From: Candidatus Iainarchaeum sp.
GTDB taxonomy: Archaea > B1Sed10-29 > WALL01
Assembly (NCBI GenBank): GCA_023129115.1
Contig: JAGMCR010000002.1
Span: forward strand, 64,001-128,000
Length of the DNA: 64,000 bases
Direction: 5' to 3'
Shown here: positions 1-64,000 of the stretch, piece after piece
How the letters are laid out: the number at the start of each line of letters is the position of its first letter
Position numbering within the stretch: position 1 is the stretch's first letter
Notes under the pieces: generated by a model
What the model saw: the letters and a program-made list of their open reading frames with translations, nothing else
Database searches by the model: none
Told to the model about the DNA's origin: nothing
Made by a program: the position numbers and the translations under genes

Positions 1-469
1 TCTTGACCGTGCCATAGTTTTCCATTATCTTTTGCAGCGCCAGTCCCGCGGCGTCCTTCTGCCGCTTTGTGTTCCCCTTCGCATTATTATAATACTGGCA
101 CGCCTCGTTCTTCCTGCGCCTCGCACAAATTTCGTAAAAGCTGTGGTGGTCTGCTGCCTCAAGAATCGGGTCGACGCAAGTGTACTTCCTGCCCACAATA
201 TCCGCGGCCGTGAACTGCAGCTTGTTTTTCTCGGCGAGCGCCTTTATTTCGTCGACAGCGATTTTGTGCTGGCTGATTTTTGGCGTAAGGAAAAAAACGG
301 CTTTATTTTCCTCTAATGCATAAGTAATCGCCGGGGAAAGAACGGCAGCCGTCTTGCCAATTCCCGTCGGGGCGTGCACAAGCAAGTGCTTCCGCTCGCT
401 GACGCACTTGTAGACGTCGCCTATCATCTCTTTCTGGTGCGGCCGTGGCCGCTCGTGCGAAAAGAACAT
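1..469 (-). CDS. xpd: XPD/Rad3/DinG-family DNA helicase, N-terminal part (runs off window)
   Basis: Manual translation MFFSHERPRPHQKEM...HAPTGIGKTAA: Q motif, Walker A, then Fe-S-type cysteines (KYTC...EIC...AC). Not in the ORF track. Confidence 0.85.
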   Translation of the reverse strand, partial: MFFSHERPRPHQKEMIGDVYKCVSERKHLLVHAPTGIGKTAAVLSPAITYALEENKAVFFLTPKISQHKIAVDEIKALAEKNKLQFTAADIVGRKYTCVDPILEAADHHSFYEICARRRKNEACQYYNNAKGNTKRQKDAAGLALQKIMENYGTVK

Positions 470-563
470 TGCTCCCCACTAATTATACTCCATTAGCATA
501 TAAAAGCCAGTAGTTACGGCTTGCCGAGAAAGCTTTTAAACCCCGCGGGCAATAATTATTCAG

Positions 564-1169
564 GTGGTTTTGGTGGAGAAAGACGAGCGCCGGGAAATGG
601 AAAACAGGTTCCTTACATTGCACATAATCGACATGCTGCACGAGGCCGAACGCGACAAGAAACAGGAGCCTTTTGTCGAGGAGGTCCTGGAGCGCATGGC
701 TTCGCTCGGCAAGATGGCGGACAGGCCCCGCAGCATGAGTGTGAATGAGATGTTTTACCATGCCCTGAATGGCATGACTGCGGAGGGAAAGGAAAACGAC
801 CCACACTTCAGGAAGGCAGCGGTTATGTTCAACGACCTCTTCCAGAGGACGCCAAAAATTGAGAGCGGCATAAACTACTGGAGCGACAAAGACCTCGAGG
901 AAAAGTTCAACGAAAAGCATGCGGACGTCAAGGAAAAAATGCCCAAAATGGCCGAGGGCCCCTATCAAAACTGGAGCCCCCAAATTGAGGGGCACTTGGA
1001 CCGGATTTATGCCCGGGCGAAAAAGCACGGATTGTACGGCCACAGCCAGGCGTTCCACAAGGCATTCGTCGGCACGCTGAAGGAAGTCGGCAAGGCAAAC
1101 GTCAGCGGCGGCTGGAAGCCAAAAGTATCAAAGCCAAAAGTCATTCCCAAGTCCCACGCCAAGAAGTAA
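564..1169 (+). CDS. hypothetical protein
   Basis: 201 aa ORF, TTTTAAA promoter-like box upstream, no motif recognised. Confidence 0.65.
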   Translation: MVLVEKDERREMENRFLTLHIIDMLHEAERDKKQEPFVEEVLERMASLGKMADRPRSMSVNEMFYHALNGMTAEGKENDPHFRKAAVMFNDLFQRTPKIESGINYWSDKDLEEKFNEKHADVKEKMPKMAEGPYQNWSPQIEGHLDRIYARAKKHGLYGHSQAFHKAFVGTLKEVGKANVSGGWKPKVSKPKVIPKSHAKK

Positions 1170-1326
1170 CATACTTCCTGAACACTTCCCTGCTCAAAAC
1201 TCAAACAAGTCCCTCGCGTCACTCCAGTCTTTGAGGGCGTGCTTCTTCGGGTACTCCCCCCACTCTTTGTTTGCCTCCAAGCAACTGCTGGCGGCACTCG
1301 GCGTGTATTCTCGCATTACACGACAC

Positions 1327-1680
1327 CTACGCAACGACTTCCACGACGAATTCTTTGGGGTCCTTCACCCGCAACTCTACTTCAGTGGCCTTCGTGAGGT
1401 GGAGTGTCCTGGCTATGTCAGCCGGAATCCGGAGAACAAGCGACCTGCCGCTCTCGCTCAAGTGCCTCCGCAGGCTCACTTGCTGCAGGTGAATTCCCTC
1501 CATCAACTTGTCAACCTTCTTCATCTGCTCAGGTGTGAAAAGCTCCTGCTTGCACTTAGGGCAATACTGGACTTCCACGTCCCTCAAAATAACTTTCCCG
1601 TCGTAAAAATCAACCGTGGTTTTGGAACTAACCAATTCACCGTTGCACACGGGGCATTTCTCACTCCACTTCTTTTTCAT
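1327..1680 (-). CDS. YgiT/MqsA-type zinc finger plus AbrB-like domain, putative antitoxin
   Basis: CPVC...CPKC followed by SGRSLVLRIPADIARTL (AbrB/MazE-like). Confidence 0.75.
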   Translation of the reverse strand: MKKKWSEKCPVCNGELVSSKTTVDFYDGKVILRDVEVQYCPKCKQELFTPEQMKKVDKLMEGIHLQQVSLRRHLSESGRSLVLRIPADIARTLHLTKATEVELRVKDPKEFVVEVVA

Positions 1681-1945
1681 AAGCCTCCCTTTCCCATCTC
1701 TTGCTTTCCCAACAACTCTTGATGACCAACACTTTTTTCACGAGCACACTCAACGTCAAACACTTCTGGCCCAGCTTGCACACGGTCCGGACCTTGCTGC
1801 CGTCCTGCGAATCCGGGAATGAAACACCTTTCACCAAAGCATTCTTGACGTCACTCTGCGTGAAATTCCGTTCCTTCAGCCGCTTCAGGGCATGACGCGT
1901 GATGAAAAACCTGCCCTGTCTTGCCAAGCGCCCGATTTCATCCAT
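1661..1945 (-). CDS. DUF4258 family putative toxin
   Basis: FITRHALKRLKERNFTQSDV motif; overlaps the downstream zinc-finger gene as in TA pairs. Confidence 0.75.
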   Translation of the reverse strand: MDEIGRLARQGRFFITRHALKRLKERNFTQSDVKNALVKGVSFPDSQDGSKVRTVCKLGQKCLTLSVLVKKVLVIKSCWESKRWEREAYEKEVE

Positions 1946-2025
1946 TTTTCATCACACAATGTTATTACAAATGGTGTATAAAAAGCTTTTGCTCAAAAAC
2001 TATTTATATGCGTTTGCATATAACA

Positions 2026-2310
2026 ATGGATATGGCGAAGACTGCTGTTTTGCCTCCCATCAAAATTGGGAGGCAGATGCTTGAGAGGCTTGACGAGCTC
2101 GTGGAAAAAGGGAGCTACAGGAGCCGGAGCGACGCGGTCAGGCACGCGATTGCGTTTATTGTGCGGGACTACGAGGCTTCTATGAAGGTGAGGGAAGAGG
2201 CAGTGCAGATGGTCAGGAAAGCAAGGAAAGAGATTGACGAGGAGTGCTTGAAGGAAGCCGGCGGCGACGAAGAAAAGGCCTGGGAAATTTTTATCAAGAA
2301 ATACACCTAA
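2026..2310 (+). CDS. ribbon-helix-helix (CopG/Arc/MetJ) protein
   Basis: LERLDELVEKGSYRSRSDAVRHAI; ATG 2026 after TTTATAT box. Confidence 0.8.
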   Translation: MDMAKTAVLPPIKIGRQMLERLDELVEKGSYRSRSDAVRHAIAFIVRDYEASMKVREEAVQMVRKARKEIDEECLKEAGGDEEKAWEIFIKKYT

Positions 2311-2464
2311 ACAAGCTCTTCCAACAGTTTTGTTTTCATTTCTGAGAACGCGGCCTCGTACAATGCATTGTCGTCAGTGACAAAATCCCCCACCACCGTT
2401 TACCACTACATATTCACAAAGCTATCGATTTTGTAGTGGTAAATCCCCTTAAATAAAGAAAAGC

Positions 2465-3664
2465 CTACGCATTGACGAGGTATTTCCTCATTACTTCGCG
2501 AGACCTGAAGCGATGCAATAATTCTGAATGTGGCTCCCAACCGTGTTTCAGGGGCGTTCTCGTGCTTATCTCTTCCAACATCTCTTTCAAAGTGGCAAAC
2601 TTCGTTGGTTTGGTGGTTATTGTATTCCTGACTGTTTCGCGTATTACCCAAACCCCAACCGGCGTCCAATAATCCGGAGTAATCTCCCTGAACACAATCA
2701 CGCCCGCCTGCCGCTTGATTTTCTTCAAGTGCTCCAATACCCCGAGCCGCGCCGCGTAATACGCGCCCGTAACGCTGTCCGCGTACTTCTTCCGGCCCTC
2801 GTACGGCTCCCAGTCCCTCGCGAACTCGGGGTCCGCCGTGCTGTCCAGCCAAATGTTCCCCGGCATCCACGCCTCCACGTTCTCGAAACACCAATTCCCC
2901 GGGACTAGTAATACTTCAAAATGGTTCCCGAGGTACGTGCTCGCGAACAGCAAGTGCTCGTCCAGCTCCCGGAACTCTTTCACTTCCTCAATCATCTGCT
3001 TGCCAATCGTGTCGTCCGTCGCAGTGATGCTCCACCGCGTCGGCACCATTTTCTTGTCAATCCCAAGCAACCCAACCGACATAATCTTGGACAACTGGCT
3101 GACCGCCACGTCCTTGTCGTACATTTTCTGGATTTGCTCCGCCGCCTTCAATTCGTCGCTCACGACGGCGTCGACTTTTCGCGGAATCCTCGCGTTCTCC
3201 GTGGTCCGGAACTTTTCGAGCACACCGGTCTGGCCGAACGGCGCGCTCGTCGAGTCAAAAGAAGGCATCGCGCTTACCCGCGAGAACGTTGCTTCGGTGT
3301 CCACGGCGCGCACGCTCATCGAAATGTCCTGCATCTCCATTAAATCGCGAGAAGGATTAGTCGCGTAGACAGAAAGCGGCTCCTTCGTCCGCACCAAGCG
3401 GTACCGCATCTCCACGAGCTTCTCAAGGGGCGTGCCGTACCACTCCTCGGGCGAGTCGCTCACGTGCCCATAAGGCGAAATCATGGGCCCCGCCTGCACG
3501 CGTGGGTAGCCGTACCTCCCCACAAACACGCTCGGCGACTCGCCGGAAACCTCTTTTTTAATAGGCTTCAATTTCCCGAGCGCCTTGGCCTTCTCCACGC
3601 GCGGGCACACTGGCTTGCCGCACAAAAACCGAGTCCCCTTGCACTTGACACAAAGACTCTGCAC
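2465..3664 (-). CDS. nreA: Nre family archaeal DNA repair protein
   Basis: CVKCKGTRFLCGKPVCP, SPSVFVGRYGYP, VPTRWSITATD, GVWVIRE; start estimated at GTG 3664. Confidence 0.9.
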   Translation of the reverse strand: MQSLCVKCKGTRFLCGKPVCPRVEKAKALGKLKPIKKEVSGESPSVFVGRYGYPRVQAGPMISPYGHVSDSPEEWYGTPLEKLVEMRYRLVRTKEPLSVYATNPSRDLMEMQDISMSVRAVDTEATFSRVSAMPSFDSTSAPFGQTGVLEKFRTTENARIPRKVDAVVSDELKAAEQIQKMYDKDVAVSQLSKIMSVGLLGIDKKMVPTRWSITATDDTIGKQMIEEVKEFRELDEHLLFASTYLGNHFEVLLVPGNWCFENVEAWMPGNIWLDSTADPEFARDWEPYEGRKKYADSVTGAYYAARLGVLEHLKKIKRQAGVIVFREITPDYWTPVGVWVIRETVRNTITTKPTKFATLKEMLEEISTRTPLKHGWEPHSELLHRFRSREVMRKYLVNA

Positions 3665-3720
3665 ACTATCCGTTACGAAGGGCTGAATAAAAAAGCCCCC
3701 GGCTGTGGCTTGCCGAGGAG

Positions 3721-5229
3721 TTAGGGGCAGGTCCCCGACTGCGGCACCGTGCACTTGGCAGACGTGTACGTGTTCGATGAGCCCATTTGCGTGCCAGTGC
3801 AGTCAAAGTCCCACGAGTCCCACGCGCCACTGCTGCAGACCCTATTGTTGTTCAGCGTATTCGGCGGGCCACCGATAAAGATGCCGTACCAGTTGCTCTG
3901 CAGTACGTTGTCACTGTACGTGTTGCCGCCGGCGCGGTCCTCCACGCCCATTTGGTTGTGGTCTATGTTGTTGAGGCGCAGTGTCCCACCACTACTCCCC
4001 GCTCCAATCACGACGCCGGCGTTCCCGGAGTTCATGATGTCATTGTCGTCCAGCCGGAAATTTGGCACGCTTTCCAGCCGGATGCCATAAATATTATGCA
4101 TCGTGAACGAGTTGTGCATGAACTGTGGGCCCACTGCACCCGTCACGTAAGCACCGATTTGGTTGTTCGCGAAATTGCTGTCCTCCACCCGGGCATTGTT
4201 CCCCTGGATGTACACGCCGTAGTTGAACGACGTAACCACGCAATTCTTTATCCGGGCATTGGCGGCGCCACCCGTCACATATATCCCATTCCCCCCGCCA
4301 GAGCCACTCAGCTGCTTGTTGTTGCAGTTCAGCGTCGCGCCGCTGGACCCGCCCCCAAACCTAACGCCGTCCCCCGCAGTGCACGCCAGGTTGCTCGAAA
4401 GCGTGTAGTACCCGCCAGTTGTTATCTCGTACCCACACTCGCCAATAAGCAAGTGGCACATCCCACTGATTTCGACACCACACTCCGAATCGTCGCAGTC
4501 CGTGTCGCCGTCGCAGTCATTGTCCTTCCCGTCGAAGCACGTTTCTCCCGCCCCCATGCCCTCCGCAGCGCCGGGGTTGATTGCTGGGTCCGTGTCGTCG
4601 CAGTCCACGTCGCTCGTGTATCCATCGTCGTCGTTGTCGACGGGCACTTCGCACGCCGGGTGCGTGCTGCAGTCTTCTGTGTCTGCGCAGTCGATTTTGC
4701 CGTCGCAGTCATTGTCCTTTTCGTCCGTGCATACTTCTGTCGCGCCGGGGTGCACTGCTGAGTCACTGTCGTCGCAGTCTTTCTGCGGGTAAGTGCATTC
4801 ACCAGAGGCCGGGTCGCCGTAGCCGTCCCCGTCATTGTCACTGCACTCCTCTGGCTCCATTTCGCCGCTGACGCCCTCGACATAGTAGCTGCTCCCCCCT
4901 ATGTAGACGTCGTGCTTTTCGCCGCTCGCGTCAGTAAGCGAGCCCACGCGCTTGGCAGTGCCGGGAATGCTGTCCAGGCTCAATACGTGGCTGTCCCCTC
5001 CCTTTACCAGCTCGGCCGGCAGCGAGCCAGGGTCGTCGGCACTGAAGGGCGCGGAGTAAGACACGAGCTCCACCCCGTTCGTGGCGAACGTGTACTTGTC
5101 TTCTTCAACAACAGCCGCCGTCTTCGGCGCAGCCATTAGGGTGTTCGCAACAACCACGACGACTACGGCAATCGCGAGAATAGCCGCCAGTATTAGTAAA
5201 TATTCGAGAGAACCCTGTGCCTTTTTCAT
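3721..5229 (-). CDS. class III signal peptide surface protein with Asp/Cys repeats and beta-helix
   Basis: KKAQGSLEYLL prepilin motif; DCDD...PGA.E.C.D.KDNDCDG repeats; parallel beta-helix C-terminus. Confidence 0.85.
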   Translation of the reverse strand: MKKAQGSLEYLLILAAILAIAVVVVVVANTLMAAPKTAAVVEEDKYTFATNGVELVSYSAPFSADDPGSLPAELVKGGDSHVLSLDSIPGTAKRVGSLTDASGEKHDVYIGGSSYYVEGVSGEMEPEECSDNDGDGYGDPASGECTYPQKDCDDSDSAVHPGATEVCTDEKDNDCDGKIDCADTEDCSTHPACEVPVDNDDDGYTSDVDCDDTDPAINPGAAEGMGAGETCFDGKDNDCDGDTDCDDSECGVEISGMCHLLIGECGYEITTGGYYTLSSNLACTAGDGVRFGGGSSGATLNCNNKQLSGSGGGNGIYVTGGAANARIKNCVVTSFNYGVYIQGNNARVEDSNFANNQIGAYVTGAVGPQFMHNSFTMHNIYGIRLESVPNFRLDDNDIMNSGNAGVVIGAGSSGGTLRLNNIDHNQMGVEDRAGGNTYSDNVLQSNWYGIFIGGPPNTLNNNRVCSSGAWDSWDFDCTGTQMGSSNTYTSAKCTVPQSGTCP

Positions 5230-5292
5230 GCTTGCCACCCTAGGTTATCACTACTGAAAATAACTATATAACCCTTGGGGGTGGGTTAGGGC

Positions 5293-8200
5293 TCAGGCCC
5301 AGCACGCTTCTATGGGGCAGCACGCGTCGTCGATGCACGGCATCCACTTCCCGCACGCCGCAGCCCCGCCTATTGGGTCGTAGCACTGCGTCATGTCAAG
5401 GCCCTGGCACTGGCTGCCCCACGAGCAGGAACACTCCTCGAGCATATACCAGCAGCCCCCTATCGGCATGCACGTGGGATTGGCACAAGTCTCGGTGTTC
5501 ACCGTGCAGTCCACGAACCCCGGCTCAAGGCACGAGTCCGCGTCAAAGTCCCCGCACGCACTGTAACCAGTTTTGGTAGGGTTGCAGTACCTTGGGTCGT
5601 TAAGCGTGCACTCGTCACTGCAGTCTTCCACGCATTGGCCGTTCAGGCATTTCTCGCCCGCCCGGCATGTTGCTCCTATCGCCCACTCATAGCAGCCGTC
5701 GTCATTGTAGTCGCCGCACACCGTAGTTACGGTTTGGCTGGCACAGCCTCTCTCGCCCACTGAGCACTCGTCCTGGCAAGGCTCCTCCTTGCAGCTTCCG
5801 CCGCAGTGGTCGTATCCACAGCCCGTGCTTATGGTGTCGTAGCACTCGAGGCTGGGGTCCGCGTTACAGGCGCTGGCCATATTGCCGAATAGGGCAGCAC
5901 ATGTAGCCCCTTGCAGGCACATCGTGACAGGTCCACTGGTAGTATCATACTTGTAGTATGCAATCGGTATATTGGGATAATAGTCCCTCGACTCACTGCA
6001 TGTGATGCATCCAGGGTCATAGTCGCAGTCGCACCAGCCAGTCCCGCAGCCGCCGGTTGTGGAGTCATAACATTCTGTCCCGACCCAGCAGTCCCCGGCT
6101 TCCATGATTATGTCGCAAGCCGTGTTACCGCACTTCCACGGCTCTCCGTAGTCAGACGTCAGCCACGCCGGCGTCCCCGTTTGCTTCAGGCACGCCTCAC
6201 ACTGCGACGTACATTTTGATTGGACACACGTGTAGCCCGGGTCACAGTCAGCATCACTGTCGCACCCTATGCCTGTGCAGTAGTCCTCGTCGCACCCGGT
6301 GGCATTGTCGTAGCATGTCCAGTGCAGCATTGGCCCGCCCCCGGGCGGGAACTCCCAGCACGCCGCGTCCTCTTTGCAGCTCCTGATTTCCCCACTCGCG
6401 TCACAGATGAAGCCCAGCCCGCTGTCGACGTACACGCCACTCTTGCCGTACACACAGCTCGTGCACGCGTCTGGGTAAATGCACTCGCCCGAGGAGCACA
6501 CTTGGCCCATCCCGCACGCCGTTTGCGTGCCGCCCCAGTCCGTGCAGCCGTCACTGTCGCTGTCGGCGCACACTACATAGCTGTCGCCGACGCACTTCTT
6601 CGTGTTCAGCGTGCACGCGTCCTCGCATGGCGTCGCCTGGTACACGCACTCGCCGTCTATGCACTTGTAATTCTCGCCGCACACGCTCAGCTGTGCCCAC
6701 TCCTTGCAGCCGTCCTCGTCAATGTCCATGCAGAGGTTCAGGTGCGTGAGGTTCACGCACTTGTTGGCAGTGCACTCGTCCTCGCACGGGACACAGTACC
6801 CCGCATCGCAGTCCTTCTTACTCTCCACACAGTTCTCTGCCAGAGTGCCGCAGCACGTTATCGCCAGGCCGCCGGAGCACACCCTCGCGTCCTTGGCCTT
6901 CCCGTCGCACTCCTTGTAGAAGTTCTTGCACACAGACTCGCACTCCGCGTGGCAGATGCCGTCGCCCTTCGTGCAGTCGGTCTGGCACGCCGTGGAGGAC
7001 ACGCACGCTCCGTCCACGCAAGTCTCGCCGCTCCCACAGAAAGTTGTGTCCCCCCACTCATAGCACCCGTCGTCATTGTAGTCGGCGCACACGGAGTAGC
7101 CAGTGGCCTCGGCCTCGCACCTCTTCGCGCCGTTGGTGCACTCGCTCGTGCACTCTTCCACGCACGCGCCGCCCTCGCACACTTCTCCTTCCCCGCAGTA
7201 AACAGCGGGCCCCCACTCGTAGCAAATGTCTTCGTCGTAGTCGCCGCACACATAGTATGCATTTGTATCGGGAACGCATTCCTTCGCGCCTTTCGGAGTG
7301 CACTGGTCGCTGCAGTCATCTGCGACGCACACGCCGCCGCTGCAGTCCTTTCCGGTGCCGCAGTCGGTCTCGCCGCCCCACTCAAGGCAGTCGTCCTCGT
7401 CGTAGTCGCCGCACACCTCGTACGCCGTGAAGCCGCTCGTGCACCGCTTGCTGCCCTCCGGGGAGCAGTCGTTGATGCAGCACGGGCCACAATCGTCCTC
7501 GCAGCTCTCGCAGGTCTCGAAGCCATTGCACATGCCGTCCCCGCAGTAGTCCGTGACGCACGCCCCGCAGTCCGCCACGCATGAGTCGCAGTCCTCTCCG
7601 CCCTCGGTGTCGCACACCCCGTCGCCGCAGTGCTCTTCCCCGCACTCGCCGCAGTCCTCCGGGCACGTGCTGCAGTACTCTTCTGCCGCCGCGCTGCACA
7701 CTCCGTTGCCACAGAACTCTCCAGGGCAGTCGCCGCAGTCCTCCGGGCACGTGGTGCAGTCCTCTTCGTCGCCGCACTCCCCGTCGCCGCAGTGCTCCAC
7801 CGCGCACGGCCCGCAGTCCTTGGCGCAAATCTCGCAGTCCTCGTCGTCGCCGCACACGTGGTTGCCGCAGAATTCTTCGTCGGCCTCTCCGCAGTCCCCG
7901 GGGCAGCTCTCCTTGTCCTCTCCAGTGTTGCACGTGCCGTCGCCGCACACGGGCTTCTTGTCTATGTGGAACTTTCTGGTCCTGCCCCCACCGCCTCCTC
8001 CGGCGGGCGGGAAGGAGTGGTAGACCTTGTAGGTGTCCCCGCTCGCGTCATGGATTTCGCCGACTTCTTCGGCGTCGGAGGGCGGCGCCGAAACGTCAAA
8101 AAAGTAGTCTTGCCCGCCTATCTCGAGCTTTGTTGGTGCCGTGCCCATGGGGTCCCTTGGGTTGTACGGCTCGTCGTACCCAATTACGTTGATGCCCTTG

Positions 8201-8349
8201 AGGGCGAGGGCAGTGATGTCTGCCTTGATTACTGCCTCTTCTGTTGGCGCACCCATCAATGAGTTCAGCACCAAAACAATTACTACCCCGATTGCCAGGA
8301 TAGCGGCGAGAATCATAAGGTATTCAAGAGAGCCTTGCCCACGCTTCAT
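5293..8349 (-). CDS. class III signal peptide, very Cys-rich repeat surface protein
   Basis: KRGQGSLEYLM motif; CGDGxC...CxxCPxDCG and CGDYxxDxCxEW repeats. Confidence 0.85.
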   Translation of the reverse strand: MKRGQGSLEYLMILAAILAIGVVIVLVLNSLMGAPTEEAVIKADITALALKGINVIGYDEPYNPRDPMGTAPTKLEIGGQDYFFDVSAPPSDAEEVGEIHDASGDTYKVYHSFPPAGGGGGGRTRKFHIDKKPVCGDGTCNTGEDKESCPGDCGEADEEFCGNHVCGDDEDCEICAKDCGPCAVEHCGDGECGDEEDCTTCPEDCGDCPGEFCGNGVCSAAAEEYCSTCPEDCGECGEEHCGDGVCDTEGGEDCDSCVADCGACVTDYCGDGMCNGFETCESCEDDCGPCCINDCSPEGSKRCTSGFTAYEVCGDYDEDDCLEWGGETDCGTGKDCSGGVCVADDCSDQCTPKGAKECVPDTNAYYVCGDYDEDICYEWGPAVYCGEGEVCEGGACVEECTSECTNGAKRCEAEATGYSVCADYNDDGCYEWGDTTFCGSGETCVDGACVSSTACQTDCTKGDGICHAECESVCKNFYKECDGKAKDARVCSGGLAITCCGTLAENCVESKKDCDAGYCVPCEDECTANKCVNLTHLNLCMDIDEDGCKEWAQLSVCGENYKCIDGECVYQATPCEDACTLNTKKCVGDSYVVCADSDSDGCTDWGGTQTACGMGQVCSSGECIYPDACTSCVYGKSGVYVDSGLGFICDASGEIRSCKEDAACWEFPPGGGPMLHWTCYDNATGCDEDYCTGIGCDSDADCDPGYTCVQSKCTSQCEACLKQTGTPAWLTSDYGEPWKCGNTACDIIMEAGDCWVGTECYDSTTGGCGTGWCDCDYDPGCITCSESRDYYPNIPIAYYKYDTTSGPVTMCLQGATCAALFGNMASACNADPSLECYDTISTGCGYDHCGGSCKEEPCQDECSVGERGCASQTVTTVCGDYNDDGCYEWAIGATCRAGEKCLNGQCVEDCSDECTLNDPRYCNPTKTGYSACGDFDADSCLEPGFVDCTVNTETCANPTCMPIGGCWYMLEECSCSWGSQCQGLDMTQCYDPIGGAAACGKWMPCIDDACCPIEACWA

Positions 8350-8396
8350 AAAACAACACCGTCCCCTTATACCAGTCATTAGGAATATATAAGGAT

Positions 8397-9140
8397 ATGG
8401 CGGCAATGATTATATTCTTTCCCGCAAATAACAATGGCGTGCCAAGAGTCGAGCAGCGCGGCAGGGAGCTATGGGTATCCATCCCAGAGGACGTAGCCAA
8501 AGCCCTCTCGGTCAATGAAGGGGACGCCCTGTCCTTTGAGCTCTTGGACAACGAATTAGCCGGAGTCCGCAAGGCCCACGCCGTTGCCGACGACGAGCTC
8601 TCGGTCCTCAAAAAATTGAACGAGGTCAAGTTCGCGCAGCGCACCAAGGACAAGGTCCGCTCAATCCTCTCCGACCCCGAGCAAAAGGCACTCGGCAAGC
8701 TCGTGAAGAAGGGCGCTGTCCAGTTCTACGAGGGCGGCAAGTACAAGGACAACGGCGTTTACTCCATTTCCCGCGACTACTACTCGTTCATTTCCAGCCA
8801 GCCAAAGAAGGCCACCAGCCCGCTGGGCCAGCAAAAATACCTGGTGACCCAGTCGCTTGACCAGGCCAGGGACATTCTCTCCAAACTCAAAAACGAGGTC
8901 AAGAGCGGCGGCGTAGTGAGCGTGCGCGGATTCGACAAAAAAGTCTACATCACCACGCGCGACGCCGTTGACACCGTGGGCAGCAAGATTGTTTCTGCCT
9001 TGGGTGCCCGGGAAAAACCTTTGGCGGAAATCGCGTCGGCGTGCGGCGAGGAAGAGGGGCTTGTGCGGACGGTGCTCGAAATCCTGCGCGAGTCGGGCGA
9101 AGTAATTGAGAAGCGCGAGGCGGTGTACGCGCTTGCCTAG
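8397..9140 (+). CDS. hypothetical protein (AbrB-like N-terminus, wHTH-like C-terminus)
   Basis: VSIPEDVAKALSVNEGD; true start may be GTG 8439. Confidence 0.65.
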   Translation: MAAMIIFFPANNNGVPRVEQRGRELWVSIPEDVAKALSVNEGDALSFELLDNELAGVRKAHAVADDELSVLKKLNEVKFAQRTKDKVRSILSDPEQKALGKLVKKGAVQFYEGGKYKDNGVYSISRDYYSFISSQPKKATSPLGQQKYLVTQSLDQARDILSKLKNEVKSGGVVSVRGFDKKVYITTRDAVDTVGSKIVSALGAREKPLAEIASACGEEEGLVRTVLEILRESGEVIEKREAVYALA

Positions 9141-9513
9141 CCCTGTCCTAATCCCTGTCCTCACGGGCCTGGAGTGGAAAAAGTCGTTCCTCCTCGAGGC
9201 CGCGGGCCAGTCGTCCCTCGCAGTCGTTGTCTACTTAATCGACCAATCCTCTGGCTTGACGGCGTTGGAGATGCAGGCGGAGATGGACGACAAGGAAGCG
9301 CTATTGAAGGAAATCGACGAAACCCTGCACTCAATCGGCAGGCGCTCAAAGATTTACAACGAGTGGGGCTCGCTCAAGGAAAAAATCCCGTTGATTGCCC
9401 AGCGCGAGAAAGTAAAGGAAATCGCTGTGCTCAAGCGCGGCAAAATGGCAGAAAAAGAAATAGAGGAAATAAAGTCGCTCGGCATTCCCGTGCGGGAAGT
9501 CGAGGCGTACTAA
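9133..9513 (+). CDS. hypothetical protein, possibly USP-like fold
   Basis: In-frame TTG at 9133 overlaps the previous stop; VLIPV...VYLID...EWGS pattern. Confidence 0.55.
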   Translation: MPSPVLIPVLTGLEWKKSFLLEAAGQSSLAVVVYLIDQSSGLTALEMQAEMDDKEALLKEIDETLHSIGRRSKIYNEWGSLKEKIPLIAQREKVKEIAVLKRGKMAEKEIEEIKSLGIPVREVEAY

Positions 9514-9728
9514 ACGCTCGCTTTCTTTACGAGGCCCTCGAAAGGGTTTTTTCCGTTTATCAGTGCTTCCAGAGCCCTCGCCGTTTCCGAGTAACGCTCT
9601 TTCTTTGACTCTATGAAGCCCCGCTCCCCAGTGGTTTCATTTTTATAGATGAGCCGGGGAATCTCGGGGTGGTCTTCGTGGTGCCATCCCTCTGGCAAAG
9701 GCTTTGTCCTGACCCTCTTCCTAATCAT
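9510..9728 (-). CDS. small hypothetical protein
   Basis: 72 aa ORF filling the gap, convergent stop overlap. Confidence 0.5.
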   Translation of the reverse strand: MIRKRVRTKPLPEGWHHEDHPEIPRLIYKNETTGERGFIESKKERYSETARALEALINGKNPFEGLVKKASV

Positions 9729-9785
9729 GTATCAATTTTTGCAACCCTTTCTTTAAAAAGCTTTTATTGCCGTGGCTTCAAAACA

Positions 9786-10298
9786 ATGGCTATGCCCAAA
9801 ACACCCGAGGAAAAGCTTGGTGGGATAAACCACCACGAGTTCAAGCATTTTGCGGACGAGATTGTCCGCCCCAAGGCACCACTCGAGCAAAAGCTGCTCT
9901 CGTTGGCAATGCACGTCCAGAAAAAAATGCGGTACGACAACAAAAGCATTGAAGTGCCGTTGATTTCCGCGTACGGCCACTGGGGCGTGGGCGACTGCTT
10001 CCAGCAGGCCGGGGCACTCGTCGGCCTGCTCCGCTCGCAAGGAATAACCGCCGAGCTCACGGAAAACCCAAAAAGCGGGCACGCCAGCGTTGGAGTCCCG
10101 CACGAGAGCGGCAACGTCACAATCAACTACTACAAGGACAACGAAATCGGCATCCGCACCCCAGAGCTGTCGTGGAGGAGGACCAAGCACGGCAACGTAA
10201 CCGTCAGGAAGCGGGGAGAAACAAAAGAAATCCTTTCTGTCGAGAGCAGCCACCCACTCGACCAATTACTAAAAAAATTCTTCGGGGCGAAACAGTGA
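9786..10298 (+). CDS. transglutaminase-like protein
   Basis: GVGDCFQQAGALVGLLRSQGI and GHA motifs. Confidence 0.7.
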   Translation: MAMPKTPEEKLGGINHHEFKHFADEIVRPKAPLEQKLLSLAMHVQKKMRYDNKSIEVPLISAYGHWGVGDCFQQAGALVGLLRSQGITAELTENPKSGHASVGVPHESGNVTINYYKDNEIGIRTPELSWRRTKHGNVTVRKRGETKEILSVESSHPLDQLLKKFFGAKQ

Positions 10299-10837
10299 AA
10301 GACCTGGACTTTTTTTCGGAGGTCGGGAAGCTGAAGGAAGTGCCGCGCACGGGTTGGGCGCTCCGCGGCGTCGAAAACCCCGAGACCGTCACGGACCACG
10401 CGTACCGCGTGGCGGTGATGGCGCTGCACTACTGCAAGCAAAATACTCTCCGCTGCGTCGGCATGGCCCTCGTGCACGACCTGCCCGAAGTAATCACGGG
10501 CGACGTGGCGGTCCGCGCCAACGAAAAAGACCAGGAGATTCCAAGCGCCGAAAAAGCGGAACAAGAAAAAGCGGCGGCCAAGAAGCTCTTCGAGCCCCAG
10601 CCCGAAATGTATTCCCTGTGGCTCGAGTACTTCGAAAACAAAACGCCCGGGGCCAGGCTCGTGCACGACCTGGACAAAGTCGAGATGCTGCTGCAGGCAC
10701 TGGAGTACACGCGCGACAAGCGCACGAGCGAGGACCTAGAGGAATTCTTCGAGTCGACCGAGCCACGCATGCAGACGGACAAGGGCCGCGAGCTCTGGAG
10801 CGAAATAAGGCGCCGCTACCTCGAAGCCTGCAAATAG
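10295..10837 (+). CDS. HD domain phosphohydrolase (YfbR/HDDC2-like)
   Basis: LKEVPRTGW, ETVTDH, ALVHDLPE, DLDK. Confidence 0.9.
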   Translation: MKDLDFFSEVGKLKEVPRTGWALRGVENPETVTDHAYRVAVMALHYCKQNTLRCVGMALVHDLPEVITGDVAVRANEKDQEIPSAEKAEQEKAAAKKLFEPQPEMYSLWLEYFENKTPGARLVHDLDKVEMLLQALEYTRDKRTSEDLEEFFESTEPRMQTDKGRELWSEIRRRYLEACK

Positions 10838-10871
10838 CTTTTTAAATACTTAAACGAAAATGTTCATTCAC

Positions 10872-10944
10872 GCCTCGGTAGCTCAGCCGGTAGAGCGGCA
10901 GTCTCGTAAACTGCAGGTCGGGGGTTCAATTCCCTCCCGAGGCT
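10872..10944 (+). tRNA. tRNA-Thr(CGT); anchor of the cassette array
   Basis: Full cloverleaf: acceptor GCCTCGG/CCGAGGC, D-stem GCTC/GAGC, anticodon stem GCAGT/ACTGC with loop CTCGTAA, TTCAATT T-loop. Confidence 0.97.
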
Positions 10945-11060
10945 CTGACCCTACGGTAGTAGAGCCTGCACCATAAAATTGTTGATGATTGCCTATAACG
11001 CTTTCGTTGCAGCCCTAACTCCTTGAATTTCCTAGGAAATCCGCGGAAACTGGAGGACGC

Positions 11061-11279
11061 TTAATAGAATTCTTCTTTTGGCTTTCCAGTCTGCTTGATT
11101 ATGTGCTTTATCACAAAAACAGTTATGGTTGTGTGGTGCGGCACTCACGTTGTCAACACTTTTTTCTTTGACACTTGTTTCTTGTAAGTGATGTGCTTGC
11201 TGGACCTGGCTTTCTTGAGGCCATTGTCCTTGAGTATGCCCTCGACCTTACGCCTTGACAGCTGGCGAAGCCCTGCCAT
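11061..11279 (-). pseudogene. hicA: HicA-like toxin with in-frame TGA
   Basis: Manual translation MAGLRQLSRRKVEGILKDNG...SSKHITY...LTT*VPHH...IIKQTG. Confidence 0.7.
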
Positions 11280-11345
11280 GATGGGCAACCTCCGGCAAAG
11301 AAATGGGTATGCTACTCAATGAAACAGAAACCGACATCATTGTTT

Positions 11346-11525
11346 TTAGGGTGTGGGCTTGGGTGTGTCCGGGTCTTTCATATACTCGTTAACCAATTCC
11401 GCCATATTTTCCTTTACCTCTTTCTCGGTTTTTCCTTGTGTGGCCACGTCAAGAACAGGGCAAGAAGCCACAAACCACTTATCCTCTTTAGTAACGATTA
11501 TTGGTAAAGGAATAGCTTGTTTCAC
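11346..11525 (-). CDS. hicB: HicB-like antitoxin (59 aa, possibly truncated by frameshift)
   Basis: Manual translation ...KEDKWFVASCPVLDVATQGKTEKEVKENM. Confidence 0.75.
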   Translation of the reverse strand: MKQAIPLPIIVTKEDKWFVASCPVLDVATQGKTEKEVKENMAELVNEYMKDPDTPKPTP

Positions 11526-11596
11526 TGAAAATCACCCTCTGAAATAGGTTATCAAACCCGCGCTATTTAAAAGTATCCGCAAAAAAGAGGTGCTCC

Positions 11597-12250
11597 TTGG
11601 TCCTGCCAAAGTTATTAAAGAACCCCACACAATATTCTAGCGTGCCTGGAGATATCATCCCTGAAAAGAAGACTAAGACACAAAAAGCGATTAGGGCACT
11701 CTTTGCTTTTGGTGAGAAGCAGCGGGAGCTACCTTACGTTAAGACCAGCCGTCCAGGACACTTGGTTGCGCGGAGTATGAAGCGTGCTAACGAGCTGGTT
11801 GAACAAGCAACAACTATTTGGGAAGAAACGAAGGACAAGGAACAAAGCGGCAGGATTGGGCCGTGGGGAAGTGGGTTTAAGATAATTTACCCACAGGATT
11901 CTCGCCTTAGGGGTGAAGTGTTCCATGAGCTGAAGAGGATAACCCGCGACCTGAAAAGGGCGAGTTCGCAAAAACTTTCTGAAGAAGAACTGCAGGAGGA
12001 AGCTGCGCGGCTCAAGAATTTTTATACTCGGGGAATTCCATCCGGTCGCACGCCCGAAGCCGAGGCGAAGGCAGACGCTATGCTCACAGACGAAGAGAAA
12101 GCAATCCTAGGGGAACTCGGTTTGGACGAGGACAAGTACAACGAGCACGTCCAACACCTCGCCAGCGCCCTGGAGTCTTCACACGAGGACCTTTACGAGC
12201 TGATGGTACACCTTATAAAAGAAGGAAAAGAGGTAAAGCTGCTCAAATAA
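11597..12250 (+). CDS. hypothetical protein
   Basis: 217 aa ORF, GAGGTG RBS and TTTAAAA box upstream. Confidence 0.65.
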   Translation: MVLPKLLKNPTQYSSVPGDIIPEKKTKTQKAIRALFAFGEKQRELPYVKTSRPGHLVARSMKRANELVEQATTIWEETKDKEQSGRIGPWGSGFKIIYPQDSRLRGEVFHELKRITRDLKRASSQKLSEEELQEEAARLKNFYTRGIPSGRTPEAEAKADAMLTDEEKAILGELGLDEDKYNEHVQHLASALESSHEDLYELMVHLIKEGKEVKLLK

Positions 12251-12328
12251 CTCTTTTATGTGCAGACCCTCAATATAGTGTAAAAGCCCCACCCCGTTTT
12301 TTAAAGAATCCCGCACAACATTCTAACA

Positions 12329-12796
12329 ATGGCAAGAACACCTCAATGGATCAAAAACCTGGGCGGTCACGCAGGCGAGTTATACGTCGCGGCTGAACTA
12401 TCTAAACGTGGAATACCCAATGCATTGCTCCCCGAGAACTTTTCTGACGATGATATTTTGATTGCGCAGAAAGATGGAAGTGAAATTGGCTATATCCAAG
12501 TAAAGTCCTGTCACCCAAATCGTTCCGACTCCTTCATTCTTCGCTACACTGAAGAAGAGTGGACAAAAGCAAAAAGTAACGAGTACGTGGTTTTAGTGTA
12601 CTTGGGGACTCCCGAAGAAAACGAATCCCCACGTTATTGGATAACAACAAAGAAAAAAATGGGAAAAGCATGTGTTGAACACGGGGCACACGGAACCAAA
12701 AACTGGGAACGCCGCTTTTGGATGAAGACTATGGAATCAGACTACAAAAAATGGGAGAATAATTGGGGGCTCTTTAAGAAGTACCTTCCTAAGTGA
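12329..12796 (+). CDS. PD-(D/E)XK family nuclease
   Basis: GHAGELYVAAELSKRG...DILI...IQVKS. Confidence 0.75.
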   Translation: MARTPQWIKNLGGHAGELYVAAELSKRGIPNALLPENFSDDDILIAQKDGSEIGYIQVKSCHPNRSDSFILRYTEEEWTKAKSNEYVVLVYLGTPEENESPRYWITTKKKMGKACVEHGAHGTKNWERRFWMKTMESDYKKWENNWGLFKKYLPK

Positions 12797-12820
12797 TTAA
12801 AAAAAAATGGAGAGATTCGT

Positions 12821-13453
12821 TTGAAGAAAATTAGTGTATCTGAACTGACTTTTGCGCAAATACGCGCAGCCTCCAAAGAGTTCAGAAAGCGCGAGGAGAG
12901 GGATTCAATATACAAAATCACTACAAAGCTCGTGAACGAGGCATGGGCCAAGAAAGGCAAGGGATTCACTCTCGCCGATGCCATTAGCGTGCTACTACTC
13001 GTTTGGAACCAGGGGTTCTACCGCTACGGAAGACTCAACTTCACTAAGTTCGATAAAGCTATCAAGAAGAACAAGCCACTACTGGCAAAGTTTAGGAAGC
13101 GAAAAATCGCAAGCTTCACAGCAAAGGATGAAACAACAATCAAGAAGCTATTCAACGATTTACTTGAGGCCACGTCCATCAAAACGAGGAAACAGAAGAA
13201 AAAGATGGTCAGCCCAGTCAGCGTTGCCAAAGCACTCCACATGATGGCTCCCAGATTCTTCCCGTTATGGGACGGAGCCATCGCCGTTGGATGGGGCTGT
13301 CGATTCAACCGGGACAACGCTGCTGACAAGTACCTGAAGTTCATGAGGCAAAACAAGGAACTGATGGGAAAATACAGTGGCCGCGGGCTAACCTTAAAAA
13401 TGATTGATGAATGTAGTTACGCAATATACACCGCGGGATGGTATCCACGATAG
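12821..13453 (+). CDS. hypothetical protein, possible HhH/glycosylase-like fold
   Basis: SVAKALHMMAPRFFPLWD motif; fold assignment is inference. Confidence 0.55.
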   Translation: MKKISVSELTFAQIRAASKEFRKREERDSIYKITTKLVNEAWAKKGKGFTLADAISVLLLVWNQGFYRYGRLNFTKFDKAIKKNKPLLAKFRKRKIASFTAKDETTIKKLFNDLLEATSIKTRKQKKKMVSPVSVAKALHMMAPRFFPLWDGAIAVGWGCRFNRDNAADKYLKFMRQNKELMGKYSGRGLTLKMIDECSYAIYTAGWYPR

Positions 13454-13536
13454 ACAGGTCATTTCCTAGGAACTTCCGCGGAAATGAGGTGTGTGAGGGG
13501 CAAAAACCCGTGTAGGCTCTACAGCCGTACGACTTG

Positions 13537-13552
13537 TTCCCTCCCGAGGCTC
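13537..13552 (+). repeat. att-like copy 2 of tRNA-Thr 3' end (left arm A upstream)
   Basis: TTCCCTCCCGAGGCTC exact. Confidence 0.95.
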
Positions 13553-13611
13553 TGTATCTCTGGTGCCAGAGCGCAAGCTAAATCATTCTTTTTTTTGTGC
13601 ACTTGCCTTTG

Positions 13612-14208
13612 CTAAAGCGACTTCGCGAACTTGTCCGAGGTGGTCATCTTTGCGTACAGCGGCAGTATGTCCATCATCGCGTCGTAGTTGCTGTCGGTGA
13701 AGCCGCTGGTCGCGTCCTTCAGAAGGGTCACGTTGTATCCCTTGTTGGCCGCGCGCTTAACAGTCGTTGCGATGACGTGCTCGGTGCACTGCCCGCTGAT
13801 ATATACGTGGTCGACTCCGGCCGAACGCAGTACTAAATCGAGGTCGGTTCCCTCGAAGCCGTCAGAGCCGTAGTTGATGACGATTACATCGTCTTTCTTG
13901 GGCTCGAGCTCCTTGATGACCTTGGCATCCCAGCTGCCCACCAAAGCTTTGTTCGCGTCTTTGGCTCCCTGCATGAGGGGGTAGTACTGGTTCTTGGGCA
14001 TTTCAGGATAGCCTGGTCTCCACGCGATGTTGACGAAGACGGTCAGCATCTTCTTCCTTCGGGCTGCGGAAAGCGCCTTCTTCGCCTTGGGTATTGACTT
14101 GTTCTTCTTGATTTGGGGGTACAGCATCTTGCCCCAAACGCCTTTGGGGTGGGCCACACCGTTTTGCCAGTGTAGCATTAGCAAAGCAGATTTTTTGACA
14201 TTAACCAT
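13612..14208 (-). CDS. isochorismatase/cysteine hydrolase family
   Basis: ALLML..QN, F.GTDLDLVLRSAGV...GQCTEH; catalytic residues appear partly substituted. Confidence 0.85.
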   Translation of the reverse strand: MVNVKKSALLMLHWQNGVAHPKGVWGKMLYPQIKKNKSIPKAKKALSAARRKKMLTVFVNIAWRPGYPEMPKNQYYPLMQGAKDANKALVGSWDAKVIKELEPKKDDVIVINYGSDGFEGTDLDLVLRSAGVDHVYISGQCTEHVIATTVKRAANKGYNVTLLKDATSGFTDSNYDAMMDILPLYAKMTTSDKFAKSL

Positions 14209-14259
14209 GATAATTCACCGAAAGCAAACAAGCTTCCGTGCAATAAAAACGTTTCGGTT

Positions 14260-14286
14260 GGGGTTCAATTCCCTCCCGAGGCTCCA
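14260..14286 (+). repeat. att-like copy 3 (T-arm plus acceptor strand plus CCA)
   Basis: GGGGTTCAATTCCCTCCCGAGGCTCCA; 25 nt identical to 10921-10945. Confidence 0.97.
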
Positions 14287-14359
14287 TTACTGCGTCAAGG
14301 AGCCCCTGCTCAATTCCGCACCAGTCTATAAATAGTCCTTTGAGCAGAGCCTCGGAGGC

Positions 14360-15529
14360 ATGAGGACTGACCCTTACAACACCGGCACGAAGCTAGTGAA
14401 TTGCCTTGAGCGGGTTAGGCAATCGCTTGACCTATGTAAAGCCAACAAGCGGCTGATTCTTGAGTTCCACGCCGAGGCCGTTGCCCGTGGCTTGTCGGAA
14501 AAGCGGTGCCTTAAGTACGTGAGTACTCTCCGCAACCTCGGAACCCAACTTGGAAAGCCCTTTAACAAGGCGGACAAGCACGACATCATTCGCTTGCTCT
14601 CTTGGCTTGAGTCAACCGCGTACAAGGAGTGGACGAAGCACGACTACAAAGTCATTCTGAAATCGTTTTACAAGTGGCTGAACGGTGGAGAAGAGTATCC
14701 AAAGGTTGTTTCGTGGGTAAAAACAGGGATGAAGAACGGCAACCACATGCTGCCCGAGGAATTGCTGACCGAGGAAGACGTGCGTGCTTTAGTTGAAGCG
14801 TGTACGAACCCGCGCGACAAAGCTTTTGTCCTCACGTTGTACGAGAGTGGCTGCCGAATAAGCGAGCTGCTGACGTTGCAGGTAAAGAGCGTGAGGTTTG
14901 ACGAGCACGGCTCAATCTTGCGAGTGACTGGGAAGACCGGTGACAGGCGCGTGAGGGTGATTTCCGCGGCTCCGGCAATCGCGTTGTGGCTCGACAACCA
15001 CCCCACAAGGAAAGGGCACTTGTTTTGCTCCTTGGATGGGACGGGCATCAACTACTCGACCGCTAACGTGCTGTTAAGGAGGCTTGCTAAGAAGGCAGGC
15101 ATTACGAAGCGTGTTAATCCGCACGGTTTCCGCCACGCCCGGGCCACGTCGCTCGCGAACAAGCTCACAGAAGCCCAAATGAAGGAGTTCTTTGGTTGGG
15201 CTCAAAGTAGCGAGATGGCGGCTGTGTACGTCCACTTGTTGGGGCGGGACGTGGACGATGCCCTGCTAAGCATTTACGGCGTGAAGCCACCCGAGGACGC
15301 TCGCAAGGAGCGTTTCGTGCCTAGGGCTTGTCCCAGGTGCAAGGAGACTAATTCTCCTGCTAGTAAATACTGTTGCAGGTGTGGCAGTGCGCTCGACCTC
15401 GCAACAGCGCTAGAGGCTGATGACAAGCACAAGGAAGCCGATGCATTGATGAACGAGCTCATCAAAGACGACAGGATAAAAGCGCTTCTATTGGAGCGGT
15501 TGGTTGCCATCCAAGCAGAGAATCATTAA
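14360..15529 (+). CDS. tyrosine recombinase/integrase with C-terminal zinc ribbon
   Basis: ESGCRISE (R), GKTG (K), HGFRH (HxxR), FGW, AVYVH (Y); CPRC...CCRC. Confidence 0.95.
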   Translation: MRTDPYNTGTKLVNCLERVRQSLDLCKANKRLILEFHAEAVARGLSEKRCLKYVSTLRNLGTQLGKPFNKADKHDIIRLLSWLESTAYKEWTKHDYKVILKSFYKWLNGGEEYPKVVSWVKTGMKNGNHMLPEELLTEEDVRALVEACTNPRDKAFVLTLYESGCRISELLTLQVKSVRFDEHGSILRVTGKTGDRRVRVISAAPAIALWLDNHPTRKGHLFCSLDGTGINYSTANVLLRRLAKKAGITKRVNPHGFRHARATSLANKLTEAQMKEFFGWAQSSEMAAVYVHLLGRDVDDALLSIYGVKPPEDARKERFVPRACPRCKETNSPASKYCCRCGSALDLATALEADDKHKEADALMNELIKDDRIKALLLERLVAIQAENH

Positions 15530-15990
15530 CCTTTTCGTTTGAGGTTGTTGTATATATTGAGTGGTTCAGCGCTCAAATTCTCGCGTTCCTGGCCTTGGTT
15601 CAACTGATTTTTTAGGAATTCAATAGCTGCCAAGTAGCTCATCGGGAGCGCATCAGAAGTGTTTTCTCCCCCTGTTCAGGAATCCACATTACGAAAAAAT
15701 TCGGATTTGAGAATGTTGTATTCTCTCTTGTATTAATGGGGCAGTTTTCGGTGCGGATTCTAAGGCGTTGCTAGTGATTGACCATTGTGTAATTAGGATT
15801 CTAATTATTCAGAAAGTAGGGGTTGTGTGAAGCTCGGGGGTGAATACTGACCCTGATGAGGGTTCTGCATTACGAAAAAATTGGGATTCGGAAGTTGGCC
15901 TCCTTTTAGTGATAGAAAATGGATTTGGCCTTAGTTCACGTTTAAACATAGGTTTTTATTTGAGGACTGCTTTTTTGGCTAAGGAGCGGA

Positions 15991-16665
15991 TTGCTGATGA
16001 CTGATACTTTAGTTGATGTTTTGCTGATGCCGAACATTATGGCACTATGGGTTCCAATAATCATAGCGGCCGCCTTAGTAATCCTAATGGGATTGGTTGT
16101 CCGCCACAAAAAAGTTTCTATATCTAAGTCTAAAAAATCGCCAGATAACAAAAAAGTTGCTTTCAGATCACTTGTGATTGTTGCAGTACTATCGTTGGTA
16201 TTTTTCTTTGTTGAACCCCAGATAATAAAAGGTCTCTCCACACCACTTTTAACAATCCCATTTAGTGTTGTCCCCGCTCTTCTACTCGGATTATTTTACA
16301 CTGGACTTCAATACACTCCCATAGAAATCAAATCAGACAAGAAGAAAGCGACGCTAACAGTTGATTTTATTACTATTAATCTATGCGCACTCTTCGCATT
16401 CTTGACATTGTTTAACTTCTCTCCTTATTTCCCCGGCGCGTTCACTAGCACGAGCAACATAGCAATCATTTTCATAATTGCGTTGGTACAGACTTTTTTG
16501 TTCTCGCTGATTGTGTTCGCTTCGGAAAAAGTAAAATTCATCAGACTAAAAAATTTCCTTGGGATTCCAAATTGGCTGATATGTGTTATACTCTTTATCC
16601 TGCCTTGGTTGTTTTTGATGTATGAAAAAGCTATCCCAGTGGTGGGTGGCCTCAGGACCCTATAA
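15991..16665 (+). CDS. multi-pass membrane protein
   Basis: About 6 hydrophobic segments; start uncertain. Confidence 0.7.
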   Translation: MLMTDTLVDVLLMPNIMALWVPIIIAAALVILMGLVVRHKKVSISKSKKSPDNKKVAFRSLVIVAVLSLVFFFVEPQIIKGLSTPLLTIPFSVVPALLLGLFYTGLQYTPIEIKSDKKKATLTVDFITINLCALFAFLTLFNFSPYFPGAFTSTSNIAIIFIIALVQTFLFSLIVFASEKVKFIRLKNFLGIPNWLICVILFILPWLFLMYEKAIPVVGGLRTL

Positions 16666-16756
16666 TCAAAAATGCCTAAATCGGCATTTGTTTAAACGTT
16701 TGGACGATATGTATTTATTCTGCAAGCGCTTTTTGTTTGAGTCGGGGTGTTCTTCA

Positions 16757-19570
16757 ATGAAGCGAATGTTAGATGCATCTAAGGGCTCAGTTATAGTGGT
16801 GGTTTTTATCCTACTCTTAATTGTTGGGGTTTATGCGTTTGCTCCGTGTCCTGTTTCTCCACCAGTAAACGAAGGTGACCCACTGCCAATACCTTGCTTT
16901 GAAGAAGGTATGTGCATGGGTGGTTGTTGCTGCTATGATGGTTATCTTCTTCTCGAAAGGAATACTACTGAAGAACAGCCCAGCGCGATTACAGGTATGA
17001 TGGTAGCAACCGCACCTTTAGAAGGCAATGCAATTGAGCCCCACAAAGTGGTTAGTTTGGTTGGTTTTGAAGGCTATGACAAGAATAGGGACAAGGTTGC
17101 GGATTCCATGCAGAACGGTGTTTACTTAGAGGGCGCTACAAAAGAACTATTCACTGTTGCTTTTGACCACAAACCAACAGAAGAAGACAAAAAACTGGTT
17201 AGAGATATGGGTGGGGAGGTTGTTTACGATTTCTCATTGATTTACGCTTTAACAGTTAGGATACAACCAACCAAAATAACTGAGTATGCAGCAGCCAATC
17301 CACATGTAGTTATCGTGAGTGACCCCCGTGTAACTAGATCACTGAAGATATACCGCACAGCAAAAGTAGTTCGTGTTCGACCTCTAGTTTGGGAAACCTA
17401 TGGCTACAATGGTAGCGGGGAAGTAGTCACAGTAATGGATAGTGGCGTAGATGACTCCCACGCAGATTTACAAGGCAAAATAAAAAACTGGATGGACTGC
17501 AATCCTGCAGGATGCACTACTATTGGTCAGACACTGCATGACAACGTGGGCCATGGAACGAGTATTGCGGGGATTATTGTGGGGTCTGGGACGCAGGTGG
17601 GTGGTTCTAGTGGAGTAGCCACAGTGAACATTATGATTCATAGCCGGTTTACGGGCGAAGGCGGAGAAGTATGGGGTGGCTATTTTTCAGTGGATACTGA
17701 TGATAACACCCATTCCATTGACGGAACCCTTAATTGGGAGGCGGCTGACGGGCAGGACAATTACACAATAAAAGTAACCAACTCTACAGGGCTACCAAAC
17801 GGTGTTATTGGGGACGAAACTTCCGATTCAGACCCCTTAACCTTAACCACCAACTCATTCACAGAAACCAGTGAAATCCAGTACAAGTTTTACGTTAGCG
17901 CAGAGAGTGGCAATGCACATAACAGCACTGATGAAGCCTATTTCGCGCAAATGAGTACACCTATTGAATCGGTGGGGGATAGTTATAACCTCATGAGGGG
18001 ACTGGCACCAGGTAGCGAGCTTGTTTCCGTGAAAGTTGTGCCAGATGATAATGACATAGCTCATTTATGGACTATGAATAATGCCTATGATTGGATTGGG
18101 TCTAATTCTGAATCAGATGGCGTTAAAGTGGTTTCCATTAGTTTGGGTGGGACAACCGCTGACCCTATTGAATCAAAAGTCATTAGTAACACGATAGACA
18201 AAGGGGTTCTGCCCGTTGCAGCAACAGGTAATGATAACGGTGTTATCGACTACCCTGCTAGGTATCCTGAAGTGCTTGCTGTGGGGGCGATTGACAGCGA
18301 TGGAGACGTGGCGGATTACAGTAATTACGGGAACTCAAGTGAAGGCTCTGAAAAATGGCCCGATGTTGTTGCTCCCGGTGGGTCAAGCTGGTTCACTTAT
18401 GAAAAATACCCTGTTTTAACACTCGACACAAACGACGCTGAGTGTGTGACGAACACAGGCCTAACTACATGCGAAAGTTTCTCTGAAGAATACACTAATG
18501 ACTCCATCTATGCGTACGGTACTTCCATGGCTGTCCCCCACGTATCCGCGATAGCTGCCTTGATTGCTGAGGCGAAGGGGAGTTGGACTTACAACTCTTC
18601 TACTGACCCGTTGTGGGTAAAAATGGTTATTTCGATGACGGCTTGGGAGACCAACGAAACCAACCGTGGTTCTAAAGACATCTATGAAGGCTATGGAGTA
18701 GTCGCTGCCGACGCGGCAATCGAAGCGGTTATCTTCAACCACACGCTTGGGGACATTGAGTCAGATACTTTTGGCTCGGGATTGACTGACAAGAAGGTGT
18801 GGGCCCGCGAAGTTTCGCCGGGAGACAAGGAAATTGATTTCACGCTGGTGGTGCCAAGCGGCGCGGACTACGACCTCTACCTTTACAACAATACTCCTGA
18901 CCAGTACGGCCAGCCACAGATACTGGACAATTCGACAACTGCTGCGACCGGCGGCACAGAAAGCATTACCTACAACTTTTCGGCGAGTCAGGAAGCGTAT
19001 TTGGTGGTGAAGTGGGTCAGCGGTAACGGAGCATTTACTTTGTCTAGTGTGGAAGACAAGGACAAAATGAGTTTGATTCAGGGTTGGAACCAGTTTTCGT
19101 TCCCGAAGCTTCCGGCGAACAAGACTGTGGCCAACGTGTTCTCTTCAATTAGTGGTAGTTATGACCGGATAGATGATTACATCGCTAACAACAAGTCGTG
19201 GCGGATTTACGACGTAGCTGCAATTGGCTATTCCATGACGTTAAGCAACATTGAGGGGGGCAGGTCTTATCGCATTCATATGAACCAGGCCGACACAATT
19301 GAGTTCAGCGGCACGGACGTGGCGCCAATCAATATCTCGCTTTATGAGGGCTGGAATTGGCTCGCTTGGCCAGGCGAGACGGAGGCAATCGCCAGTGCGT
19401 TGAGCTCAATCGACGGGAGCTACAACAGAATAGATGAACTCTACGCTGGGGAGTGGGAAATTTATGATAGCTCCATCCCCGATGAGTACGACCAATCCCT
19501 GGACTACATGAAAAGAGGCAGAGGGTACGTAATTCTCATGAACTCTAACGACACACTCGAGGTGAATTAG
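16757..19570 (+). CDS. secreted S8 subtilisin-like serine protease
   Basis: VMDSG, HGT, GTSMA catalytic triad; N-terminal signal; C-terminal L..GWN repeats. Confidence 0.92.
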   Translation: MKRMLDASKGSVIVVVFILLLIVGVYAFAPCPVSPPVNEGDPLPIPCFEEGMCMGGCCCYDGYLLLERNTTEEQPSAITGMMVATAPLEGNAIEPHKVVSLVGFEGYDKNRDKVADSMQNGVYLEGATKELFTVAFDHKPTEEDKKLVRDMGGEVVYDFSLIYALTVRIQPTKITEYAAANPHVVIVSDPRVTRSLKIYRTAKVVRVRPLVWETYGYNGSGEVVTVMDSGVDDSHADLQGKIKNWMDCNPAGCTTIGQTLHDNVGHGTSIAGIIVGSGTQVGGSSGVATVNIMIHSRFTGEGGEVWGGYFSVDTDDNTHSIDGTLNWEAADGQDNYTIKVTNSTGLPNGVIGDETSDSDPLTLTTNSFTETSEIQYKFYVSAESGNAHNSTDEAYFAQMSTPIESVGDSYNLMRGLAPGSELVSVKVVPDDNDIAHLWTMNNAYDWIGSNSESDGVKVVSISLGGTTADPIESKVISNTIDKGVLPVAATGNDNGVIDYPARYPEVLAVGAIDSDGDVADYSNYGNSSEGSEKWPDVVAPGGSSWFTYEKYPVLTLDTNDAECVTNTGLTTCESFSEEYTNDSIYAYGTSMAVPHVSAIAALIAEAKGSWTYNSSTDPLWVKMVISMTAWETNETNRGSKDIYEGYGVVAADAAIEAVIFNHTLGDIESDTFGSGLTDKKVWAREVSPGDKEIDFTLVVPSGADYDLYLYNNTPDQYGQPQILDNSTTAATGGTESITYNFSASQEAYLVVKWVSGNGAFTLSSVEDKDKMSLIQGWNQFSFPKLPANKTVANVFSSISGSYDRIDDYIANNKSWRIYDVAAIGYSMTLSNIEGGRSYRIHMNQADTIEFSGTDVAPINISLYEGWNWLAWPGETEAIASALSSIDGSYNRIDELYAGEWEIYDSSIPDEYDQSLDYMKRGRGYVILMNSNDTLEVN

Positions 19571-19597
19571 AGGGGGATACTTGACCTGGTCAAGCTG

Positions 19598-19611
19598 TCC
19601 TCCCGGGGCTC
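19598..19611 (+). repeat. att-like copy 4 (left arm B, right arm A)
   Basis: TCCTCCCGGGGCTC followed by the same 28 nt that follow the tRNA. Confidence 0.92.
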
Positions 19612-19690
19612 TGACCCTACGGTAGTAGAGCCTGCACCAAACTATTTATAGAACTTTGAGCAGAAGCCCTTGCGATGGGCAGGATAAACC

Positions 19691-20260
19691 TCATTCAAAA
19701 TGGTGTTTATGCTTTTCGAGTTTTTTCATGCGTTTCTTGTTTAGGTGAATTGTTTCTTTGGTTGCGCGGCTTTGGCGCTCGACTTCGAACGCGGTTATTC
19801 CAAGGTCGTGGGCCTCACACGCTGTTTTGATTGCACTGGCTGCTTGGACTATGTCTTCTCTTCGTGTTGACGGGTTTTGTTTTTTGTCTTCATTAAGTAT
19901 ATCAATTGCGAGGTCAATTGTTTTGTTTGGCAGCCCTAACCTCTTGCCTTGTTTTTGGATGATTTCTTGGGGAGTTGGAGTAGCTATGCCCGTAGCCTTG
20001 CGGAAGTCCTCGATGTCTTCTAGGCTTAGATTAATGGAGTTATCGGCGGCTCTGAAGTTGTACCTGCCAATTTCCATCCCCTGGTTTTGGCCCGCAACCC
20101 AACTTATTAAGCTCGCTTTTTTCACTGGCTCCGCATTGTACGCAATAACCTCTTTTTTCTTCCTGAGCCTCTCGACTTCTTTTACGAGTGCATCTTCTGC
20201 CTCGCCGGGAAAAACACGCAGCCGCCTTACTTTTTCCAAGATTTGGTCCATTTTAGACAT
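19691..20260 (-). CDS. hypothetical protein with TFB cyclin-repeat-like C-terminus
   Basis: LGLPNKTIDLAIDIL...AASAIKTAC...ITAFEV...TKETI. Confidence 0.55.
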   Translation of the reverse strand: MSKMDQILEKVRRLRVFPGEAEDALVKEVERLRKKKEVIAYNAEPVKKASLISWVAGQNQGMEIGRYNFRAADNSINLSLEDIEDFRKATGIATPTPQEIIQKQGKRLGLPNKTIDLAIDILNEDKKQNPSTRREDIVQAASAIKTACEAHDLGITAFEVERQSRATKETIHLNKKRMKKLEKHKHHFE

Positions 20261-20322
20261 AACAACAAATGACTCAGTTCTAAAATAAAAACCTTTTTAT
20301 CCCTCTTAGAGTTATGTGCAAA

Positions 20323-20495
20323 GCCGTGGGCTAACCTTAAAAATGGTTGATGAGTGTAGTTACGCAGTATACACCGCGGGATGGTATCCATGATAGACAG
20401 GTCATTTCCTAGGAAGTTCCGCGGAAATGAGGTGTGTGAGGGGCAAAAAGCGGTGCAGGCTCTATAGCCGTACGAGCTGTTCCCTCCCGAGGCTC
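20323..20495 (+). repeat. ~170 bp duplicate of 13380-13552, including att copy 5 (20480-20495)
   Basis: Near-identical on direct comparison. Confidence 0.95.
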
Positions 20496-20661
20496 AGCGT
20501 CCTGGGGGGCGCAGCCCCCCACGAAGCCCATGACGTTGACACAAGTCAACGTCCAGTCCACGGGAAGAGTCCCCTCAGTAATACTGTACTAGCTGCTGCC
20601 GGGCGGCCTTGCGCCGCCCTCGTCTAACGTGCCGCCTGAGTTTCAGGCGCTCCCGAGGCTC
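20496..20661 (+). mobile_element. gene-free hairpin mini-cassette C1 with att copy 6 (20650-20661)
   Basis: AGCGTCCTGGGGGGCGCAGCCCCCC ... CTAACGTGCCGCCTGAGTTTCAGGCG CTCCCGAGGCTC. Confidence 0.75.
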
Positions 20662-20843
20662 AGCGTCCTGGGGGGCGCAGCCCCCCACTACCCCGGGAAG
20701 CGCCCCCCCAGGTGAGTGGGTAAGAGCTCGCTTCCGCTCGCGGTTTTTGTCTCTGGGAATCGCAGATTCCCAAGCCTAACGTGCTGTACCGTGAATCCCA
20801 ACGGATTTGCGGTTGTCCTGAGTTTCAGGCGCTCCCGAGGCTC
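20662..20843 (+). mobile_element. gene-free hairpin mini-cassette C2 with att copy 7 (20832-20843)
   Basis: Same head and tail as C1, different middle. Confidence 0.75.
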
Positions 20844-21101
20844 TGACCCTACGGTAGCAGAGCCCGCTTCACCCCAAGCATGAGGCCGGACTTGCGCATA
20901 AGCTTCCTAGGGGTTTGTGGGGTTTGGGCCAATAAATTTATCAGGTTGTGGCATTCCTCGCTGAAGTATTGTCCCGCTGTCACTAAAAAACCCGTCCATT
21001 CCCTACAATAACGCTTAAAATATTGCCGTGGGGCGCATTCAGTCACGTTTATAAACTATAACATGTTAGATATATCGGTACCGATATTAAAAGGTTTTGT
21101 T

Positions 21102-21599
21102 ATGAACTTGTTTGCTAGGGGCTTGCTGAAAATTTATGTCTTGTACATGGCCAAACAGGGTTCCATTTCAGGCAGTGATGTTGCCAAGAGCATAAGCGCT
21201 GCCACAGACGGGCGGTGGAAGCCGAGCTTTGGCTCGATTTACCCGCTGCTGGGGAGGTTTGAGGAAGATGGCCTGCTGTGCCAGGAGGCTAGGAAGGGAA
21301 AGCAGGTCTTTTACTCACTCACCAAGAAGGGTGTGAAAGAGTTCGAGAGGCAGAGGGAAAAATACATTGCCGAGTACGAGGACAACCTCGGGACGCTGTT
21401 CCCCCTGGTCTTCCAGCTGGCGCAGTTCGAGGCCGACAAAGAGCTGCAAGACGCCGTCACGAACCTGAACCAAGTGTTCGCGAAATACAAGAAATACTTG
21501 TTCAACCTGGAGCTAAACGAAAAAGTGGAGAAAAGAAAGCGCATAATCAAGGACTTGTCCGCCACCCTTTCGGACCACATGAGCAAGCTGGAGAAGTGA
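21102..21599 (+). CDS. PadR family transcriptional regulator
   Basis: PSFGSIYPLLGRFEEDGL...YSLTKKG. Confidence 0.9.
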   Translation: MNLFARGLLKIYVLYMAKQGSISGSDVAKSISAATDGRWKPSFGSIYPLLGRFEEDGLLCQEARKGKQVFYSLTKKGVKEFERQREKYIAEYEDNLGTLFPLVFQLAQFEADKELQDAVTNLNQVFAKYKKYLFNLELNEKVEKRKRIIKDLSATLSDHMSKLEK

Positions 21600-21603
21600 T
21601 GTT

Positions 21604-22926
21604 ATGGAAAAATACGACGCAATTGTTGTGGGGTGTGGCATAAGCGGGCTGCTCGCGGGCCTTGCGCTTGCCAAGGAAGGAAAGAGTGTGCTAATGCTCG
21701 AGAAGGAAGACAAAGTTGGTGGCGCGTGCAGGTCTTACGACGTTGACGGCTTCGTGGTCGACACCGGGCCGCATGTGATTACTGGGCGGGGGAATGGGCC
21801 AACCCAATTGCTGATAGACAAGTATTTTGACGTGGTGCCGAAGTTCATTGAGAGCAGAAAATATTTCCTGCGGTTTGACGGCAAGTTATACGCTTTCCCT
21901 TGGACGATTCCGGCTTGGCTATCGTTCCCACCGTTCTCAGTCGAAGACAGGCTCATCATTGTCCAGGTGATGTTCAAGTTGTTGGCAGACTATGCCTCTG
22001 GCAAAGGCTTGGGGGATAAAGTGGTGTCTGATTACACGGCGGGCCATGAGCTCTCGGGAAGGGCGCTGCAGTTCATTGATTGCATGTGCCTGTTTTTGAC
22101 GGGCGTTTGCATGGAGGAAACGCCCGTGAGCCGAATCCTTTCCGGGGGAAGGAGCAAAAACAAGACAAAAGCGGAAAAAATAAAAGAGATTTTGGTTGAA
22201 AACGGGAAGACCCATTACTATCCGCGTGGGGGGATCCAAACTATTGTTAACTCTGTATTGCAGTCCCTCCCGAAGAACGCCGGGATTCACAAGAGCGAAG
22301 AAGCAACCAAAATCGTGGTCAGTGGCGGGCGTGTTTCTGGTGTCGCCACGGACAAAGGCGAGTACGCCACGAAGGTAGTGGTTTACGCTGGACCGAACAA
22401 GCTCCTTCCCGGCTTGGTGGAACTGCCCCAAGAGTACATCCAAAAATTCAGGGGCTTGAAGCAAGCGAGGACGCTGACGCTGTGGCTCGGGCTAAATAAA
22501 AAATACTTCGCAGAAGTTGGGACAGAGCTTTGGACCGAAACAAAAAAGCCTTGCTGGGCCGTCCCAACATCCAATTTTGATTCTGCACTCGCCCCGACGG
22601 GGAAGCACTTGGTGGGCTTCGGCTTCGTGCTCGCGGAAGATGAGCAGGTGACCGACGACAACATTGACGACTATGTCAAAGTAGTCGAGGAAGTGTTCCC
22701 GGGCATAAGGGAACACATCGAGATGACCCATTACCAAGTGCTGGTTGCCGAGCAGGCAGCCAACGCAAAAGACAATTTCTTCAGCGGGGTCAAGCTGCCG
22801 GTCGATGGGCTGTACGCGGTCGGCACTGACGTCGACAGGCGGAGCATGGGCGTGACGAGGGCCGCGTACTCCGTAGTCTCGTTGATTGAAGCCCTAAAAC
22901 AAGGCGGTTTTGTTACGAAGGTGTGA
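21604..22926 (+). CDS. FAD-dependent oxidoreductase, phytoene desaturase-like superfamily
   Basis: VVGCGISGL, GGACRS, FVVDTGPH, YPRGG. Confidence 0.85.
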   Translation: MEKYDAIVVGCGISGLLAGLALAKEGKSVLMLEKEDKVGGACRSYDVDGFVVDTGPHVITGRGNGPTQLLIDKYFDVVPKFIESRKYFLRFDGKLYAFPWTIPAWLSFPPFSVEDRLIIVQVMFKLLADYASGKGLGDKVVSDYTAGHELSGRALQFIDCMCLFLTGVCMEETPVSRILSGGRSKNKTKAEKIKEILVENGKTHYYPRGGIQTIVNSVLQSLPKNAGIHKSEEATKIVVSGGRVSGVATDKGEYATKVVVYAGPNKLLPGLVELPQEYIQKFRGLKQARTLTLWLGLNKKYFAEVGTELWTETKKPCWAVPTSNFDSALAPTGKHLVGFGFVLAEDEQVTDDNIDDYVKVVEEVFPGIREHIEMTHYQVLVAEQAANAKDNFFSGVKLPVDGLYAVGTDVDRRSMGVTRAAYSVVSLIEALKQGGFVTKV

Positions 22927-22930
22927 AAAA

Positions 22931-24028
22931 ATGAAGTACAAAAAAATAGTTTTCCCGCGGGACGGTGCCGCCCATGACAACGTTATTGAGTGGTGGTACT
23001 TTAACGGGCACCTGAAGGACGGGAATGGCAATGGGTATGCCTTCATGGACTGCCTGTTCAAGGCAAAGCCCAAAGAAGTGAAACTTCCTTTTTTGAAAAA
23101 GATTCCACTCAAAAACGCTTATTTCGCCCACTCCCTTTTGTCTGACATCAAGGACAACGTGTTTTATTCAAGCGTGCAGCCCCTGAGCATACTCTCGAGG
23201 GACAGCTTTTCAAAGCCCTTGTTTTTCGTGAATTACTCCCACCCCTCTTTGGGCGGCTACCTGAATTACGAAATCGAGGAGATTGACGGGTTCAAGTATA
23301 GAATCAAGTCCGAGTTCTTTGACTTGACCTTGAGCTCGACCAAGAAGCCGCTGCTTGAGGGCGGGCGCGGGTTCATTGACTTGAATTCAAAGCAAACGTT
23401 TTACTACTCGCTGACAAACCTCGAGACAGAGGGATACGTCACTGTCAACGGCAAGCGAATCAAGGTAAAAGGCAAGTCCTGGATGGACCACCAGTGGGCC
23501 GACGTCCCGTACTCGAAGGACAAGTGGAGCTGGTTTTCAATCCAATTGGACAACAACACGGAAATGGTTTGCTTTGAGTATGGCGACAAGAAAAAGAAGA
23601 CTTATCTCGCGAGCATTTCGTACGCGAACGGAAGGGTCGCCCACGCCAGTGACTTATCACTAACCCCATTAGGCCAGGTATGGGAGAGCAAGAGAACTGG
23701 CGCCAAGTATCCCCTTTCATGGAGGATTCAAGTCCCGTCAAAAAGAATTGACCTCGTGGTGAGCCCCTTAATGAAAGAACAGGAAATAATTTTTGGGCCA
23801 ATCAACTACTGGGAGGGGCCGTTAAAAGTAACGGGAAAAGTGAACAACAAAAAAGTGGCTGGAAAAGGATTTTCAGAGCTTGTCGGCTACCCGACAACAA
23901 AGTCTTTTGTTGAGTTTTATGAGCCAGAACTAAGGAAAATCGAGAAAATAGTTAAAAGAGACTTAAGCGAATGGGTGGGTCATACGATTAGTGGAAAGCC
24001 GGGGTTTGCCGCGGATCGCAGGAAGTGA
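22931..24028 (+). CDS. CrtC/AttH lipocalin-like protein
   Basis: EWWYFNGHL, YYS, WMDHQW, WSWFSIQL, YWEG. Confidence 0.85.
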   Translation: MKYKKIVFPRDGAAHDNVIEWWYFNGHLKDGNGNGYAFMDCLFKAKPKEVKLPFLKKIPLKNAYFAHSLLSDIKDNVFYSSVQPLSILSRDSFSKPLFFVNYSHPSLGGYLNYEIEEIDGFKYRIKSEFFDLTLSSTKKPLLEGGRGFIDLNSKQTFYYSLTNLETEGYVTVNGKRIKVKGKSWMDHQWADVPYSKDKWSWFSIQLDNNTEMVCFEYGDKKKKTYLASISYANGRVAHASDLSLTPLGQVWESKRTGAKYPLSWRIQVPSKRIDLVVSPLMKEQEIIFGPINYWEGPLKVTGKVNNKKVAGKGFSELVGYPTTKSFVEFYEPELRKIEKIVKRDLSEWVGHTISGKPGFAADRRK

Positions 24029-24034
24029 GGTTGT

Positions 24035-24868
24035 TTGGGCTTTGGTGGTTTCTTGCTTCACTTGCGGCCGCTGTCGTGGCCACTTGTCGCACTGCAAGTC
24101 TTGACGGGGTTCGTGCTCGCCGGCGGCAACACTGTCTCTCTTGAGGTCTTGTTAGGTTTCTTTGTCATCGTTGTCTGTATGAACGGGGGAACACTGGCGT
24201 TCAACTCTTACTTCGACAGGGACGGTGGAAATGTGGGGTGGCTGGACAACCCACCCAAAACAACTAAGCAAACATATTACTTGTCGCTCGCGCTGATGGT
24301 ATTTGGTGTGCTCGCCGCCTTGCTGGTGTCCCATGAATTTTTCTATTTGGCTTCCGCATCTTTCGTTGTTAGCGTTGCTTATTCACATCCTTGGTTCAGG
24401 CTCAAGTCGGTGCCACTGGCAGACGCCATTTGTAGTGGCGTGGGTTACGGGGTGCTCATGTTTCTTGGGGGTTGGGTACTCGCGTCACCAGTCTTGACTG
24501 CCAAGGCCGGGGTCGTGTGCGTGGGAATGTTCCTGGCGTTCATGGCTGGGGTTCCATTGACCCAAATATATCAAATGCGTGAAGACAAAAAGAGGGGTGA
24601 TAGGACCACTGCATTGGCCTTGGGACCGGACAAATCAAAGTGGATGTTTTACTTCTTTGGCACGCTTTCTGTAGCCGTGTTGTTGTTTGCTGTTATGGAG
24701 GGGTTCTTGGGGAAACTTGCGCTACTGGCGGGCGTGCCTTTATTCTGGCTGGCGTTACAAGTACGGAACATCAAATCATTCAAGCACAAGCAAAAAGTTT
24801 ATGAGGCATACGTCGTGGTTGTTGTTGTGGATGTGGTTATCATTCTTTCAGAACTCGTTCCAGTGTAA
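24035..24868 (+). CDS. UbiA family prenyltransferase
   Basis: NSYFDRD, YSHP.RLK, EDKKRGDRT; many TM helices. Confidence 0.85.
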   Translation: MGFGGFLLHLRPLSWPLVALQVLTGFVLAGGNTVSLEVLLGFFVIVVCMNGGTLAFNSYFDRDGGNVGWLDNPPKTTKQTYYLSLALMVFGVLAALLVSHEFFYLASASFVVSVAYSHPWFRLKSVPLADAICSGVGYGVLMFLGGWVLASPVLTAKAGVVCVGMFLAFMAGVPLTQIYQMREDKKRGDRTTALALGPDKSKWMFYFFGTLSVAVLLFAVMEGFLGKLALLAGVPLFWLALQVRNIKSFKHKQKVYEAYVVVVVVDVVIILSELVPV

Positions 24869-24952
24869 CACACCCCCTTTCCGCGGAAGCTTCCCCGGAA
24901 ATGACTTGGGTGTGGCTGATTTTGGGCGCAGGCTCTAGAGCCATACGAGCTG

Positions 24953-24967
24953 TTCTCCCCCGAGCTC
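24953..24967 (+). repeat. degenerate att copy 8 (left arm A upstream)
   Basis: GCAGGCTCTAGAGCCATACGAGCTG then TTCTCCCCCGAGCTC. Confidence 0.8.
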
Positions 24968-25002
24968 TTTTATACTTCTTTTGACTAAAATTGTTTACTC
25001 TT

Positions 25003-26058
25003 ATGCATACACAAGAGCTTGTCACACGGCTTGAGGATGCGGAGAAAGCCGTTTCTGGGTACGGGGGGCAAAGGCTGTTGCTAATCAGCCAGTACTACGG
25101 CGCCCAAATGGATTTCGTCGATAGGATAGAGGCGGGCGTTGAGAGGGGCAAGAGGCTGATGAGTGCGGACATTGTTGTCAGAAGAAAGCATGCCATGAGC
25201 CAGCAGAAGATTTTCAAGAGGATGGCGCAGTTTTTCAAGCAAGTCGATGGCTCATACAAAAAAGGGGACATCAAGGACAAGGAGGGCCGTGTGTTCGCCC
25301 GCGCCTATGACAAGGCGGTCCACGGCCATTTTGCCAAGGTACGGGAGATTCTTTCAGAGGTAGAGGGCATGGCCGTGGTATACACGGAATTTGTTGGGCT
25401 TGAGGAAGAAGCAAAAAGGCAAAAGAAAAAGTTGGGGAAAAGGAAGGCGTCCATCCATGCATTGCTCGAGGAAGCGGGCTCGGTAAAGCCGCTTGATGGC
25501 GATTACGTGAAAAAGCATGGGGAAGTGCTTCGGAGCCTGGAGAAAGCCAAGGGGCTTAGGGCGGAGTACATACAAAAAATTCGTGGCAAGAGTGTTATGG
25601 AGTACGTGGCAATGCTGAAAAACAAGGATTTGGTCAAGGTGGGCTTTCCAGGCGCGGACCCTGCTGACATCACCAAATTCTTGAATGCTTATCCAGAGCT
25701 CTCAAAGGCAACGCCGGAGAAACTGCTTGAATATCGTTCCTGGACAGACGGGAAGCTAAAGCACACAATCCCGGAGACCAAGAGGTTCAGGAGCATGATG
25801 CAGGAGTATGGCTCTTGGCTGGAACGCCTTGAGCACCTTGAGTCATTGGGGTTCATGGTTGTTAGGAACGTGGAGGACGCGAAGAGGCTCGCGCCATTAT
25901 TCAGGGGGACCGAGGCCGGTGGCGTGCTGTCAAGCCTTAGCGGGCTTGGGGATTACTGGATGGCGCCCCCCAAAGGCGCACCAGTCAGGGACACACCAAA
26001 GCTAAAAAAAGAGCTTTCCGAGATAGGCAGGGAACTGGCGCTTCTGGAAGGCGTTTAG
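25003..26058 (+). CDS. hypothetical coiled-coil protein
   Basis: ~350 aa charged helical ORF. Confidence 0.7.
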   Translation: MHTQELVTRLEDAEKAVSGYGGQRLLLISQYYGAQMDFVDRIEAGVERGKRLMSADIVVRRKHAMSQQKIFKRMAQFFKQVDGSYKKGDIKDKEGRVFARAYDKAVHGHFAKVREILSEVEGMAVVYTEFVGLEEEAKRQKKKLGKRKASIHALLEEAGSVKPLDGDYVKKHGEVLRSLEKAKGLRAEYIQKIRGKSVMEYVAMLKNKDLVKVGFPGADPADITKFLNAYPELSKATPEKLLEYRSWTDGKLKHTIPETKRFRSMMQEYGSWLERLEHLESLGFMVVRNVEDAKRLAPLFRGTEAGGVLSSLSGLGDYWMAPPKGAPVRDTPKLKKELSEIGRELALLEGV

Positions 26059-26062
26059 GCCC

Positions 26063-26078
26063 AATCCCTCCCGGGGCT
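26063..26078 (+). repeat. att copy 9
   Basis: AATCCCTCCCGGGGCT. Confidence 0.8.
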
Positions 26079-26130
26079 TTCCGGGGGAGGTGGGCAACGC
26101 AAAGCTTAAATATTAGAAATGCGTACTATA

Positions 26131-26243
26131 GGGCGCTGTAGGTTTGAGAGGTTGTGAACCGCAAGGCTTGCAACGAATTATGTCCCGAAAGTGGCATAAG
26201 GGCCGTGTAGAAAATAGCTCTTAAACCTGTAGCACTTCAGCGC
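26131..26243 (+). ncRNA. candidate structured small RNA
   Basis: TATA-like CTTAAATA ~25 nt upstream, long closing stem, GCAA and GAAA tetraloop hairpins, T-rich tail. Confidence 0.55.
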
Positions 26244-26334
26244 TTTCTGTTGTTTCAACTGTGTATGGACCTTAGTTCTCACGCTTCATTTCCGCGGAAC
26301 TTCCTAGCCGCAGGATTTATAGCCGTACGAGCTG

Positions 26335-26350
26335 TTCCCTCCCGAGGCTC
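26335..26350 (+). repeat. att copy 10 (left arm A, right arm B)
   Basis: TTCCCTCCCGAGGCTC exact. Confidence 0.95.
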
Positions 26351-26462
26351 TCAGACCACGTCAAGGAGCCCCCGCTCAATTCCGCACCGGTTTACATGCC
26401 TGTTTATAAAGGTTTACGATATATCGTACACCTTTATATAATAGTTCAAACACCGATTAAGC

Positions 26463-27653
26463 ATGGAGCTAGGACTCTGGAAGGTTGTGGAGCAATGGAA
26501 TTACTGGAAGGAAAAGCCAGAAACCGGTATTCCCAGGGACGTGACCGCAGAGGCAATGGAGTTCTTTAAAGGCAGCGAAGCGCTTTATTTTTTTGGCCCG
26601 CGGCGAGCCGGGAAAACATTTGTTTGCATGCAGCTGCTGTCAAAGCTGTCAAAGAAGCACGGGAAGAAATCTTGCTTGTACGTGAACTTTGAGGAGCCTG
26701 CTCTTGCCGGGAACCTGCGCACGGAATTCATAGAAGAAATCGTTGTAGAATTCAAAAAAGTGCATGGGAAGTGGCCTCGCTTCGTTTTCCTTGACGAAGT
26801 CCAGAACGTTAAAGGCTGGGAGCGCTGGGTCCGCGGAGCAGTGGACAGGAAACGGTTCAAGGTTTTTGTCACTGGATCTTCTGCGAAACTCTTGAGTTCA
26901 GAGTTCTCCACTTCTCTTGGGGGGAGGGGGATAGGCTTTCTGGTATTGCCGTTTTCCTTTAGCGAGTTTAGGCGTGCAAAACCAAAAGCGGGGCTCAAGG
27001 AGTACCTTGAGATTGGGGGCTATCCAGCGGTTGTACTGGAAAAAAACGAGCGCAAGCGCAGGAGGATGCTGGAAGAGTATTTTGACACTGCCATCATGAG
27101 GGATATAGTGGCTAGGCACGACGTGAGAGACGTGCCAACATTAAGAACGCTTGCCGTTTACTTACTGACAAATTCTGGAAAGCGCTTCAGCTACAATAAG
27201 CTTCGGGCAATGACACATCTCTCTTTTGACGCGCTTAGGCAGTACCTGTCATATCTTGAGGACGCATTAGTGGTTTTCCAAGTACCGTATTTTTCGTACT
27301 CCATGAAAAAAGCGCTTGAAAAGCCCCGCAAGTACTATGCTTATGACCTTGGGCTGCAGGGAGCTGTATCAAAGTCGTTTAGTCCGGACTGGGGAAGAAA
27401 AGCCGAGAACGCGGTTGCAATAGAGCTGGTTCGGCGAAGAAAAGAAATTCAATACTACTCAAACAAGTTTGAAGTCGATTTCATAATAAAAGAAGGAACA
27501 AAGATAAAGCCGGTAAATGTCTGCTACTCAGAGAAACCACCGCAAAGGGAAACAAAAAGCCTTGAAGAGTTTTCCAAAAAACACAAGTCAGAACCCCCTC
27601 TGTTGCTTTGCGGGAAGGATAACATCTTGAAGTGGCTGAAAACAAACCAATGA
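26463..27653 (+). CDS. AAA_14/DUF4143 ATPase
   Basis: GPRRAGKT, FLDEVQ, VTGSS, GGYP, EVDF. Confidence 0.92.
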   Translation: MELGLWKVVEQWNYWKEKPETGIPRDVTAEAMEFFKGSEALYFFGPRRAGKTFVCMQLLSKLSKKHGKKSCLYVNFEEPALAGNLRTEFIEEIVVEFKKVHGKWPRFVFLDEVQNVKGWERWVRGAVDRKRFKVFVTGSSAKLLSSEFSTSLGGRGIGFLVLPFSFSEFRRAKPKAGLKEYLEIGGYPAVVLEKNERKRRRMLEEYFDTAIMRDIVARHDVRDVPTLRTLAVYLLTNSGKRFSYNKLRAMTHLSFDALRQYLSYLEDALVVFQVPYFSYSMKKALEKPRKYYAYDLGLQGAVSKSFSPDWGRKAENAVAIELVRRRKEIQYYSNKFEVDFIIKEGTKIKPVNVCYSEKPPQRETKSLEEFSKKHKSEPPLLLCGKDNILKWLKTNQ

Positions 27654-27681
27654 AAAAATGCTCCTTGACGTGGCCAAGCCG

Positions 27682-27695
27682 CCCTCCCGGGGCTC
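27682..27695 (+). repeat. att copy 11 (left arm B, C head downstream)
   Basis: CCCTCCCGGGGCTC. Confidence 0.9.
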
Positions 27696-27776
27696 AGCGT
27701 CCTGGGGGGCGCAGCCCCCCCACTGGGCGGTTCGGCACGCGCGGGGTTTATTAACCTTCTTTTCGTTGGCTGTGCA

Positions 27777-28607
27777 ATGAAGCGCGTTGCCCTGCCCATA
27801 CTGCTGCTCTTGCTTGTTGGCTGCATTGGCACGCCTTCTCCACCAGCCGGCCAGTGCTCTGGCCCCACTGTCTCAATCGCGACGTTCAACATACAAGTCT
27901 TCGGGCAAGCAAAAATGGGCGACCCGGAAGCCGTGGACTCGCTCGTGGGCATAGCCACACGGTTTGACATCGTCGCCATCCAAGAGGTCCGCGACGCAAG
28001 CGAGACCACTGTCCCGCGCTTCGTCAGCGAAATCAACTCACGCAACCACTCCTACGCGTACGTAATAAGCGAGCGGCTCGGCTCCACGTCGTCAAAAGAG
28101 CAGTACGCCTTTGTCTACAACACAGAAACAATCTCGTTCGAAAACTTTTCGTACCTCGTCAACGACACCGTGTTCGAGCGCCCGCCGTTCGTCGCAAAGT
28201 TCAGGGCAGGAGAGTTTGATTTTTTCCTCGTGAACACGCACGTGAAGCCGGAGAAGGGGCGCACCGCCAGCGAGATAAAAGCGCTTGCCGGCGCGGTCAC
28301 TGAAGACGAGGACTACATAATCCTGGGCGACTTCAATGCCGACTGCTCTTACCTCGACGAAAAAACGCTTTCCTCCCTCTTGCCCGGGCTGGACATAATC
28401 GTTTCCAACGAAGACGATACCACAGTGGGCGCGTCCGACTGCACGTACGACAGGATAGCCATCACGCCACGAACGCGTGAGGACTACTCAAGCTACGGAG
28501 TGTACTTGTTCGACAAAGAGCTTGGGCTGGACAGCACGCAAGCAAAAAGCGTGTCAGACCATTACCCCGTGTACGCAGAGTTTTACATTTCGTGCGACAC
28601 CGATTGA
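27777..28607 (+). CDS. DNase I-like EEP nuclease, lipoprotein
   Basis: ATFNIQ, AIQE, GDFNADC, YDRI, SDHYPV; LVGC lipobox. Confidence 0.92.
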   Translation: MKRVALPILLLLLVGCIGTPSPPAGQCSGPTVSIATFNIQVFGQAKMGDPEAVDSLVGIATRFDIVAIQEVRDASETTVPRFVSEINSRNHSYAYVISERLGSTSSKEQYAFVYNTETISFENFSYLVNDTVFERPPFVAKFRAGEFDFFLVNTHVKPEKGRTASEIKALAGAVTEDEDYIILGDFNADCSYLDEKTLSSLLPGLDIIVSNEDDTTVGASDCTYDRIAITPRTREDYSSYGVYLFDKELGLDSTQAKSVSDHYPVYAEFYISCDTD

Positions 28608-28623
28608 TGGGCTCCAAGAAGTG

Positions 28624-28854
28624 AATCCCTCCCAAGGCTCCATCTCAGCGTCCTTAGGGGGAGCGCAGCTCCCCCTGGCCCAGACGAACAACAACCGAAC
28701 ATCCTGTGGGGGATGTCCGGTATCCTGCGGGATGTACGTCATACCCTGGGAAGCCTCACCCCCTCAGTAATCCTGTACTAATCTGTCTCTTGGGGCCTTG
28801 TGCCCCAAAGCCTAACGTGCCAGCTGAGTTTCAGCTGAATCCCTCCCGAGGCTC
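28624..28854 (+). mobile_element. gene-free mini-cassette C3 between att copies 12 (28624-28642) and 13 (28838-28854)
   Basis: AATCCCTCCCAAGGCTCCA ... GGGGGAGCGCAGCTCCCCC ... CTAACGTGCCAGCTGAGTTTCAGCTG AATCCCTCCCGAGGCTC. Confidence 0.78.
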
Positions 28855-28944
28855 TCATTCTATGGTAGTAGAGCCTGCGCCAAAGTGTCTTGCAAGTTGA
28901 TTAGCAGCAAAAGCCTGACACAATTTTCCGAGCTTGGAACACTT

Positions 28945-30864
28945 CTATTTGGAGTCTCCTAGCACTTGGTGGTAAAAGTTGGACTCCCGGGCCAGTGCAT
29001 CCACTTCGTTTTTCTTGACCCTAAAGCCGTGTGTTTCGCCTTCGTATTCCACGTATTCGTGCCTCACTCCTTTTTCTTCCAGTGCCCGAACCACTTCCCT
29101 GGAGCACTCGGGGGTGACAACCTTGTCATCACTACCCTGGAAAAGAATCATGGGGTTTTTCAACGCTTCCAAGTGATAAATGGGAGAACGGTCTTTGAAC
29201 ACCTCTCTTCCCTTGGAAAGTGTTGTTCCCACCAGGTTTTCAATGTACCGTGACTCGAATTTGTGAATTTGTTCTTCTAAAGTGATTAGGTTGCCGATGC
29301 CGTAGTAACTAGCTCCCACTGCAAACAAGTCAGGATACTGGGTCATCATCCTTTGCACTAGGTACCCTCCTGCACTCCCTCCCCTGATGGCAACCCTGGA
29401 CCCATCTACTTGTCCCTTTTTTATCAAGTGCTTCACGGCGTTGGCCACGTCCTCGGCGTCAACCACGCCCCAGGAGGATGGGAGCTTGTCCCTGTACTTC
29501 CTGCCGTAGCCCGTGCTTCCCCGGTAGTCCACGTCCACCACGGCAAAGCCGGACGAAGTCCAGAATTGCGTGACAAAGGAAAACGAGGCGTGGGTATTGC
29601 TCGTGGGGCCTCCATGCGCCACTACCAACAACGGCGGTTTTTCTCCCTCCATGGGCAGGTATCCGCTGTTTTTAGGGGGGTAAAAAAAGGCGTGTGCCTG
29701 TTCTCCGCCTCCAGTGGAGTAAGTTATGAACTGGGGGAGGGAAACGTCTTCCGGCTTCATTTCCAGCGAAGAACCCTCCCTTAACACATCCAGCTTCTTG
29801 GACTCCATGCCAAAGGCGTACACGCTGGCAACGCTGGTACTGCTGGCCCCAACGAAAAATATGCTGCCTTCCTTGTCTGTTTTCAGGTGGTGGTACGTGT
29901 TCAGACCTGTTTCCACGCGTGACACAGATTTGTCTTCAGGGTCAACAAATACCAAGTGCTCTGTTCCTTCTTTGGTCATCACGGCTACTATCCTGCCGTC
30001 GGGAAGGAAGTCGTAAGTGCTCTGCCCGAAGGCCCACAACGGCCTGCCGAACTCGGCTTGTTCACAGGTAATCCTATTCACTTCGCCGTCCCAAGCGTAC
30101 AGGTTCCACCAATTCTCAGGCGAAAAAGGGTCTTCCGCCACCCTGTCCTTGGCATAATACAGCTTGTCCTCTTGGTTGAAGCGGGGCAGGCAAATAGCGC
30201 AGTCTTTCCCCCCCTCCACTTTTTTTACGTCACGGACGCTGTCCTTCCTCCACTTGCCCATCATTAACTCCGTGCCATCCCACGGCATGTTGGGATGGTT
30301 CCACTGGAGCCACGCCACGTATTTTCCCGAAGGCGAAAAGACAGGACTAGCATAGAAATCGCTGCCCCGGGCAACGATGCGGGGCTCCACCGCTTTTTCA
30401 GAACGCGCGTCCAGCACGGCTAGAAGATTCTCGTTTTCCTTGTCTCCGCACTCTTTTTCGTAGACAAACAAAAGGCTTTTTCCGTCAGGGCTTACTGTGA
30501 GCGAGGCATACTTACCCAAGGACCCGTCTTTGTTTGTTGGGGGGGTGAGGGGCCTGGCTGCAGAAGAGCTTGGGGGTTGATGGTAAATGCGTTGGTCCTG
30601 GAAGTTGGAGAAGTAAACATTCCCCCCAAAAACCGCGTACGCTCCTCCACCGTACTCGTGAACCCTGTTCCTGGCGCTGAAACCAGGGGGGGTGACGTCC
30701 CCCCTGTTTTTGGAGACTACTACGCAACGCCCGCCTTCGGCCGGCCGCATTTCCAGCCAGTAGGCGTCACTGCCGTCGGTTTGAATCTCGCTCAGTCTGA
30801 CCACGTCAGAAAATACTTGCTGGGGGGAAATGGCGGACTGCCATTGAAGAAACGGTTTTTGCAT
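28945..30864 (-). CDS. S9 family peptidase
   Basis: HGGPT, GGSAGG, DKVV, HGF; beta-propeller N-terminus. Confidence 0.93.
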   Translation of the reverse strand: MQKPFLQWQSAISPQQVFSDVVRLSEIQTDGSDAYWLEMRPAEGGRCVVVSKNRGDVTPPGFSARNRVHEYGGGAYAVFGGNVYFSNFQDQRIYHQPPSSSAARPLTPPTNKDGSLGKYASLTVSPDGKSLLFVYEKECGDKENENLLAVLDARSEKAVEPRIVARGSDFYASPVFSPSGKYVAWLQWNHPNMPWDGTELMMGKWRKDSVRDVKKVEGGKDCAICLPRFNQEDKLYYAKDRVAEDPFSPENWWNLYAWDGEVNRITCEQAEFGRPLWAFGQSTYDFLPDGRIVAVMTKEGTEHLVFVDPEDKSVSRVETGLNTYHHLKTDKEGSIFFVGASSTSVASVYAFGMESKKLDVLREGSSLEMKPEDVSLPQFITYSTGGGEQAHAFFYPPKNSGYLPMEGEKPPLLVVAHGGPTSNTHASFSFVTQFWTSSGFAVVDVDYRGSTGYGRKYRDKLPSSWGVVDAEDVANAVKHLIKKGQVDGSRVAIRGGSAGGYLVQRMMTQYPDLFAVGASYYGIGNLITLEEQIHKFESRYIENLVGTTLSKGREVFKDRSPIYHLEALKNPMILFQGSDDKVVTPECSREVVRALEEKGVRHEYVEYEGETHGFRVKKNEVDALARESNFYHQVLGDSK

Positions 30865-30958
30865 TTTTCTCACCGGTATACTACATCCCTCGAAAACACA
30901 TTTATAATTTAGTCTTCCGGAATATAATGGTGGGGTACTCCTTAGCCTAGCCAAGCAG

Positions 30959-30971
30959 CCCTCCCGAGGCT
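30959..30971 (+). repeat. att copy 14 (left arm B-like)
   Basis: GCCAAGCAG CCCTCCCGAGGCT. Confidence 0.88.
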
Positions 30972-31060
30972 TCTATCTATTAACGCCTCAAAAAAGCCAT
31001 AAATCCTAACCGCACGCCACTGTTCTTATCATCTTTGTGCCCTCGTGCTAGACATTACCC

Positions 31061-31945
31061 CTATCCACACTGTACCTTCCGCTCGTCGTATCCCATAGCG
31101 ACCCCATCAACAAAGATGCTGGCGTCTACGTGCATTGTTTTGAAAGCTGAAGTAATGATGTACATGACCGGAGTTGTGTGGGTCCAAGAAGTGGTTTCTG
31201 CATCGCCTTTGTTGCGGATGCAGCGTTCCACGCCATACTCGCTTGTGACTGTCCATGCGCCACAGTCCACAGCATCCTCGGGCCACACATATGGGGGCGT
31301 AAGGCTGCTGCCAACCGGCCCGGTCGCAGTCCCTGCAGAAGTTATCTGTATGTCGGCCCAGCCATATTTATCCTCGTTGGTAAAGGTGCACGTCAGGGAG
31401 GTGACCTTTACGTCGGCTGTTACATCCAGGATTGCTGTTGGAGTAGGGGTTGGTGTTGGAGTGGAAGTTGGCGTTGCTGTTGGAGTGGGAGTCGGTTCTT
31501 TTTCAGGCTTCACTATTACAGTAGTGCTCTGGCATTTTTCTGTTGTGCCGTCATTGGCGCATACTCCGAACGTGTAGGTTCCCTCAGTTATCGGCGTGCC
31601 CCTCAAGAGCCCGTTGAGCTCCAGCGCCATCCCAGTCGGCACGAAACCTGCGCCGAATTCAACAGTGAAGAAATACGGCGGATTGCCTCCAATGGGGTTT
31701 GTCGTCTCTCCTGCAAGCCCCCCGCATGTCGCGCCGGACCTTGCAGAGTCTGGCTCACAGAAAGGGTGTGGGGGATAAGGAACGCCGGCTCTGGCATCAG
31801 GAAGCTTGGGAAGCACGGTGAACGTGAGCTCTTCCTCCGGAATCTCCTCGCCGGATTGGGTGCAGCCGCTGGTAAGGACTAACCCGAACACAAGTAGTGC
31901 CCCAAAAAGCACGAACAGCGCTGGATTCTTGCCCATAGCCCCCAT
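31061..31945 (-). CDS. lipoprotein with Ig-like domain and PT linker
   Basis: TSGC lipobox, GGNPPY...PTGMAL...LRGTP, (PT)n. Confidence 0.75.
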   Translation of the reverse strand: MGAMGKNPALFVLFGALLVFGLVLTSGCTQSGEEIPEEELTFTVLPKLPDARAGVPYPPHPFCEPDSARSGATCGGLAGETTNPIGGNPPYFFTVEFGAGFVPTGMALELNGLLRGTPITEGTYTFGVCANDGTTEKCQSTTVIVKPEKEPTPTPTATPTSTPTPTPTPTAILDVTADVKVTSLTCTFTNEDKYGWADIQITSAGTATGPVGSSLTPPYVWPEDAVDCGAWTVTSEYGVERCIRNKGDAETTSWTHTTPVMYIITSAFKTMHVDASIFVDGVAMGYDERKVQCG

Positions 31946-32103
31946 TAATGCACTGCCGCATTATAAACCTTCCCCAAGCTTTTCAACCGAACAAACCGCA
32001 TTAAAACACTGGTGAGAACAGAGCCAAAAACTGTGTTTTTTGGATTTCAGGGCTTGATTGGCCTGGTTTAGACACCCCCTTTCCGCGGAAGCTTCTTGAA
32101 GAA

Positions 32104-32114
32104 CCCTCCCAGGC
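32104..32114 (+). repeat. degenerate att copy 15
   Basis: CCCTCCCAGGC directly after a TTCCGCGGAA palindrome. Confidence 0.55.
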
Positions 32115-32222
32115 GAATCCAAAATCGCATGGGGGACTTGAAGTTTATTAAAGAGGATATGGGTAAGGGTTATTATCTGGTTAGGAAAACATTTAACTTG
32201 GAGAAAAAAGAGGTGGTATGGA

Positions 32223-32867
32223 TTGAGGGAAGAAGGCTTGTTAAGAGACTTGGCCGAGAAAAAGAAGGCCGGAAAAATAACCTCAGAGGAAGCGGTACGA
32301 GAACTTCATAAGCGCGGCCTTCAGCATGGCAAGTATTCAAACCCTTGGATAACGATTATTCCCATGATAGGCGGGGGCATGCTCTGCTTTATTAGTGGAC
32401 TAGCAAAGGCAACAGGCATGCCAATGCTGGAACCACTTACGAAGCTGCCAGCGTTTGTCTTTCCCCCAGTACTAATTGGTTTAGCAGTTATTTTTGGTAT
32501 TCTGGCTATGGGGTTGATATTATACAGCGCTTGCTCAAGGGTGATGAATGGGGGGACAACACCACGATATGCATCTGAGACTACCGTGCTCACGAGAAAT
32601 GGGCTTTATGGAGTTATGCGGCACCCTGAAAATATTGGTTTTTTCATGTTTTTTGTTTCCCTCACAGTGTTCTCAAGCAACCACGTTCCTTTCAATGTTT
32701 TGTCAGTGATCGGCACCATTTTACTTACTATAGGCTGCTATTTTGCTTGCGTGGAAGGCGAAAAACTTAACGTGTTGAAGTGGGGCGATGAGTACAAGCA
32801 GTACATGGAAGAAGTCCCAAGGTTCAACTTCGTGCTTGGCATTTGGAGGCGGCTCAAGAAAAAGTGA
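32223..32867 (+). CDS. isoprenylcysteine carboxyl methyltransferase (ICMT/PEMT) family
   Basis: GLYGVMRHP, GDEYKQYMEEVPRF. Confidence 0.85.
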   Translation: MREEGLLRDLAEKKKAGKITSEEAVRELHKRGLQHGKYSNPWITIIPMIGGGMLCFISGLAKATGMPMLEPLTKLPAFVFPPVLIGLAVIFGILAMGLILYSACSRVMNGGTTPRYASETTVLTRNGLYGVMRHPENIGFFMFFVSLTVFSSNHVPFNVLSVIGTILLTIGCYFACVEGEKLNVLKWGDEYKQYMEEVPRFNFVLGIWRRLKKK

Positions 32868-32874
32868 CGCACAT

Positions 32875-32935
32875 CATTTCCGCGGGAGCTTCTTGGGAAA
32901 TGGCCTGTGTGCCCCGTTCTGGGGGCGCAGGCTCT
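32875..32935 (+). repeat. arm A remnant with core deleted (site 16)
   Basis: Double palindrome then GCGCAGGCTCT with no core. Confidence 0.65.
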
Positions 32936-33015
32936 GTACCTCTGCGGCTAGGACCAAAACCCTTAAATAGTATTGTTACTGTAATATTAACATATTGTTA
33001 ATTTGGGTGTAATCA

Positions 33016-33513
33016 ATGAAGGGTCTTTCGGGTAAGGAGTTGGAGATGGTCTCGTTTCTCGAGCTGAAGGAAAAGTATTTTTTCACGAGGAGCGACGTGA
33101 GGCGATTTTTCAAGAGCGAGAACGAGATGAACGTCTACCTGCACAGGCTTAAGAAAAAAGAAAGAATCGTGAAGCTGAACAGAAGCAAGTATTTCCTTGT
33201 CCCAGTGAAAGCGTTCGGGGGCTTCTGGGCAGAGCACCCCCTCGTGATTATTGATGAAATCTTTAACGGGGAGAACTACTTCATTAGGGGGATGGCTGCA
33301 GCACATTACTGGGGGTTGATAGACCAGATTCCCACGCAGGTAGAAGTGGCTTGCACGAACAAGCAAGGAAAGAAAAAGATTTTTGGGTTCATTATCCTGT
33401 TCAAGAGGGTGAGGCCAGCAAGCATGAAGGGCTTCGTGAAGAGGAAAATCGGGAAGCATCCTTTCCGGATAATGCCAAAGAAGGGGGTTGAGGAATGGCT
33501 GAAATCTCGTTGA
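33016..33513 (+). CDS. abiEi: type IV TA antitoxin, AbiEi-like
   Basis: wHTH-like N-terminus, AAAHYWGLIDQIP; upstream of AbiEii. Confidence 0.8.
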   Translation: MKGLSGKELEMVSFLELKEKYFFTRSDVRRFFKSENEMNVYLHRLKKKERIVKLNRSKYFLVPVKAFGGFWAEHPLVIIDEIFNGENYFIRGMAAAHYWGLIDQIPTQVEVACTNKQGKKKIFGFIILFKRVRPASMKGFVKRKIGKHPFRIMPKKGVEEWLKSR

Positions 33514-34256
33514 TGAACACGGCAGAACTAAAGCACGTTGCCGGAAAAATGGGGTTCAACTTAATCTACCTGGAAAAGGATTATTTCCTGACGCTGCTGC
33601 TGTATTTGCTCAGGGACATTAGTGGCATTTGCTTCAAAGGCGGCACTGCATTGAACAAGATATTCCTCAATCACACGCGCCTCAGTGAGGACCTGGACTT
33701 CACGTGCACTGGCGACTTAAAAAAAGTAAAAAAGGAAGTGCTGGAAGTACTGGGAGAAAACAAAAGCATTTTCACTCGTCACGAGTTTGATAACCAGACA
33801 CAAAACTTCTTCCGCCTAAAAGTATTCTACAAAAGCGATTTCTCCAAGAACAGCTACGTGGTTCTTGACGTGAACAGCAAAGCATCGGTTCACAAGAAAC
33901 CAAAAGCAGAAGTAGTGCCGCACTTCTATGAATCTATTCCACAATTCAAGGTTAAGACACTGGCACCTGAAGAACTTGTAGCTGAAAAAGTGAGGGCACT
34001 GATAACCCGGAACCAGCCCCGGGATTATTATGATGTCTACACTCTCCTGCAAAATGGTTACAAGGTGAACAAAGCCCTGCTAAGAAAAAAGTTGGCCGAA
34101 GCAAATGAATGCTTTGATATTGACAGGATATTCGTAAACGCCAAGAAGATTTATTCAAAGTGGGATGAGGATGTTGCCCATTTAACAAACAAACCAGTAA
34201 CGTACACCGCTGCCATCAAGGCTCTCCAGAAAGAGTTCGGGTACAAGAGCAAATAA
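33495..34256 (+). CDS. abiEii: AbiEii nucleotidyltransferase toxin
   Basis: EKDY, FKGGTAL, RLSEDLDF, AEK, RDYYD. Confidence 0.92.
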   Translation: MAEISLMNTAELKHVAGKMGFNLIYLEKDYFLTLLLYLLRDISGICFKGGTALNKIFLNHTRLSEDLDFTCTGDLKKVKKEVLEVLGENKSIFTRHEFDNQTQNFFRLKVFYKSDFSKNSYVVLDVNSKASVHKKPKAEVVPHFYESIPQFKVKTLAPEELVAEKVRALITRNQPRDYYDVYTLLQNGYKVNKALLRKKLAEANECFDIDRIFVNAKKIYSKWDEDVAHLTNKPVTYTAAIKALQKEFGYKSK

Positions 34257-34401
34257 CAGGCACCTCGTTTCCGCGGAGCTTTCTGGAAAGCAAGGGGGGC
34301 ACCCCCGCGCGTCCCCCGACGTTGGCCTTAAGCCAACGTCCAGCTGCAACGCCCTCCCCGCTTGGCGCCTTCGGCGCAGAATCTAGAGCCACACGACTTG
34401 G

Positions 34402-34415
34402 CCCCCCTTAGGCTC
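34402..34415 (+). repeat. degenerate att copy 17
   Basis: Arm A-like GCGCAGAATCTAGAGCCACACGACTTG then CCCCCCTTAGGCTC. Confidence 0.65.
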
Positions 34416-34447
34416 TAATCTCGCTGTGTTTCCGGGGCTCTTGCTTT

Positions 34448-35116
34448 TCAGCGCCAGCTTATCTCGCCTGTTTTTAGGACAGAGCCGTCGTTCATGTCTA
34501 TGTACGCCACCAGTCCTTTCCCCCCTTCGCCGCTGACAGGGCCCAGCCTTATGTCATAAACCGGATAATCAGCGACCAGGTAATTGTAATCTGCCGTGAC
34601 CGACATTGCCCCCAGGCCTTCCAAACCAGTTTGTTGCTTTGCTATTTCAACGGCTTCCGGGCTATCAATGTTCCACTTGGACGTATCCGCCAGTCTTTTC
34701 CCGGCGTGTTCTTCCCAGCTGCCCTCGCTTATCTCCATCGCGTCTTTGCCCTCGTAGCACCCGAACCCACCTGAGAGCAGCTCGCCTTTGTTTATGACCG
34801 CGAAGACGAGCGTGAACGTGTTGTCAGACTGCTTTTTCTCGAATGTCACTATCCACGTATCGCTCCTGCCGTCCTCAACCGCCGCGTGGCCTTTCTTGTG
34901 CCCGACAACGGTTCCTCCAGCCCCTATATCGCGGAGGTGCACGTCACCGAACTCGGCTGACGCGCGCTCGTAAGCCATGTCAAATGCTTCCCTGGCCGTT
35001 ACTTCATTCACCGGAGCCGCGGGTGCCTTTGCCCCCTCTGCCCCCTCGCCTGCTCCCTGGACGCAGCCCATCGTAACTGCAAGCACTAACAGCAAAACCA
35101 ATAATGATTTCCTCAT
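34448..35116 (-). CDS. hypothetical lipoprotein
   Basis: MRKSLLVLLLVLAVTMGC lipobox. Confidence 0.75.
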   Translation of the reverse strand: MRKSLLVLLLVLAVTMGCVQGAGEGAEGAKAPAAPVNEVTAREAFDMAYERASAEFGDVHLRDIGAGGTVVGHKKGHAAVEDGRSDTWIVTFEKKQSDNTFTLVFAVINKGELLSGGFGCYEGKDAMEISEGSWEEHAGKRLADTSKWNIDSPEAVEIAKQQTGLEGLGAMSVTADYNYLVADYPVYDIRLGPVSGEGGKGLVAYIDMNDGSVLKTGEISWR

Positions 35117-35198
35117 CAAAAGACCTCCAGCAGGAGGATACGCCGAACGCCTATAAAAAGGCACTCTTTGGGCCCAGGCTCTAGACCCGTGCGATTTA

Positions 35199-35216
35199 TT
35201 CCCTCCCGAGGCTCCA
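35199..35216 (+). repeat. att copy 18 (left arm A, right arm B)
   Basis: TTCCCTCCCGAGGCTCCA. Confidence 0.95.
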
Positions 35217-35309
35217 TTACCACGTCAAGGAGCCTCTGCCTTTTTTGCATGAGGGAAGTTTATATATGCTCACTGTGGCAAGAAGATACATAATAGAGGA
35301 GGATTTAGT

Positions 35310-35924
35310 TTGTTTGATTTGATCGATTTTTTAGAGGAACACTGGAGAGCGGTTGGCATTGCTTTAATAATCTTCCTTATATCCTGTATCTTCACGCTTG
35401 CCTCAATCTTAATTGGACAGATGGAACCGGTAGTGGATATTCTAATAACAAATGGTTCTCCACATTTCATTAGTTTTGTTACTTTTTCATCGTCAATGAC
35501 CAACATCTTAACTACTATGGGCTGGCTAATTGCTTTTTGTTGGATGGCCGCTGTTTACTTGAATGAATTGGCGATATGGAACTATGGAAAAGCAAACGAA
35601 GAAAAGTTTTATTTGGGTCCGGGAGATGATAACGAACATTTTGACAAGCATGGAGAGAAGTATCACCCGAAGAAAGAAAAGAATCAGGAAATGACAATAA
35701 TGGCTGATGGATTACTCGAATTCAAAAGAATCCTGCTCGCTGTAGTTTATGTGGGCATAATCCTATTTGCGATAGGAACAATTTTTAGTTTGGATAGTTT
35801 AACAATGTTCTATTTGGGGCATATCAGCTTTTCGTTTGTTAGTTTATTTGTTATGATGGCGTTCAGCATTTTTAAATTATACCCTAAGATTGCACCATCC
35901 CACAGAACCGATGGAGAGGGTTAA
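35310..35924 (+). CDS. hypothetical membrane protein
   Basis: About 4 TM segments, AT-rich DNA. Confidence 0.65.
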   Translation: MFDLIDFLEEHWRAVGIALIIFLISCIFTLASILIGQMEPVVDILITNGSPHFISFVTFSSSMTNILTTMGWLIAFCWMAAVYLNELAIWNYGKANEEKFYLGPGDDNEHFDKHGEKYHPKKEKNQEMTIMADGLLEFKRILLAVVYVGIILFAIGTIFSLDSLTMFYLGHISFSFVSLFVMMAFSIFKLYPKIAPSHRTDGEG

Positions 35925-35941
35925 GTCGCAGTTGGGATAAT

Positions 35942-37372
35942 ATGAAAAACACAAAGAAAGCATCAAAAACAGCGCATAAGAATCAACGCGATTCATTTGT
36001 TAGATCCCAAAATGAACATTGCTTTCTGAAAGATAAACAAAAAATAAAGTATCATTCCTTTATTCTTCTGGAGATAGTTCCTCTGGAAAGAATCCAAAAA
36101 CTTATCCATGGGCTTGACAAGCTGTATGCTAAAGCTTCAGTGGCATCTGAATCTCAATTGAGATATAAGGACATTCTTTCAACCAGTCATCTAAAACTCT
36201 TCGAGAGAAATACAATAAATTTACCGTATGTAGTTACAAAAAAACTCAAAGGCAAAATTTTGTCTAATTGTGTATTTCACGATCTCGGAGATCATATTCG
36301 GCACATCCATATCTCAATTTACAAAGTTTTGCCATCTACCGTGATTCTTCAGATTCAAGTACATCTAAATGATAAACTAAGCAAAAAGATAAACGATGTT
36401 ATTTATAGCTACCACAAAGAGATTAGGAAACCAGTTGAGACACCTAGGGGCAAATACACCCAGATATATGGCCCCCCTCATCAGAAAGAGAATCAAATTT
36501 ATCAAGTTAGAAAAGACTTGCACAAGGAAGCTATTGATTTCTTAAAAAAGTATTTCACAGGATATTTTTTTGAATTGTCTGATGAGAGCATCTCGGTAGT
36601 ACCCTCAATCGATTTGTTTTCTTTGGATTATCCTAACGAAGATGGCCAAATTTTGGATTGGGGCGATAAAAACCATGGATTCTTTCAGTGTTTCAGCACA
36701 TATATCGGGCCGTGGGATTCTTTTAAGTACAAAAACTACCTGTTTTGTCTTGAATCCAAAAGAAACGCCAAGTTTGAGAATTATCTGATATTTGCCAACA
36801 GAAAGACCACATCGAATAATATGTATCCCGATATTGATGCTTCCATTGAAGAAACCCTTAATTTCTGTTCCTTTGATTTAGTGGCCATTAACAGGTGGAT
36901 TAAAGTTCAAGAAGAGATGGTAGGAACGCTTAATTCAACCGTGTCGAGGGAAATATCTCAGATACAACAAAATAGATTTAGTAAAGCTATAGAAACCAGA
37001 AAATCTGTTCTTAAGAGTATTTTTCCCTTTGAACGCTTTGCAACAGAGTATGTAAGATACAAAATGATTCCTGATAAATTTGAATTTAAAAGCCTTAAAG
37101 ATGAGAGAGCCCCCGACAAACAAATTGACTTGTTCAATGGATTGAAAGAAGGAATCACTGCGAAAATTACGGAACTACATGAATTGATTAATGGATTTAC
37201 AAGACAGCATGAAAGTATTATGGCCTTAAAAAATCTGGAATTCAGTAAGAATATGCAAAACCTTATTATCATATTGACAATAGCTCTTATAGTGTTAACG
37301 ATAATCCAAATAGGCATAGGGGCATATGGATTAAAAACACCTGGTTTAATAGTGAGATTTCTCTTCGGATGA
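35942..37372 (+). CDS. hypothetical protein with C-terminal TM helix
   Basis: 476 aa ORF in AT-rich DNA. Confidence 0.7.
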   Translation: MKNTKKASKTAHKNQRDSFVRSQNEHCFLKDKQKIKYHSFILLEIVPLERIQKLIHGLDKLYAKASVASESQLRYKDILSTSHLKLFERNTINLPYVVTKKLKGKILSNCVFHDLGDHIRHIHISIYKVLPSTVILQIQVHLNDKLSKKINDVIYSYHKEIRKPVETPRGKYTQIYGPPHQKENQIYQVRKDLHKEAIDFLKKYFTGYFFELSDESISVVPSIDLFSLDYPNEDGQILDWGDKNHGFFQCFSTYIGPWDSFKYKNYLFCLESKRNAKFENYLIFANRKTTSNNMYPDIDASIEETLNFCSFDLVAINRWIKVQEEMVGTLNSTVSREISQIQQNRFSKAIETRKSVLKSIFPFERFATEYVRYKMIPDKFEFKSLKDERAPDKQIDLFNGLKEGITAKITELHELINGFTRQHESIMALKNLEFSKNMQNLIIILTIALIVLTIIQIGIGAYGLKTPGLIVRFLFG

Positions 37373-37416
37373 TAACTCGGGGGTTATCCTCTAATCCACC
37401 TACCCGTCTGAGCTTT

Positions 37417-37538
37417 ATTCCGCACCAGTCTATAAATAGTCCTTTGAGCAGAGCCTCGGGGGCATGAGGACCGACCCTTACAATACCGGTACGAAGCTAG
37501 TGAATTGCCTTGAGCGGGTTAGGGGGTGTAGAGCCAAC
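37417..37538 (+). pseudogene. 5' remnant of the integrase with its promoter
   Basis: Near-identical to the integrase upstream region and first 20 codons (MRTDPYNTGTKLVNCLERVR, ATG 37464). Confidence 0.9.
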
Positions 37539-37615
37539 TTTATTAATAGAGGCGTGCATAAAGCCAGTAGAGGGCAATTTATTTATATAGCCGGTTCATT
37601 TGTATGGCTTAGAGG

Positions 37616-38350
37616 GTGAACAGAGAGATGGTTGGCGCAGTTATGGATTCGCAGTACGTACTGAACACTTACTCACCAGAATTAAGTCGTGCTATCTTCT
37701 CAATCCAAAGCCCCTTAACACAGGGCTACACCTACTTGCGGAGGAACCGCAAGGCCAAGACCGTCGAAAAGCTCTTTGAAGAGCTTGACATGCTCACACA
37801 CGCAGAGAAAGAAGAATTGATAACCGAGTTAATTGCGTACCTCCCCAAAGACTCCAGCATGTCCGAGTTCGAGAGAGCCAAAAAAGAGCTCGCGAACCTT
37901 GACAAAAACGCCAAGATAAACAACTTGCTGAAAGACCTAAAGGTTAAGTACGAACGGCTAAGCCAAAAAGACAAACTAGAAATATTTAAGCTATCAATAT
38001 CAAAAACAACGCCCACCCTAGTCGCGCTCAGGGACTTCATATCCGAGAACATGCTTGAAGCAAAAGACATCGAAGCACTCATGGTCATAGACCAAGCGGT
38101 TTACGTCGCTGGAACGCTATGCGACGAGATACTGAAAGCAATTGAAAAGAACCAAGACGAAAGAGTGGAACTACTTCACGCTTTCTTGTTTTTCCTTCTC
38201 CTGGAGCTAGAAGCGATTCGCCGCGGCACAGTCGAGCCCGAAACGCTTTACGACAATATCGCGTTCATCACGAGCTTCACAGACAAGACCCGTGAAGAGC
38301 GAAGCATTGAAATCAAGCAAAGCGTGTTCGGGGTAGCGGGAGTAGCTTAA
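37616..38350 (+). CDS. hypothetical protein
   Basis: 244 aa helical ORF coupled to the next gene (TAATG). Confidence 0.7.
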   Translation: MNREMVGAVMDSQYVLNTYSPELSRAIFSIQSPLTQGYTYLRRNRKAKTVEKLFEELDMLTHAEKEELITELIAYLPKDSSMSEFERAKKELANLDKNAKINNLLKDLKVKYERLSQKDKLEIFKLSISKTTPTLVALRDFISENMLEAKDIEALMVIDQAVYVAGTLCDEILKAIEKNQDERVELLHAFLFFLLLELEAIRRGTVEPETLYDNIAFITSFTDKTREERSIEIKQSVFGVAGVA

Positions 38351-39027
38351 TGAACTCCATAGACTCGAACGTGGTCATTGCAGTAGCGAACCCGTTTGAC
38401 TACTCCCACAAGACATCAGTCAAAACAGTCAAGAACCTAGACGAGCTGCTCGTCCTCCTTAACGTGTTCACGGAAAGCAAGGCAACCATACAACGGAAGT
38501 ACAACAAGTCGCTCGCGAAGTCGGTAACGGAAATAAGAAAAATCACGGCCGAGAGGAACTCCCTGCTCTTCGGCAAGCTCGTTGTCCAAGCCCTCGAAAA
38601 ACTCAAGAAAAACAACCCAAATCTAGAAGGCTTCATAGACCTCGTCTACTCTGAATTCCGGACCTGCGAAAACCAAAAGGACATCAGCGCAGCCATGAGC
38701 CGACTAAACGTATTTGGAGTAGCCTTAATCAAGTCACTGGAGGATGTCCTGAGGAAAGAGCGCCCAGACATTGAGTTTTATGAGCCAACCGAAGAGTTCA
38801 ACAAAATGCACCTAAAAGTCTATGACCTGATTGCCGGGTCATATTTCCAGGACCGAAACGACAAGCTCATCTACACCGACTGCGTGGCCCTCGCGCAGAT
38901 TGAAAACGACAAGCTCACGTTCCACACGTTTGACGAGGAGTTCCACAAGACCGCGAAAAGCACTAATGCTTCACTACCCCAGAAATACTCCAAATTAGTG
39001 GATTTCAACAAGCTAAAACCAAATTAA
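38350..39027 (+). CDS. PIN-domain-like protein
   Basis: IDSNVVIA...D.ND...HTFD. Confidence 0.7.
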   Translation: MNSIDSNVVIAVANPFDYSHKTSVKTVKNLDELLVLLNVFTESKATIQRKYNKSLAKSVTEIRKITAERNSLLFGKLVVQALEKLKKNNPNLEGFIDLVYSEFRTCENQKDISAAMSRLNVFGVALIKSLEDVLRKERPDIEFYEPTEEFNKMHLKVYDLIAGSYFQDRNDKLIYTDCVALAQIENDKLTFHTFDEEFHKTAKSTNASLPQKYSKLVDFNKLKPN

Positions 39028-39054
39028 ACGGGGACACTTGACCTAGTCGAGCCG

Positions 39055-39067
39055 CCCTCCCGAGGCT
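39055..39067 (+). repeat. att copy 19 (left arm B)
   Basis: ACTTGACCTAGTCGAGCCG CCCTCCCGAGGCT. Confidence 0.9.
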
Positions 39068-39109
39068 TTTTATATTTTAACCGCGTAACTGCTTGAGCGG
39101 GGTGCGTTT

Positions 39110-40045
39110 ATGGACTATCAAAGATTCATAACAGAAAAAACAAAAATGATTTCTGATGCCGTTGGGGGCGGCGTTGCAATCAATGCCCTGTCCGGGGGAG
39201 TGGACAGTTCAGTTGTTACAGTGCTTGGCCACAAGGCAATCGGCGACAGGCTGAAGACTTATTTTGTCAACAGTGGGCTGATGAGGGAGGGCGAGGCCAA
39301 GCAAGTCGTGGACTGCTTTGCAGGGCTCGGGATAGAAGTCAATGTGCTCGAGGCGCAGGAAGAGTTCTTCAGTGCCCTGAAGGGGCTGGAAGACCCCGAG
39401 GAAAAAAGGAATGCAATCACCAACAGTTTTTATGCAAACGTTTTCAGCAGGCTTGTCAGGGAAAGCGGGGCAAAGACCCTTCTGCAGGGCACCATACTCA
39501 CTGACGTTGACGAGACAGTGGCGGGAATAAAGAGGCAGCACAACGTCCTGGAGCAGCTTGGGATTGACACCGAGAAGGAATATGGCTACAAGGTCCTTGA
39601 GCCACTCATTGAGCTGAGGAAGGACGGCGTGAGGGAGCTTGGGAAAGCGCTTGGAATGCCAGAAGACGTCTTCACGAGGATTCCCTTCCCCGGCCCTGCA
39701 CTGGCCGCCAGGGTGATTGGGGAGGTAACGCCCGAAAGAGTGGGGCTGGCCAGGAAGGCGACAAAAATAGTTGAGGAAGAGCTCAAGGACTCAAACGCAT
39801 TCCAGTATTTCGCGGTGCTCATGAGCGACAGGGCCACGGGAATGAGGGAAGGGAAGAGGGCGTTTGGCGAAATAATCGTGGTAAGGTGCGTGGAAAGCAT
39901 TGACGCGCGAACCGCAACCCCAACGCAGCTGCCCTGGGAAAAGCTAAAGGCAATAGAGCAAAAGATTACGTCTGAGCTGCCGGAAGTCGTCAGGGTCCTG
40001 TACGACCTAACCCCAAAGCCGCCCTCGACAATAGAATTCGTATAG
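39110..40045 (+). CDS. guaA: GMP synthase ATP-pyrophosphatase subunit (subunit B)
   Basis: SGGVDSS, PFPGP, YDLTPKPPSTIE; no glutaminase domain. Confidence 0.92.
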   Translation: MDYQRFITEKTKMISDAVGGGVAINALSGGVDSSVVTVLGHKAIGDRLKTYFVNSGLMREGEAKQVVDCFAGLGIEVNVLEAQEEFFSALKGLEDPEEKRNAITNSFYANVFSRLVRESGAKTLLQGTILTDVDETVAGIKRQHNVLEQLGIDTEKEYGYKVLEPLIELRKDGVRELGKALGMPEDVFTRIPFPGPALAARVIGEVTPERVGLARKATKIVEEELKDSNAFQYFAVLMSDRATGMREGKRAFGEIIVVRCVESIDARTATPTQLPWEKLKAIEQKITSELPEVVRVLYDLTPKPPSTIEFV

Positions 40046-40096
40046 CGCATAAGCTTCTATGGTGTCTCCTGAAACAATTGGATGGGAATGCAAGGC

Positions 40097-40108
40097 CCCC
40101 CCCGAGGC
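40097..40108 (+). repeat. degenerate att copy 20 (distal end)
   Basis: CCCCCCCGAGGC; the nearby GCACCAAACTATTTATAGAACTT also follows site 4. Confidence 0.6.
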
Positions 40109-40173
40109 CCTTATCATCCAGTGCTGGATTCCGCACCAAACTATTTATAGAACTTCGAGTCATCATTTATGGA

Positions 40174-40917
40174 ATGCCCGAGATTACATTGTTGTTGGTT
40201 TTACTCGCCGGAGTGGCCGCGGGCTTTTTTGATTCAGCACTTGGGGCTGGCGGCTTAATCTCAGTCCCGTCCCTCATCTTTCTCGGCCTTCCCCCCCAAG
40301 TCGCAATAGCAACTGACAGGTTCGGCACCCTCGGCCAAATGACCACTGCCTTCTTCAAGTTCTGGAAAGCCAAAAAAATACTCTGGAAATACGTCCCTAT
40401 CCTCGCAGCCATTAGTTTGGTGGGTTCCTTAATTGGCGCAAACATCTTGTTGGCTGTTGACCCGAATATCCTCCAGCAAATTGTTGGCGTCTTCCTGCTT
40501 GTCCTCCTGCCGTTCATATTCTTGAAACAAAACATTGGCGTCAAGCGAAGCAAAGTGCCCAAGTCCAAGGCCGCGCTGGGTTTACTGATTTATTTCCTCA
40601 TCATGATTTTTGGAGGATTTTTTGGCCAGGGAACAGGGCCCATGATATTCTATGCCCTCACGTACTTCCTCGGGTTTACAATGATTGAGGTGCTTGCCAC
40701 CGGCATCATCCCCTGGTTTGTCCTCTCCATATCCTCATTGGTGATATTCGCGCTCTATGGAATCATCGACTATGAAGTCGGGATTGTCTTGCTCATAGGC
40801 ATGGCGGTTGGTGGCTACATCGGCGCCCACGTCGTGTTAAAAAAAGGCGACTTGTGGGTAAAACGCCTGTTTATTCTGTTCGTAATCATTTCAGGCCTAA
40901 AATTATTGTTCTTTTAG
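40174..40917 (+). CDS. TauE/SafE sulfite exporter family
   Basis: GAGGLISVP, AIAT, GGFFG.GTG. Confidence 0.9.
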   Translation: MPEITLLLVLLAGVAAGFFDSALGAGGLISVPSLIFLGLPPQVAIATDRFGTLGQMTTAFFKFWKAKKILWKYVPILAAISLVGSLIGANILLAVDPNILQQIVGVFLLVLLPFIFLKQNIGVKRSKVPKSKAALGLLIYFLIMIFGGFFGQGTGPMIFYALTYFLGFTMIEVLATGIIPWFVLSISSLVIFALYGIIDYEVGIVLLIGMAVGGYIGAHVVLKKGDLWVKRLFILFVIISGLKLLFF

Positions 40918-40951
40918 AAACGTTTTTATTCTGCGCCGCTGTTTTTATTTC

Positions 40952-41440
40952 ATGGCAGCCGCCACCCCTCCCGCAAAGACAAAAATAATTGACGTCACTC
41001 CACACGACCCGACCGCAAAGACAAAGATTGAGGTCGACGCCATGCACAAAACAGTGTACGTGACCGAGTACCACCCGTTCCACAAGCGCACGCGCGGAGA
41101 AAAAATCGCAGACCTCGTCGCAGAAGTCGGCGGCAGCTGGTCCTTCATACTACTTTTTTTCTTCTACCTATCGGTGTGGGTTGGCCTGAACCTCTGGCTC
41201 GTCGGCACCGCCGGCGCGTTCGACCCGTACCCCTTCATACTCCTCAACCTAACCCTCTCCTGCCTCGCCGCGATACAGGCCCCGGTAATCCTCATGAGCC
41301 AGAACCGGTCTGCGAAGAGGGACAGGAAAAAAGAAGAGCACGACCACTTAATCAACAAGAAGGCAGAGCACGAAATCGCGGACATGCAGAAAGACCTCGA
41401 GGAAATCAAGGGCATGATACGGAAGCTCTCCAAGAAGTAG
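40952..41440 (+). CDS. DUF1003 membrane protein
   Basis: GSWSF, FDPYPFILLNL, APVILMSQNR. Confidence 0.92.
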   Translation: MAAATPPAKTKIIDVTPHDPTAKTKIEVDAMHKTVYVTEYHPFHKRTRGEKIADLVAEVGGSWSFILLFFFYLSVWVGLNLWLVGTAGAFDPYPFILLNLTLSCLAAIQAPVILMSQNRSAKRDRKKEEHDHLINKKAEHEIADMQKDLEEIKGMIRKLSKK

Positions 41441-41448
41441 GCGTTCGC

Positions 41449-42126
41449 ATGCCCACTGCCGCACAACTCCTCAAGCAGCTAAAGCCCCTAGGCACCAAAA
41501 AGAACCGCGAGGGAATGGCGCGGTTCGGCATCAACACCACTGACGCGTTTGGCGTGCCAGTCCCAAAAATCCGTGCACTCGCCAAACAAATCGGGCCAGA
41601 CCACAGGCTCGCCCAGGAACTGTGGAAGACCGGGAACCACGAGGCGCGCCTGCTCGCTTGCTTCATTGATGACCCCGCCAAAGTCACGGAGGCCCAGATG
41701 GGGCGCTGGGCAAAATGCTTTGACTCGTGGGACGTTTGCGACCAGTGCTGCGGCTGCTTGTTCGGCAAGGCCCCGTTCGCGTACAAAAAAGTGCGGGAGT
41801 GGGCGAGGCGCGACGAAGAGTTCGTGCGCCGCGCCGCGTTCGCGCTCCTCGCGTCCCTCGCCGTGCACGACAAGAAAGCGGGCGACAAAAAGTTCGAGCA
41901 GTTCTTTCCGCTCATCAAGAAGTACTCCACAGACGAAAGGAACTACGTCAAAAAAGCGGTGAACTGGGCGCTCCGCCAAATCGGCAAAAGAAACAAAGCG
42001 CTGAACAAAAAAGCCGTTGCCGCAGCGAAAGAAATAAAGAAAATCGACTCGCGTTCCGCGCGGTGGATTGCCGCGGACGCGATTCGCGAGCTAACAAGCG
42101 AGAAAGTCCGGCGGCGGCTTAACTGA
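41449..42126 (+). CDS. DNA alkylation repair protein, AlkD-like
   Basis: GVPVPKIR, FDSWDVCD, VKKAVNWALRQIGK. Confidence 0.9.
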   Translation: MPTAAQLLKQLKPLGTKKNREGMARFGINTTDAFGVPVPKIRALAKQIGPDHRLAQELWKTGNHEARLLACFIDDPAKVTEAQMGRWAKCFDSWDVCDQCCGCLFGKAPFAYKKVREWARRDEEFVRRAAFALLASLAVHDKKAGDKKFEQFFPLIKKYSTDERNYVKKAVNWALRQIGKRNKALNKKAVAAAKEIKKIDSRSARWIAADAIRELTSEKVRRRLN

Positions 42127-43099
42127 GAGCTGCCTCTCCGCCTTCCTTGCGGAGCTTGATGATTGCTTTTGTTTGGTCTTTGATGTAGCTCTTCAATTCT
42201 TTTGTGAAATGCTCGCGCCCCTTGGTGAATGCCTTAAATTCCTCGATGCCGGCGCCGCCCATCAAATTCTTACCGTAGCTGAGCCTATCGTGGAGCTCGT
42301 CCATGGCGGCCTTCACTGACGTCGCTACTTCCACGCCGCCGTCCCTCTTTGTTATTCTCTTAATTTCCAGGTTGTCTTCTGTGGGCCAAAGCATCCTGTC
42401 CATCAACTCCTGAATGTTAAGCTGGACGCCAATTATTTCCCCCCCATAGTCGCTTTTTTGCGTCATCGTTCTCTCCCATTTTTCCCTTTTTGTTGGCAGC
42501 CGTATACCTCCGCGCCTACCTGCCCTCAGCACTGGATTATAATTGTCAGCCTCCGCCTTACGCATTATAACCCGCTGCTCCTCCGCCTTTTCTTCCAGCC
42601 GGGCTTTCGTTTTGTGCATGTCCTCAAGAACGTCAAGCTGTTCGATTATGTGGTTAATGTTCCAGAGGTATCCCGCGGGGTCTTCGTGGACAGTGGTCCG
42701 TATCTTGCGCTCTTCAATGTTCCTGATGTCCTGCGGCTTGGCCATTTTGTACGCAGCCTGTTGCTCCGACCAGGTCTTCAGTGCTATATCACTTTTTGCG
42801 TGGAGTTCCTTCATTTTTGCTTCAGTTAGCTTGTTTTTTTCTACTAACTCGTCGACCTCTTTATGCAGTTCCTCTAGAATAGTTTTTTTGAATTGCTTTA
42901 TGGTGGTTTGCTTGATGGCTCCCGCCTCTTTTTCGGTAGCCCGCTCTGCCCCCCATTTTTCAAGGTCTTTTCCCTTGTAGGGCACAATATAGTCCTTATT
43001 CTCCCCTACTTGGATTCTCCTCCCCAAGTTGCTCCCAACGACTTTTGTGCCACGCTTCTTGGAGCTTTTTTTCTTCCCGGAACCGCCTTTCTTGGCCAT
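42119..43099 (-). CDS. hypothetical protein
   Basis: Lys-rich N-terminus, coiled-coil. Confidence 0.65.
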   Translation of the reverse strand: MAKKGGSGKKKSSKKRGTKVVGSNLGRRIQVGENKDYIVPYKGKDLEKWGAERATEKEAGAIKQTTIKQFKKTILEELHKEVDELVEKNKLTEAKMKELHAKSDIALKTWSEQQAAYKMAKPQDIRNIEERKIRTTVHEDPAGYLWNINHIIEQLDVLEDMHKTKARLEEKAEEQRVIMRKAEADNYNPVLRAGRRGGIRLPTKREKWERTMTQKSDYGGEIIGVQLNIQELMDRMLWPTEDNLEIKRITKRDGGVEVATSVKAAMDELHDRLSYGKNLMGGAGIEEFKAFTKGREHFTKELKSYIKDQTKAIIKLRKEGGEAALS

Positions 43100-43164
43100 C
43101 AAACCACCTGAATACTTTATCACACCCAGCACTTAAATAGGTTATTGCAAAAAGCGAGCCCCTG

Positions 43165-43716
43165 TCAGCGCGGCTGCAGCTTTTCCACAATCAATAGCGG
43201 CCACAGCACATTCGTCGCCATCACTGTTATCTTCTGCACGAACGGCCCGTATGCACTCCCCGTGGAGGCAAGCGTCGCGATTGCCAGCAAGGCGGCCACG
43301 AGCCCGAACGCCCTGTACACTGCCGGCAGCTTTTTTGCTTTTATCGAGAAAAGCGTCACGGCAACAGGCATGCACACGAACCACAGGAGCGTTGCCGGGA
43401 CATGCAGCCAGTGGTCCATGGGAAAGACGCCAAGGAGCGCCAGGGACAACCCCGCCCCCACGCCCGCCAGTTTCGCCGCCTTCCCCGGCGCCACGGAATA
43501 AAACCACGCCGCGAACACCACGCCCCCAACCACGACCACCGTGTTGAACACGAGCGCCGAGTAAAACGAGACGCCCCACACCCCCAGCGCGCTAAGCATC
43601 TGCCCAAAAAAGTCGTATCCCGGGTAAAGCTCAATCGCCACCAGCACGCCAGCGAGCTGGATGAATATCGCGGCAATCATCGCGTTGCCCAGATGCCTTA
43701 ACCACGCTTTCCGCAT
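43165..43716 (-). CDS. DUF998-like membrane protein
   Basis: YPGY...LSALG...FN...GVFP...H. Confidence 0.7.
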   Translation of the reverse strand: MRKAWLRHLGNAMIAAIFIQLAGVLVAIELYPGYDFFGQMLSALGVWGVSFYSALVFNTVVVVGGVVFAAWFYSVAPGKAAKLAGVGAGLSLALLGVFPMDHWLHVPATLLWFVCMPVAVTLFSIKAKKLPAVYRAFGLVAALLAIATLASTGSAYGPFVQKITVMATNVLWPLLIVEKLQPR

Positions 43717-43774
43717 GCCATTCACTAGGCAAGCGATTGGTTATAAAAATATCGGTGGATTAACGGCATTTGCA

Positions 43775-44503
43775 ATGCTAGAGATAATCACACTCGCAAC
43801 CCTGTCCGGCCTGACCACGTTCATAGGCGTTTGGCTAGCAACCGTCATCAAGAAAAACAAGACGCTGATTTCCATCGGCATCGGCTTCTCGAGCGGCGTC
43901 ATGATTGCAATCAGCTTCCTCGAGCTCATGCCAATGGCCATGGCCCTCGCGCCCGGCATGCTCGTCCTCGCCGCGTTCTCCGCCGGCTTCGGAATCGTCT
44001 GGCTCTTCGACTACTTCCTCCCCCACATGCACTTCATCAAGGAAGCAGGCAAAATGGGCGCCGCCATGAAGACCGGCTACCTCGTCACGTTCGGCATAAT
44101 CATACACGACTTTCCCGAGGGATTCGCCATGGCCACAGCGTTCGTCGTCAACCCACTCGCCGGCATACTCGTCGCCATCGCAATCGCCATCCACAACATT
44201 CCCGAAGAGTTCGCGCTCGGCGTCCCGCTCGTCCTCATGGGCAAAAAGAAGCTGCTCTACAAGCTCGCCCTCGTCTCGGCGCTCGCCGAGCCGGCCGGCG
44301 CCGCCATCGGCCTCTTCCTGTTCAGCGCGTGGCCCGCGCTCAACCCATTGATGCTCGCGTTCGCCGCGGGCGCGATGGTGTTCGTCTCGATAGACGAGCT
44401 CCTCCCCCTCGCCCAGAAGTACGGCGGCTTCAGCCACGCGTCGCTGGGGCTATTGTTCGGAATAGTCACTTACGCCGTGCTTGCCCTCGCCCTCGGCGTC
44501 TAG
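43775..44503 (+). CDS. ZIP family metal transporter
   Basis: HDFPEG, HNIPE, DELLP. Confidence 0.92.
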   Translation: MLEIITLATLSGLTTFIGVWLATVIKKNKTLISIGIGFSSGVMIAISFLELMPMAMALAPGMLVLAAFSAGFGIVWLFDYFLPHMHFIKEAGKMGAAMKTGYLVTFGIIIHDFPEGFAMATAFVVNPLAGILVAIAIAIHNIPEEFALGVPLVLMGKKKLLYKLALVSALAEPAGAAIGLFLFSAWPALNPLMLAFAAGAMVFVSIDELLPLAQKYGGFSHASLGLLFGIVTYAVLALALGV

Positions 44504-44522
44504 TTGCCCCGCGCCACCCAAA

Positions 44523-45401
44523 TCATGGCTTTGGCCCGTCTTCCAGCGATGGCTTTGGCTCGTATTTCAAGGGTATCCTGATGTGAAAAATGGTTCCAGG
44601 GAACTCTGCACCCGGGTTCGCGGGCTCGAACCACAAGTGCCCTTCTCTCAGCACATTATCTGCATTGGGGTGGTGCAGTTCAACCGCCTGCTTAACGAGG
44701 TGTGTGCCGACGCCCGTGCCCTTTTCCCTGCCGGTGACATACTTATTGAACAGCGTGTCCTTCATGAATTTTGGGACTCCGGTCCCATTGTCCCGGATGT
44801 GCAGCACGAAGTACCCATTGTCTTTTTCGCCAGAAATATGGACGAACGGGTCCTCTATTTTATTGTCTTTGAAGTTGTCGGCGGCGTTATCGATAATGTT
44901 CTTCACGAGGGACTCAATTTTGTGGGAGGCCACCTCGGCGGTTTGGGGCAATGCGCCAATATCCAAGTCTATTCTCATCCTTTTTTCGTTTCTCACGATT
45001 TTGTTCAAGAGGCCATGCAGGTTTGTCTCTACTGGATTAAATGGCTTTTTGTAGTTGGCAAGGACATTGTCTATGTCGTCAAAGCCACCTTCTACCCCGT
45101 CTTCCCAACCTTCAATAGCGATATTATCCCTTGCCAGTCCCGCTAACCCCTTTATCTTGTTCAGTGGCGCCCTCAAGTCATGAATCCCTGCCCCCAAATC
45201 GAATTCGCTTCCCGTTCCCCTATGCCTTATTGGCGTGTATTTTTCCCTGTTCTTGAGGTAATTGCCAATCCGGTCAGCAGTTTCACCGCACAGCCTGGCC
45301 AGCTTGCCAGCGGAAGGCCGCCTTCTGTTGCTCTTGTAGGACTTCCACTGCGTTTTTATCCGGCTTATCCTAGACTTTATCTCCCCCAATCCTTTTGCCA
45401 T
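44523..45401 (-). CDS. cytoplasmic histidine kinase
   Basis: HDLRAPL, N box, DNGTG, GTGVG. Confidence 0.85.
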   Translation of the reverse strand: MAKGLGEIKSRISRIKTQWKSYKSNRRRPSAGKLARLCGETADRIGNYLKNREKYTPIRHRGTGSEFDLGAGIHDLRAPLNKIKGLAGLARDNIAIEGWEDGVEGGFDDIDNVLANYKKPFNPVETNLHGLLNKIVRNEKRMRIDLDIGALPQTAEVASHKIESLVKNIIDNAADNFKDNKIEDPFVHISGEKDNGYFVLHIRDNGTGVPKFMKDTLFNKYVTGREKGTGVGTHLVKQAVELHHPNADNVLREGHLWFEPANPGAEFPGTIFHIRIPLKYEPKPSLEDGPKP

Positions 45402-45441
45402 TAATAGATGGTTATGAGGCGCAGCCTTTAAAAAAACAGCG

Positions 45442-46983
45442 TTATTTCCTCTTCGGCACCAGCCCTTCAGGCGCTGCCGGCGGCTTAATCTTCACGTTCG
45501 CCCAGTTCAGGATGTCCCTGACTATGCCGTTCGCGAGCTTAACCGCGACCCGGTACCGCGGGTCCCTCATGCCCTCAACCCCCAGCTCGTCCTTCGCGAA
45601 CTCATGCGCCTCCATGAGCTCGTGCATGTACTGCGGCAGTGCAGTGACGTCAATATTTTCCCTCGCCCTGTTCAGGACCTTGGGGTAAGCCTCCGCCATC
45701 CGGATGAACTGGTGTAATTCAAACGACTCGTCCGCCACCAGCGGCTGCTTCTCCACCACCCTCTCCGCAGCCTTTGCCTCCTTCTCAAGGCGCTTCACGT
45801 CCCCCAGGCCCCTCTTGCCCTGCGCGAGAATCTGTATCTGCGCGTCCGCCACTTCGTCCGGGGAATGGTCCTTGGGGCTAAGCATCACCTCGAAGTGCCT
45901 CGAGTGAACGCCCATGTAGTCCGGCAAATCGTAAAGATGAAGCGAAATATTGTCCGCCAAGTGGCCCATGCCGTACTCCTCGAGCTTGTCCCGCGTCTCG
46001 CTCTGCTGGCTCTTGGCGTCGATTATTTTGCCGCCAAGCCTCTCCTTCTCCGGCAGCGACACAAACGCGTGCGTGGCCCCAAAGTCCGGCAGCCCCGCAA
46101 GCACCTTCAAGACCTTTTCTTTTTCGACGCCGTGCTTTCCCGCAAACTTTCCCGCGAACTCTTCCTTTCCCCCAAGCTTCGCGATGTAAAGCAATGCGTC
46201 GAAGTCCGCGCACTTTCCCTTGCGCTTCTTCTTCGCCAATTTCATCAAACTGTCGAACACTTGCTGGAGCCGGTCCTCAGAAACAATCTTGTAGCTCCCC
46301 TCCTCAACGTGGCCGTTCACAAACTCCCTCAGCATTTCGTTCTCGGCCAAAACGTCCTCCGGCGTAATCAATCCACCGCCGGGCGCGTTAATGTTGTCGA
46401 ACAGGATTGTCTGCTGCCCCGCCTCGATGCCCTTGTTGTAGTTGAGCCCCCCAGCGTGCAGCGCGTGCACGAAGCCAATGATGTTCGACTCGCTCAAGTC
46501 CATGCGAATGTAGTGGTCGGTCCACTCGCCGTTCAGTACGTCCTCGCTGCGGCTTGCTTCCTTGTGCTGCCGCATAATCGCGGCGTCCACCTTGTGCCTT
46601 ATGTCATCCACCTCTTCCGGGTAAAGCCTCTGCGCCGCATAAATCCGCTTCCTCAAGGTCGGCGACGCAGTCAACAGGCCATCGGCCTCAACGCTCTGCG
46701 TCAGGACGTCCTTCCCGCCCTTCTGCGTCAAAATGTTCTTCGACACTTTGGGCACATCGACGTAGCCAATCCCCGTCAGCTCGACGCCGCCCGCTGTCCT
46801 GGGGTTCTTTACGTTAAGCAAGGCCTTCCGGTGCACTGCCTTTATTCCCAAGTCCAGCCGCGCGTTTGCTTCCATGAACGCGTTCGCCAGCACATGGTCC
46901 ACGGGCGCCTTTCCCTTGCGGGGGCCTTCCGGCACCTCGTACTTCTTGGGCTCTGCAGCCGCTTTGGGCTTCTCCACAGCCAT
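45442..46983 (-). CDS. hypothetical protein
   Basis: 513 aa ORF with plausible composition, TTATAAAT upstream. Confidence 0.7.
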   Translation of the reverse strand: MAVEKPKAAAEPKKYEVPEGPRKGKAPVDHVLANAFMEANARLDLGIKAVHRKALLNVKNPRTAGGVELTGIGYVDVPKVSKNILTQKGGKDVLTQSVEADGLLTASPTLRKRIYAAQRLYPEEVDDIRHKVDAAIMRQHKEASRSEDVLNGEWTDHYIRMDLSESNIIGFVHALHAGGLNYNKGIEAGQQTILFDNINAPGGGLITPEDVLAENEMLREFVNGHVEEGSYKIVSEDRLQQVFDSLMKLAKKKRKGKCADFDALLYIAKLGGKEEFAGKFAGKHGVEKEKVLKVLAGLPDFGATHAFVSLPEKERLGGKIIDAKSQQSETRDKLEEYGMGHLADNISLHLYDLPDYMGVHSRHFEVMLSPKDHSPDEVADAQIQILAQGKRGLGDVKRLEKEAKAAERVVEKQPLVADESFELHQFIRMAEAYPKVLNRARENIDVTALPQYMHELMEAHEFAKDELGVEGMRDPRYRVAVKLANGIVRDILNWANVKIKPPAAPEGLVPKRK

Positions 46984-47037
46984 ACCAATAATTACTGCAC
47001 AGCCATATTTATAAGCACCGCCGCCGAATTAATCCCC

Positions 47038-47775
47038 ATGGAAGTAATTTACTGGGTATTGCTCGCCACTCTCTTGGACGGCCTCGTCGCGTTCGCCGGC
47101 GCGTTTGGGCTCGCGCTGAAGCCAAAGACACTCAAGAAACTCCTCATGTTCCTCGTCGCGTTCTCGGCCGGCGCGCTCATCGGCGGAGCGTTCTTCCACT
47201 TAATCGCCGAGTCGCTCGAAGGGCTGCCAGTGGACTTCGCTTTCCTCCTCGTCATCGCCGGGTTCTGCCTCTTTTTCATAATGGAGCGCTTTCTATACTG
47301 GCACCACTGCCACGAGGGCAAGTGCAAGGTCCACCCGTTCACTTATCTTATCCTCGTCGGCGATGGAGTCCACAACTTCATTGACGGCCTCGTCATCGCC
47401 GCGTCCTTCCTTGTGTCAATCCCGTTCGGCATTGTCACCACATTCTTGATAATCGCGCACGAAATCCCCCAGGAACTGGGCGACTTCGGCATCCTCGTCT
47501 ATGGGGGAATGGAAAAGAAAAAAGCTTTGCTGTACAACTTTGTGTCCCAGCTCACGTGCGTCGTCGGCGGGCTCGCCGGCGTTTTCCTCGCCATGTCTTT
47601 TGACCCCATGCCCCTCCTCCCATTCGCGGCGGGGGGCTTCATCTACATTGCGATGTCTGACTTGGTCCCGGAGCTGCACAAGGAAAAAGACAACCAGAAG
47701 GCTGTGAAGCACTTCGCCTTGTTCCTCGTCGGCCTCGCGTTCATGCTCGCGATAAAATGGGTGGCCGGCGCGTGA
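47038..47775 (+). CDS. ZIP family metal transporter
   Basis: HNFIDG, HEIPQELGDF, DLVPELH. Confidence 0.92.
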   Translation: MEVIYWVLLATLLDGLVAFAGAFGLALKPKTLKKLLMFLVAFSAGALIGGAFFHLIAESLEGLPVDFAFLLVIAGFCLFFIMERFLYWHHCHEGKCKVHPFTYLILVGDGVHNFIDGLVIAASFLVSIPFGIVTTFLIIAHEIPQELGDFGILVYGGMEKKKALLYNFVSQLTCVVGGLAGVFLAMSFDPMPLLPFAAGGFIYIAMSDLVPELHKEKDNQKAVKHFALFLVGLAFMLAIKWVAGA

Positions 47776-48662
47776 ACCTAAACATTGCTTTCTACGGCCA
47801 GTGGGTCCCACTCGGGAAAAAGTCTTCCGAGACAGACGTATTGCTCGCGAGCCACTCCAGCAGCGAAGGAGTTTTTTCCTACGCCGCCCCCGCGATGTAC
47901 CCCGAAAAAATCCATTCACTAATAATGCCTGCAATGATGTCCAGCGCCGCAGTCGTGCACTACACCCCCGCGCTGGCCGGCGCCGCGCTCGGCGAGACAA
48001 TCGTGCTCCTCGGCCTGCTGCAGAAGCCCGGCTTCTTCGCGGTTTCCGATGACGCGGACCTCGGCACGCTCGACGCAATCACAAAAAGCACTTCCCTGTC
48101 GTCCTGGGCCAGGGTGCCCGACGACGAAACAGCAATCCGCGAGGAAATCAAAAACTTTTCCATTCCTCCGGTTGACGGCCCGACTAAAGTCCTGGTCGAC
48201 GCTTCGTTCGACGTGAAAAGCGTTGGCACCGTCGTGCTTGGCCTAGTCCAAAGGGGCTCGCTCGCGGTATACGACAAGCTGACTGCCTACCCGTCCGGCA
48301 AGGAAGCCACCGTGAAATCCATACAAAAACAAGACAAGAACTTCAAGGCCGCGGAGCCAAACGACCGCGTTGGCCTCTCGCTGAAAGGCGTGTCCGTGGA
48401 AGACGTGCCGCGCGGCACCTTGCTTTCCGCCGAGCCCATTCCAACGGCAAAAGAATTCGAGGTGCGCCCGACTATTTCGCCGCTGGCGAAGGAACTGCCG
48501 CACGACCTGCACTTGTGCCTGGGCTTGCAGTGGGGCGGAGTGCACCTTGACGGAAACAAGATTTCTTCGGAAAAGGAGTGGGCGCTTGACGGAACAGGCA
48601 TTATCGCGCACAACGCGAAGCCGGGCCCACTCCGGGTGCTCGGCAGGGTAGACTTTTTATAG
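47772..48662 (+). CDS. EF-Tu/SelB-related protein with degenerate G domain
   Basis: VDASFDVKSVGTVVLG...VKSIQ...DRVGLSLKG domain II; no P-loop. Confidence 0.8.
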   Translation: MNLNIAFYGQWVPLGKKSSETDVLLASHSSSEGVFSYAAPAMYPEKIHSLIMPAMMSSAAVVHYTPALAGAALGETIVLLGLLQKPGFFAVSDDADLGTLDAITKSTSLSSWARVPDDETAIREEIKNFSIPPVDGPTKVLVDASFDVKSVGTVVLGLVQRGSLAVYDKLTAYPSGKEATVKSIQKQDKNFKAAEPNDRVGLSLKGVSVEDVPRGTLLSAEPIPTAKEFEVRPTISPLAKELPHDLHLCLGLQWGGVHLDGNKISSEKEWALDGTGIIAHNAKPGPLRVLGRVDFL

Positions 48663-48684
48663 CTGGTTTTCTTTTTTTCCTCCA

Positions 48685-49275
48685 ATGCCCGTGCGCGTGA
48701 CGTACATCCTAAAGGAGTCCCTGAACTGGAACATCGTGCTGTTCCCAGGCGTCGTGTTCCACGAGCTGAGCCACTTCGTCATGAGCATTTTCATGGGCTC
48801 GCGCGTGACCGGCGGGCGCTTCTGGGGGGAGAAAGAAGCAGCCATCACGCACGAGGAAGTCCCGGGCATCCGGGGGTACTTGATTTCGTCGGCGCCGTTC
48901 CTGTTCGGCACGCTCGCGGTAATCCTTTTCCTTTACCTCGCGAAGACTGGGACAGTCGGGCTTTCGTACCGCTCGCCGTGGCAGTCGTGGTTCCAGGTCC
49001 TCGTCCTGTACTATCTGGCCCTGTCGATTGCTGCCCATTGCTTCCCCTCGTCCCGCGACGCGTCGAACGCGATGCACAACCTGTCGTCGTTTTATTCCCG
49101 GAAGGCCTCGATGCAGGACGGCGTTGTGCAGGGAGTATTCTGGCTCCTGACAGTCCCCTTCATCTTCTTCCCGCTGTACCTGGGCGCAATGATAATGGGC
49201 GTTTTTTCGACTGTGCGGAATTTGGGGTTTTTGTGGTTCGTGCTCTTGTTTTGGCTGGTTGCCGCCTACCTATGA
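48685..49275 (+). CDS. membrane zinc metallopeptidase (M50-like)
   Basis: PGVVFHELSH, FPSSRD. Confidence 0.75.
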   Translation: MPVRVTYILKESLNWNIVLFPGVVFHELSHFVMSIFMGSRVTGGRFWGEKEAAITHEEVPGIRGYLISSAPFLFGTLAVILFLYLAKTGTVGLSYRSPWQSWFQVLVLYYLALSIAAHCFPSSRDASNAMHNLSSFYSRKASMQDGVVQGVFWLLTVPFIFFPLYLGAMIMGVFSTVRNLGFLWFVLLFWLVAAYL

Positions 49276-49395
49276 CAACCCTTTTCCTGCTACAGGGGCT
49301 TCGCTTGCCTGCTCAACCCCTGAACAGTGGAAAAGCGTTGACGGAAAAGGTTCTTTTATATACTGCTTATAGAATAATACTGCGAGGGATTTGCT

Positions 49396-49692
49396 ATGAC
49401 AGTCAAGATTTACAAGGTGGATTCGGTGAAGGTCACGGTCATTCGCCAGGCGGTCGCGGCCGACCACTGGGCGAGGAATGGCTATACCTTGCGGGCTGGC
49501 CGTGGGCTCGGGTTCGACATCGACCAGTACTTTTTGTACGTGGACGCGCCTGACGAGTTCTTTGAGGCGCACGAGGCCGAGGTCTTGGTTGATGGAGTGT
49601 CCCGCGTGGAAGGCAACGAGTTCGACAACGTCTCGAAGGCAATCAAGAGCGAGGAAGACAGTGTCGCGAGCGGCATCGCGTTGTTCGGGTGA
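49396..49692 (+). CDS. hypothetical protein
   Basis: 98 aa ORF with TTTATATA box upstream. Confidence 0.7.
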   Translation: MTVKIYKVDSVKVTVIRQAVAADHWARNGYTLRAGRGLGFDIDQYFLYVDAPDEFFEAHEAEVLVDGVSRVEGNEFDNVSKAIKSEEDSVASGIALFG

Positions 49693-49822
49693 CTGCTGGC
49701 CCTTTTTATATGGCTGTAGCAACCTTTAATAATGAGTTTTGTGCCTAATGGTATTGGTATATCCGCTGTCGTTGGTTCACCCATTGGGTGAACCGATGAT
49801 GGTACCTGGGGGGAGAGGATAA

Positions 49823-50488
49823 TTGGCAGATAAAGCAGCAGTATTCATAGATTAAGGCTACTTAACGAGGGTGCTTGGCCACTTTGGGTTACAATCTTTT
49901 GCTAGGGAGCCCAAAACCAATCGCTTTGTTTTCGAGAATAAAGTTGATTACGCGAAACTGTGTGACAAAATGTGCGGCTTGGAAGGGGCTAAGCGTTTTA
50001 GGACTTACGTTTACGATGCTGACCCTTACCAGAACAATCCCCCGACGCAGGATGACCGGGATCAATTGAGCGAGAAGCAAAGGTTTTTCAATTGGCTGGA
50101 GGGCTTGCCGAGTTTTACTGTGCGCAAGGGCAAGTGCTTGAAGCGAGAGTTCAAGCAATGCCATGGTTATAAGGTCGGGCATTTTTTGACTCCTTGCTGG
50201 CACATAACACAGAAGGGCGTGGACGTGAAGTTCTCGGTTGACCTGGTTTCTTTGGCTTGGGACAAGAGGATAGACAAGGCCATTTTGGTTACGGGGGACA
50301 GTGACTTTATTCCGGCAATTGAGAACGCAAAGGACGCCAACATGAAGGCAATCATTTACTTTTTGCGGCGTGGCTCCACAGGCATAAACCAAGGCCTGTA
50401 CTACTTGGTTGATGAGCGGCATGAATTTACCCGTGATTTCTTCAGCGATTGCTTAATTGGCCAAAGCACTTGGAAAAAGAATAAATAG
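49823..50488 (+). pseudogene. NYN domain protein with premature TAA at 49853
   Basis: MADKAAVFID*GYL in frame with QKGVDV and GDSDF motifs. Confidence 0.75.
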
Positions 50489-50516
50489 TAAAGAATACAA
50501 ACTCTTTCTCCACAGT

Positions 50517-50634
50517 GCAGGGGTACCAAAGCGGCCAAATGGGATGGACTCAAGCGGTAGATGGAAAATCCGCCCGTCTCTCGGAGATATCCATTGGCTT
50601 AGTGCCTTCGAGAGTTCGAATCTCTCCCCCTGCA
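50517..50634 (+). tRNA. tRNA-Leu(CAA) with ~34 nt intron (50555-50588)
   Basis: GCAGGGG/CCCCTGC acceptor, ATGGA/TCCAT anticodon stem split at 37/38, long variable arm, GAGAG TTCGAAT CTCTC. Confidence 0.92.
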
Positions 50635-50801
50635 CTCAGCCCCTTGGGGGGCGCAGCCCCCCACTGAGCTGGCGTGCATCCCCCCAGGTGAGTGGGTAAG
50701 GGCTCGCTTGCGCTCGCGGTTTTTGTCTCTGGGAATCGCTAGATTCCCAAGCCTAACGTGCCGCCTTAGTTTAAGGCGTTATAATCCCTTCCCCTGCACT
50801 C
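50635..50801 (+). mobile_element. mini-cassette C4 ending in a tRNA-Leu 3' repeat (50783-50801)
   Basis: Homologous to C2; AATCCCTTCCCCTGCACTC versus tRNA AATCTCTCCCCCTGCACTC. Confidence 0.78.
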
Positions 50802-50872
50802 TACTCTTGAGGGTGAAATCCCACGGCTTTAACCGAAAGTATTATATATCATATGATTATATGATATACCAT

Positions 50873-51418
50873 ATGTTGAAGCAGTGGGAAAAGTTCAGGG
50901 GATGGAAAATCCTGGAATACTTTTTGGAGAGCCCGACATCGCAGATATACATAAACAAGTTGTCCCGACAGCTTGGGGTAAGCCCCCAAACAGCAAACAC
51001 CTACCTCGAGATGTACGCAAATGATGGAATACTAAAGAAGAAAAAGGCCGCAAATGCCTCGTTCTATTCGCTAGATAATTCCCTACCCCGTGTCAAGAAG
51101 CTGAAACAATTTTACTCCCTTGCCCTACTAAACGAAGTCAAGTTCGTTGAGAAAACATTGAAAGAAAACCCTGAAACAAAGTCAATAATTCTTTACGGCA
51201 GCCACGTTACTGGGGAATACGATGAAAAAAGCGATTTGGATATTCTTATTATTTCTCCCAACAAGAAGAAGCCGATGAAGGCAATCAGGTCGCTGAAAAA
51301 GGATGTGACACTAGGCGTTTATTCACTTGCCGAATGGCGAAAGGCCAGCAAGGAATTCAAGGAATCGGTCGCGAAAAATCATGTTGTGCTTTACGGCACG
51401 GGACTAGTGATGAAATGA
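50873..51418 (+). CDS. HTH plus minimal nucleotidyltransferase (MNT antitoxin)
   Basis: LYGS..TGE...SDLDIL. Confidence 0.88.
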   Translation: MLKQWEKFRGWKILEYFLESPTSQIYINKLSRQLGVSPQTANTYLEMYANDGILKKKKAANASFYSLDNSLPRVKKLKQFYSLALLNEVKFVEKTLKENPETKSIILYGSHVTGEYDEKSDLDILIISPNKKKPMKAIRSLKKDVTLGVYSLAEWRKASKEFKESVAKNHVVLYGTGLVMK

Positions 51419-51837
51419 AAACAGCGGCAGAATGCTTTGAAGAAGGAAAGCTAAAGAAAACCAAGAAAGAAGCAGAACAAGTAGAAAATTCAGTAGGGCA
51501 AGCAGAGCACTACCTCGGTCGCGCTGTAGGGGTCCTCAAATCAGAATTCCCCGACGTATCTTTCTTAATGTCGTACAACGCCATGTTCCACGCCGCAAGA
51601 GCGTTGCTTTTCAGGGACGGGGTAAAAGAAAGAAGCCACTACTGCATGGTACAGTACCTTCGCGAAAAGTACCCTGGACAAGAAATCAGCCAATCCATCG
51701 AAATACTTGACAATTACCGTCTTGACCGCCACAAAGTCCAGTACAGCGGAGGCAATTGCACTCACGAAGAAGCAGAGCAAGCAATAAAAGACGCTAAAGA
51801 ATTTATCACACTCGTCAAAAAAGCAGTCCAAAAATAG
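51415..51837 (+). CDS. HEPN domain protein
   Basis: YNAMFHAARALL, SH, RHKVQY; ATGA-coupled to MNT. Confidence 0.88.
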   Translation: MKTAAECFEEGKLKKTKKEAEQVENSVGQAEHYLGRAVGVLKSEFPDVSFLMSYNAMFHAARALLFRDGVKERSHYCMVQYLREKYPGQEISQSIEILDNYRLDRHKVQYSGGNCTHEEAEQAIKDAKEFITLVKKAVQK

Positions 51838-51864
51838 CGCTATCCCCACCAGTTTTAGATAACG

Positions 51865-51968
51865 CTTCCCCCGCACCACAGCCCCTTGGGGGGCACAGCC
51901 CCCCACTGAGCTGGCGTGCATCCCCCAGGTGAGTGGGTAAGGGCTCGCTTGCGCTCGCGGTTTTGTTT
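51865..51968 (+). repeat. tRNA-Leu-like 3' end plus truncated mini-cassette C5
   Basis: CTTCCCCCGCACCA then ~85 nt nearly identical to 50637-50725. Confidence 0.8.
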
Positions 51969-51983
51969 TAGTCCGCCTGCCCC

Positions 51984-54509
51984 CTACTTTTTCCTGGTCC
52001 AGTAAAACAGCGCCGCCGCGCCAATGACGACTACCACTCCCAGCAGCCACAGCGGCAGCCCCGCCCCCTCTGCCGGTGGCACGATTGCCGCTGCCTCGGG
52101 CTTCAGTGTCGGTTCCGGAGTCGGCTCCACCGTTGGCTCTGGCGTTGAAACCGGCGCCGGCGGCGTTGCCAGAGGCACTTCCGCGTAGCCTTGTGTGAAC
52201 AAGACCGGCGCGGTCACTTCACTCCTGACATTGTTCCGGTTCACGTAACTCTCCGTCGTGAAGCGAACAACTTTCTCCGTGCCCGCAGCGAACTCGCCAA
52301 ACACAATTGTGAACACGGGGTCCGAGTTTGTGACTACAACCGTGGCCCCGCCCGCGTCAACCGAAATGCTCGAAGCGCTCGAGGCGAACGACTTGGGTAT
52401 GTCGATTACAACAATCTCGCCCTCCAGGCCCTCCTCGCCGGTGTAATCAATCACCAGGGTGAGCTCGGACTCACTCCCACTCACGTGGTCAACCTCTATC
52501 GTGGCAGTAAAGTGCTGTGACACTTGCCCAGACAACGCTGCAATCCCCTCGAAATCCTCCCTACTCACGCCCGCGTCCTCCAGAGCGCTCTGGACATTTT
52601 CATCGGTCTGCATCAATTCAAGCAACTCTTCCGCCGTCGCGTCAAACGAGAACTCGGTCTCGTAGCCGTACGACGGTGCAGGCCCTGCCGATGGGGTGTC
52701 AGAAGACCCGCGTGTGGGAGTGCTCTTCGAGGGCGCCGGGGCAGGCGCCGCCGGTGGGGGAGACCCAAACACGCCGTAGCCAGAGAAGTGCGTCGAGTTC
52801 GCCCACACGTAGTTCGCAGTGGTGTTCACCCCGCCGTTCGGTGGGTCGAACGTCTCCCACGTGTCCGAAGTCGCGTTGTAGTACTCAATCGCCAGCGAGC
52901 TCTCCTGCAGGCCGGCGGCAGTGACTTCCGCGTCCGTGTAGTAAATCTTGATTATCACCCAAGACATGTTCCCGGCCTCGCCAGTCGTGTTGAACTCAAC
53001 CCATGTCCCCAGCTTCGTCAGTGAATACCCCGAGACACCGCTCGGCACGTCGTCGTACGTCTTGATGGTCAAGGTCGCGTTATAGCCATTGGTGGAATGC
53101 ACTTCCGTCGAGAAGCTCGTGGTGTTCACTGTCTGGTTGCCGCCAGCCGGGATGCCCAGGGTATCCTGCAGGTAGCCCGTCTCGTCGCCCGTAAAGTTGA
53201 CTTCTTCCCCACCAATCGTCACGGTGCAGCTCGTCGCAGTCATGCTCCCGCCGAGCGTCGATACCCAGCCGTCCCCAATCGCAATGTTGTTGTTCCTGCA
53301 GACAATGTCGTCGGTTATCCTCCAGTACACGCTCTTTTCCATGCCGCCCTCGTACAAGCCGTACTTCCCGTTGTTCTCGAAGTTGCCGTTGTACATGTCA
53401 ACAGTGCTGGAAATCAGGTAAAGGCCAGTTACCGCCCTCCCCTGGTTGTCCGTGAAGTCACTGTCCCGCAGGATGAGGCTCGTGCTCACGATGCGCATTC
53501 CCTCCCCGTTGCCGTAGAACCCGCTGTCCTTCACCTCGGCCTCTCCCGAGTTGCCGACAGTGTCCATGTACACGCCGTAAATGGTGTTGTTCCTGAAGTC
53601 GTTGTTGTTTATCAGCAAGTCATCCGTGTCAACCAGGTAGAGCCCAATCTCGTTCCAGTTGACGTCGTTCCCCCTGAAGACGGCATCTTCAATGTCATTT
53701 CCGTACACGCCATAATCTGTGTTGCCGCTGATGTTGTTGTTCCTTATCGTGGCGTTGTAGCACCCCCTCCTGCTTGTAGTCATGTATATGCCATAGCCCG
53801 AGCCGTCAGTGATGTTGTTGTTTTTTATTGTCACGTGGTCAGACTCAATCATGTAAACCAGGTATTGGCTGCCGCCGTTGTTGTCAATGTGGTTCCCGTC
53901 CAGCAGGGTGCTGTCGCTGCCGTCCTGCATATTGACGGCGCAGCGTGTGTTGTCGTGGAGGTACACCCCGGTTATGGTGTTGCCCGTGGAGTTGCCCTCC
54001 AGCAAAACGCCTGCATGGCCCAAACCATTAATCCGGTTGTTGTACATGATTTTCCCGCCGCCCACTGTGTTGCCACTAGAGTTTGTCATCCTAATGCCTG
54101 ATTGAGTGTTGTTCGTGATGTTGTTGTCTTCCATAGTGTTGTCGTCCACATTGGACAACTGGATACCGGTCGCATATTCTGATATACAGCAATTCTTTAC
54201 TGTGACGTTGTCCGCCATCACCGTGATGCCGGTGTTCGCGTCTCCGCCCACGATTCCATAGCCGTCACAGTCAAGCACGACGTTCGCTGCGGAAACAATG
54301 AGCCCGTTGTCGCAGTTGGTCAGGTTGTCAGACGCGTTGAAGACCCTGCTTTCATTAAGGTCGATGGCCCCTGCCCCGCAGTCGCAGGGAATGTCCCCGC
54401 CGCAGTTCGTGGGGACCCACGCGCTCGCGCTGGCCACAAGCAACAGCAAAAAAACCACGGCCCCCCCAATTGTATTGCAATAACCATTATACTTCATAGT
54501 GTTCACCAA
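51984..54509 (-). CDS. secreted beta-helix (NosD/pectin lyase-like) surface protein with C-terminal TM anchor
   Basis: N.I..N...GI repeats, HFSGYG, Pro-rich linker, TM plus RKK. Confidence 0.85.
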   Translation of the reverse strand: MVNTMKYNGYCNTIGGAVVFLLLLVASASAWVPTNCGGDIPCDCGAGAIDLNESRVFNASDNLTNCDNGLIVSAANVVLDCDGYGIVGGDANTGITVMADNVTVKNCCISEYATGIQLSNVDDNTMEDNNITNNTQSGIRMTNSSGNTVGGGKIMYNNRINGLGHAGVLLEGNSTGNTITGVYLHDNTRCAVNMQDGSDSTLLDGNHIDNNGGSQYLVYMIESDHVTIKNNNITDGSGYGIYMTTSRRGCYNATIRNNNISGNTDYGVYGNDIEDAVFRGNDVNWNEIGLYLVDTDDLLINNNDFRNNTIYGVYMDTVGNSGEAEVKDSGFYGNGEGMRIVSTSLILRDSDFTDNQGRAVTGLYLISSTVDMYNGNFENNGKYGLYEGGMEKSVYWRITDDIVCRNNNIAIGDGWVSTLGGSMTATSCTVTIGGEEVNFTGDETGYLQDTLGIPAGGNQTVNTTSFSTEVHSTNGYNATLTIKTYDDVPSGVSGYSLTKLGTWVEFNTTGEAGNMSWVIIKIYYTDAEVTAAGLQESSLAIEYYNATSDTWETFDPPNGGVNTTANYVWANSTHFSGYGVFGSPPPAAPAPAPSKSTPTRGSSDTPSAGPAPSYGYETEFSFDATAEELLELMQTDENVQSALEDAGVSREDFEGIAALSGQVSQHFTATIEVDHVSGSESELTLVIDYTGEEGLEGEIVVIDIPKSFASSASSISVDAGGATVVVTNSDPVFTIVFGEFAAGTEKVVRFTTESYVNRNNVRSEVTAPVLFTQGYAEVPLATPPAPVSTPEPTVEPTPEPTLKPEAAAIVPPAEGAGLPLWLLGVVVVIGAAALFYWTRKK

Positions 54510-54586
54510 CTAGCCCTACCTCGAAGGCAGGATATTTAAGCATTCCTCCGGCGAGGCCTAAATGCTTTATGGATTTTTAGGGGCCC

Positions 54587-55990
54587 CTAAACAAAGCCCG
54601 CGACCATTGCCACGCCGAGGAGCAGGATTATTGCCCCGGCCACTAGGTGGAGGTACTTGATGTTCTTGTCCTTCCACTCCGACACGTTCTCCACAGAAGC
54701 CATGCCCTGGTAAACGACGCCGGTTATCACAAGCATCGGGAGCACGAAAATCGCGTTGTAGAGCATGAGCCAGGGAATTGTCTTCAGGAGTTCCATGGCG
54801 GACAGGATGCCGCCCGCAATCACGTACGGCCCAATCGTGCACGGCAGCAGGAAAACAGTCACGAACGCGCCCACAACGAACGCGCCCCTCGGAGAAGTCA
54901 CGCCCGAAATGATTTTCTTCACGATAGGCCTCAGCGACATCGGCATCTCCGTCCCCAAGCCACCCGGCGTGTACCAGAAGAAGTCCTTGAGGTTAAGGAT
55001 GCCGAGTATTATTGCGGCGAGGCCAAGGACTTTGTACAGGATAAGCCTTATCGAGGTCAGCGCCTGGATAAGCTGGAAGAACCGGATTATTATCAGGCCA
55101 TAAATAAGGTACATGACAAAGACAGACACCGTGAACGCCACGCCCGCCAGCAGGACGTTGCGCTTGTTTTTCGGGTTGTAGGTGATGATTGCAATCAGCA
55201 TAAGGCTGAGCACCGCAAGCGCGCAGGGATTGACAGCGTCCACGGCAGCGAGCCCCAGTATCTTCGCAATCGTGAGGTCGGCCGCCGGCCCCTCGCCATC
55301 TTCACCGCCGATAATTGTTGCGTTGGCTTCACCGCCGATGCCCGGGCCGTTCCACTGCAGGTAAGAGCCGTTGATGGCGACGGCGTTGCCAAACTCGACA
55401 CTCTTCCCCGAAAGTGGAATGGGGACCGGCTCCGCAACCGCGTAGTCAACTCCTTCCAGCGCAGCCACTAAGTCTTCCTCGAAAAGCAGGCCCTTCAATA
55501 ACTCGCTCGTGGCAGAGCCATTGAACCTGCCGAAGGCCACGCGGCCGTTAGCCCAGATAGTTGGGTGGCCATCGATTGTGGAGAGATTAAGCTCCTCGAA
55601 GCTGACGGTGCCGGAAAGGAGGGGGCACAGGTTCCCGGCGTGGCCCTCAATCGCGCCGGGGGCGTCCCTGATGAGGGGCGTGTCCCCAATAATGACGTCG
55701 CCTGCCCCAAAGACAAGGGTTGGGATGCCATAGCCGGAGCCGTAAACAGAGCTGTACCCGTAGAATATGATGGCGTTGGACTGCTTTCGGTATATCTCGT
55801 ACTCAATAACCACCAGGTCGGGATAGTCCCCCACGAACTCCTCGAGGACAACCGGGTCTGCCCTGGAGCAGTGCGGGCAGCCCACGCCCGTGAAGTACAC
55901 AACACACGTCTTTTCAGCAGCCACTGCAGGAACAAAGAACAGTGAAAAAAGCAGCAGTGCGAAAAAAAGCTTTTTCATGGCCATACCCAC
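54587..55990 (-). CDS. thioredoxin-like plus CcdA/DsbD-type membrane protein
   Basis: CPHC, DAVNPCA, LPCTIGPY. Confidence 0.85.
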   Translation of the reverse strand: MGMAMKKLFFALLLFSLFFVPAVAAEKTCVVYFTGVGCPHCSRADPVVLEEFVGDYPDLVVIEYEIYRKQSNAIIFYGYSSVYGSGYGIPTLVFGAGDVIIGDTPLIRDAPGAIEGHAGNLCPLLSGTVSFEELNLSTIDGHPTIWANGRVAFGRFNGSATSELLKGLLFEEDLVAALEGVDYAVAEPVPIPLSGKSVEFGNAVAINGSYLQWNGPGIGGEANATIIGGEDGEGPAADLTIAKILGLAAVDAVNPCALAVLSLMLIAIITYNPKNKRNVLLAGVAFTVSVFVMYLIYGLIIIRFFQLIQALTSIRLILYKVLGLAAIILGILNLKDFFWYTPGGLGTEMPMSLRPIVKKIISGVTSPRGAFVVGAFVTVFLLPCTIGPYVIAGGILSAMELLKTIPWLMLYNAIFVLPMLVITGVVYQGMASVENVSEWKDKNIKYLHLVAGAIILLLGVAMVAGFV

Positions 55991-56009
55991 TAGTTTTCTT
56001 AGTGATTAT

Positions 56010-56582
56010 TTAAACTGTTTTCGGTTTTGTTCTGGAAAGCACTTCGCAGTCACCGACCAAAACGCTTTCCATTCCGGGGTTGTAGGTCACGGTGGCGGGG
56101 TGGTACATCGGAACTATTGTAAAATGGTGCTCCAGCGTGTCCACGCGGAAGGCCTGGCCGTGGACCAGCCCAATCCTCTGCGGCCTCATGCCAAACTTTT
56201 CCATGGCGTATGCCGTCGCGAAGTTCCCGAGCGTGCAAACCACTTCCGGCTTGATTGCCTTGATTTGCCTGTCCAGGTAAGGGGTGCATGCCTTGATTTC
56301 TTCTGGGAGTGGGTCCCTGTTGCCCGGCGGCCTGCACTTCAATATGTTCGTGACGAAGACCTCGCTCCTCTCCAGGCCCGCGGCCGCAAGCATCCTGTCA
56401 AAGACTTTGCCCGCGGCGCCAATGAATGGCTTTCCCCTCAAGTCCTCGTTCCGGCCCGGCGCCTCGCCGACGAACATGATTCTAGCATTGGGGTTTCCCT
56501 CGCCGGGGACCGCGTTGGTCCTTGTCTCCCAAAGGCCACACTTTTTGCAGCCACGTACTTCTTCAGCAATTTTTTCAGTCAC
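56010..56582 (-). CDS. udg: uracil-DNA glycosylase family 4
   Basis: CKKC, GEAPG, KCRPP.NRDP, HPA. Confidence 0.93.
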   Translation of the reverse strand: MTEKIAEEVRGCKKCGLWETRTNAVPGEGNPNARIMFVGEAPGRNEDLRGKPFIGAAGKVFDRMLAAAGLERSEVFVTNILKCRPPGNRDPLPEEIKACTPYLDRQIKAIKPEVVCTLGNFATAYAMEKFGMRPQRIGLVHGQAFRVDTLEHHFTIVPMYHPATVTYNPGMESVLVGDCEVLSRTKPKTV

Positions 56583-56746
56583 TCAAACACCTGGGGGGGC
56601 AGATTTATGCCAGCCGCGGGGGCAAACAAGCCCCAACAGCCTTAGGACGCGAGAGATATAAATATTCTCCCAGAAAACAGCGGTCCAGCGCCACAAAATG
56701 ACAAGCTTTTTATGGATGGGGCACAAAAACAATCCAGGTGCATCCT

Positions 56747-57142
56747 ATGAAAGAGTTTGTTGTTTCTGTCACTGACAGAATAGGCGCAATGCGCGACGTC
56801 TTTAGGGCAATTGCAGGCGCAGACATAAACATTAAGGCTGTTTCAACTGAAGTGTGCGGCAAGGAGGGGCAAATCAGGATTATTACTGATGACCCTGACA
56901 AGACAGTTGAAGTCCTTGAAAAAGAAGGCTTCAAGTTTGCAGAGAACGAAGTAATAACAGCGTCACTGGAAGACAAGCCCGGCCAGCTCTTGGAGTGCAC
57001 TGAAAAGCTCGCAAATAAAAACGTGAACATCAGGGCGGCTTATACAATTGGCAGAGAGGGCGACAAAATAGTAGTTGGTTTTGTAGTCGACAATGTGGCA
57101 GAGGCAAAGAAAATATGCTACCCCGGCCTCACGCACCCTTAG
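56747..57142 (+). CDS. tandem ACT domain protein
   Basis: DRIGAM...INI and DKPGQL...VNI. Confidence 0.85.
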   Translation: MKEFVVSVTDRIGAMRDVFRAIAGADINIKAVSTEVCGKEGQIRIITDDPDKTVEVLEKEGFKFAENEVITASLEDKPGQLLECTEKLANKNVNIRAAYTIGREGDKIVVGFVVDNVAEAKKICYPGLTHP

Positions 57143-57160
57143 AATGTTCTGCCCTGAATG

Positions 57161-58027
57161 CTATGAATGCCCCAAGTCTTCAAAAACCAGTGCCAGCAAA
57201 TCCTGGAACAATGGCTCAAGCCCCGGCTTATAGACAACCGGGGGGGTGAGCTGGACAATGGCCTCGACAAAAGCCCTGTCGTAAGGTATTTCTGCGAGGA
57301 CTCTTAAGCTGTTTTTGCTCGACCACTTTTTGATTTTTTCTGTGAACCCGGGGTTCAGGTCGGCGCGGTTAATCACCAGGCCGCACGGAATCCCGAAGTG
57401 GCGCACCACCTGCAGCGCGCGCTTCAGGTCCGACAGCGCGGAAGGCGTCGGCTCCGTCACCGCAATTACGTAGTCGCTCCCGACCACGGACGCAATCACC
57501 GGGCAGCCAATCCCCGCCGCGGAGTCAATCACCATGACGTCGTGCGGGACTTTCTCAGCGCGTTCCTTGACAAGAGCAACAATGTCCCCCGAGCCGGACT
57601 GGCCCATCTTGAGCCACCCACCCACCACTGGAAAATCCTTTTCCGCGGTGCCGACCCAGCCGTTCTCCACGGGCTCCAGCTCGATGGCGTCCACTGGGCA
57701 CACCAATTGGCACGCGCCGCACCCCTCGCACAGCAAATCGTTGAACACCGGGCCGTCGTCCCACGAAATCGCGGAAAAAACGCACGTGTCCACGCACTTG
57801 TGGCACTTGATGCACTTGTCGGGCAATAATCTTGCTTTCTCGCCCGTGCTCACGGGCTTGCCATCGAAGTCCTCCCTGTGCAGGCCAAGGCACAGCCCCA
57901 GGTTCGGCGCGTCCACGTCGCAGTCCACGGCCACGACTTTCCTCTCGCGGGCCAAAAGCACGGCGAGCGACGCCGCGATGCTGCTCTTGCCCACGCCCCC
58001 CTTGCCGGACAAGACGTTGAGCTTCAT
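57161..58027 (-). CDS. MinD/ParA-like ATPase with 4Fe-4S ferredoxin insert
   Basis: SGKGGVGKS, two CxxCxxC clusters, GIGCPV, VTEPT. Confidence 0.9.
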   Translation of the reverse strand: MKLNVLSGKGGVGKSSIAASLAVLLARERKVVAVDCDVDAPNLGLCLGLHREDFDGKPVSTGEKARLLPDKCIKCHKCVDTCVFSAISWDDGPVFNDLLCEGCGACQLVCPVDAIELEPVENGWVGTAEKDFPVVGGWLKMGQSGSGDIVALVKERAEKVPHDVMVIDSAAGIGCPVIASVVGSDYVIAVTEPTPSALSDLKRALQVVRHFGIPCGLVINRADLNPGFTEKIKKWSSKNSLRVLAEIPYDRAFVEAIVQLTPPVVYKPGLEPLFQDLLALVFEDLGHS

Positions 58028-58782
58028 TGGACAGGCCTCCTCGCCCGCGTCTCGTGCAGGTCAAGCGGGGTGGCCCGGGGCTTTTCCGCGTCATAGACCA
58101 TGGAAACTTTCAACCCCGCGAACTCTTTCTTTATCTTTTCCATCTCTTCCCCCGGCAGGGGCGGGCATGCGCACGGCCGGAGCGGCGTGTCGACGAATAC
58201 TTCATCGGGCTCCAGTTCCCTGGCGAGCGAAGCCAGTTCACCAGCACAGTGCTTGTTCTGCTCGATGAACATTATCTGGAGCGCGAGCCTCCCGCTGAAC
58301 TCCCGGCGCAGCGCCTTGATTCCGCCAAGGACTTTTTCGAAAGTAATCCCGGGCACGGGCCGGTTGATTTTTTCGAACAGTCCCTGGCCCGGCGCGTCAA
58401 GCTTTGCCATGACAATGTCAAATTCCTTCAGGCCCCCGCGCACTTCGGCAAGGTGGAGGAGCGACGAGTTCGTTAGTATCGCCATTCGGATGTTAGTTAT
58501 TTTTTTCACGGCCCCGGCAATTTCCCCCAGGTTCAAAGCGAGCGTCGGCTCGCCCATGCCCGAGAAAGTGACTGTGTCCGGCGTTGTTTTGCCAAGCGCT
58601 TCCCTTAGCTGTGCCTCGACATCGGCCGCCTCCACAAACTTTTTCCTTTCCATAGTCTTCACGGCAGTGGGGCCGAGCTGGCAGTACACGCAGTCAAAAG
58701 TGCACGCGTTCATGCACACGGGGTCGATGCCGAGCGAAGCGCCGAGCCGCCACGACGGGACAGGCCCGTACACAGTGTTCAC
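58024..58782 (-). CDS. radical SAM protein
   Basis: YGPVPSWRLG, CTFDCVYC, GEPT; start GTG 58782. Confidence 0.9.
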   Translation of the reverse strand: MNTVYGPVPSWRLGASLGIDPVCMNACTFDCVYCQLGPTAVKTMERKKFVEAADVEAQLREALGKTTPDTVTFSGMGEPTLALNLGEIAGAVKKITNIRMAILTNSSLLHLAEVRGGLKEFDIVMAKLDAPGQGLFEKINRPVPGITFEKVLGGIKALRREFSGRLALQIMFIEQNKHCAGELASLARELEPDEVFVDTPLRPCACPPLPGEEMEKIKKEFAGLKVSMVYDAEKPRATPLDLHETRARRPVQ

Positions 58783-59606
58783 TCCATCGCCTCCAGCTTT
58801 TCCGCCATTTTCTTGATTGCCTCGTGCGTGACGGGCTCGCCGCGGGTGTACTGCTTCATTATTTCTTTTGAGTACGGGACCTCGGCAAAGACATCGAAGC
58901 CCTTTTCTTTCGCTGTCGCGTCCACTGTCGAGCGGTCCCCTATCCCCGCGCGGTTCAGCACGATTTTGCCGGGGACCTTGAGCACGTTCAGCAGGTCCAG
59001 GATGAGCCCGAGGTCGCACGCGCCCAGCGGCGTGGGCTCTGTCACCGCGAGCGCGACGTCGCACCCGAGCAAAGCAGCTATTACAGTGCAATGCGTGCCC
59101 GCGGCGGTGTCGACAACCACAAAGTCGTAGCCCTCGCCACTCTCGAACTCCTTCACCGCGTTGACGACGGGCGAGCCCTCCTTCTGGGTTGGGACTATCT
59201 CGCCCGACACGAGGCCATTGCCCGTGTAAACGTGGCCGCTCACGCGCTCGCCCGCGGAAATCGCGCCCACGGGGCACGCAATCATGCACGCCTTGCACCC
59301 GATGCACTGGTCCAGCACAAAAATCGGGTGCTGGCCCTTGACGTGGGCGACCGCGTTCTCGCGGCACACTTCCGCGCACCTCCCGCACTTTATGCACTTT
59401 TTCTTGTCGAGCACTGGAATCATTTGCCTGACGTCAAGAGCCTTCTTCCTCTTGATGTTGAGTATCAAATGGTCGTTCGGGCAGTCCACGTCCATGTCCA
59501 TCAGCAATACCTTGTGCCGCTTGCCGAGCTCGTGGGCGAGCGCAGTTGCTACCATGGACTTGCCCGTGCCGCCCTTGCCGCCGGTGACTGCTATCCGCAT
59601 TTTCAC
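58779..59606 (-). CDS. MinD/ParA-like ATPase with 4Fe-4S insert (paralog)
   Basis: GGKGGTGKS, two CxxCxxC clusters, VTEPT. Confidence 0.9.
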   Translation of the reverse strand: MKMRIAVTGGKGGTGKSMVATALAHELGKRHKVLLMDMDVDCPNDHLILNIKRKKALDVRQMIPVLDKKKCIKCGRCAEVCRENAVAHVKGQHPIFVLDQCIGCKACMIACPVGAISAGERVSGHVYTGNGLVSGEIVPTQKEGSPVVNAVKEFESGEGYDFVVVDTAAGTHCTVIAALLGCDVALAVTEPTPLGACDLGLILDLLNVLKVPGKIVLNRAGIGDRSTVDATAKEKGFDVFAEVPYSKEIMKQYTRGEPVTHEAIKKMAEKLEAME

Positions 59607-60391
59607 GCCTCGATTATTTTTCCGGTGCCGCTTTTTATGAAGTCCTTGCCGTACTCCTGCCCGAAGAGATAGATTGCCCGGTCGCCTGTGCAGTGGCAGG
59701 GCGCAACCCTCTTGACGCCGAGCCCCCTGAAGCCCGAGAGAATAGAGCCAATCTCTTCATCACTTTCCCCGCCAAGGTGGAACCCGCCCATAACAAGGTA
59801 GATGTCTTTGCCGCTCGATTCTTTTGCTTTTTCCACTATGTGGGCTATGCCGGGGTGTGCGCATCCAGTTATGACCGTTATTCCCTTGTCAGTCTCGACA
59901 AGCAGGGACTGCTCTTTTATCGACGTGCCTAGCTCGCCCGTCGTGTAAACCCCGCCACTTATTTTTGTGTAGCCGGTTACTCCAACAACTTCAGCGCCCC
60001 TGGCCCTCACGCTTTCCTTGAAAGATTCTGGAAAAGAAGCGGGGACGTAAACTTTCACGTTGCTGTTTTCGCCAAGGAAGCCGTCCAGGCCCCCCGTGTG
60101 GTCGCCGTGTATATGGGAAAGGACGACTATCTCGATTTCCTCCGGGCTTATGCCCATTGCCTCCATGTTCGCCAGGAGCGTGGGGCCGTCCCCGCCCGTG
60201 TCGAACAGGATTGTTTCATTGGCCTGGACGACGCAGCCGAACCCCCAGCCGGTTTTTGTGTCCGGGCCGTACTGGTAGTTGTCGTACACGACGTTTATGA
60301 GTGTCACATTACTCGCCGGCATCTTTTCCACTTCCGTTTTTTCCGCACACCCGCACAACAGCAGTGCAAGCAGTACAACCAAAAGCTTCAC
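59603..60391 (-). CDS. metallo-beta-lactamase fold hydrolase
   Basis: SHIHGDHTGG, GCAHPG, GGFH, HCTG. Confidence 0.9.
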   Translation of the reverse strand: MKLLVVLLALLLCGCAEKTEVEKMPASNVTLINVVYDNYQYGPDTKTGWGFGCVVQANETILFDTGGDGPTLLANMEAMGISPEEIEIVVLSHIHGDHTGGLDGFLGENSNVKVYVPASFPESFKESVRARGAEVVGVTGYTKISGGVYTTGELGTSIKEQSLLVETDKGITVITGCAHPGIAHIVEKAKESSGKDIYLVMGGFHLGGESDEEIGSILSGFRGLGVKRVAPCHCTGDRAIYLFGQEYGKDFIKSGTGKIIEA

Positions 60392-61638
60392 TTCCTTGCC
60401 CTTCCCGCCTTCTTTGTCGGCTCGGTGAGCAACTCAAGCTTTCCTTCTGTAAACAGCTTTACAACTTCTTCTGCAGTATTCCCCCTGGTCCGGTAGATTT
60501 CGACAAACTTGTCGCGGAGGGTGTGGAAAGCTATTTCGCCAATGTTCTTGACAACGACAGCGTCCGCCCCCCTGTCCGCAATCAGGTTGGCGGCCCGCAG
60601 GCCGGTCATTGACTTTTCATCCCAGTACGGGTTTTCCACAATAATCGGGCTAAGGGCCTTGCCTTTAGAAATCTTGACGAGGGCAAAGTGCTTTGCCCTG
60701 CCCACGTGGCCAAGGACTCTGGACTTCACCCCCTTTTTCTCTGCCAGGGGGATTGCAAGCACAAGAGTGTCTTTTTTGTGGGGCTCGACGTGAATTATGA
60801 ACGACTCCAGTGAAGGGACTTGCGCCGCCGCCTTTTTCTGGATTTTTTCCGTGACAGCATGCGCCCTCTTCACGTCAATGGAGCCGGCCACCTCGACCTC
60901 TACCTCACCGAGTACAAACGGCCCGGCCTTCCTTAGCTTGAGGTGCTTAAGGTGCTTGACTTCCTTGAACGACGAAATCACTCCCCTTATTCTTCTCTCA
61001 ACCCGCTTGTCCGGGCTGACGTCCATCAAAGCGAAGAGGCTGTCCCGCGCGTTTTCGAGGCCGGTCCTCAGGACAAGCAATGCCACGAGGAGCGTCACTG
61101 CCCCCTCAAGCCATGGCAAGCCTACGGCTCCCGAAAAAACCGCGACCAGCACGAGAGAAGAAGAAAACACGTCGTTCAGCTTGTCGTCCGCGTTTGCCTT
61201 CACTGCCAGGGAATTTGTTTCTCCCGCAATTTTTTTGAGGTAGTTGTGCAGTGCAAACGAGACAACAATGGAGACAAGCGCCGCCGCCGCACCAATCCCA
61301 ACACTTGTTATCTCCATGGGACTGAAAAGCCGTTCGTACCCCTCGAAAAAGAAGTGAAAAGCCGCATAGAGAATAAATAGTGAGATTACCAAGGAGGTCA
61401 GCGACTCCGCCTTGTAGTAGCCGTAAGGAAACTTTTCGTCTGGCTTGCGCTGTGCAATCTTGAGCCCAAACCACGAAGAAGCAGACGTGAACACGTCCGA
61501 AAGTGACTCCACGGCCAGCGTAAGCAAAGCGGTGCTGCCGGTCAAGAAGCCAGCCGCCCCCTGCAGCGCCGCGCGCAGCAGGGTGATGCCGGCTGTTACA
61601 GCGGAAGCATTCTGGCCTTTTTCCAGCCTGTTCACAAC
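60388..61638 (-). CDS. cation diffusion facilitator fused to NifB/NifX domain
   Basis: FPYGYYKAE, IHVEP, HVGRAKHF; start approximate. Confidence 0.88.
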   Translation of the reverse strand, partial: VVNRLEKGQNASAVTAGITLLRAALQGAAGFLTGSTALLTLAVESLSDVFTSASSWFGLKIAQRKPDEKFPYGYYKAESLTSLVISLFILYAAFHFFFEGYERLFSPMEITSVGIGAAAALVSIVVSFALHNYLKKIAGETNSLAVKANADDKLNDVFSSSLVLVAVFSGAVGLPWLEGAVTLLVALLVLRTGLENARDSLFALMDVSPDKRVERRIRGVISSFKEVKHLKHLKLRKAGPFVLGEVEVEVAGSIDVKRAHAVTEKIQKKAAAQVPSLESFIIHVEPHKKDTLVLAIPLAEKKGVKSRVLGHVGRAKHFALVKISKGKALSPIIVENPYWDEKSMTGLRAANLIADRGADAVVVKNIGEIAFHTLRDKFVEIYRTRGNTAEEVVKLFTEGKLELLTEPTKKAGRARK

Positions 61639-61850
61639 ACTCCCCCTCGCTTTAGAATCACCCACAGAAAATAAAAAATGGCTATGACCAGCACGGCCTT
61701 AACCCAAACCACCCACGTTTCCTTTCTGGCAGCGGTAGCGCCCTCGCCAGTGGGGCTCTTCCCGCGCTCCTCCGGGATGTCCTCGTCCCCGTAAACCTCT
61801 CTATGCCTCTGTTCTCTTTCCTCGTCGGTGCGTGGCGTGCCTTCTGGCAT
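61632..61850 (-). CDS. small membrane protein
   Basis: Follows the previous stop in the operon; C-terminal TM. Confidence 0.55.
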   Translation of the reverse strand: MPEGTPRTDEEREQRHREVYGDEDIPEERGKSPTGEGATAARKETWVVWVKAVLVIAIFYFLWVILKRGGVL

Positions 61851-61851
61851 T

Positions 61852-62253
61852 TTACCTTCCTCTCCCGCCGAACCCCCCCCCAGTGCCAGGGCTCATTCCC
61901 ATGGGGCCAGGGGAAGCCACTTCCTTGAGCTCGCCAGCGGCAAGCTTTTTCGCGTTCTCCTCGACAGTGCCTTCCACGCCAATGAACATCTTCACGCCAA
62001 GCTCGCTGAGGACACCAAAAGCCCTCGGGCCAAACGCGCCCGCCACGACTGCGTCGACTTTCTCGTCGCCGATTAGCTGGGACGCCATGATTCCTGCGCC
62101 GCCGCGCTGTGCCTGGGCAGTGTTCTCGATTGCCTTCACCAGCTTTACTTCACCGCCCTCCACCTCGGCGACGACGAAGAACTGGCACCTCCCGAACGGG
62201 AAGCTCATTTCCGAAGACAATTCTTTTCCTGTTGAAGCTATCGCTATTTTCAT
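61852..62253 (-). CDS. NifB/NifX family protein
   Basis: MKIAIA, FGRCQFF, GAGI, GPRA. Confidence 0.9.
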   Translation of the reverse strand: MKIAIASTGKELSSEMSFPFGRCQFFVVAEVEGGEVKLVKAIENTAQAQRGGAGIMASQLIGDEKVDAVVAGAFGPRAFGVLSELGVKMFIGVEGTVEENAKKLAAGELKEVASPGPMGMSPGTGGGFGGRGR

Positions 62254-62257
62254 TTTT

Positions 62258-62698
62258 TCACCTAGTCATTCTCGTGCCGCATTTGGGGCACTTTATTTCG
62301 TAGCACGGCACGCCGAGCTGGTGCGGGGCTTTGGCGCCGCACTTGGGGCACACGCACTCGCCGCCAGGGCCTAGCGCGCGGCCGCCCATCCTGCCTCTTC
62401 CTTGGATCATGTAATTCCCTCCTTCGATTCGAATTGCTTTTCCCCCAATAATCGCTTTGCTAATCTTGTGCCTCGCCGAGGAGAGGAGGCGGTTGAACGT
62501 GGGCTGCGAGACGCCCATTTTTTTCGCCGCCTTTTCCTGGGAGAGCCCCTCCAGGTCCGCGAGGCGCAGTGCCTCGTATTCCTCAACAGTAAGTACCAGC
62601 TCCTCCAGTTCCATTGCCGGCACGCCCCGCGGCTTGAAGTAGTTCACTCCCGGGACGCCACCGACAATCCTCCTCTTCCTCGGCCTTGGCATTTTCAC
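62258..62698 (-). CDS. DUF134 HTH protein with C-terminal Zn ribbon
   Basis: [29 protein letters not shown] twice. Confidence 0.9.
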
Positions 62699-62988
62699 TT
62701 CAGCTCCTTAACCAGCTTTTTTATCGCGTCGAGCTCCTGCTCGAGCGCCGTCTTTTCCTGTTCAAGTATGCCCAGTTGCTGCTCTTTCGAGAGCTCGACC
62801 GGCTGCGGCGCTGGGCCCCAAAAGCGCATTCCACGGCCAAAGCCCCTTCCTCTGCCCCAGCCCATTCCCAAGCCCATTCCCGGGCTGGGGTTGGCGAAGC
62901 CGGGCGCGTTGAATCCCGCGCAGTACCCGAGGCTTCTTCCTGTCCTGGGCCCCCTTCCAGCGGGGCCTGTTCCGTCTCCTCTTGGCAT
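62695..62988 (-). CDS. DUF5320 family protein
   Basis: [18 protein letters not shown]. Confidence 0.85.
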
Positions 62989-63191
62989 GAATACATCACC
63001 TCCTTTTAAATTATTATCCATAAAGGATATGGATTATTATTCATTAACTAGTATTTAATAGTTACGGATAATAATTCATATCTTTGAGGGGGCTTGGCGG
63101 GCGCTCCCCCAGCACCCTTTTATACCCCCTCTGCTGCAATAAGGCTTTGTCCGGCTGGCGGTATGCCTGCCCGGTTTAAGAGGCGAAATAG

Positions 63192-63440
63192 ATGTATAAC
63201 GACAGAGGTGGCGGTCACGGCGGCCACAGAGGCGGAGGCGGCCACAAGAGTGGCGGCGGCTCCAGAGGCGGAGGCGGCGGTTACGGCGGGGGAGGCGGCT
63301 ACGGCGGCTCCCGACAGACGTACAAGGCGGTTTGCGCCGACTGCGGACAAGAATGCGACTTGCCCTTCAAGCCAACTGAGGGCAGGCCGGTCTACTGCAG
63401 GGAGTGCTACGCCAAGCACAAGCCAAAGCGTGACGACTAA
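63192..63440 (+). CDS. Gly-rich CxxC-x17-CxxC zinc-finger protein
   Basis: CADCGQECDLPFKPTEGRPVYCREC. Confidence 0.88.
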   Translation: MYNDRGGGHGGHRGGGGHKSGGGSRGGGGGYGGGGGYGGSRQTYKAVCADCGQECDLPFKPTEGRPVYCRECYAKHKPKRDD

Positions 63441-63588
63441 AAGGCTTAAACCCCGGGGGCCAACCCCCCCGCATCCACTTTTTCTTGGGGAATTGGCATA
63501 AAAGCCTTCCTAAGCAGCCCTTCTATGTTATGCCTTTATATACCCTACTGGTTCTCTAATAGCCCAATACTTTATTAGAGGAATTTAA

Positions 63589-63780
63589 ATGAACGGTACA
63601 GTAAAATGGTTTAACACGACCAAAGGATTCGGCTTCATTGAAAAGGAAGACGGAAAAGACATCTTCGTTCACACAAACGACATCGAAGAAGGCACCAACT
63701 TGAACGAGGGCGACAAAGTCGAGTTCGACACCGAGGACAGCCCGAAAGGGCCCAGGGCAGTTAAGGTAAAGAAAGTTTAA
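63589..63780 (+). CDS. cspA: cold-shock protein
   Basis: GTVKWFN..KGFGFI, DIFVH. Confidence 0.95.
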
Positions 63781-63867
63781 ACTCTTTCTTAGGCTAGTTT
63801 CCCAGGATGCCATAGCGGCAGCGCTCCCCCCCAAATCCTTTTATTCCCCCGGCACGTTTAGGGGGGC

Positions 63868-63987
63868 ATGGGGGCCGAAATACCTGAAGGCGCCGCAATC
63901 ATCATGTGGATAGTGGTCGCGCTGGCCATACTCGGGCTGCTCTTGCTGCTCAACGACCAGGGGTCAATCCCCTGCATCCTGTGCTAG
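63868..63987 (+). CDS. possible 39 aa membrane peptide
   Basis: Manual translation MGAEIPEGAAIIMWIVVALAILGLLLLLNDQGSIPCILC. Confidence 0.35.
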   Translation: MGAEIPEGAAIIMWIVVALAILGLLLLLNDQGSIPCILC

Positions 63988-64000
63988 GGGTGGGGACCAA

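Follow-up and report, generated by a model that had tools for sequence, protein, structure and literature searches.

Family C is a group of DNA elements of 60–300 nt that carry no open reading frame (ORF), are built from interchangeable hairpin modules and are restricted to a single genus. The elements conserve the fold of their hairpins while the stem sequences change, sit at the ends of genes where they can be flanked by direct repeats of the target end, and at one locus could be compared between an empty and a filled site. We favor the reading that they are non-autonomous mobile DNA moved in trans, to which we give a probability of about one half. The starting point was a 64,000-nt stretch of one genome (hereafter the window), in which three units, C1, C2 and C3, each fill exactly one slot between neighboring cores of a cassette array behind a tRNA-Thr(CGT) gene. 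The window's genome (G000) comprises 1.25 Mb in 19 contigs and is 88.6% complete; together with G001 and G002 it makes up a set of three genomes of one DPANN genus, all of them incomplete (84–89%).

The array is anchored by the tRNA gene, whose last 12 nt recur as the core. On the + strand, 14 core copies lie between 10934 and 39057 (nine exact and five with one mismatch), which delimit 13 cassettes across 28 kb, from tRNA-Thr(CGT) to a GMP-synthase gene. When up to two mismatches were allowed on both strands of the whole window, 21 core matches were counted, compared to 5.8 ± 2.2 in shuffled sequences, and none of 100 shuffles reached 21. Ten of the 13 cassettes bear genes, among them cassette 14285–19599 with tyrosine recombinase and subtilase genes, and the remaining three are the gene-free family-C units. 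G002 lacks an array at the orthologous tRNA-Thr locus, where the native tRNA 3′ end agrees with the array's last core. The relevant features are as follows.

10872..10945, + strand: tRNA-Thr(CGT), anchor of the array, its last 12 nt being the core (ARAGORN; Rfam tRNA, 70.7 bits)
14360..15529, + strand: Xer-like tyrosine recombinase within cassette 14285–19599 (Pfam PF00589, E 5e-24)
20484..20495, + strand: core copy left of C1 (tRNA-Thr 3′ end)
20650..20661, + strand: core copy between C1 and C2
20832..20843, + strand: core copy right of C2
27696..28628, + strand: gene-bearing cassette with the head common to family C and no tail unit
27777..28607: endonuclease/exonuclease/phosphatase ORF in cassette 27696–28628
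28629..28640, + strand: core copy left of C3, one mismatch
28843..28854, + strand: core copy right of C3
39057..39068, + strand: last core of the array, ending in ...GGCTT before a T-rich run, like the native tRNA-Thr end of G002

Family-C units in the window occur both in this array and behind a second, intron-bearing tRNA.

20496..20649, + strand: unit C1, 154 nt, read from the sequence; head motif 20496–20503, head hairpin 20504–20520, inner hairpin 20532–20553, variable hairpin 20601–20619, CTAACGTGC 20624–20632, tail hairpin 20633–20649
20662..20831, + strand: unit C2, 170 nt; head hairpin 20670–20686, variable hairpin 20755–20771, CTAACGTGC 20776–20784, extra inserted hairpin 20785–20815, degraded tail hairpin 20816–20831
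28641..28842, + strand: unit C3, 202 nt; head hairpin 28657–28675, variable hairpin 28790–28808, CTAACGTGC 28812–28820, tail hairpin 28821–28837
50517..50634, + strand: intron-bearing tRNA, anchor of the second array, missed by ARAGORN (Rfam tRNA, 42.4 bits; gathering score 29)
50637..50778, + strand: fourth family-C copy, of the C2 subtype, with tail hairpin 50762–50778
51879..51964, + strand: partial family-C copy with head modules only, after another tRNA-end-like repeat

Sequence comparison of the window units bore out a shared head (AGCGTCCT plus a G/C hairpin) and a shared tail (CTAACGTGC plus a hairpin with a GTT loop), as had been claimed in an earlier note on this DNA. The same note described the units as gene-free and lying between cores, and this is what we found: no ORF longer than 37 aa lies wholly within C1, C2 or C3, the ORFs of 50–97 aa in the region cross a core or a neighboring cassette, and each unit ends exactly at a core copy, a place in the array that suits its term “empty cassette”. 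Its coordinates are correct for C1 and C2, but the third unit begins at 28641 rather than 28643. Likewise, the tail copy at 50762 has a genuine stem but is part of the array behind the intron-bearing tRNA, and an imperfect 17-nt copy of that tRNA's 3′ end follows it at 50783–50799. The proposed likeness to MITEs did not survive in the strict sense, since C1–C3 lack terminal inverted repeats (best head-versus-tail reverse-complement matches of 10, 4 and 6 nt). Such repeats are present in neighboring gene cassettes (17/20, 20/22, 14/14 and 19/24). More generally, cassette ends in the array (10946–39056) fall into three types, of which types A and B have terminal inverted repeats of 14–22 nt a few bases inside the cores.

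Across the family, the most constant part is the tail unit, in which a stem-variable hairpin is followed by CTAACGTGCC and then by a 7-bp hairpin whose loop is GTT; at the left end, AGCGTCC followed by a G/C hairpin is common. Whole-unit folding of four window copies gave z-scores of −2.3 to −6.6 relative to dinucleotide shuffles, with both strands equal (C1, −4.1 as RNA and −6.2 as DNA). In 23 aligned tail copies, which had been selected for possessing a stem, all seven pairs were 100% paired, three pairs were changed on both sides, and the cells changed on both sides numbered 22 versus 7.2 ± 1.7 in shuffles (0 of 500 shuffles). Because of that selection, the fair test is a pattern search with the variable positions set to N. 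In this unbiased set, 52 of 55 matches were fully complementary in the tail stem and represented six Watson–Crick haplotypes across the three genomes, which confirms the covariation first noticed in the window. The hairpin before CTAACGTG also changes sequence and stays a hairpin, as had been noted earlier: it has at least 6 bp in all 51 units examined, in 46 distinct sequences (median z −3.6) that do not align across copies. The unpaired motif between the hairpins is invariant and the stems on either side of it vary. Decay occurs as well, the terminal hairpin of C2 being reduced to 5–6 bp. The head hairpin varies by paired insertions and has loops of GCA, ACA, TGT and TGC, so the G-N-A triloop once put forward as a key feature is not conserved and the argument built on it is weak.

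Searches with the tail pattern found 24 copies in G000, 2 in G001 and 29 in G002 and none in 38 other relatives, and a reversed-pattern control gave none in any genome. BLAST of 20496–20843 had matches in 3 of 31 genomes of the class, namely the same three. Among 185,579 species genomes, multi-copy matches were confined to two uncultured-archaeon assemblies (23 and 2 loci). Five bacterial records with a single match each lack the upstream hairpin, as does one IMG/VR match with unrelated surroundings that might have indicated a viral link, and we attribute all of these to chance. In Rfam 15, only tRNA exceeded its gathering score in the window, and the best other match in 20400–20900 reached 19 bits against a threshold of 88. 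A literature search returned no description of this hairpin-element family.

The placement of the units follows the ends of genes. A same-strand tRNA ends no more than 600 nt upstream of 17 of the 35 short tail units in G000; in the sister genomes, 5 of 27 units have one within 400 nt upstream. Others follow the thermosome stop codon immediately or are found at ORF 3′ ends or at the 5′ ends of tRNA genes (Ser and Gly), and further units are intergenic beside promoter-like boxes; both orientations relative to neighboring genes occur. The expectation that matches would lie only downstream of tRNAs therefore fails, and placement at the ends of genes holds. For 11 of the 44 tRNAs of G000, the terminal 12 nt recur no more than 400 nt further downstream, and the interval between tRNA and copy is always an ORF-less hairpin mosaic, usually with a tail unit last. 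After the tail unit comes a spacer of 0–8 nt and then 7–20 nt of the tRNA 3′ end. A split tRNA or an intron was considered and rejected, given that the upstream tRNA needs no splicing to be complete and that several of the distal copies have degenerated.

We evaluated flanking repeats in 51 units defined by the 24-nt tail pattern alone, by searching for an exact stretch from up to 330 nt upstream that recurs just after the tail. Such a stretch, with a length of 10 nt or more, was present at 19 of 51 units, versus 1.3% of 992 mismatched left/right pairs, and repeats of at least 12 nt flank 14 of 51, versus 0.6% in controls; in the other 32 of 51 units the repeat is shorter than 10 nt. The repeats measure 10–32 nt and duplicate sequence of the target site itself: a tRNA 3′ end, the initial 12 nt of a tRNA, or the last codons of an ORF with its stop codon. 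They include repeats of unrelated sequence, such as 13 nt at a tRNA-Gly 5′ end, 14 and 26 nt at ORF ends, and 21 nt at a complete head-to-tail element, and elements of only 59–62 nt have perfect 13–14-nt repeats. Homology breaks off sharply at the repeat border. One copy of the direct repeat completes the target gene, so the gene stays intact. We also asked whether the element itself might carry a tRNA copy, with the repeat extending left into a degenerate T-loop, and found 2.47 matches in the 8 positions beyond the repeat (17 repeats, ungapped), as expected by chance; the idea was rejected.

Some arrangements deviate from the common one. In G001, head-only elements behind tRNA-Cys and tRNA-Gln (loci L044 and L051) are repeated perfectly in tandem, with a period of 94 nt; they are inverted relative to the tRNA and each has a 15–20-nt copy of its 3′ end. 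The spacers of two tRNA clusters (G000:C4:9117-9566 and G000:C12:40154-40574) are filled by family-C hairpin modules, which would belong to the tRNA precursor if those clusters are transcribed as one unit. Finally, G002:C6:4159-21693 (loci L033 and L034) holds 11 tail units on one strand, 0.2–4 kb apart, with more shared motifs after the tail, and may be a second kind of cassette array that has no tRNA anchor.

Comparison between the three genomes supports the claim that the dispersed units behave as inserted DNA, as does the presence of target-end repeats in 19 of 51. At tRNA-Glu(TTC), G000 equals G002 plus a 130-nt element and a 15–17-nt repeat, which is one clean empty/filled pair; an older inverted unit is present in both genomes at this locus, and its stem differs by compensatory changes. 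The 3′ end of the thermosome gene is empty in G001 and has one unit in G002 and two units plus a 19-nt gene-end repeat in G000. Similar units also recur at different targets. Four tRNAs are followed by co-linear copies of the C2 type, namely Thr-CGT, Glu-CTC, the intron-bearing tRNA and, in G002, Arg-TCG, with 90–94% identity (C2 itself matches G000:C4:7051-7222 at 94% over 172 nt and window 50645–50761 at 90% over 117 nt). A copy of C3 at G000:C14:11338-11533 is 89.5% identical over 200 nt, and the Val-TAC element shares 94% identity over 229 nt with the Gly-TCC element. Segments of 94–100% identity between loci, among them shorter blocks of 98–100%, end at module borders, so gene conversion between copies could mimic movement; the mosaic pattern fits recent movement and also gene conversion. 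A search of sequencing runs for the locus listed three public DNA runs of one study, one of them possibly the window's source, and no RNA run. Logan contigs of these runs break at every core; apparent joints in them are matches to other repeat copies, and no Logan contig spans a unit so as to reveal an empty site or an excised circle. Read depth over the array is even at ~19x in the likely source run, which is not independent evidence because that run is likely the one from which the window was assembled.

We searched for an enzyme that could move the units. The only PF00589 match in the whole of G000 is the array integrase at 14360–15529. Its best model is the archaeal XerA-like NF040815 (131 bits, below the 220-bit cut-off), and it scores 46.8 bits against the integron integrase model TIGR02249, below the cut-off of 265. 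The cassette that bears it is bounded by the same core as C1–C3. An 84–85% identical integrase adjoins the same tail-plus-core junction in another genus of the same family (locus L055), whereas flanking housekeeping DNA is only 72–86% identical between species of the window's own genus, which suggests recent horizontal transfer of the integrase cassette. Furthermore, 12 of 38 relatives of the array integrase have a same-strand tRNA that ends no more than 170 nt upstream of the match (His, Ser, Thr, Asp and Tyr), an indication that the integrase family as a whole targets many tRNAs. The earlier suggestion to look for a co-occurring recombinase was thus met by one tyrosine recombinase in G000, but PF00589 had no match in G002 (29 units, some with perfect repeats; 84% complete) and the HUH Y1 family (PF01797) had none in G000. 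PF00589 matches were likewise absent from G003 and G004 (the latter 98% complete), and the one in G000 is cassette-borne; this lineage may lack a chromosomal XerA. Cas1 (PF01867) had no match in G000, G001 or G002. Profile searches found neither reverse transcriptase nor rve, and DDE_Tnp_1 gave one fragment below cut-off. An all-against-all blastp comparison of 2,697 ORFs (120 aa or longer) gave no multi-copy family with more than three members. Two further ideas were discarded: the units as TnpB guide RNAs, since the four TnpB-like genes of G000 are remote from the units, and a primer-binding site of a retroelement, since reverse transcriptase was not found.

We propose that family-C elements would be inserted at the very ends of genes, most often at tRNA 3′ ends and in some cases at tRNA 5′ ends or protein-gene 3′ ends, with 10–26 nt of the gene end repeated directly on either side. 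At tRNA-Thr, the mobilizing enzyme would most likely be the Xer-like tyrosine integrase of the neighboring cassette, and for C1–C3 trans-mobilization by this integrase is the simplest reading. At other targets, the enzyme would be a related integrase on elements absent from these genomes or one of an unrecognized kind. The hairpins would be kept because a single-stranded nucleic acid must fold, rather than for a protein that reads their sequence. Several observations weigh against movement in trans. No mobilizing enzyme for the family as a whole was found in the searches above, the single tyrosine recombinase cassette of G000 sits at tRNA-Thr, more than 20 target sequences are many for site-specific integrases, and an integrase-type element would usually bring a copy of its target with it. 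By the standards of a transposase, the repeat (10–26 nt) and the spacer between tail and repeat (0–8 nt) are unusually variable in length. Moreover, the 32 units with repeats shorter than 10 nt, the scope for gene conversion and the lack of any excised circle or population-level presence/absence in the run contigs count against it. For the family as a whole, the number of targets, the two orientations, the 60-nt elements with perfect repeats and the lack of a recombinase match in G002 point either to an unrecognized mobilizing enzyme or to scars of many past integrations.

In the second case, each unit would be the remnant of a larger integrated plasmid or virus that brought its own integrase and site and then lost its interior, much like a solo LTR, and the unit would never have moved as such. 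This would account for the number of targets, for the lack of integrases and for the repeats at the borders, and it agrees with a family-C head that also opens the gene-bearing cassette 27696–28628, with the G002 tail units spaced 1–3 kb apart between genes along one contig, and with the many different tRNAs targeted by relatives of the array integrase. Integrase loss after integration and module exchange between tandem elements are noted in PMC8371274. However, copies at different targets align from end to end and share their borders (94% identity over 172 nt in one case and over 229 nt in another). Independent deletions would not produce such copies unless the parent elements had long terminal direct repeats, of which none were seen. 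The 59–62-nt elements with perfect 13–14-nt repeats also fit poorly, and we consider an origin as scars improbable.

Alternatively, the modules may function at the RNA level. As part of a tRNA trailer or 3′ UTR they would define or shield transcript ends, as REP/BIME sequences do, or they could be a small RNA; their spread would then be due to recombination, with the DNA repeats incidental. Consistent with such a role, the 17 of 35 units in G000 behind tRNAs are co-oriented with them and directly downstream, one unit is placed after the thermosome stop codon and ahead of a hairpin with a T-run, and the stem-variable hairpins frame an invariant single-stranded motif. Of 12 long-form units, 11 fold better on the tRNA-sense strand (mean difference 4.6 kcal/mol), and a T-G wobble, which would be an A-C mismatch on the other strand, is kept in 8 of 12 variant tail hairpins. 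Yet the orientation relative to neighboring genes is mixed, neither strand of the four window copies folds better than the other, and no Rfam family matches. A function in RNA would also leave the target-end duplication and the exact filling of one slot unexplained, and we consider it an unlikely account of the family.

A bolder reading is that family C represents a new kind of structure-defined DPANN mobile element, in which an enzyme outside the known classes would recognize the hairpin fold and insert the element at gene termini with a long, variable target-end duplication. Tyrosine recombinase, HUH, rve-type DDE, Cas1 and reverse transcriptase were not found in the sister genome with 29 copies, so on this reading the enzyme would be of none of these kinds. 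In a variant of it, by analogy with integrons, Xer-like integrases may act on folded single strands as integron integrases act on attC, with the tRNA 3′ end in the place of attI. We regard the reading as quite doubtful. Movement as single-stranded DNA by a HUH (Y1) transposase or RAYT, which would make the units REPINs or IS200/IS605-derived palindromes as the earlier note proposed, is close to refuted: a hairpin next to a conserved single-stranded motif, as seen here, is a typical HUH recognition site, and G000 has four TnpB-like genes, but PF01797 has no match in G000, the TnpB-like genes are on other contigs or far from any unit, and the units are flanked by 10–26-nt target repeats, unlike IS200/IS605, whose insertion makes no target duplication.

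The preferred reading, non-autonomous DNA moved in trans, places family C beside several known systems. According to PMC6563490, archaeal tyrosine-recombinase elements have att repeats of 8–26 bp (median 17), target tRNA genes and 3′-distal parts of protein genes, supply replacement stop codons and form tandem arrays. The features described here match that report in att-type repeat length, tRNA and 3′-distal targets, stop codons and arrays. Family C thus resembles such integrated and cryptic integrated element arrays in its short direct repeats, its targets, the element-supplied stop codon and the re-use of sites that leads to arrays. It differs in being 60–300 nt long and gene-free, in having more than 20 targets and either orientation, and in that G002, with its 29 copies, gave no tyrosine recombinase match. 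CIMEs, known from the Streptococcus thermophilus literature, are att-flanked elements without recombination genes that are mobilized in cis or in trans by the integrase of an ICE. They share with family C the att-type repeats, the lack of an own integrase and the tandem arrangement with an integrase-bearing element at a tRNA-type site; CIMEs, however, measure kilobases and derive from one ICE at one site, in contrast to tiny hairpin mosaics at many sites.

MITEs are likewise small, non-coding, multi-copy and intergenic with flanking duplications, but C1–C3 have no terminal inverted repeats, the family-C duplications are long and variable, and a partner transposase was not found in these genomes (84–89% complete). 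In MITEs the duplication has a fixed length set by the partner transposase; the repeats at 19 of 51 family-C units range over 10–32 nt. REP/BIME and REPIN-RAYT sequences are also GC-rich, lineage-specific hairpin mosaics that have a short motif beside a stem and occur at gene ends in both orientations. Unlike family C, REPs lack a flanking duplication of the target end and do not occupy slots of an integrase array. The RAYT family (PF01797) has no match in G000. The ends of IS200/IS605 elements (PATE) differ from family C in that the four TnpB-like genes lie away from all units and the units carry target duplications. Integron cassettes share with family C an array beside a fixed site, boundaries conserved in structure rather than sequence (attC), an Xer-related recombinase and ORF-less cassettes, and archaeal integrons have been reported. 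Here, the recombinase falls below the integron-integrase cut-off, the boundaries are copies of a tRNA 3′ end and the integrase is inside a cassette. An attC site has R and L boxes and extrahelical bases and recombines as its folded bottom strand; the four window copies show no preference for either strand. Casposons also insert at the 3′ ends of tRNAs and other genes with a target duplication, which is 14–15 bp long. Family C departs from them in that Cas1 had no match in G000, G001 or G002, its units lack terminal inverted repeats and its repeats differ in length. PMC6563490 mentions casposons inserted in tandem with target-site duplications.

DPANN genomes are very small and tightly packed, yet about a quarter of the tRNA genes in G000 (11 of 44) are followed immediately by a gene-less hairpin insert, and behind one tRNA 13 cassettes have accumulated over 28 kb. 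Should the units be capable of moving by themselves, they would be the smallest site-directed insertion elements described for archaea and would point to a mobilizing enzyme missed by current profile searches. If they are scars, they would record heavy, repeated traffic of integrating elements through nearly all tRNA genes of a reduced genome. In either case, the units explain why short-read assemblies break at these loci, create tRNA 3′-end fragments that annotation tools can mistake for genes, and form a compact natural data set of compensatory stem evolution.

Annotation of tRNAs in these genomes calls for care. Several tRNAs of G000 have long or non-canonical introns, and ARAGORN with the intron option made improbable calls in this genome (introns >1 kb) and dropped tRNA-Thr(CGT). 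Two other cassettes of the array are noted for their gene content. The cassette at 21063–26058 encodes a PadR regulator, a flavin amine-oxidase/desaturase-like protein, a CrtC-like hydratase, a UbiA prenyltransferase and a DUF7118 protein, which resembles a carotenoid-modification set on a mobile cassette in a DPANN genome, and another cassette has an AbiEii-type nucleotidyltransferase toxin gene at 33495–34256.

Follow-up and report, generated by a model that had tools for sequence, protein, structure and literature searches.

What does a 271-bp unit of an archaeal repeat array carry when it holds no convincing protein gene? The question is raised by a 64,000-nt stretch of DNA from Candidatus Iainarchaeum sp. 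(hereafter the window: positions 64,001 to 128,000 of contig JAGMCR010000002.1, assembly GCA_023129115.1), in which two short tRNA-derived repeats enclose such a segment. The genome comprises 1.25 Mb in 19 contigs and is 88.6% complete; the genomes of its relatives range from 0.3 to 1.3 Mb. A preliminary description, made from the letters of the DNA, had proposed that the only cargo of this segment is a structured non-coding RNA.

The repeats (cores) that separate the units correspond to the 3' end of a tRNA-Thr gene. When up to two mismatches are allowed, 16 copies of the 14-mer at this 3' end are found between positions 10932 and 40110, each on the + strand, compared with an expectation of 0.46. 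The array is dense: its 16 cores lie within 29 kb, and its shortest units measure 166-271 bp. The features that define the array and the RNA-bearing unit are as follows.

10872-10945, + strand: tRNA-Thr(CGU) gene (Rfam tRNA, 70.7 bits; ARAGORN), of which the 3' end is the repeated core
14360-15529, + strand: tyrosine recombinase gene (Pfam Phage_integrase, E 5.2e-24), directly after the core at 14271
26066-26079, + strand: core 9, matching 12/14 positions and starting 8 nt after the stop of the DUF7118 gene (24991-26058)
26066-26090, + strand: core 9 with a downstream complement, an imperfect hairpin with the next 11 nt, read from the sequence
26283-26336, + strand: degenerate "family A" right end, a conserved pre-core segment (repeat families D7/D10)
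26337-26350, + strand: core 10, matching the tRNA-Thr 3' end at 14/14 positions

A full tRNA gene at one end, partial copies of it between the units and a tyrosine recombinase, which together mark a tRNA-targeting array, are all present. Repeated site-specific integration at a tRNA would leave such an array, and the recombinase encoded at 14360-15529 is likely its builder. This recombinase matches the general Phage_integrase Pfam family only, and the core preceding it (14271) keeps a longer piece of the tRNA-Thr. Based on Pfam, the cargo of the array includes an isochorismatase, a subtilase, a TFIIB-like protein, a carotenoid-type gene set and DUF7118, as well as an AAA_14/DUF4143 ATPase, an EEP-family protein, a prolyl oligopeptidase and AbiEii. 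The unit after core 10 carries an AAA_14/DUF4143 ATPase gene (26463-27653). Three other short units of the array are also devoid of ORFs.

Terminal inverted repeats of two families adjoin the cores in several units, among them 26337-27682 (perfect, 14/14), 10932-13539 (17/20) and 19598-20482 (20/22). No left inverted repeat was found in the RNA-bearing unit, and its end-to-end score is 11, versus 20-30 in four neighbouring units. Since the left repeat is missing and the right end is degenerate, we consider the unit partial, not a complete mobile element. With this refinement, the earlier proposal of a cassette with an RNA as its only cargo stands, as the 271 bp from core 9 to core 10 are bounded by two tRNA-derived cores and hold the RNA as sole cargo. 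The sequencing runs listed as containing this stretch are three DNA runs from one study and no RNA run; in their contigs, the DUF7118 gene end, core 9 and the RNA are joined with 0 differences; one of these runs may be the source of the assembly, and the contigs add no covariation since they show no variants inside the RNA. The run contigs end at core 10, which is a repeat.

No ORF of at least 35 aa lies fully within 26079-26334. A 63-aa frame with a TTG start (26250-26441) runs across core 10, and neither this frame nor two shorter ones gave a Pfam match at E ≤ 1, in agreement with the initial view that no convincing ORF lies between the two cores.

Three covariance models were used to delimit the RNA and to search for homologs. 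R1 was built from the window sequence alone with the structure of the preliminary description, R2 from three sequences, and R3 from ten sequences, including the window copy, with four helices. The resulting features of the RNA locus are listed below.

26099-26105, + strand: BRE-like element, GCAAAGC of GCAAAGC-TTAAATAT, with the same placement in 8/8 independent loci
26106-26113, + strand: TATA-like element, TTAAATAT, 18-25 nt upstream of the first model position
26131-26246, + strand: structured RNA, full covariance-model match over 116 positions (R1 148.2 bits; R3 101.8 bits, E 1.4e-23)
26135-26150, + strand: 5' strand of the closing stem P1, pairing with 26218-26233 (16 bp, 3 G-U)
26151-26174, + strand: hairpin H1, 9 bp with one A/C mismatch position and a GCAA tetraloop (26161-26164)
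26178-26199, + strand: hairpin H2, 8 bp with a GAAA tetraloop (26187-26190)
26203-26217, + strand: position of H3, which in the family has 4 bp and a 7-nt loop and in the window copy reads C-G, C·A mismatch, G-U, U-A
26218-26233, + strand: 3' strand of P1, from the sequence and the covariation alignment
26234-26262, + strand: conserved ACUU after P1, then a T-rich stretch (26244-26262), the presumed archaeal termination region, from the sequence

The pairs of P1 (16/16), H1 (9/9) and H2 (8/8) are all intact in the window copy, amounting to 33 pairs. All elements of the preliminary description were found where it had placed them. The outer stem with its G-U pairs covaries in the homologs, the GCAA and GAAA hairpins are kept there by compensatory changes, the T-rich tail follows the stem, and the BRE/TATA-like promoter about 25 nt before the RNA recurs at the same spacing in the other loci. 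The proposed fold gains one refinement. The three helices hold as drawn, and a stretch regarded as single-stranded is a fourth short hairpin (H3) in the family.

Folding energy supports the strand that had been proposed for transcription. Over 121 nt, the + strand folds at -41.2 kcal/mol (z -2.43; 4/200 shuffles equally good), compared with -27.5 kcal/mol (z -0.58; 54/200 shuffles equally good) for the - strand. For the 100-nt core of the window copy, z decreases to -4.45 and 0/200 shuffles are equally good. The - strand folds poorly because of six G-U pairs and one A·C mismatch on the + strand, and the covariation described below likewise passes via G-U pairs. The choice between alternative folds is less clear from energy. 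Over a 99-nt core, the three-helix fold of the preliminary description reaches -34.2 kcal/mol versus -35.8 kcal/mol for the minimum free energy (MFE) structure, which has a different inner fold. As the two are nearly equal, energy is insufficient to choose between them, and the homologs decided.

The RNA family is absent from Rfam 15. At gathering score, the only Rfam match in the window is the tRNA at 10872, with nothing over the RNA, and the seven homolog loci described below matched no family at E ≤ 1 except one tRNA. The RNA is consequently not a 5S rRNA, SRP RNA or tRNA, none of which the preliminary description had recognised in it, and the SRP RNA (102.9 bits) and 5S rRNA (84.3 bits) of the genome are located on other contigs. 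The best weak match in Rfam is LOOT (RF03000), which resembles the RNA in having several hairpins with GNRA-type loops, and the alignment spans the whole LOOT model. However, this alignment includes the promoter region, its score of 17.9 bits (E 0.46) is far below the gathering score of 46.4 bits, and 0/7 homolog loci match LOOT at E ≤ 1; membership was rejected on the score. A narrow search of the literature on Undinarchaeota non-coding RNA retrieved no description of this RNA.

Homologs were not revealed by sequence search alone, since BLASTN with 26100-26300 against 60 relatives yielded only promoter-like matches of about 20 nt. With R1, in contrast, two full-length matches (58.1 and 57.6 bits, E about 1e-11) were obtained in 2/150 genomes of wider relatives. 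Both belong to one other phylum of small-genome archaea, the Undinarchaeota (17 genomes). R2 extended this to 7/17 Undinarchaeota genomes from 5/9 families, and R3 finds the same seven. Two genomes of one genus encode tandem copies, 7 nt apart, resulting in nine homologous copies in total, which are 47-59% identical to the window copy and display covarying helices.

Outside the Undinarchaeota, the window copy is the only one found in the genomes searched, which number about 750 in total. Neither R1 nor BLASTN detected a second copy in the same genome, and neither R1 nor R3 gave a match in the 30 other genomes of its own phylum. R3 found no copy in 134 archaeal genomes outside the Undinarchaeota set, nor in four other archaeal phyla (0/70, 0/17, 0/1 and 0/151 genomes). 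Altogether, the RNA was not found in 373 other archaeal genomes searched, many of which are incomplete and in which the larger phyla are sampled in part. An exact 30-mer scan of genome contigs gave 0 matches, and a degenerate signature scan of genome contigs returned three known loci and one Buttiauxella contig, which was discarded as it matches no model. This signature scan recovers 3/7 known loci and therefore has limited sensitivity, making it a weak census. A metagenome contig with an exact 22-mer match was also discarded as a chance match, because it shares hairpin 2 only and has no R3 match at E ≤ 1.

The substitutions among the ten sequences preserve base pairs. In an alignment that was fitted to the structure of the model and thus favours that structure, 91.7% of the cells in the three originally drawn helices are paired and 28/33 pairs changed on both sides (12/16 in P1, 8/9 in H1 and 8/8 in H2). 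With four helices, 92.1% of 367 cells are standard pairs and 30/37 pairs changed on both sides. None of 500 shuffles of the four-helix alignment reaches any of five measures, and controls in which partners were slid by 1-3 columns are only 37-45% paired. With an alignment that is independent of the model (MAFFT with RNAalifold), P1 and H1 were found again, 17 pairs being changed on both sides; H2 was missed, and H3 was placed in a different register. H2 and H3 rest on the model-fitted alignment together with the folding of single sequences.

The single-sequence folds are consistent among the homologs. Each of the nine homologs, folded on its own, has the same four-way junction as its MFE structure, with z between -4.3 and -6.8 and 0/200 shuffles equally good. 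In this junction, the closing stem spans about 16 bp; the three hairpins that it encloses are one with a GNRA or UUCG tetraloop, one of 7 bp with mostly a GAAA loop, and H3, which has 4-5 bp and an A-rich loop of 6-7 nt abutting P1. H2 is formed in the MFE structure of all ten sequences and H3 in that of 9/9 homologs. For the H3 of the window copy, three of the four pairs can form, the fourth being a C·A mismatch. None of the reading frames is open throughout the ten copies, among which the positions of stops vary. Judged from these sequences, 26131-26246 (+) belongs to a conserved family of structured RNAs, and it is highly probable that this family is real.

Signals for transcription accompany the RNA as well. 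In 8/8 independent loci, a BRE/TATA element, read from the upstream sequences, occupies about -33 to -18 relative to the model start; within the two tandem pairs, the second copy is without a promoter of its own. A U-rich tail 3' of P1 is present in all loci, after the conserved ACUU. In the window copy, this tail contains T runs of 2-3 only and would be a weak terminator. These signals fit a short, independently transcribed RNA starting at the base of P1.

In the Undinarchaeota, the copies reside among ordinary chromosomal genes, such as the glycine cleavage operon, L11/Spt5/FtsZ, Cbf5 and RtcB/archease. No integrase was found near them in 53 ORFs scanned (22 + 31 of 110 listed), and no tRNA-tail repeats surround them. 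A P-type cation ATPase gene is located within about 1 kb in 3/7 loci, representing three families, with neighbours that otherwise differ, and some cation transporter is nearby in 5/7 loci when a Na/Ca exchanger, a Na/H exchanger and VIT1 are added. The genome of the window encodes a homologous ATPase on another contig (43% identical, one in-frame TGA). The orientation of the RNA to these genes varies. In one locus, RNA and ATPase gene share a strand, with 72 nt from the end of the RNA to the gene downstream; in another (G083) it is on the strand opposite to both ATPase genes, and in three more (G160, G125 and G104) the next gene is convergent. Overall, a same-strand downstream gene within about 300 nt occurs in 3/7 loci, and an opposite or convergent one in 4/7.

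Taken together, the best overall explanation, which we hold to be probable, is that the unit contains an RNA gene that stands alone, was acquired horizontally and encodes a structured RNA of about 105-125 nt from a family outside Rfam 15. It has to be weighed against four others. The most serious rival accepts the family assignment and regards the window copy as dead cargo, a decaying hitch-hiker on a mobile-element fragment without useful expression or selection. The C·A mismatch in H3 and an MFE structure that departs from the family fold speak for it, and the absent left and degenerate right terminal inverted repeats, the common occurrence of gene-free remnants in this array (the three other short ORF-less units) and the status of sole copy among 31 genomes of the phylum point the same way. 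Yet P1, H1 and H2 retain every pair despite a sequence difference of 41-53% from each homolog, the BRE/TATA element is intact at the usual distance of the family, and the sequence is identical in the contigs of the three runs. The force of the retained pairs is lessened by the possibility that the divergence predates the transfer and was built up in the donor lineage. On balance, dead cargo is somewhat unlikely as the full account, and the narrower proposition that the window copy is expressed and useful in its host has, from the sequence, about an even chance.

The remaining alternatives concern the nature of the family itself. It could be a cis-acting leader, that is, a metal- or cation-responsive, riboswitch-like element of transporter genes that has been orphaned in the window. 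The P-type cation ATPases of three families within about 1 kb in 3/7 loci, the same-strand arrangement 72 nt upstream of one of them and the cation transporters near 5/7 loci with otherwise different surroundings all suggest such a role. Against this, G083 carries the RNA opposite both ATPase genes and the next gene is convergent in G160, G125 and G104, an inconsistency in orientation by which the RNA is not a classical leader; in addition, the RNA of every locus comes with a promoter and is closed by a U-rich end right after P1, the window has no gene between the RNA and the next core, and no Rfam riboswitch family matches, which makes a leader improbable. A DNA-level element (a palindromic recombination site, a protein-binding site or a miniature transposon) might be expected, as hairpin-forming repeats and recombination sites abound in this array. 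It is nevertheless very improbable, as the - strand folds poorly (six G-U, one A·C), covariation runs through G-U intermediates, the promoter and U-rich tail are conserved, the window genome has a single copy, and the homologs occupy ordinary chromosomal settings with no integrase in the 53 ORFs and no tRNA-tail repeats. Finally, a very small protein gene, for which a 26-aa frame with a TTG start on the + strand (26144-26224) is available, is close to negligible in probability, since no frame is open across the ten copies, stop positions differ, substitutions preserve base pairs and not codons, and no Pfam match was obtained.

According to the favoured explanation, a stand-alone RNA gene, the RNA would be transcribed from its own BRE/TATA promoter (26099-26113), would start at or just before the base of P1 and would end in the U-rich stretch after the conserved ACUU. 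It would fold into a four-way junction in which P1 encloses the two tetraloop hairpins and a third, short one, whose 7-nt loop is A-rich. The family is resident in Undinarchaeota chromosomes, and the copy in the window genome was most likely acquired horizontally, as the sole cargo of a 271-bp unit in an array presumably built by tRNA-targeting tyrosine-recombinase integration. Promoter, RNA and terminator would move together, so that the RNA could be made wherever the unit lands. We think that its most likely mode of action is in trans, by binding a protein or as a regulator.

Import is the simplest reading of the distribution, because the RNA is chromosomal in 5/9 Undinarchaeota families and present, in a mobile array, in 1/31 genomes of its own phylum; the direction of transfer rests on this phyletic pattern and is not proven. 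In an RNA tree, the window copy joins G146 at 70/76 support only, which does not identify the donor. The identity of 47-59% to the homologs indicates that the transfer is not recent and that no sampled genome is the donor. The contrast between 7/17 and 1/31 genomes, the latter in a mobile array, still points to the transfer of an RNA gene between phyla, of which there are, to our knowledge, few examples.

With respect to function, the best lead would be a trans-acting RNA linked to cation transport, suggested by the gene neighbourhoods; such a link to cation homeostasis is rather unlikely. The repeated P-type cation ATPase neighbourhood in the donor-like phylum nonetheless offers a testable lead. 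A wider hypothesis, which we likewise consider unlikely, is that the RNA is a working part of a new system (a cation-transport sensor or regulator, a small RNP or a ribozyme RNA) that spreads between archaeal phyla as a self-contained RNA cassette without a dedicated protein gene. If true, the tRNA-att arrays of very small archaea would be a vehicle for functional RNA genes, besides protein genes. Irrespective of function, a new covariation-supported RNA family in small-genome archaea, with about 115 nt and four helices, would be a target for biochemistry. DUF7118, which is encoded next to core 9, was rejected as an RNA partner, because the protein was not found in 5/5 RNA-bearing Undinarchaeota genomes with the window DUF7118 as query.

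Two groups of known RNAs share the general shape of this family. In Y RNAs and the bacterial YrlA-type RNAs, which are about 100 nt long, the two ends pair to form a long closing stem, the top is branched or looped, and the 3' end is U-rich; in some bacteria, their genes are in tandem. The new family is similar in size, end-to-end closing stem, branched top, U-rich 3' end and tandem copies. In contrast, no Rfam Y RNA model matches it, and it was rejected as a Y RNA since the TROVE/Ro protein (PF05731) occurs in 0/5 RNA-bearing genomes (82-89% complete; a control matched in 2 genomes). The yybP-ykoY (Mn2+) and NiCo riboswitches are four-way junctions of about 100 nt beside metal transporter genes, including those for P-type ATPases. 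They resemble the family in the junction, the length and the adjoining metal transporter genes, but differ from it in that no Rfam match was found, that conserved internal loops are missing from P1 of the new family, which is a plain 16-bp helix, and that its orientation to the transporter genes is inconsistent.

The array can also be compared with known site-specific systems. Bacterial integron cassettes have an attC site (R''/L''/L'/R' boxes) at their 3' end and are moved by IntI. The unit in the window is similar to ORF-less integron cassettes in that it holds a small RNA gene and no protein gene within a site-specifically recombined array. Unlike in integrons, the repeat is the last 14-16 nt of tRNA-Thr, occurs as a direct repeat on the + strand and is combined with inverted repeats in the units; the host is archaeal, the RNA has its own BRE/TATA promoter, and covarying homologs exist in another phylum. 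Because a tRNA 3' end serves as the recombination site and the units bring inverted repeats of their own, identity with an integron cassette was rejected. According to the part of the integron literature available to us, ORF-less cassettes can carry promoters or genes for small regulatory RNAs, for example sRNA-Xcc1 of Xanthomonas campestris (PMC8876359).

Closer in architecture are the tycheposons of Prochlorococcus. In the part of their description accessible to us, a full-length tRNA is present at the proximal end, partial tRNA copies separate elements or remnants, a tyrosine recombinase is encoded, and cargo builds up via successive integrations (bioRxiv 10.1101/2020.12.28.424599). The window array shares the proximal tRNA, the partial tRNA separators and the tyrosine recombinase, and differs in being archaeal and much denser; moreover, the same part of that description mentions no RNA-only unit for tycheposons. 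What is new here is a structured RNA family as the RNA-only cargo of an archaeal tRNA-att array. Dense, tRNA-bounded archaeal arrays can thus hold RNA-only units, in parallel to the ORF-less cassettes of integrons and with other recombination sites. Partial tRNA copies downstream of a tRNA were observed as well in a relative from a different genus (G004).

Between positions 10872 and 40110 of the window, the 3′ end of the tRNA-Thr gene recurs as at least 16 direct repeats (cores), all on the + strand. Several of the units between these cores form two families that are told apart by the terminal inverted repeats beside the cores, and, besides the unit with the structured RNA, three more short units (166-214 bp each) are devoid of ORFs. 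A tyrosine recombinase is found in the family B unit at 14271-19598 only, among all units of the array.

Features of the tRNA-Thr array (window coordinates)
10932-13539: family A unit
14271-19598: family B unit
19598-20482: family A unit
20482-20648: short ORF-less unit
20648-20830: short ORF-less unit
20830-24953: probably also a family A unit
26337-27682: family B unit
28627-28841: short ORF-less unit
35201-39055: family B unit
39110-40045: gene with a GMP synthase C-terminal domain and a PP-loop

Repeat family D5, a hairpin rich in G+C, is present in all three short ORF-less units and has further copies at 27683, 50625 and 51867. Two other repeats are shared between distant parts of the array. 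Repeat D8 (13380-13552 versus 20323-20495, 93% identity over 173 nt) makes up the right ends of two family A units with unlike cargo. Repeat D12 (112 nt, 95% identity) links 14308-14419 to 37412-37523, 23 kb away; the former stretch covers the promoter and the start of the recombinase gene, and the downstream copy may be the leftover of a second recombinase-bearing element. At the downstream end of the array (39055-40097), a housekeeping-type gene, the one with the GMP synthase domain, is flanked by two core-like repeats: either the array reaches around a host gene, or these final ‘cores’ are not integration scars. In a relative from another genus (G004), partial copies of the 3′ part of its tRNA-Thr follow the complete gene downstream, at distances of 8.6 and 10 kb (contig C12, 6994-17009; loci L037 and L040). 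Arrays of this kind are hence not confined to the genome of the window.

Outside this genome, homologs of the structured RNA occur in Undinarchaeota, where the RNA gene adjoins P-type cation ATPase genes in three families while the remaining neighbours all differ.

Undinarchaeota loci with the RNA gene and P-type cation ATPase genes
L027, 5270-10891
L028, 8001-11843
L030, 8001-10915

In genome G083, the RNA gene is flanked by two full-length ATPase genes. The genome of the window encodes a P-type cation ATPase homolog of its own (contig C1, 7887-10511; locus L042), with 43% identity to the Undinarchaeota protein and one in-frame TGA. Two other genomes, G125 and G104, carry the RNA as tandem pairs (L019, 1390-1618, and L020, 1390-1617, respectively), of which the copies are 7 nt apart and have diverged to 71-77% identity. 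A promoter precedes the first copy only. Judged from this sequence arrangement, the pair suggests a single precursor that would be cut to yield two RNAs.

Near the start of the window, the - strand of 3721-8406 holds long, repeat-filled ORFs of 505 and 1037 aa. Their TGC/GCA-rich repeats have periods of 78-84 nt and approximately 160 nt, and the predicted product looks like a repetitive cysteine-rich protein, secreted or surface-located.

Follow-up and report, generated by a model that had tools for sequence, protein, structure and literature searches.

A likely tandem array of integrase-less cassettes with re-targeted miniature elements at a tRNA-Leu gene of a DPANN-type archaeon

Tandem accretion of elements at tRNA or tmRNA genes has been described for the ICESt1-type streptococcal elements and CIMEs (PMC5704250) and for the ssrA islands of Dehalococcoides (PMC3146451). 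Islander, a survey of integration at tRNA genes, lists tandems of three or more in 4 cases among 3919 islands, and the method as presented there rejects candidates that are shorter than 2 kb or have no integrase (PMC4383910); given such a filter, standard island finders would miss units of the kind described below. Integron cassette arrays have been reported in Archaea (10.1101/2022.02.06.479319). The window analyzed here, a single stretch of 64,000 nucleotides, contains at positions 50517-51990 what we interpret as a tandem accretion array of three integrase-less cassettes, with re-targeted C-Z minis whose Leu copies were moved in trans. We put the probability of this reading at roughly 0.58. 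DPANN archaea have tiny genomes, and gene gain in these organisms is little understood. Tandem arrays at tRNA genes are already known, and the novelty, which is modest, lies in the gene-free, re-targeted mini-cassettes.

The features of the Leu locus are as follows.
50517..50635, + strand: tRNA-Leu(CAA) gene (ARAGORN with introns allowed; Rfam RF00005)
50614..50637, + strand: Leu core, the last 21 nt of tRNA-Leu and about 3 nt beyond, repeated downstream
50636..50777, + strand: E1, a gene-free C-Z mini-cassette
50778..50801, + strand: displaced copy of the tRNA-Leu 3' end
50802..51863, + strand: E2, a cargo cassette with wHTH-MNT and HEPN genes and its own AT-rich upstream region
50873..51418: wHTH-MNT gene of E2 (181 aa; GSx11DLD)
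51415..51837: HEPN gene of E2 (140 aa)
51864..51876, + strand: weak Leu-like end that resembles the acceptor 3' strand plus CCA
51877..51964, + strand: E3, a C element that ends after the T-tract (truncated)
51965..51990, + strand: possibly a collapsed tail, a degenerate core and old chromosomal flank, as suggested by alignments

The mini-array is anchored, on its attL side, by the tRNA-Leu(CAA) gene. This gene has a 34-nt intron at 50555-50588 and was missed both by ARAGORN at default settings and by the whole-window Rfam search. When introns are allowed (ARAGORN -i) the gene is intact with a full cloverleaf, its 3' end regenerated at the junction, and in E-value mode it matches RF00005 with 42.4 bits (E = 3.2e-07; gathering score 29). 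A sequence-only reading of this DNA had placed a C element directly behind the tRNA, followed by a 17/19 copy of the Leu 3' end, and both claims hold. The C element occupies 50636-50777. The 19-mer at 50783-50801 matches the tRNA end at 50619-50637 in 17 of 19 positions, and no further 19-mer in the window, on whichever strand, reaches 15/19. The repeat extends to 24 nt (20/24), and all of its mismatches are in the 5' part, which is the expectation if that part derives from the attP of the element. A second Leu-like end, previously placed at 51865, was found at 51864-51876 but is weak (10/13): about 35 sites in the window match the 13-mer equally well, and over 51858-51878 the match is 12/21. 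Alone it is not significant, and it is notable solely because a C head follows in the same register.

E1 is about 140-150 nt long and has no genes. Its head hairpin (50646-50662) is followed by a segment that is partly complementary to the core (50663-50680) and by a conserved middle (50681-50760), in which there are a T5 tract (50720-50724) and a second hairpin (50731-50748). An invariant AGCCTAACGTGCC at 50750-50762 leads into the tail hairpin (50762-50778). E2 carries the MNT-HEPN pair that had been read between the Leu-like ends, with Pfam matches to PF01909 (6.5e-10), PF18765 (3.1e-10) and PF05168 (6e-18). According to the translations the two genes overlap by 4 nt at a stop/start ATGA, and the MNT protein scores 38 bits with NCBIfam MntA, below the cut-off of 60. 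Based on the adjacent genes and the Pfam support, the cargo is a putative HEPN/MNT (type VII-like) toxin-antitoxin pair. The truncated C copy noted after the second Leu-like end is present as E3, where 51879-51964 is 97.7% identical to 50637-50723 of E1 (87 nt). Such likeness suggests that one family was inserted at tRNA-Leu more than once. Past E3, CCTGCCCCCTACT within 51965-51990 resembles CCTGCACTCTACT at the E1/E2 junction, and a convergent 841-aa beta-helix ORF has its stop at 51984. E2 and E3 are less secure as cassettes because the ends that bound them are weak (10/13 and about 10/13).

C elements are also found in a tRNA-Thr array of about 29 kb in the same window, with about 14 copies of the tRNA-Thr end between 10.9 and 40.1 kb. 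The architecture of this array recurs (core, head, cargo, tail, core) with recurrent head/tail pairings, and one integrase directly follows a core. Its relevant features are listed here.
14360..15529, + strand: tyrosine integrase with a C-terminal zinc ribbon (389 aa), the sole intact one in the window
20495..20648, + strand: second Thr-flanked C-Z mini, with the same head and tail and a different middle
20661..20830, + strand: Thr-flanked homologue of E1 (C-Z mini) between two GCTCCCGAGGCT cores, its tail with a 30-nt extra hairpin
27695..28627, + strand: cassette that combines an Exo_endo_phos cargo gene (27777-28607) with a C head (26 nt identical)
28640..28841, + strand: third Thr-flanked C-Z mini, whose head hairpin is a variant, GGGGGAGCGCAGCTCCCCC, and whose tail hairpin covaries

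The hairpin pattern of the C head occurs five times in the window against an expectation of 0 (none of 100 shuffles had any). All six C heads, these five and the variant at 28650, lie about 9-20 nt past a tRNA-Thr-like or tRNA-Leu-like end. The tail hairpin is preserved through three compensatory pair changes, with 21 of 21 cells paired. An exact-pattern scan for the C head in 185,579 representative genomes, a set that does not include the source genome, returned 0 matches, and there was no match to C elements in phage and plasmid collections. Comparison of six C pieces with 78 loci that contain related integrases (1.17 Mb, blastn-short) gave only chance-level matches of 13-15 nt (best E = 0.049). 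What can be said about the family is thus drawn from six copies in one window.

Another reading is that C is not a mobile unit in its own right. It would instead be a structured flank module, for instance the long arm of a larger att site, or a terminator, insulator or small RNA. The covariation that keeps the hairpins, the T5 tract after a GC-rich stretch, the presence of every C copy inside an array and the fusion of a C head to cargo at 27695 are in line with such a role, which we nevertheless regard as unlikely. Three minis of the Thr array have cores on both sides and no cargo, whereas most Thr cassettes are without any C. Further, we saw by eye no AT-rich archaeal promoter within C, and no Rfam family is found there: in E-value mode, nothing in 50400-52100 was above chance besides tRNA-Leu. 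On the same view, E1 and E3 would be direct repeats of about 90 nt that arose from the insertion or duplication of a single MNT-HEPN element, and the Thr copies would be products of local duplication or gene conversion; in its favor, E2 lies between 60-nt direct repeats (90%) belonging to E1 and E3.

MITEs are non-autonomous miniature transposon derivatives, and C-Z resembles them in being miniature, gene-free and multi-copy, with its enzyme supplied in trans. Small size, several copies and direct repeats on the flanks might suggest a MITE-like transposon that enters tRNA 3' ends, with the flanking ends as target-site duplications. However, E1 has no terminal inverted repeats, no inverted pair joins its ends, and the termini differ between loci. 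The flanks of C-Z are att cores, not fixed-length target duplications, and the length of the supposed duplication would vary from 11 nt at Thr to 24 nt at Leu. Pfam detects no transposase in the window. We consider an origin of this kind extremely improbable.

As the sequence-only reading had recognized, the same sequence family has Thr ends on its flanks at one locus and Leu ends at another. E1 (50636-50777) is 87% identical to 20659-20763 over 105 ungapped nucleotides, and over 82 nt its identity to 20704-20784 is 96%. The identity is unevenly distributed, with 76 of 79 positions the same in the middle and 12 of 24 in the core-proximal, non-hairpin segments of the head (Fisher p = 5e-7), and the tails of the Thr and Leu versions also differ. 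Both Thr tail copies have the same non-tRNA bases (GGCGCT) adjoining the core. Taken together, the mismatch of heads and tails at the cores, the deviations in the displaced Leu end and the common bases of the Thr tails suggest that the two versions each have a tRNA-like core of their own. The element itself would appear to bring the tRNA-specific core, and its targeting would not be core-independent.

The opposite view, that general tRNA features are recognized, had been raised earlier and is not favored by this distribution, given that the two versions differ precisely in their core-proximal parts. It holds that one enzyme (14360-15529 or another) reads generic features of the T-arm and acceptor and can put one and the same C element behind any tRNA, and that the flanking ends are target-derived. 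A single integrase is seen in 64 kb, CTCCC is common to the Thr and Leu ends, and three unrelated head/tail families have one core in the Thr array, as if the arms did not dictate the site. Against these points stand element termini that are not constant between the Thr and Leu loci, the element-specific deviations of the displaced Leu end, the shared bases that adjoin the core in the Thr tails, and a grouping of integrases by type of tRNA end. We find core-independent targeting decidedly unlikely.

The integrase at 14360-15529 starts 76 nt past a copy of the tRNA-Thr end. Of 61 ORFs scanned with Pfam it alone has PF00589, and tblastn within the window retrieves nothing beyond this gene and a stump of 29 aa (37464-37538). 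From 40 to 64 kb there is neither a PF00589 domain nor a tblastn match. In agreement with the earlier statement that none is nearby, no integrase lies within 35 kb of the Leu locus. The units of the Leu array have no integrase inside them and are thus non-autonomous (CIME-like). R166, K192, H255, R258, W280 and Y290 of the Thr-array integrase are invariant in an alignment of 26 sequences; we take these to be the catalytic R..K..HxxR..[H/W]..Y residues of a tyrosine recombinase. A 2021 review of archaeal tyrosine recombinases contains no occurrence of DPANN, Micrarchaeota or zinc.

In 27 of the 78 related loci, the integrase is preceded on the same strand by a tRNA that ends 56-350 nt away, and according to ARAGORN the tRNAs are of seven types (Thr, Leu, Ser, Glu, Pro, Asn and Gly). 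The amino-acid names that ARAGORN gives to intron-bearing tRNAs are unreliable, as the integrases and 3' ends are nearly the same within each of the pairs L002/L003 and L040/L048 although the names differ. Based on the 28 integrases with an adjacent tRNA (27 relatives and the window), the tRNA labels require 13 changes on the integrase tree; with shuffled labels the figure is 16.5, and a value this low arose in just 2 of 200 shuffles. Integrases beside ...CCTGCA ends (Leu/Ser) form a clade (SH-aLRT 100) without the window Thr integrase, and nine of the ten Leu-adjacent integrases are in one 14-row clade (SH-aLRT 100) that likewise excludes it. For this reason the Leu site was probably served by a second integrase whose gene is outside the window. 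The proposal that the element swaps cores in order to use different integrases fits these data better than recognition of general features. The accompanying statement that the attP of classical elements is single and fixed holds for an individual element but not for families, as shown by integrase relatives at seven tRNA types.

Gene-free minis are found in the arrays of two relatives, one with four cores and a 78-nt two-hairpin unit (L042) and one with a 55-nt unit (L076). A k-mer scan for repeated cores upstream of related integrases gave mostly two-copy matches at chance level, and only loci with 3-4 copies were taken further. Among 71 short matches inspected from an all-against-all blastn of the related loci, there was no clear case of a short element at two different cores.

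The abundance of hairpins at the element ends raises the possibility that they are folded single-stranded recombination sites, comparable to integron attC, in which the core pairs with an element-borne "anti-core" and paired changes re-code the target. Pairing of the post-hairpin segment with its own core is stronger than in shuffles for both Thr (-23.2 kcal/mol, p = 0.005) and Leu (-14.4 kcal/mol, p = 0.015). Inverted core copies in the heads of 12 families give a combined Fisher p = 0.003, driven by 14347-14358 and by 50892-50905 inside E2 (12/14, p = 0.017). In addition, compensatory changes keep the hairpins in DNA that is probably not transcribed. In contrast, the C-Leu head is not above chance in a gapped local alignment (p = 0.47), and the integrase is not IntI, with 46.8 and 37.4 bits against integron models that have cut-offs of 265 and 435. 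The anti-core was rejected as a general rule based on an ungapped scan of 18 window junctions (mean 5.6 vs 4.8±1.05 shuffled) and on the 28 tRNA-integrase junctions of the window and 27 relatives, where complementarity to the own core was no better than in permuted pairings (p = 0.15). We therefore think it very unlikely that the hairpins act as folded sites. We also give little credence to the wider proposal that C-Z elements are portable folded-DNA recombination modules of about 150 nt, their target re-coded by paired core/anti-core changes, in a tRNA-anchored, integron-like system of gene capture in DPANN archaea.

Two ideas about the origin of the Z tail were also rejected. Its derivation from the variable arm of tRNA-Leu was not significant (p = 0.35-0.97), nor was homology to the conserved Leu-type tail of L042, L047, L060 and L069 (best p = 0.108).

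Under the preferred reading of tandem accretion, the cassettes would have entered the 3' end of tRNA-Leu(CAA) successively, each through site-specific recombination by a tyrosine recombinase. E3 would have come first, as a C element that is now internally deleted, E2 with its wHTH-MNT and HEPN genes next, and E1, nearest the tRNA, last. The C-Z elements would be miniature non-autonomous integrative cassettes that comprise little beyond a hairpin-built attachment region, and their Thr and Leu versions would have a near-identical body with the core and core-proximal ends fitted to the local tRNA. A core that is carried by the element and exchanged would amount to modular re-targeting. The Leu copies may have been mobilized in trans by a second integrase of the zinc-ribbon family, belonging to the ...CCTGCA clade and encoded outside the window, and the Leu array would be of the same kind as the array behind tRNA-Thr. 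A 150-nt circle is very small for a tyrosine recombinase, and the minis may move only together with their neighbors.

The window suggests that much of the flexible gene content of DPANN archaea sits in cassette arrays behind tRNA genes. A single, widespread family of integrases that have a zinc ribbon at the C terminus seems to feed such arrays. The gene-free minis are a possible minimal mobile unit, and the Thr/Leu pair is a natural experiment on the re-targeting of an attachment site. If the array is a case of ordinary accretion, the gain is descriptive. If it were true that the hairpins are the substrate, integrons would be joined by a second cassette system that depends on structure.

With CIME-type accretion, as described in PMC5704250 and PMC3146451, the Leu array has in common that insertion recurs at the 3' end of a single RNA gene, that a short direct repeat of this end delimits each unit, that many units have both att sites and no integrase, and that conserved bases adjoining the repeat reveal the crossover point. 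It differs in its host, a DPANN-type archaeon, in having no genes for conjugation or replication, in including gene-free units of just 150-200 nt, and in that one unit family is found at two tRNAs with exchanged cores. As in the Islander account of integration at tRNA genes (PMC4383910), a 3' tDNA fragment marks the far end, and crossover is in the region of the T-stem/acceptor junction (the "J" site). The tycheposons of Prochlorococcus, in the portion of the report drawn on here (10.1101/2020.12.28.424599), are likewise cargo elements at a few tRNA genes, with only a partial tRNA copy separating neighbors and islands built from degenerate remnants. However, they carry recombinase and replication modules, which the Leu array does not; no Pfam domain of a primase, helicase or polymerase accompanies the cargo among the 61 ORFs scanned. 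That portion makes no mention of gene-free minis. Like integrons, as far as they are outlined in 10.1101/2022.02.06.479319, the arrays consist of mostly promoter-less small cassettes, some of them ORF-free, each bounded by a structured recombination site and served by an integrase that acts in trans. Unlike integrons, the array is anchored on a tRNA gene and not on attI, and the window integrase is not of the IntI type (its best NCBIfam model is XerA_Arch, with 131 bits, below the cut-off of 220). The junctions, in place of GTTRRRY core sites, are copies of tRNA 3' ends that read ...CCCCTGCAC/TC and ...CCCGAGGCT/C, where by eye there are no attC-like R''/L''-L'/R' boxes with GTTRRRY.

Of the layout that the sequence-only reading had proposed behind tRNA-Leu(CAA), namely a C element, a copy of the tRNA 3' end, an MNT-HEPN pair and a truncated C element, every item is borne out. 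The locus comprises three proposed cassettes, E1 to E3 in order from the tRNA, bounded by copies of the tRNA 3' end (cores). The tRNA was recovered by ARAGORN with introns allowed and by Rfam in E-value mode (42.4 bits), and was missed by default ARAGORN and by an Rfam run over the whole window. The window is archaeal: Nre, proteins with class III signal peptides and this intron-bearing tRNA are all encoded in it.

Features of the tRNA-Leu locus
50517-50635, + strand: tRNA-Leu(CAA) with a 34-nt intron
50636-50777, + strand: E1, 140-150 nt, without an ORF, directly 3' of tRNA-Leu
50778-50801, + strand: displaced copy of the last 24 nt of tRNA-Leu, 20/24 (repeat comparison)
Between the displaced Leu end and the weak Leu-like end: E2, 1.06 kb, AT-rich leader, wHTH-MNT and HEPN
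50873-51418: wHTH-MNT gene of E2
51415-51837: HEPN gene of E2, ATGA overlap with wHTH-MNT
51864-51876: weak Leu-like end, 10/13
51877-51964: E3, C copy truncated past its T-tract, 97.7% identity to E1
51984: stop codon of a convergent 841-aa ORF

The 19-mer Leu end noted earlier matches at 17/19, and no other site in the window reaches at least 15/19. The second Leu-like end is present but, at 10/13, weak taken alone. In alignments, the ~25 nt 3' of E3 look like a collapsed tail and a degenerate core. As had been claimed, no integrase is found near the locus by Pfam scan or tblastn. The tRNA-Leu intron (50560-50571) and the beginning of the MNT reading frame (50901-50912) share one 12-mer, GATGGAAAATCC, without mismatch, and the MNT copy adjoins an inverted Leu core; about 0.07 exact 12-mer pairs are expected in 1.5 kb, and the pair may be due to chance.

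The Leu locus is a small-scale version of the array behind tRNA-Thr(CGT), in which the last 11-16 nt of the tRNA are repeated about 14 times, as far as 40.1 kb.

Features of the tRNA-Thr array
10872-10945: tRNA-Thr(CGT)
10872-40160: Thr array, ~29 kb, cassettes with unrelated cargo between core copies
20495-20648: gene-free C-Z unit behind a Thr core
20661-20830: gene-free C-Z unit behind a Thr core
27695-28627: cassette in which a C head is joined to Exo_endo_phos cargo
28640-28841: gene-free C-Z unit behind a Thr core
37464-37538: stump of a second integrase, 29 codons (tblastn)

The cargo includes isochorismatase, integrase with subtilase, a TFIIB-like gene, PadR with amine oxidase, CrtC-like and UbiA genes, AAA_14/DUF4143, Exo_endo_phos, peptidase S9, AbiEi/AbiEii and a GMP-synthase C-domain protein. 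Heads A, B and C follow cores and tails X, Y and Z precede them, usually paired as A-X, B-Y and C-Z, three recurrent families. The sole intact integrase of the window opens one Thr unit, 76 nt past a core, and its leader and first 29 codons (14308-14419) recur as a 95% copy at 37412-37538. A (T/C)GCACCA motif recurs in heads A and B, 25-60 nt past cores and upstream of TATA-like boxes (for example 10966-10972, 14322-14328 and 40134-40140), and is also seen at 51870-51878; a related motif, AATTnGGCAC, occurs in the integrase leaders of four relatives with different target tRNAs (loci L005, L017, L054 and L063). Genes for large secreted proteins, which have class III signal peptides and either Cys-rich repeats or a beta-helix (NosD-like), flank the arrays (3721-8406 and 51984-54509, minus strand); internal DNA repeats of 78-84 nt lie at 7520-7923.

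At tRNA-Leu the C-Z family is represented by E1 and E3. All six C heads in the window lie just past a tRNA-like end, and the C-head hairpin pattern has five matches against none expected, plus one variant copy. The case that C elements are widespread away from tRNA ends, which would make their adjacency incidental, does not hold within the 64-kb window, where no C head lies elsewhere. Because C elements were found nowhere outside the window (representative genomes, related loci, phage and plasmid collections), all inference on the family draws on six copies from one window.

Segment-wise identity shows that 20661-20830 and E1 are mosaics. The head hairpin is identical (20/20) and the middle nearly so (76/79), whereas the 9 nt before and 15 nt after the head hairpin match at 12/24 (middle versus hairpin-flanking segments, Fisher P = 5e-7). 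AGCCTAACGTGCC is invariant in Thr and Leu tails, which also have in common a hairpin of 7 bp closed by a GTT loop. Its stem sequence is not the same in the two versions, but the changes compensate each other: three of seven pairs are changed on both sides with 21/21 cells paired, which 19 of 500 shuffles equalled. Beside the core, two Thr tails read GGCGCT, against TCCCT in the tRNA, and the Leu tail is continuous with a 24-nt stretch resembling tRNA-Leu, in which the four mismatches are confined to the 5' part. In a study of Dehalococcoides ssrA islands, the crossover was located from sequence beside the direct repeat that does not align with the gene (PMC3146451). By the same kind of argument, the non-tRNA bases beside the repeat would place the crossover in the last ~11 nt, and each C-Z version would therefore have come with its own tRNA-like core. 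Judged from these alignments, the C-Z element is not core-free, existing in two versions re-fitted to Thr and Leu. The earlier proposal is partly supported: one family does occur at Thr and Leu ends, but core-independent targeting is not favoured. Descent of the Z tail from the tRNA-Leu variable arm, as a relic, and its homology to the Leu-type tail of relatives were both not significant.

Several window heads hold an inverted core copy. Head A has the pair AGGCTCT..AGAGCCT, E2 an inverted Leu core (12/14, 50892-50905), and an inverted Thr core (12 of 13) lies immediately before the integrase ATG at 14347-14358, a possible integrase-binding or autoregulatory site. It is improbable that C-Z sites act as folded DNA in the manner of integron attC sites. 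In C heads, pairing between the segment past the hairpin and the adjacent core region does exceed that of shuffled sequences, and the inverted-core signal combined over 12 head families gives P = 0.003; we nonetheless demoted this model because the C-Leu head, taken by itself, does not rise above chance by that measure (P = 0.47) and the own-core complementarity rule fails over 28 independent tRNA-integrase junctions (P = 0.15).

The closest proteins to the window's integrase, among those scored, are from Diapherotrites (84% identity) and Micrarchaeota (~50%). The family is very large (2062 proteins with E<=1e-3 among 8000 scored), and its alignment has a conserved Cys4 motif at the C-terminal end. 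Scanning representative genomes for relatives gave 78 loci, mostly Micrarchaeota, at 27 of which a same-strand tRNA end lies 56-350 nt before the integrase. ARAGORN names these tRNAs Thr, Leu, Ser, Glu, Pro, Asn or Gly, names that are unreliable for intron-bearing genes; they differ within L002/L003 (Ser/Thr) and L040/L048 (Pro/Thr), pairs of loci with near-identical integrases and tRNA 3' ends. The tree comprised all 27 tRNA-adjacent integrases and the window's integrase; the other 51 loci, with no tRNA <=500 nt upstream of the integrase, were left off. A 14-row clade (SH-aLRT 100) holds nine of ten Leu-adjacent and three of six Ser-adjacent integrases, and the window's integrase falls outside it. 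Target labels change 13 times on the tree, against 16.5 for shuffled labels (2/200 shuffles equally low). On the simplest reading, a Leu/Ser-clade integrase rather than the Thr integrase inserted the Leu cassettes; none of that clade was detected in the window by Pfam scan of ORFs or tblastn, and an indirect check for one on the same contig gave none among the 120 hits listed of 4413.

Core-bounded arrays are also present in other genomes, in a non-exhaustive survey of related loci whose underlying k-mer scan was dominated by chance two-copy matches. L012 has four cores, as does L042 (CCCTCCCTGCA), where a 78-nt two-hairpin gene-free unit lies between two of them (8925-9002). A gene-free hairpin unit in L047 (5247 onward), likewise between two tRNA-end copies, has a related head, and one hairpin differs between the two by compensatory changes; L076 has a gene-free 55-nt hairpin unit between two cores (9787-9841). 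A conserved tail, TCAGAC(C/T)C(A/T)AGCATCATCCTTG.GTT, directly precedes tRNA-Leu-like cores in four Micrarchaeota-type MAGs.

Occurrences of the conserved Leu-type tail
L042: 7690-7722, 8881-8913
L047: 5200-5232
L060: 4383-4415
L069: 2931-2963, 8505-8540, 12931-12965

Integrons were ruled out by integrase model scores and junction sequences, MITEs by repeat analysis of E1, and tycheposons by the domain content of window ORFs. Search listings gave no description of gene-free units with exchanged cores at two tRNAs. Neither DPANN nor Micrarchaeota occurs in the main texts of a review of archaeal tyrosine recombinases (PMC8371274) and a study of integron cassette arrays (10.1101/2022.02.06.479319), nor does zinc in the former or tRNA in the latter. 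Tandem insertion at tRNA/tmRNA genes, with integrase-less units retaining both att sites, is established, as described for CIMEs and accretion (PMC5704250), Dehalococcoides ssrA islands (PMC3146451), tycheposons (10.1101/2020.12.28.424599) and tandem integration in archaea (PMC8371274). The Leu array operates like these known cases but differs from them in its host group, in gene-free units of 150-200 nt, and in one unit family at two tRNAs with cores exchanged. The Leu array and its C-Z units are a modest departure from an already known type of array.
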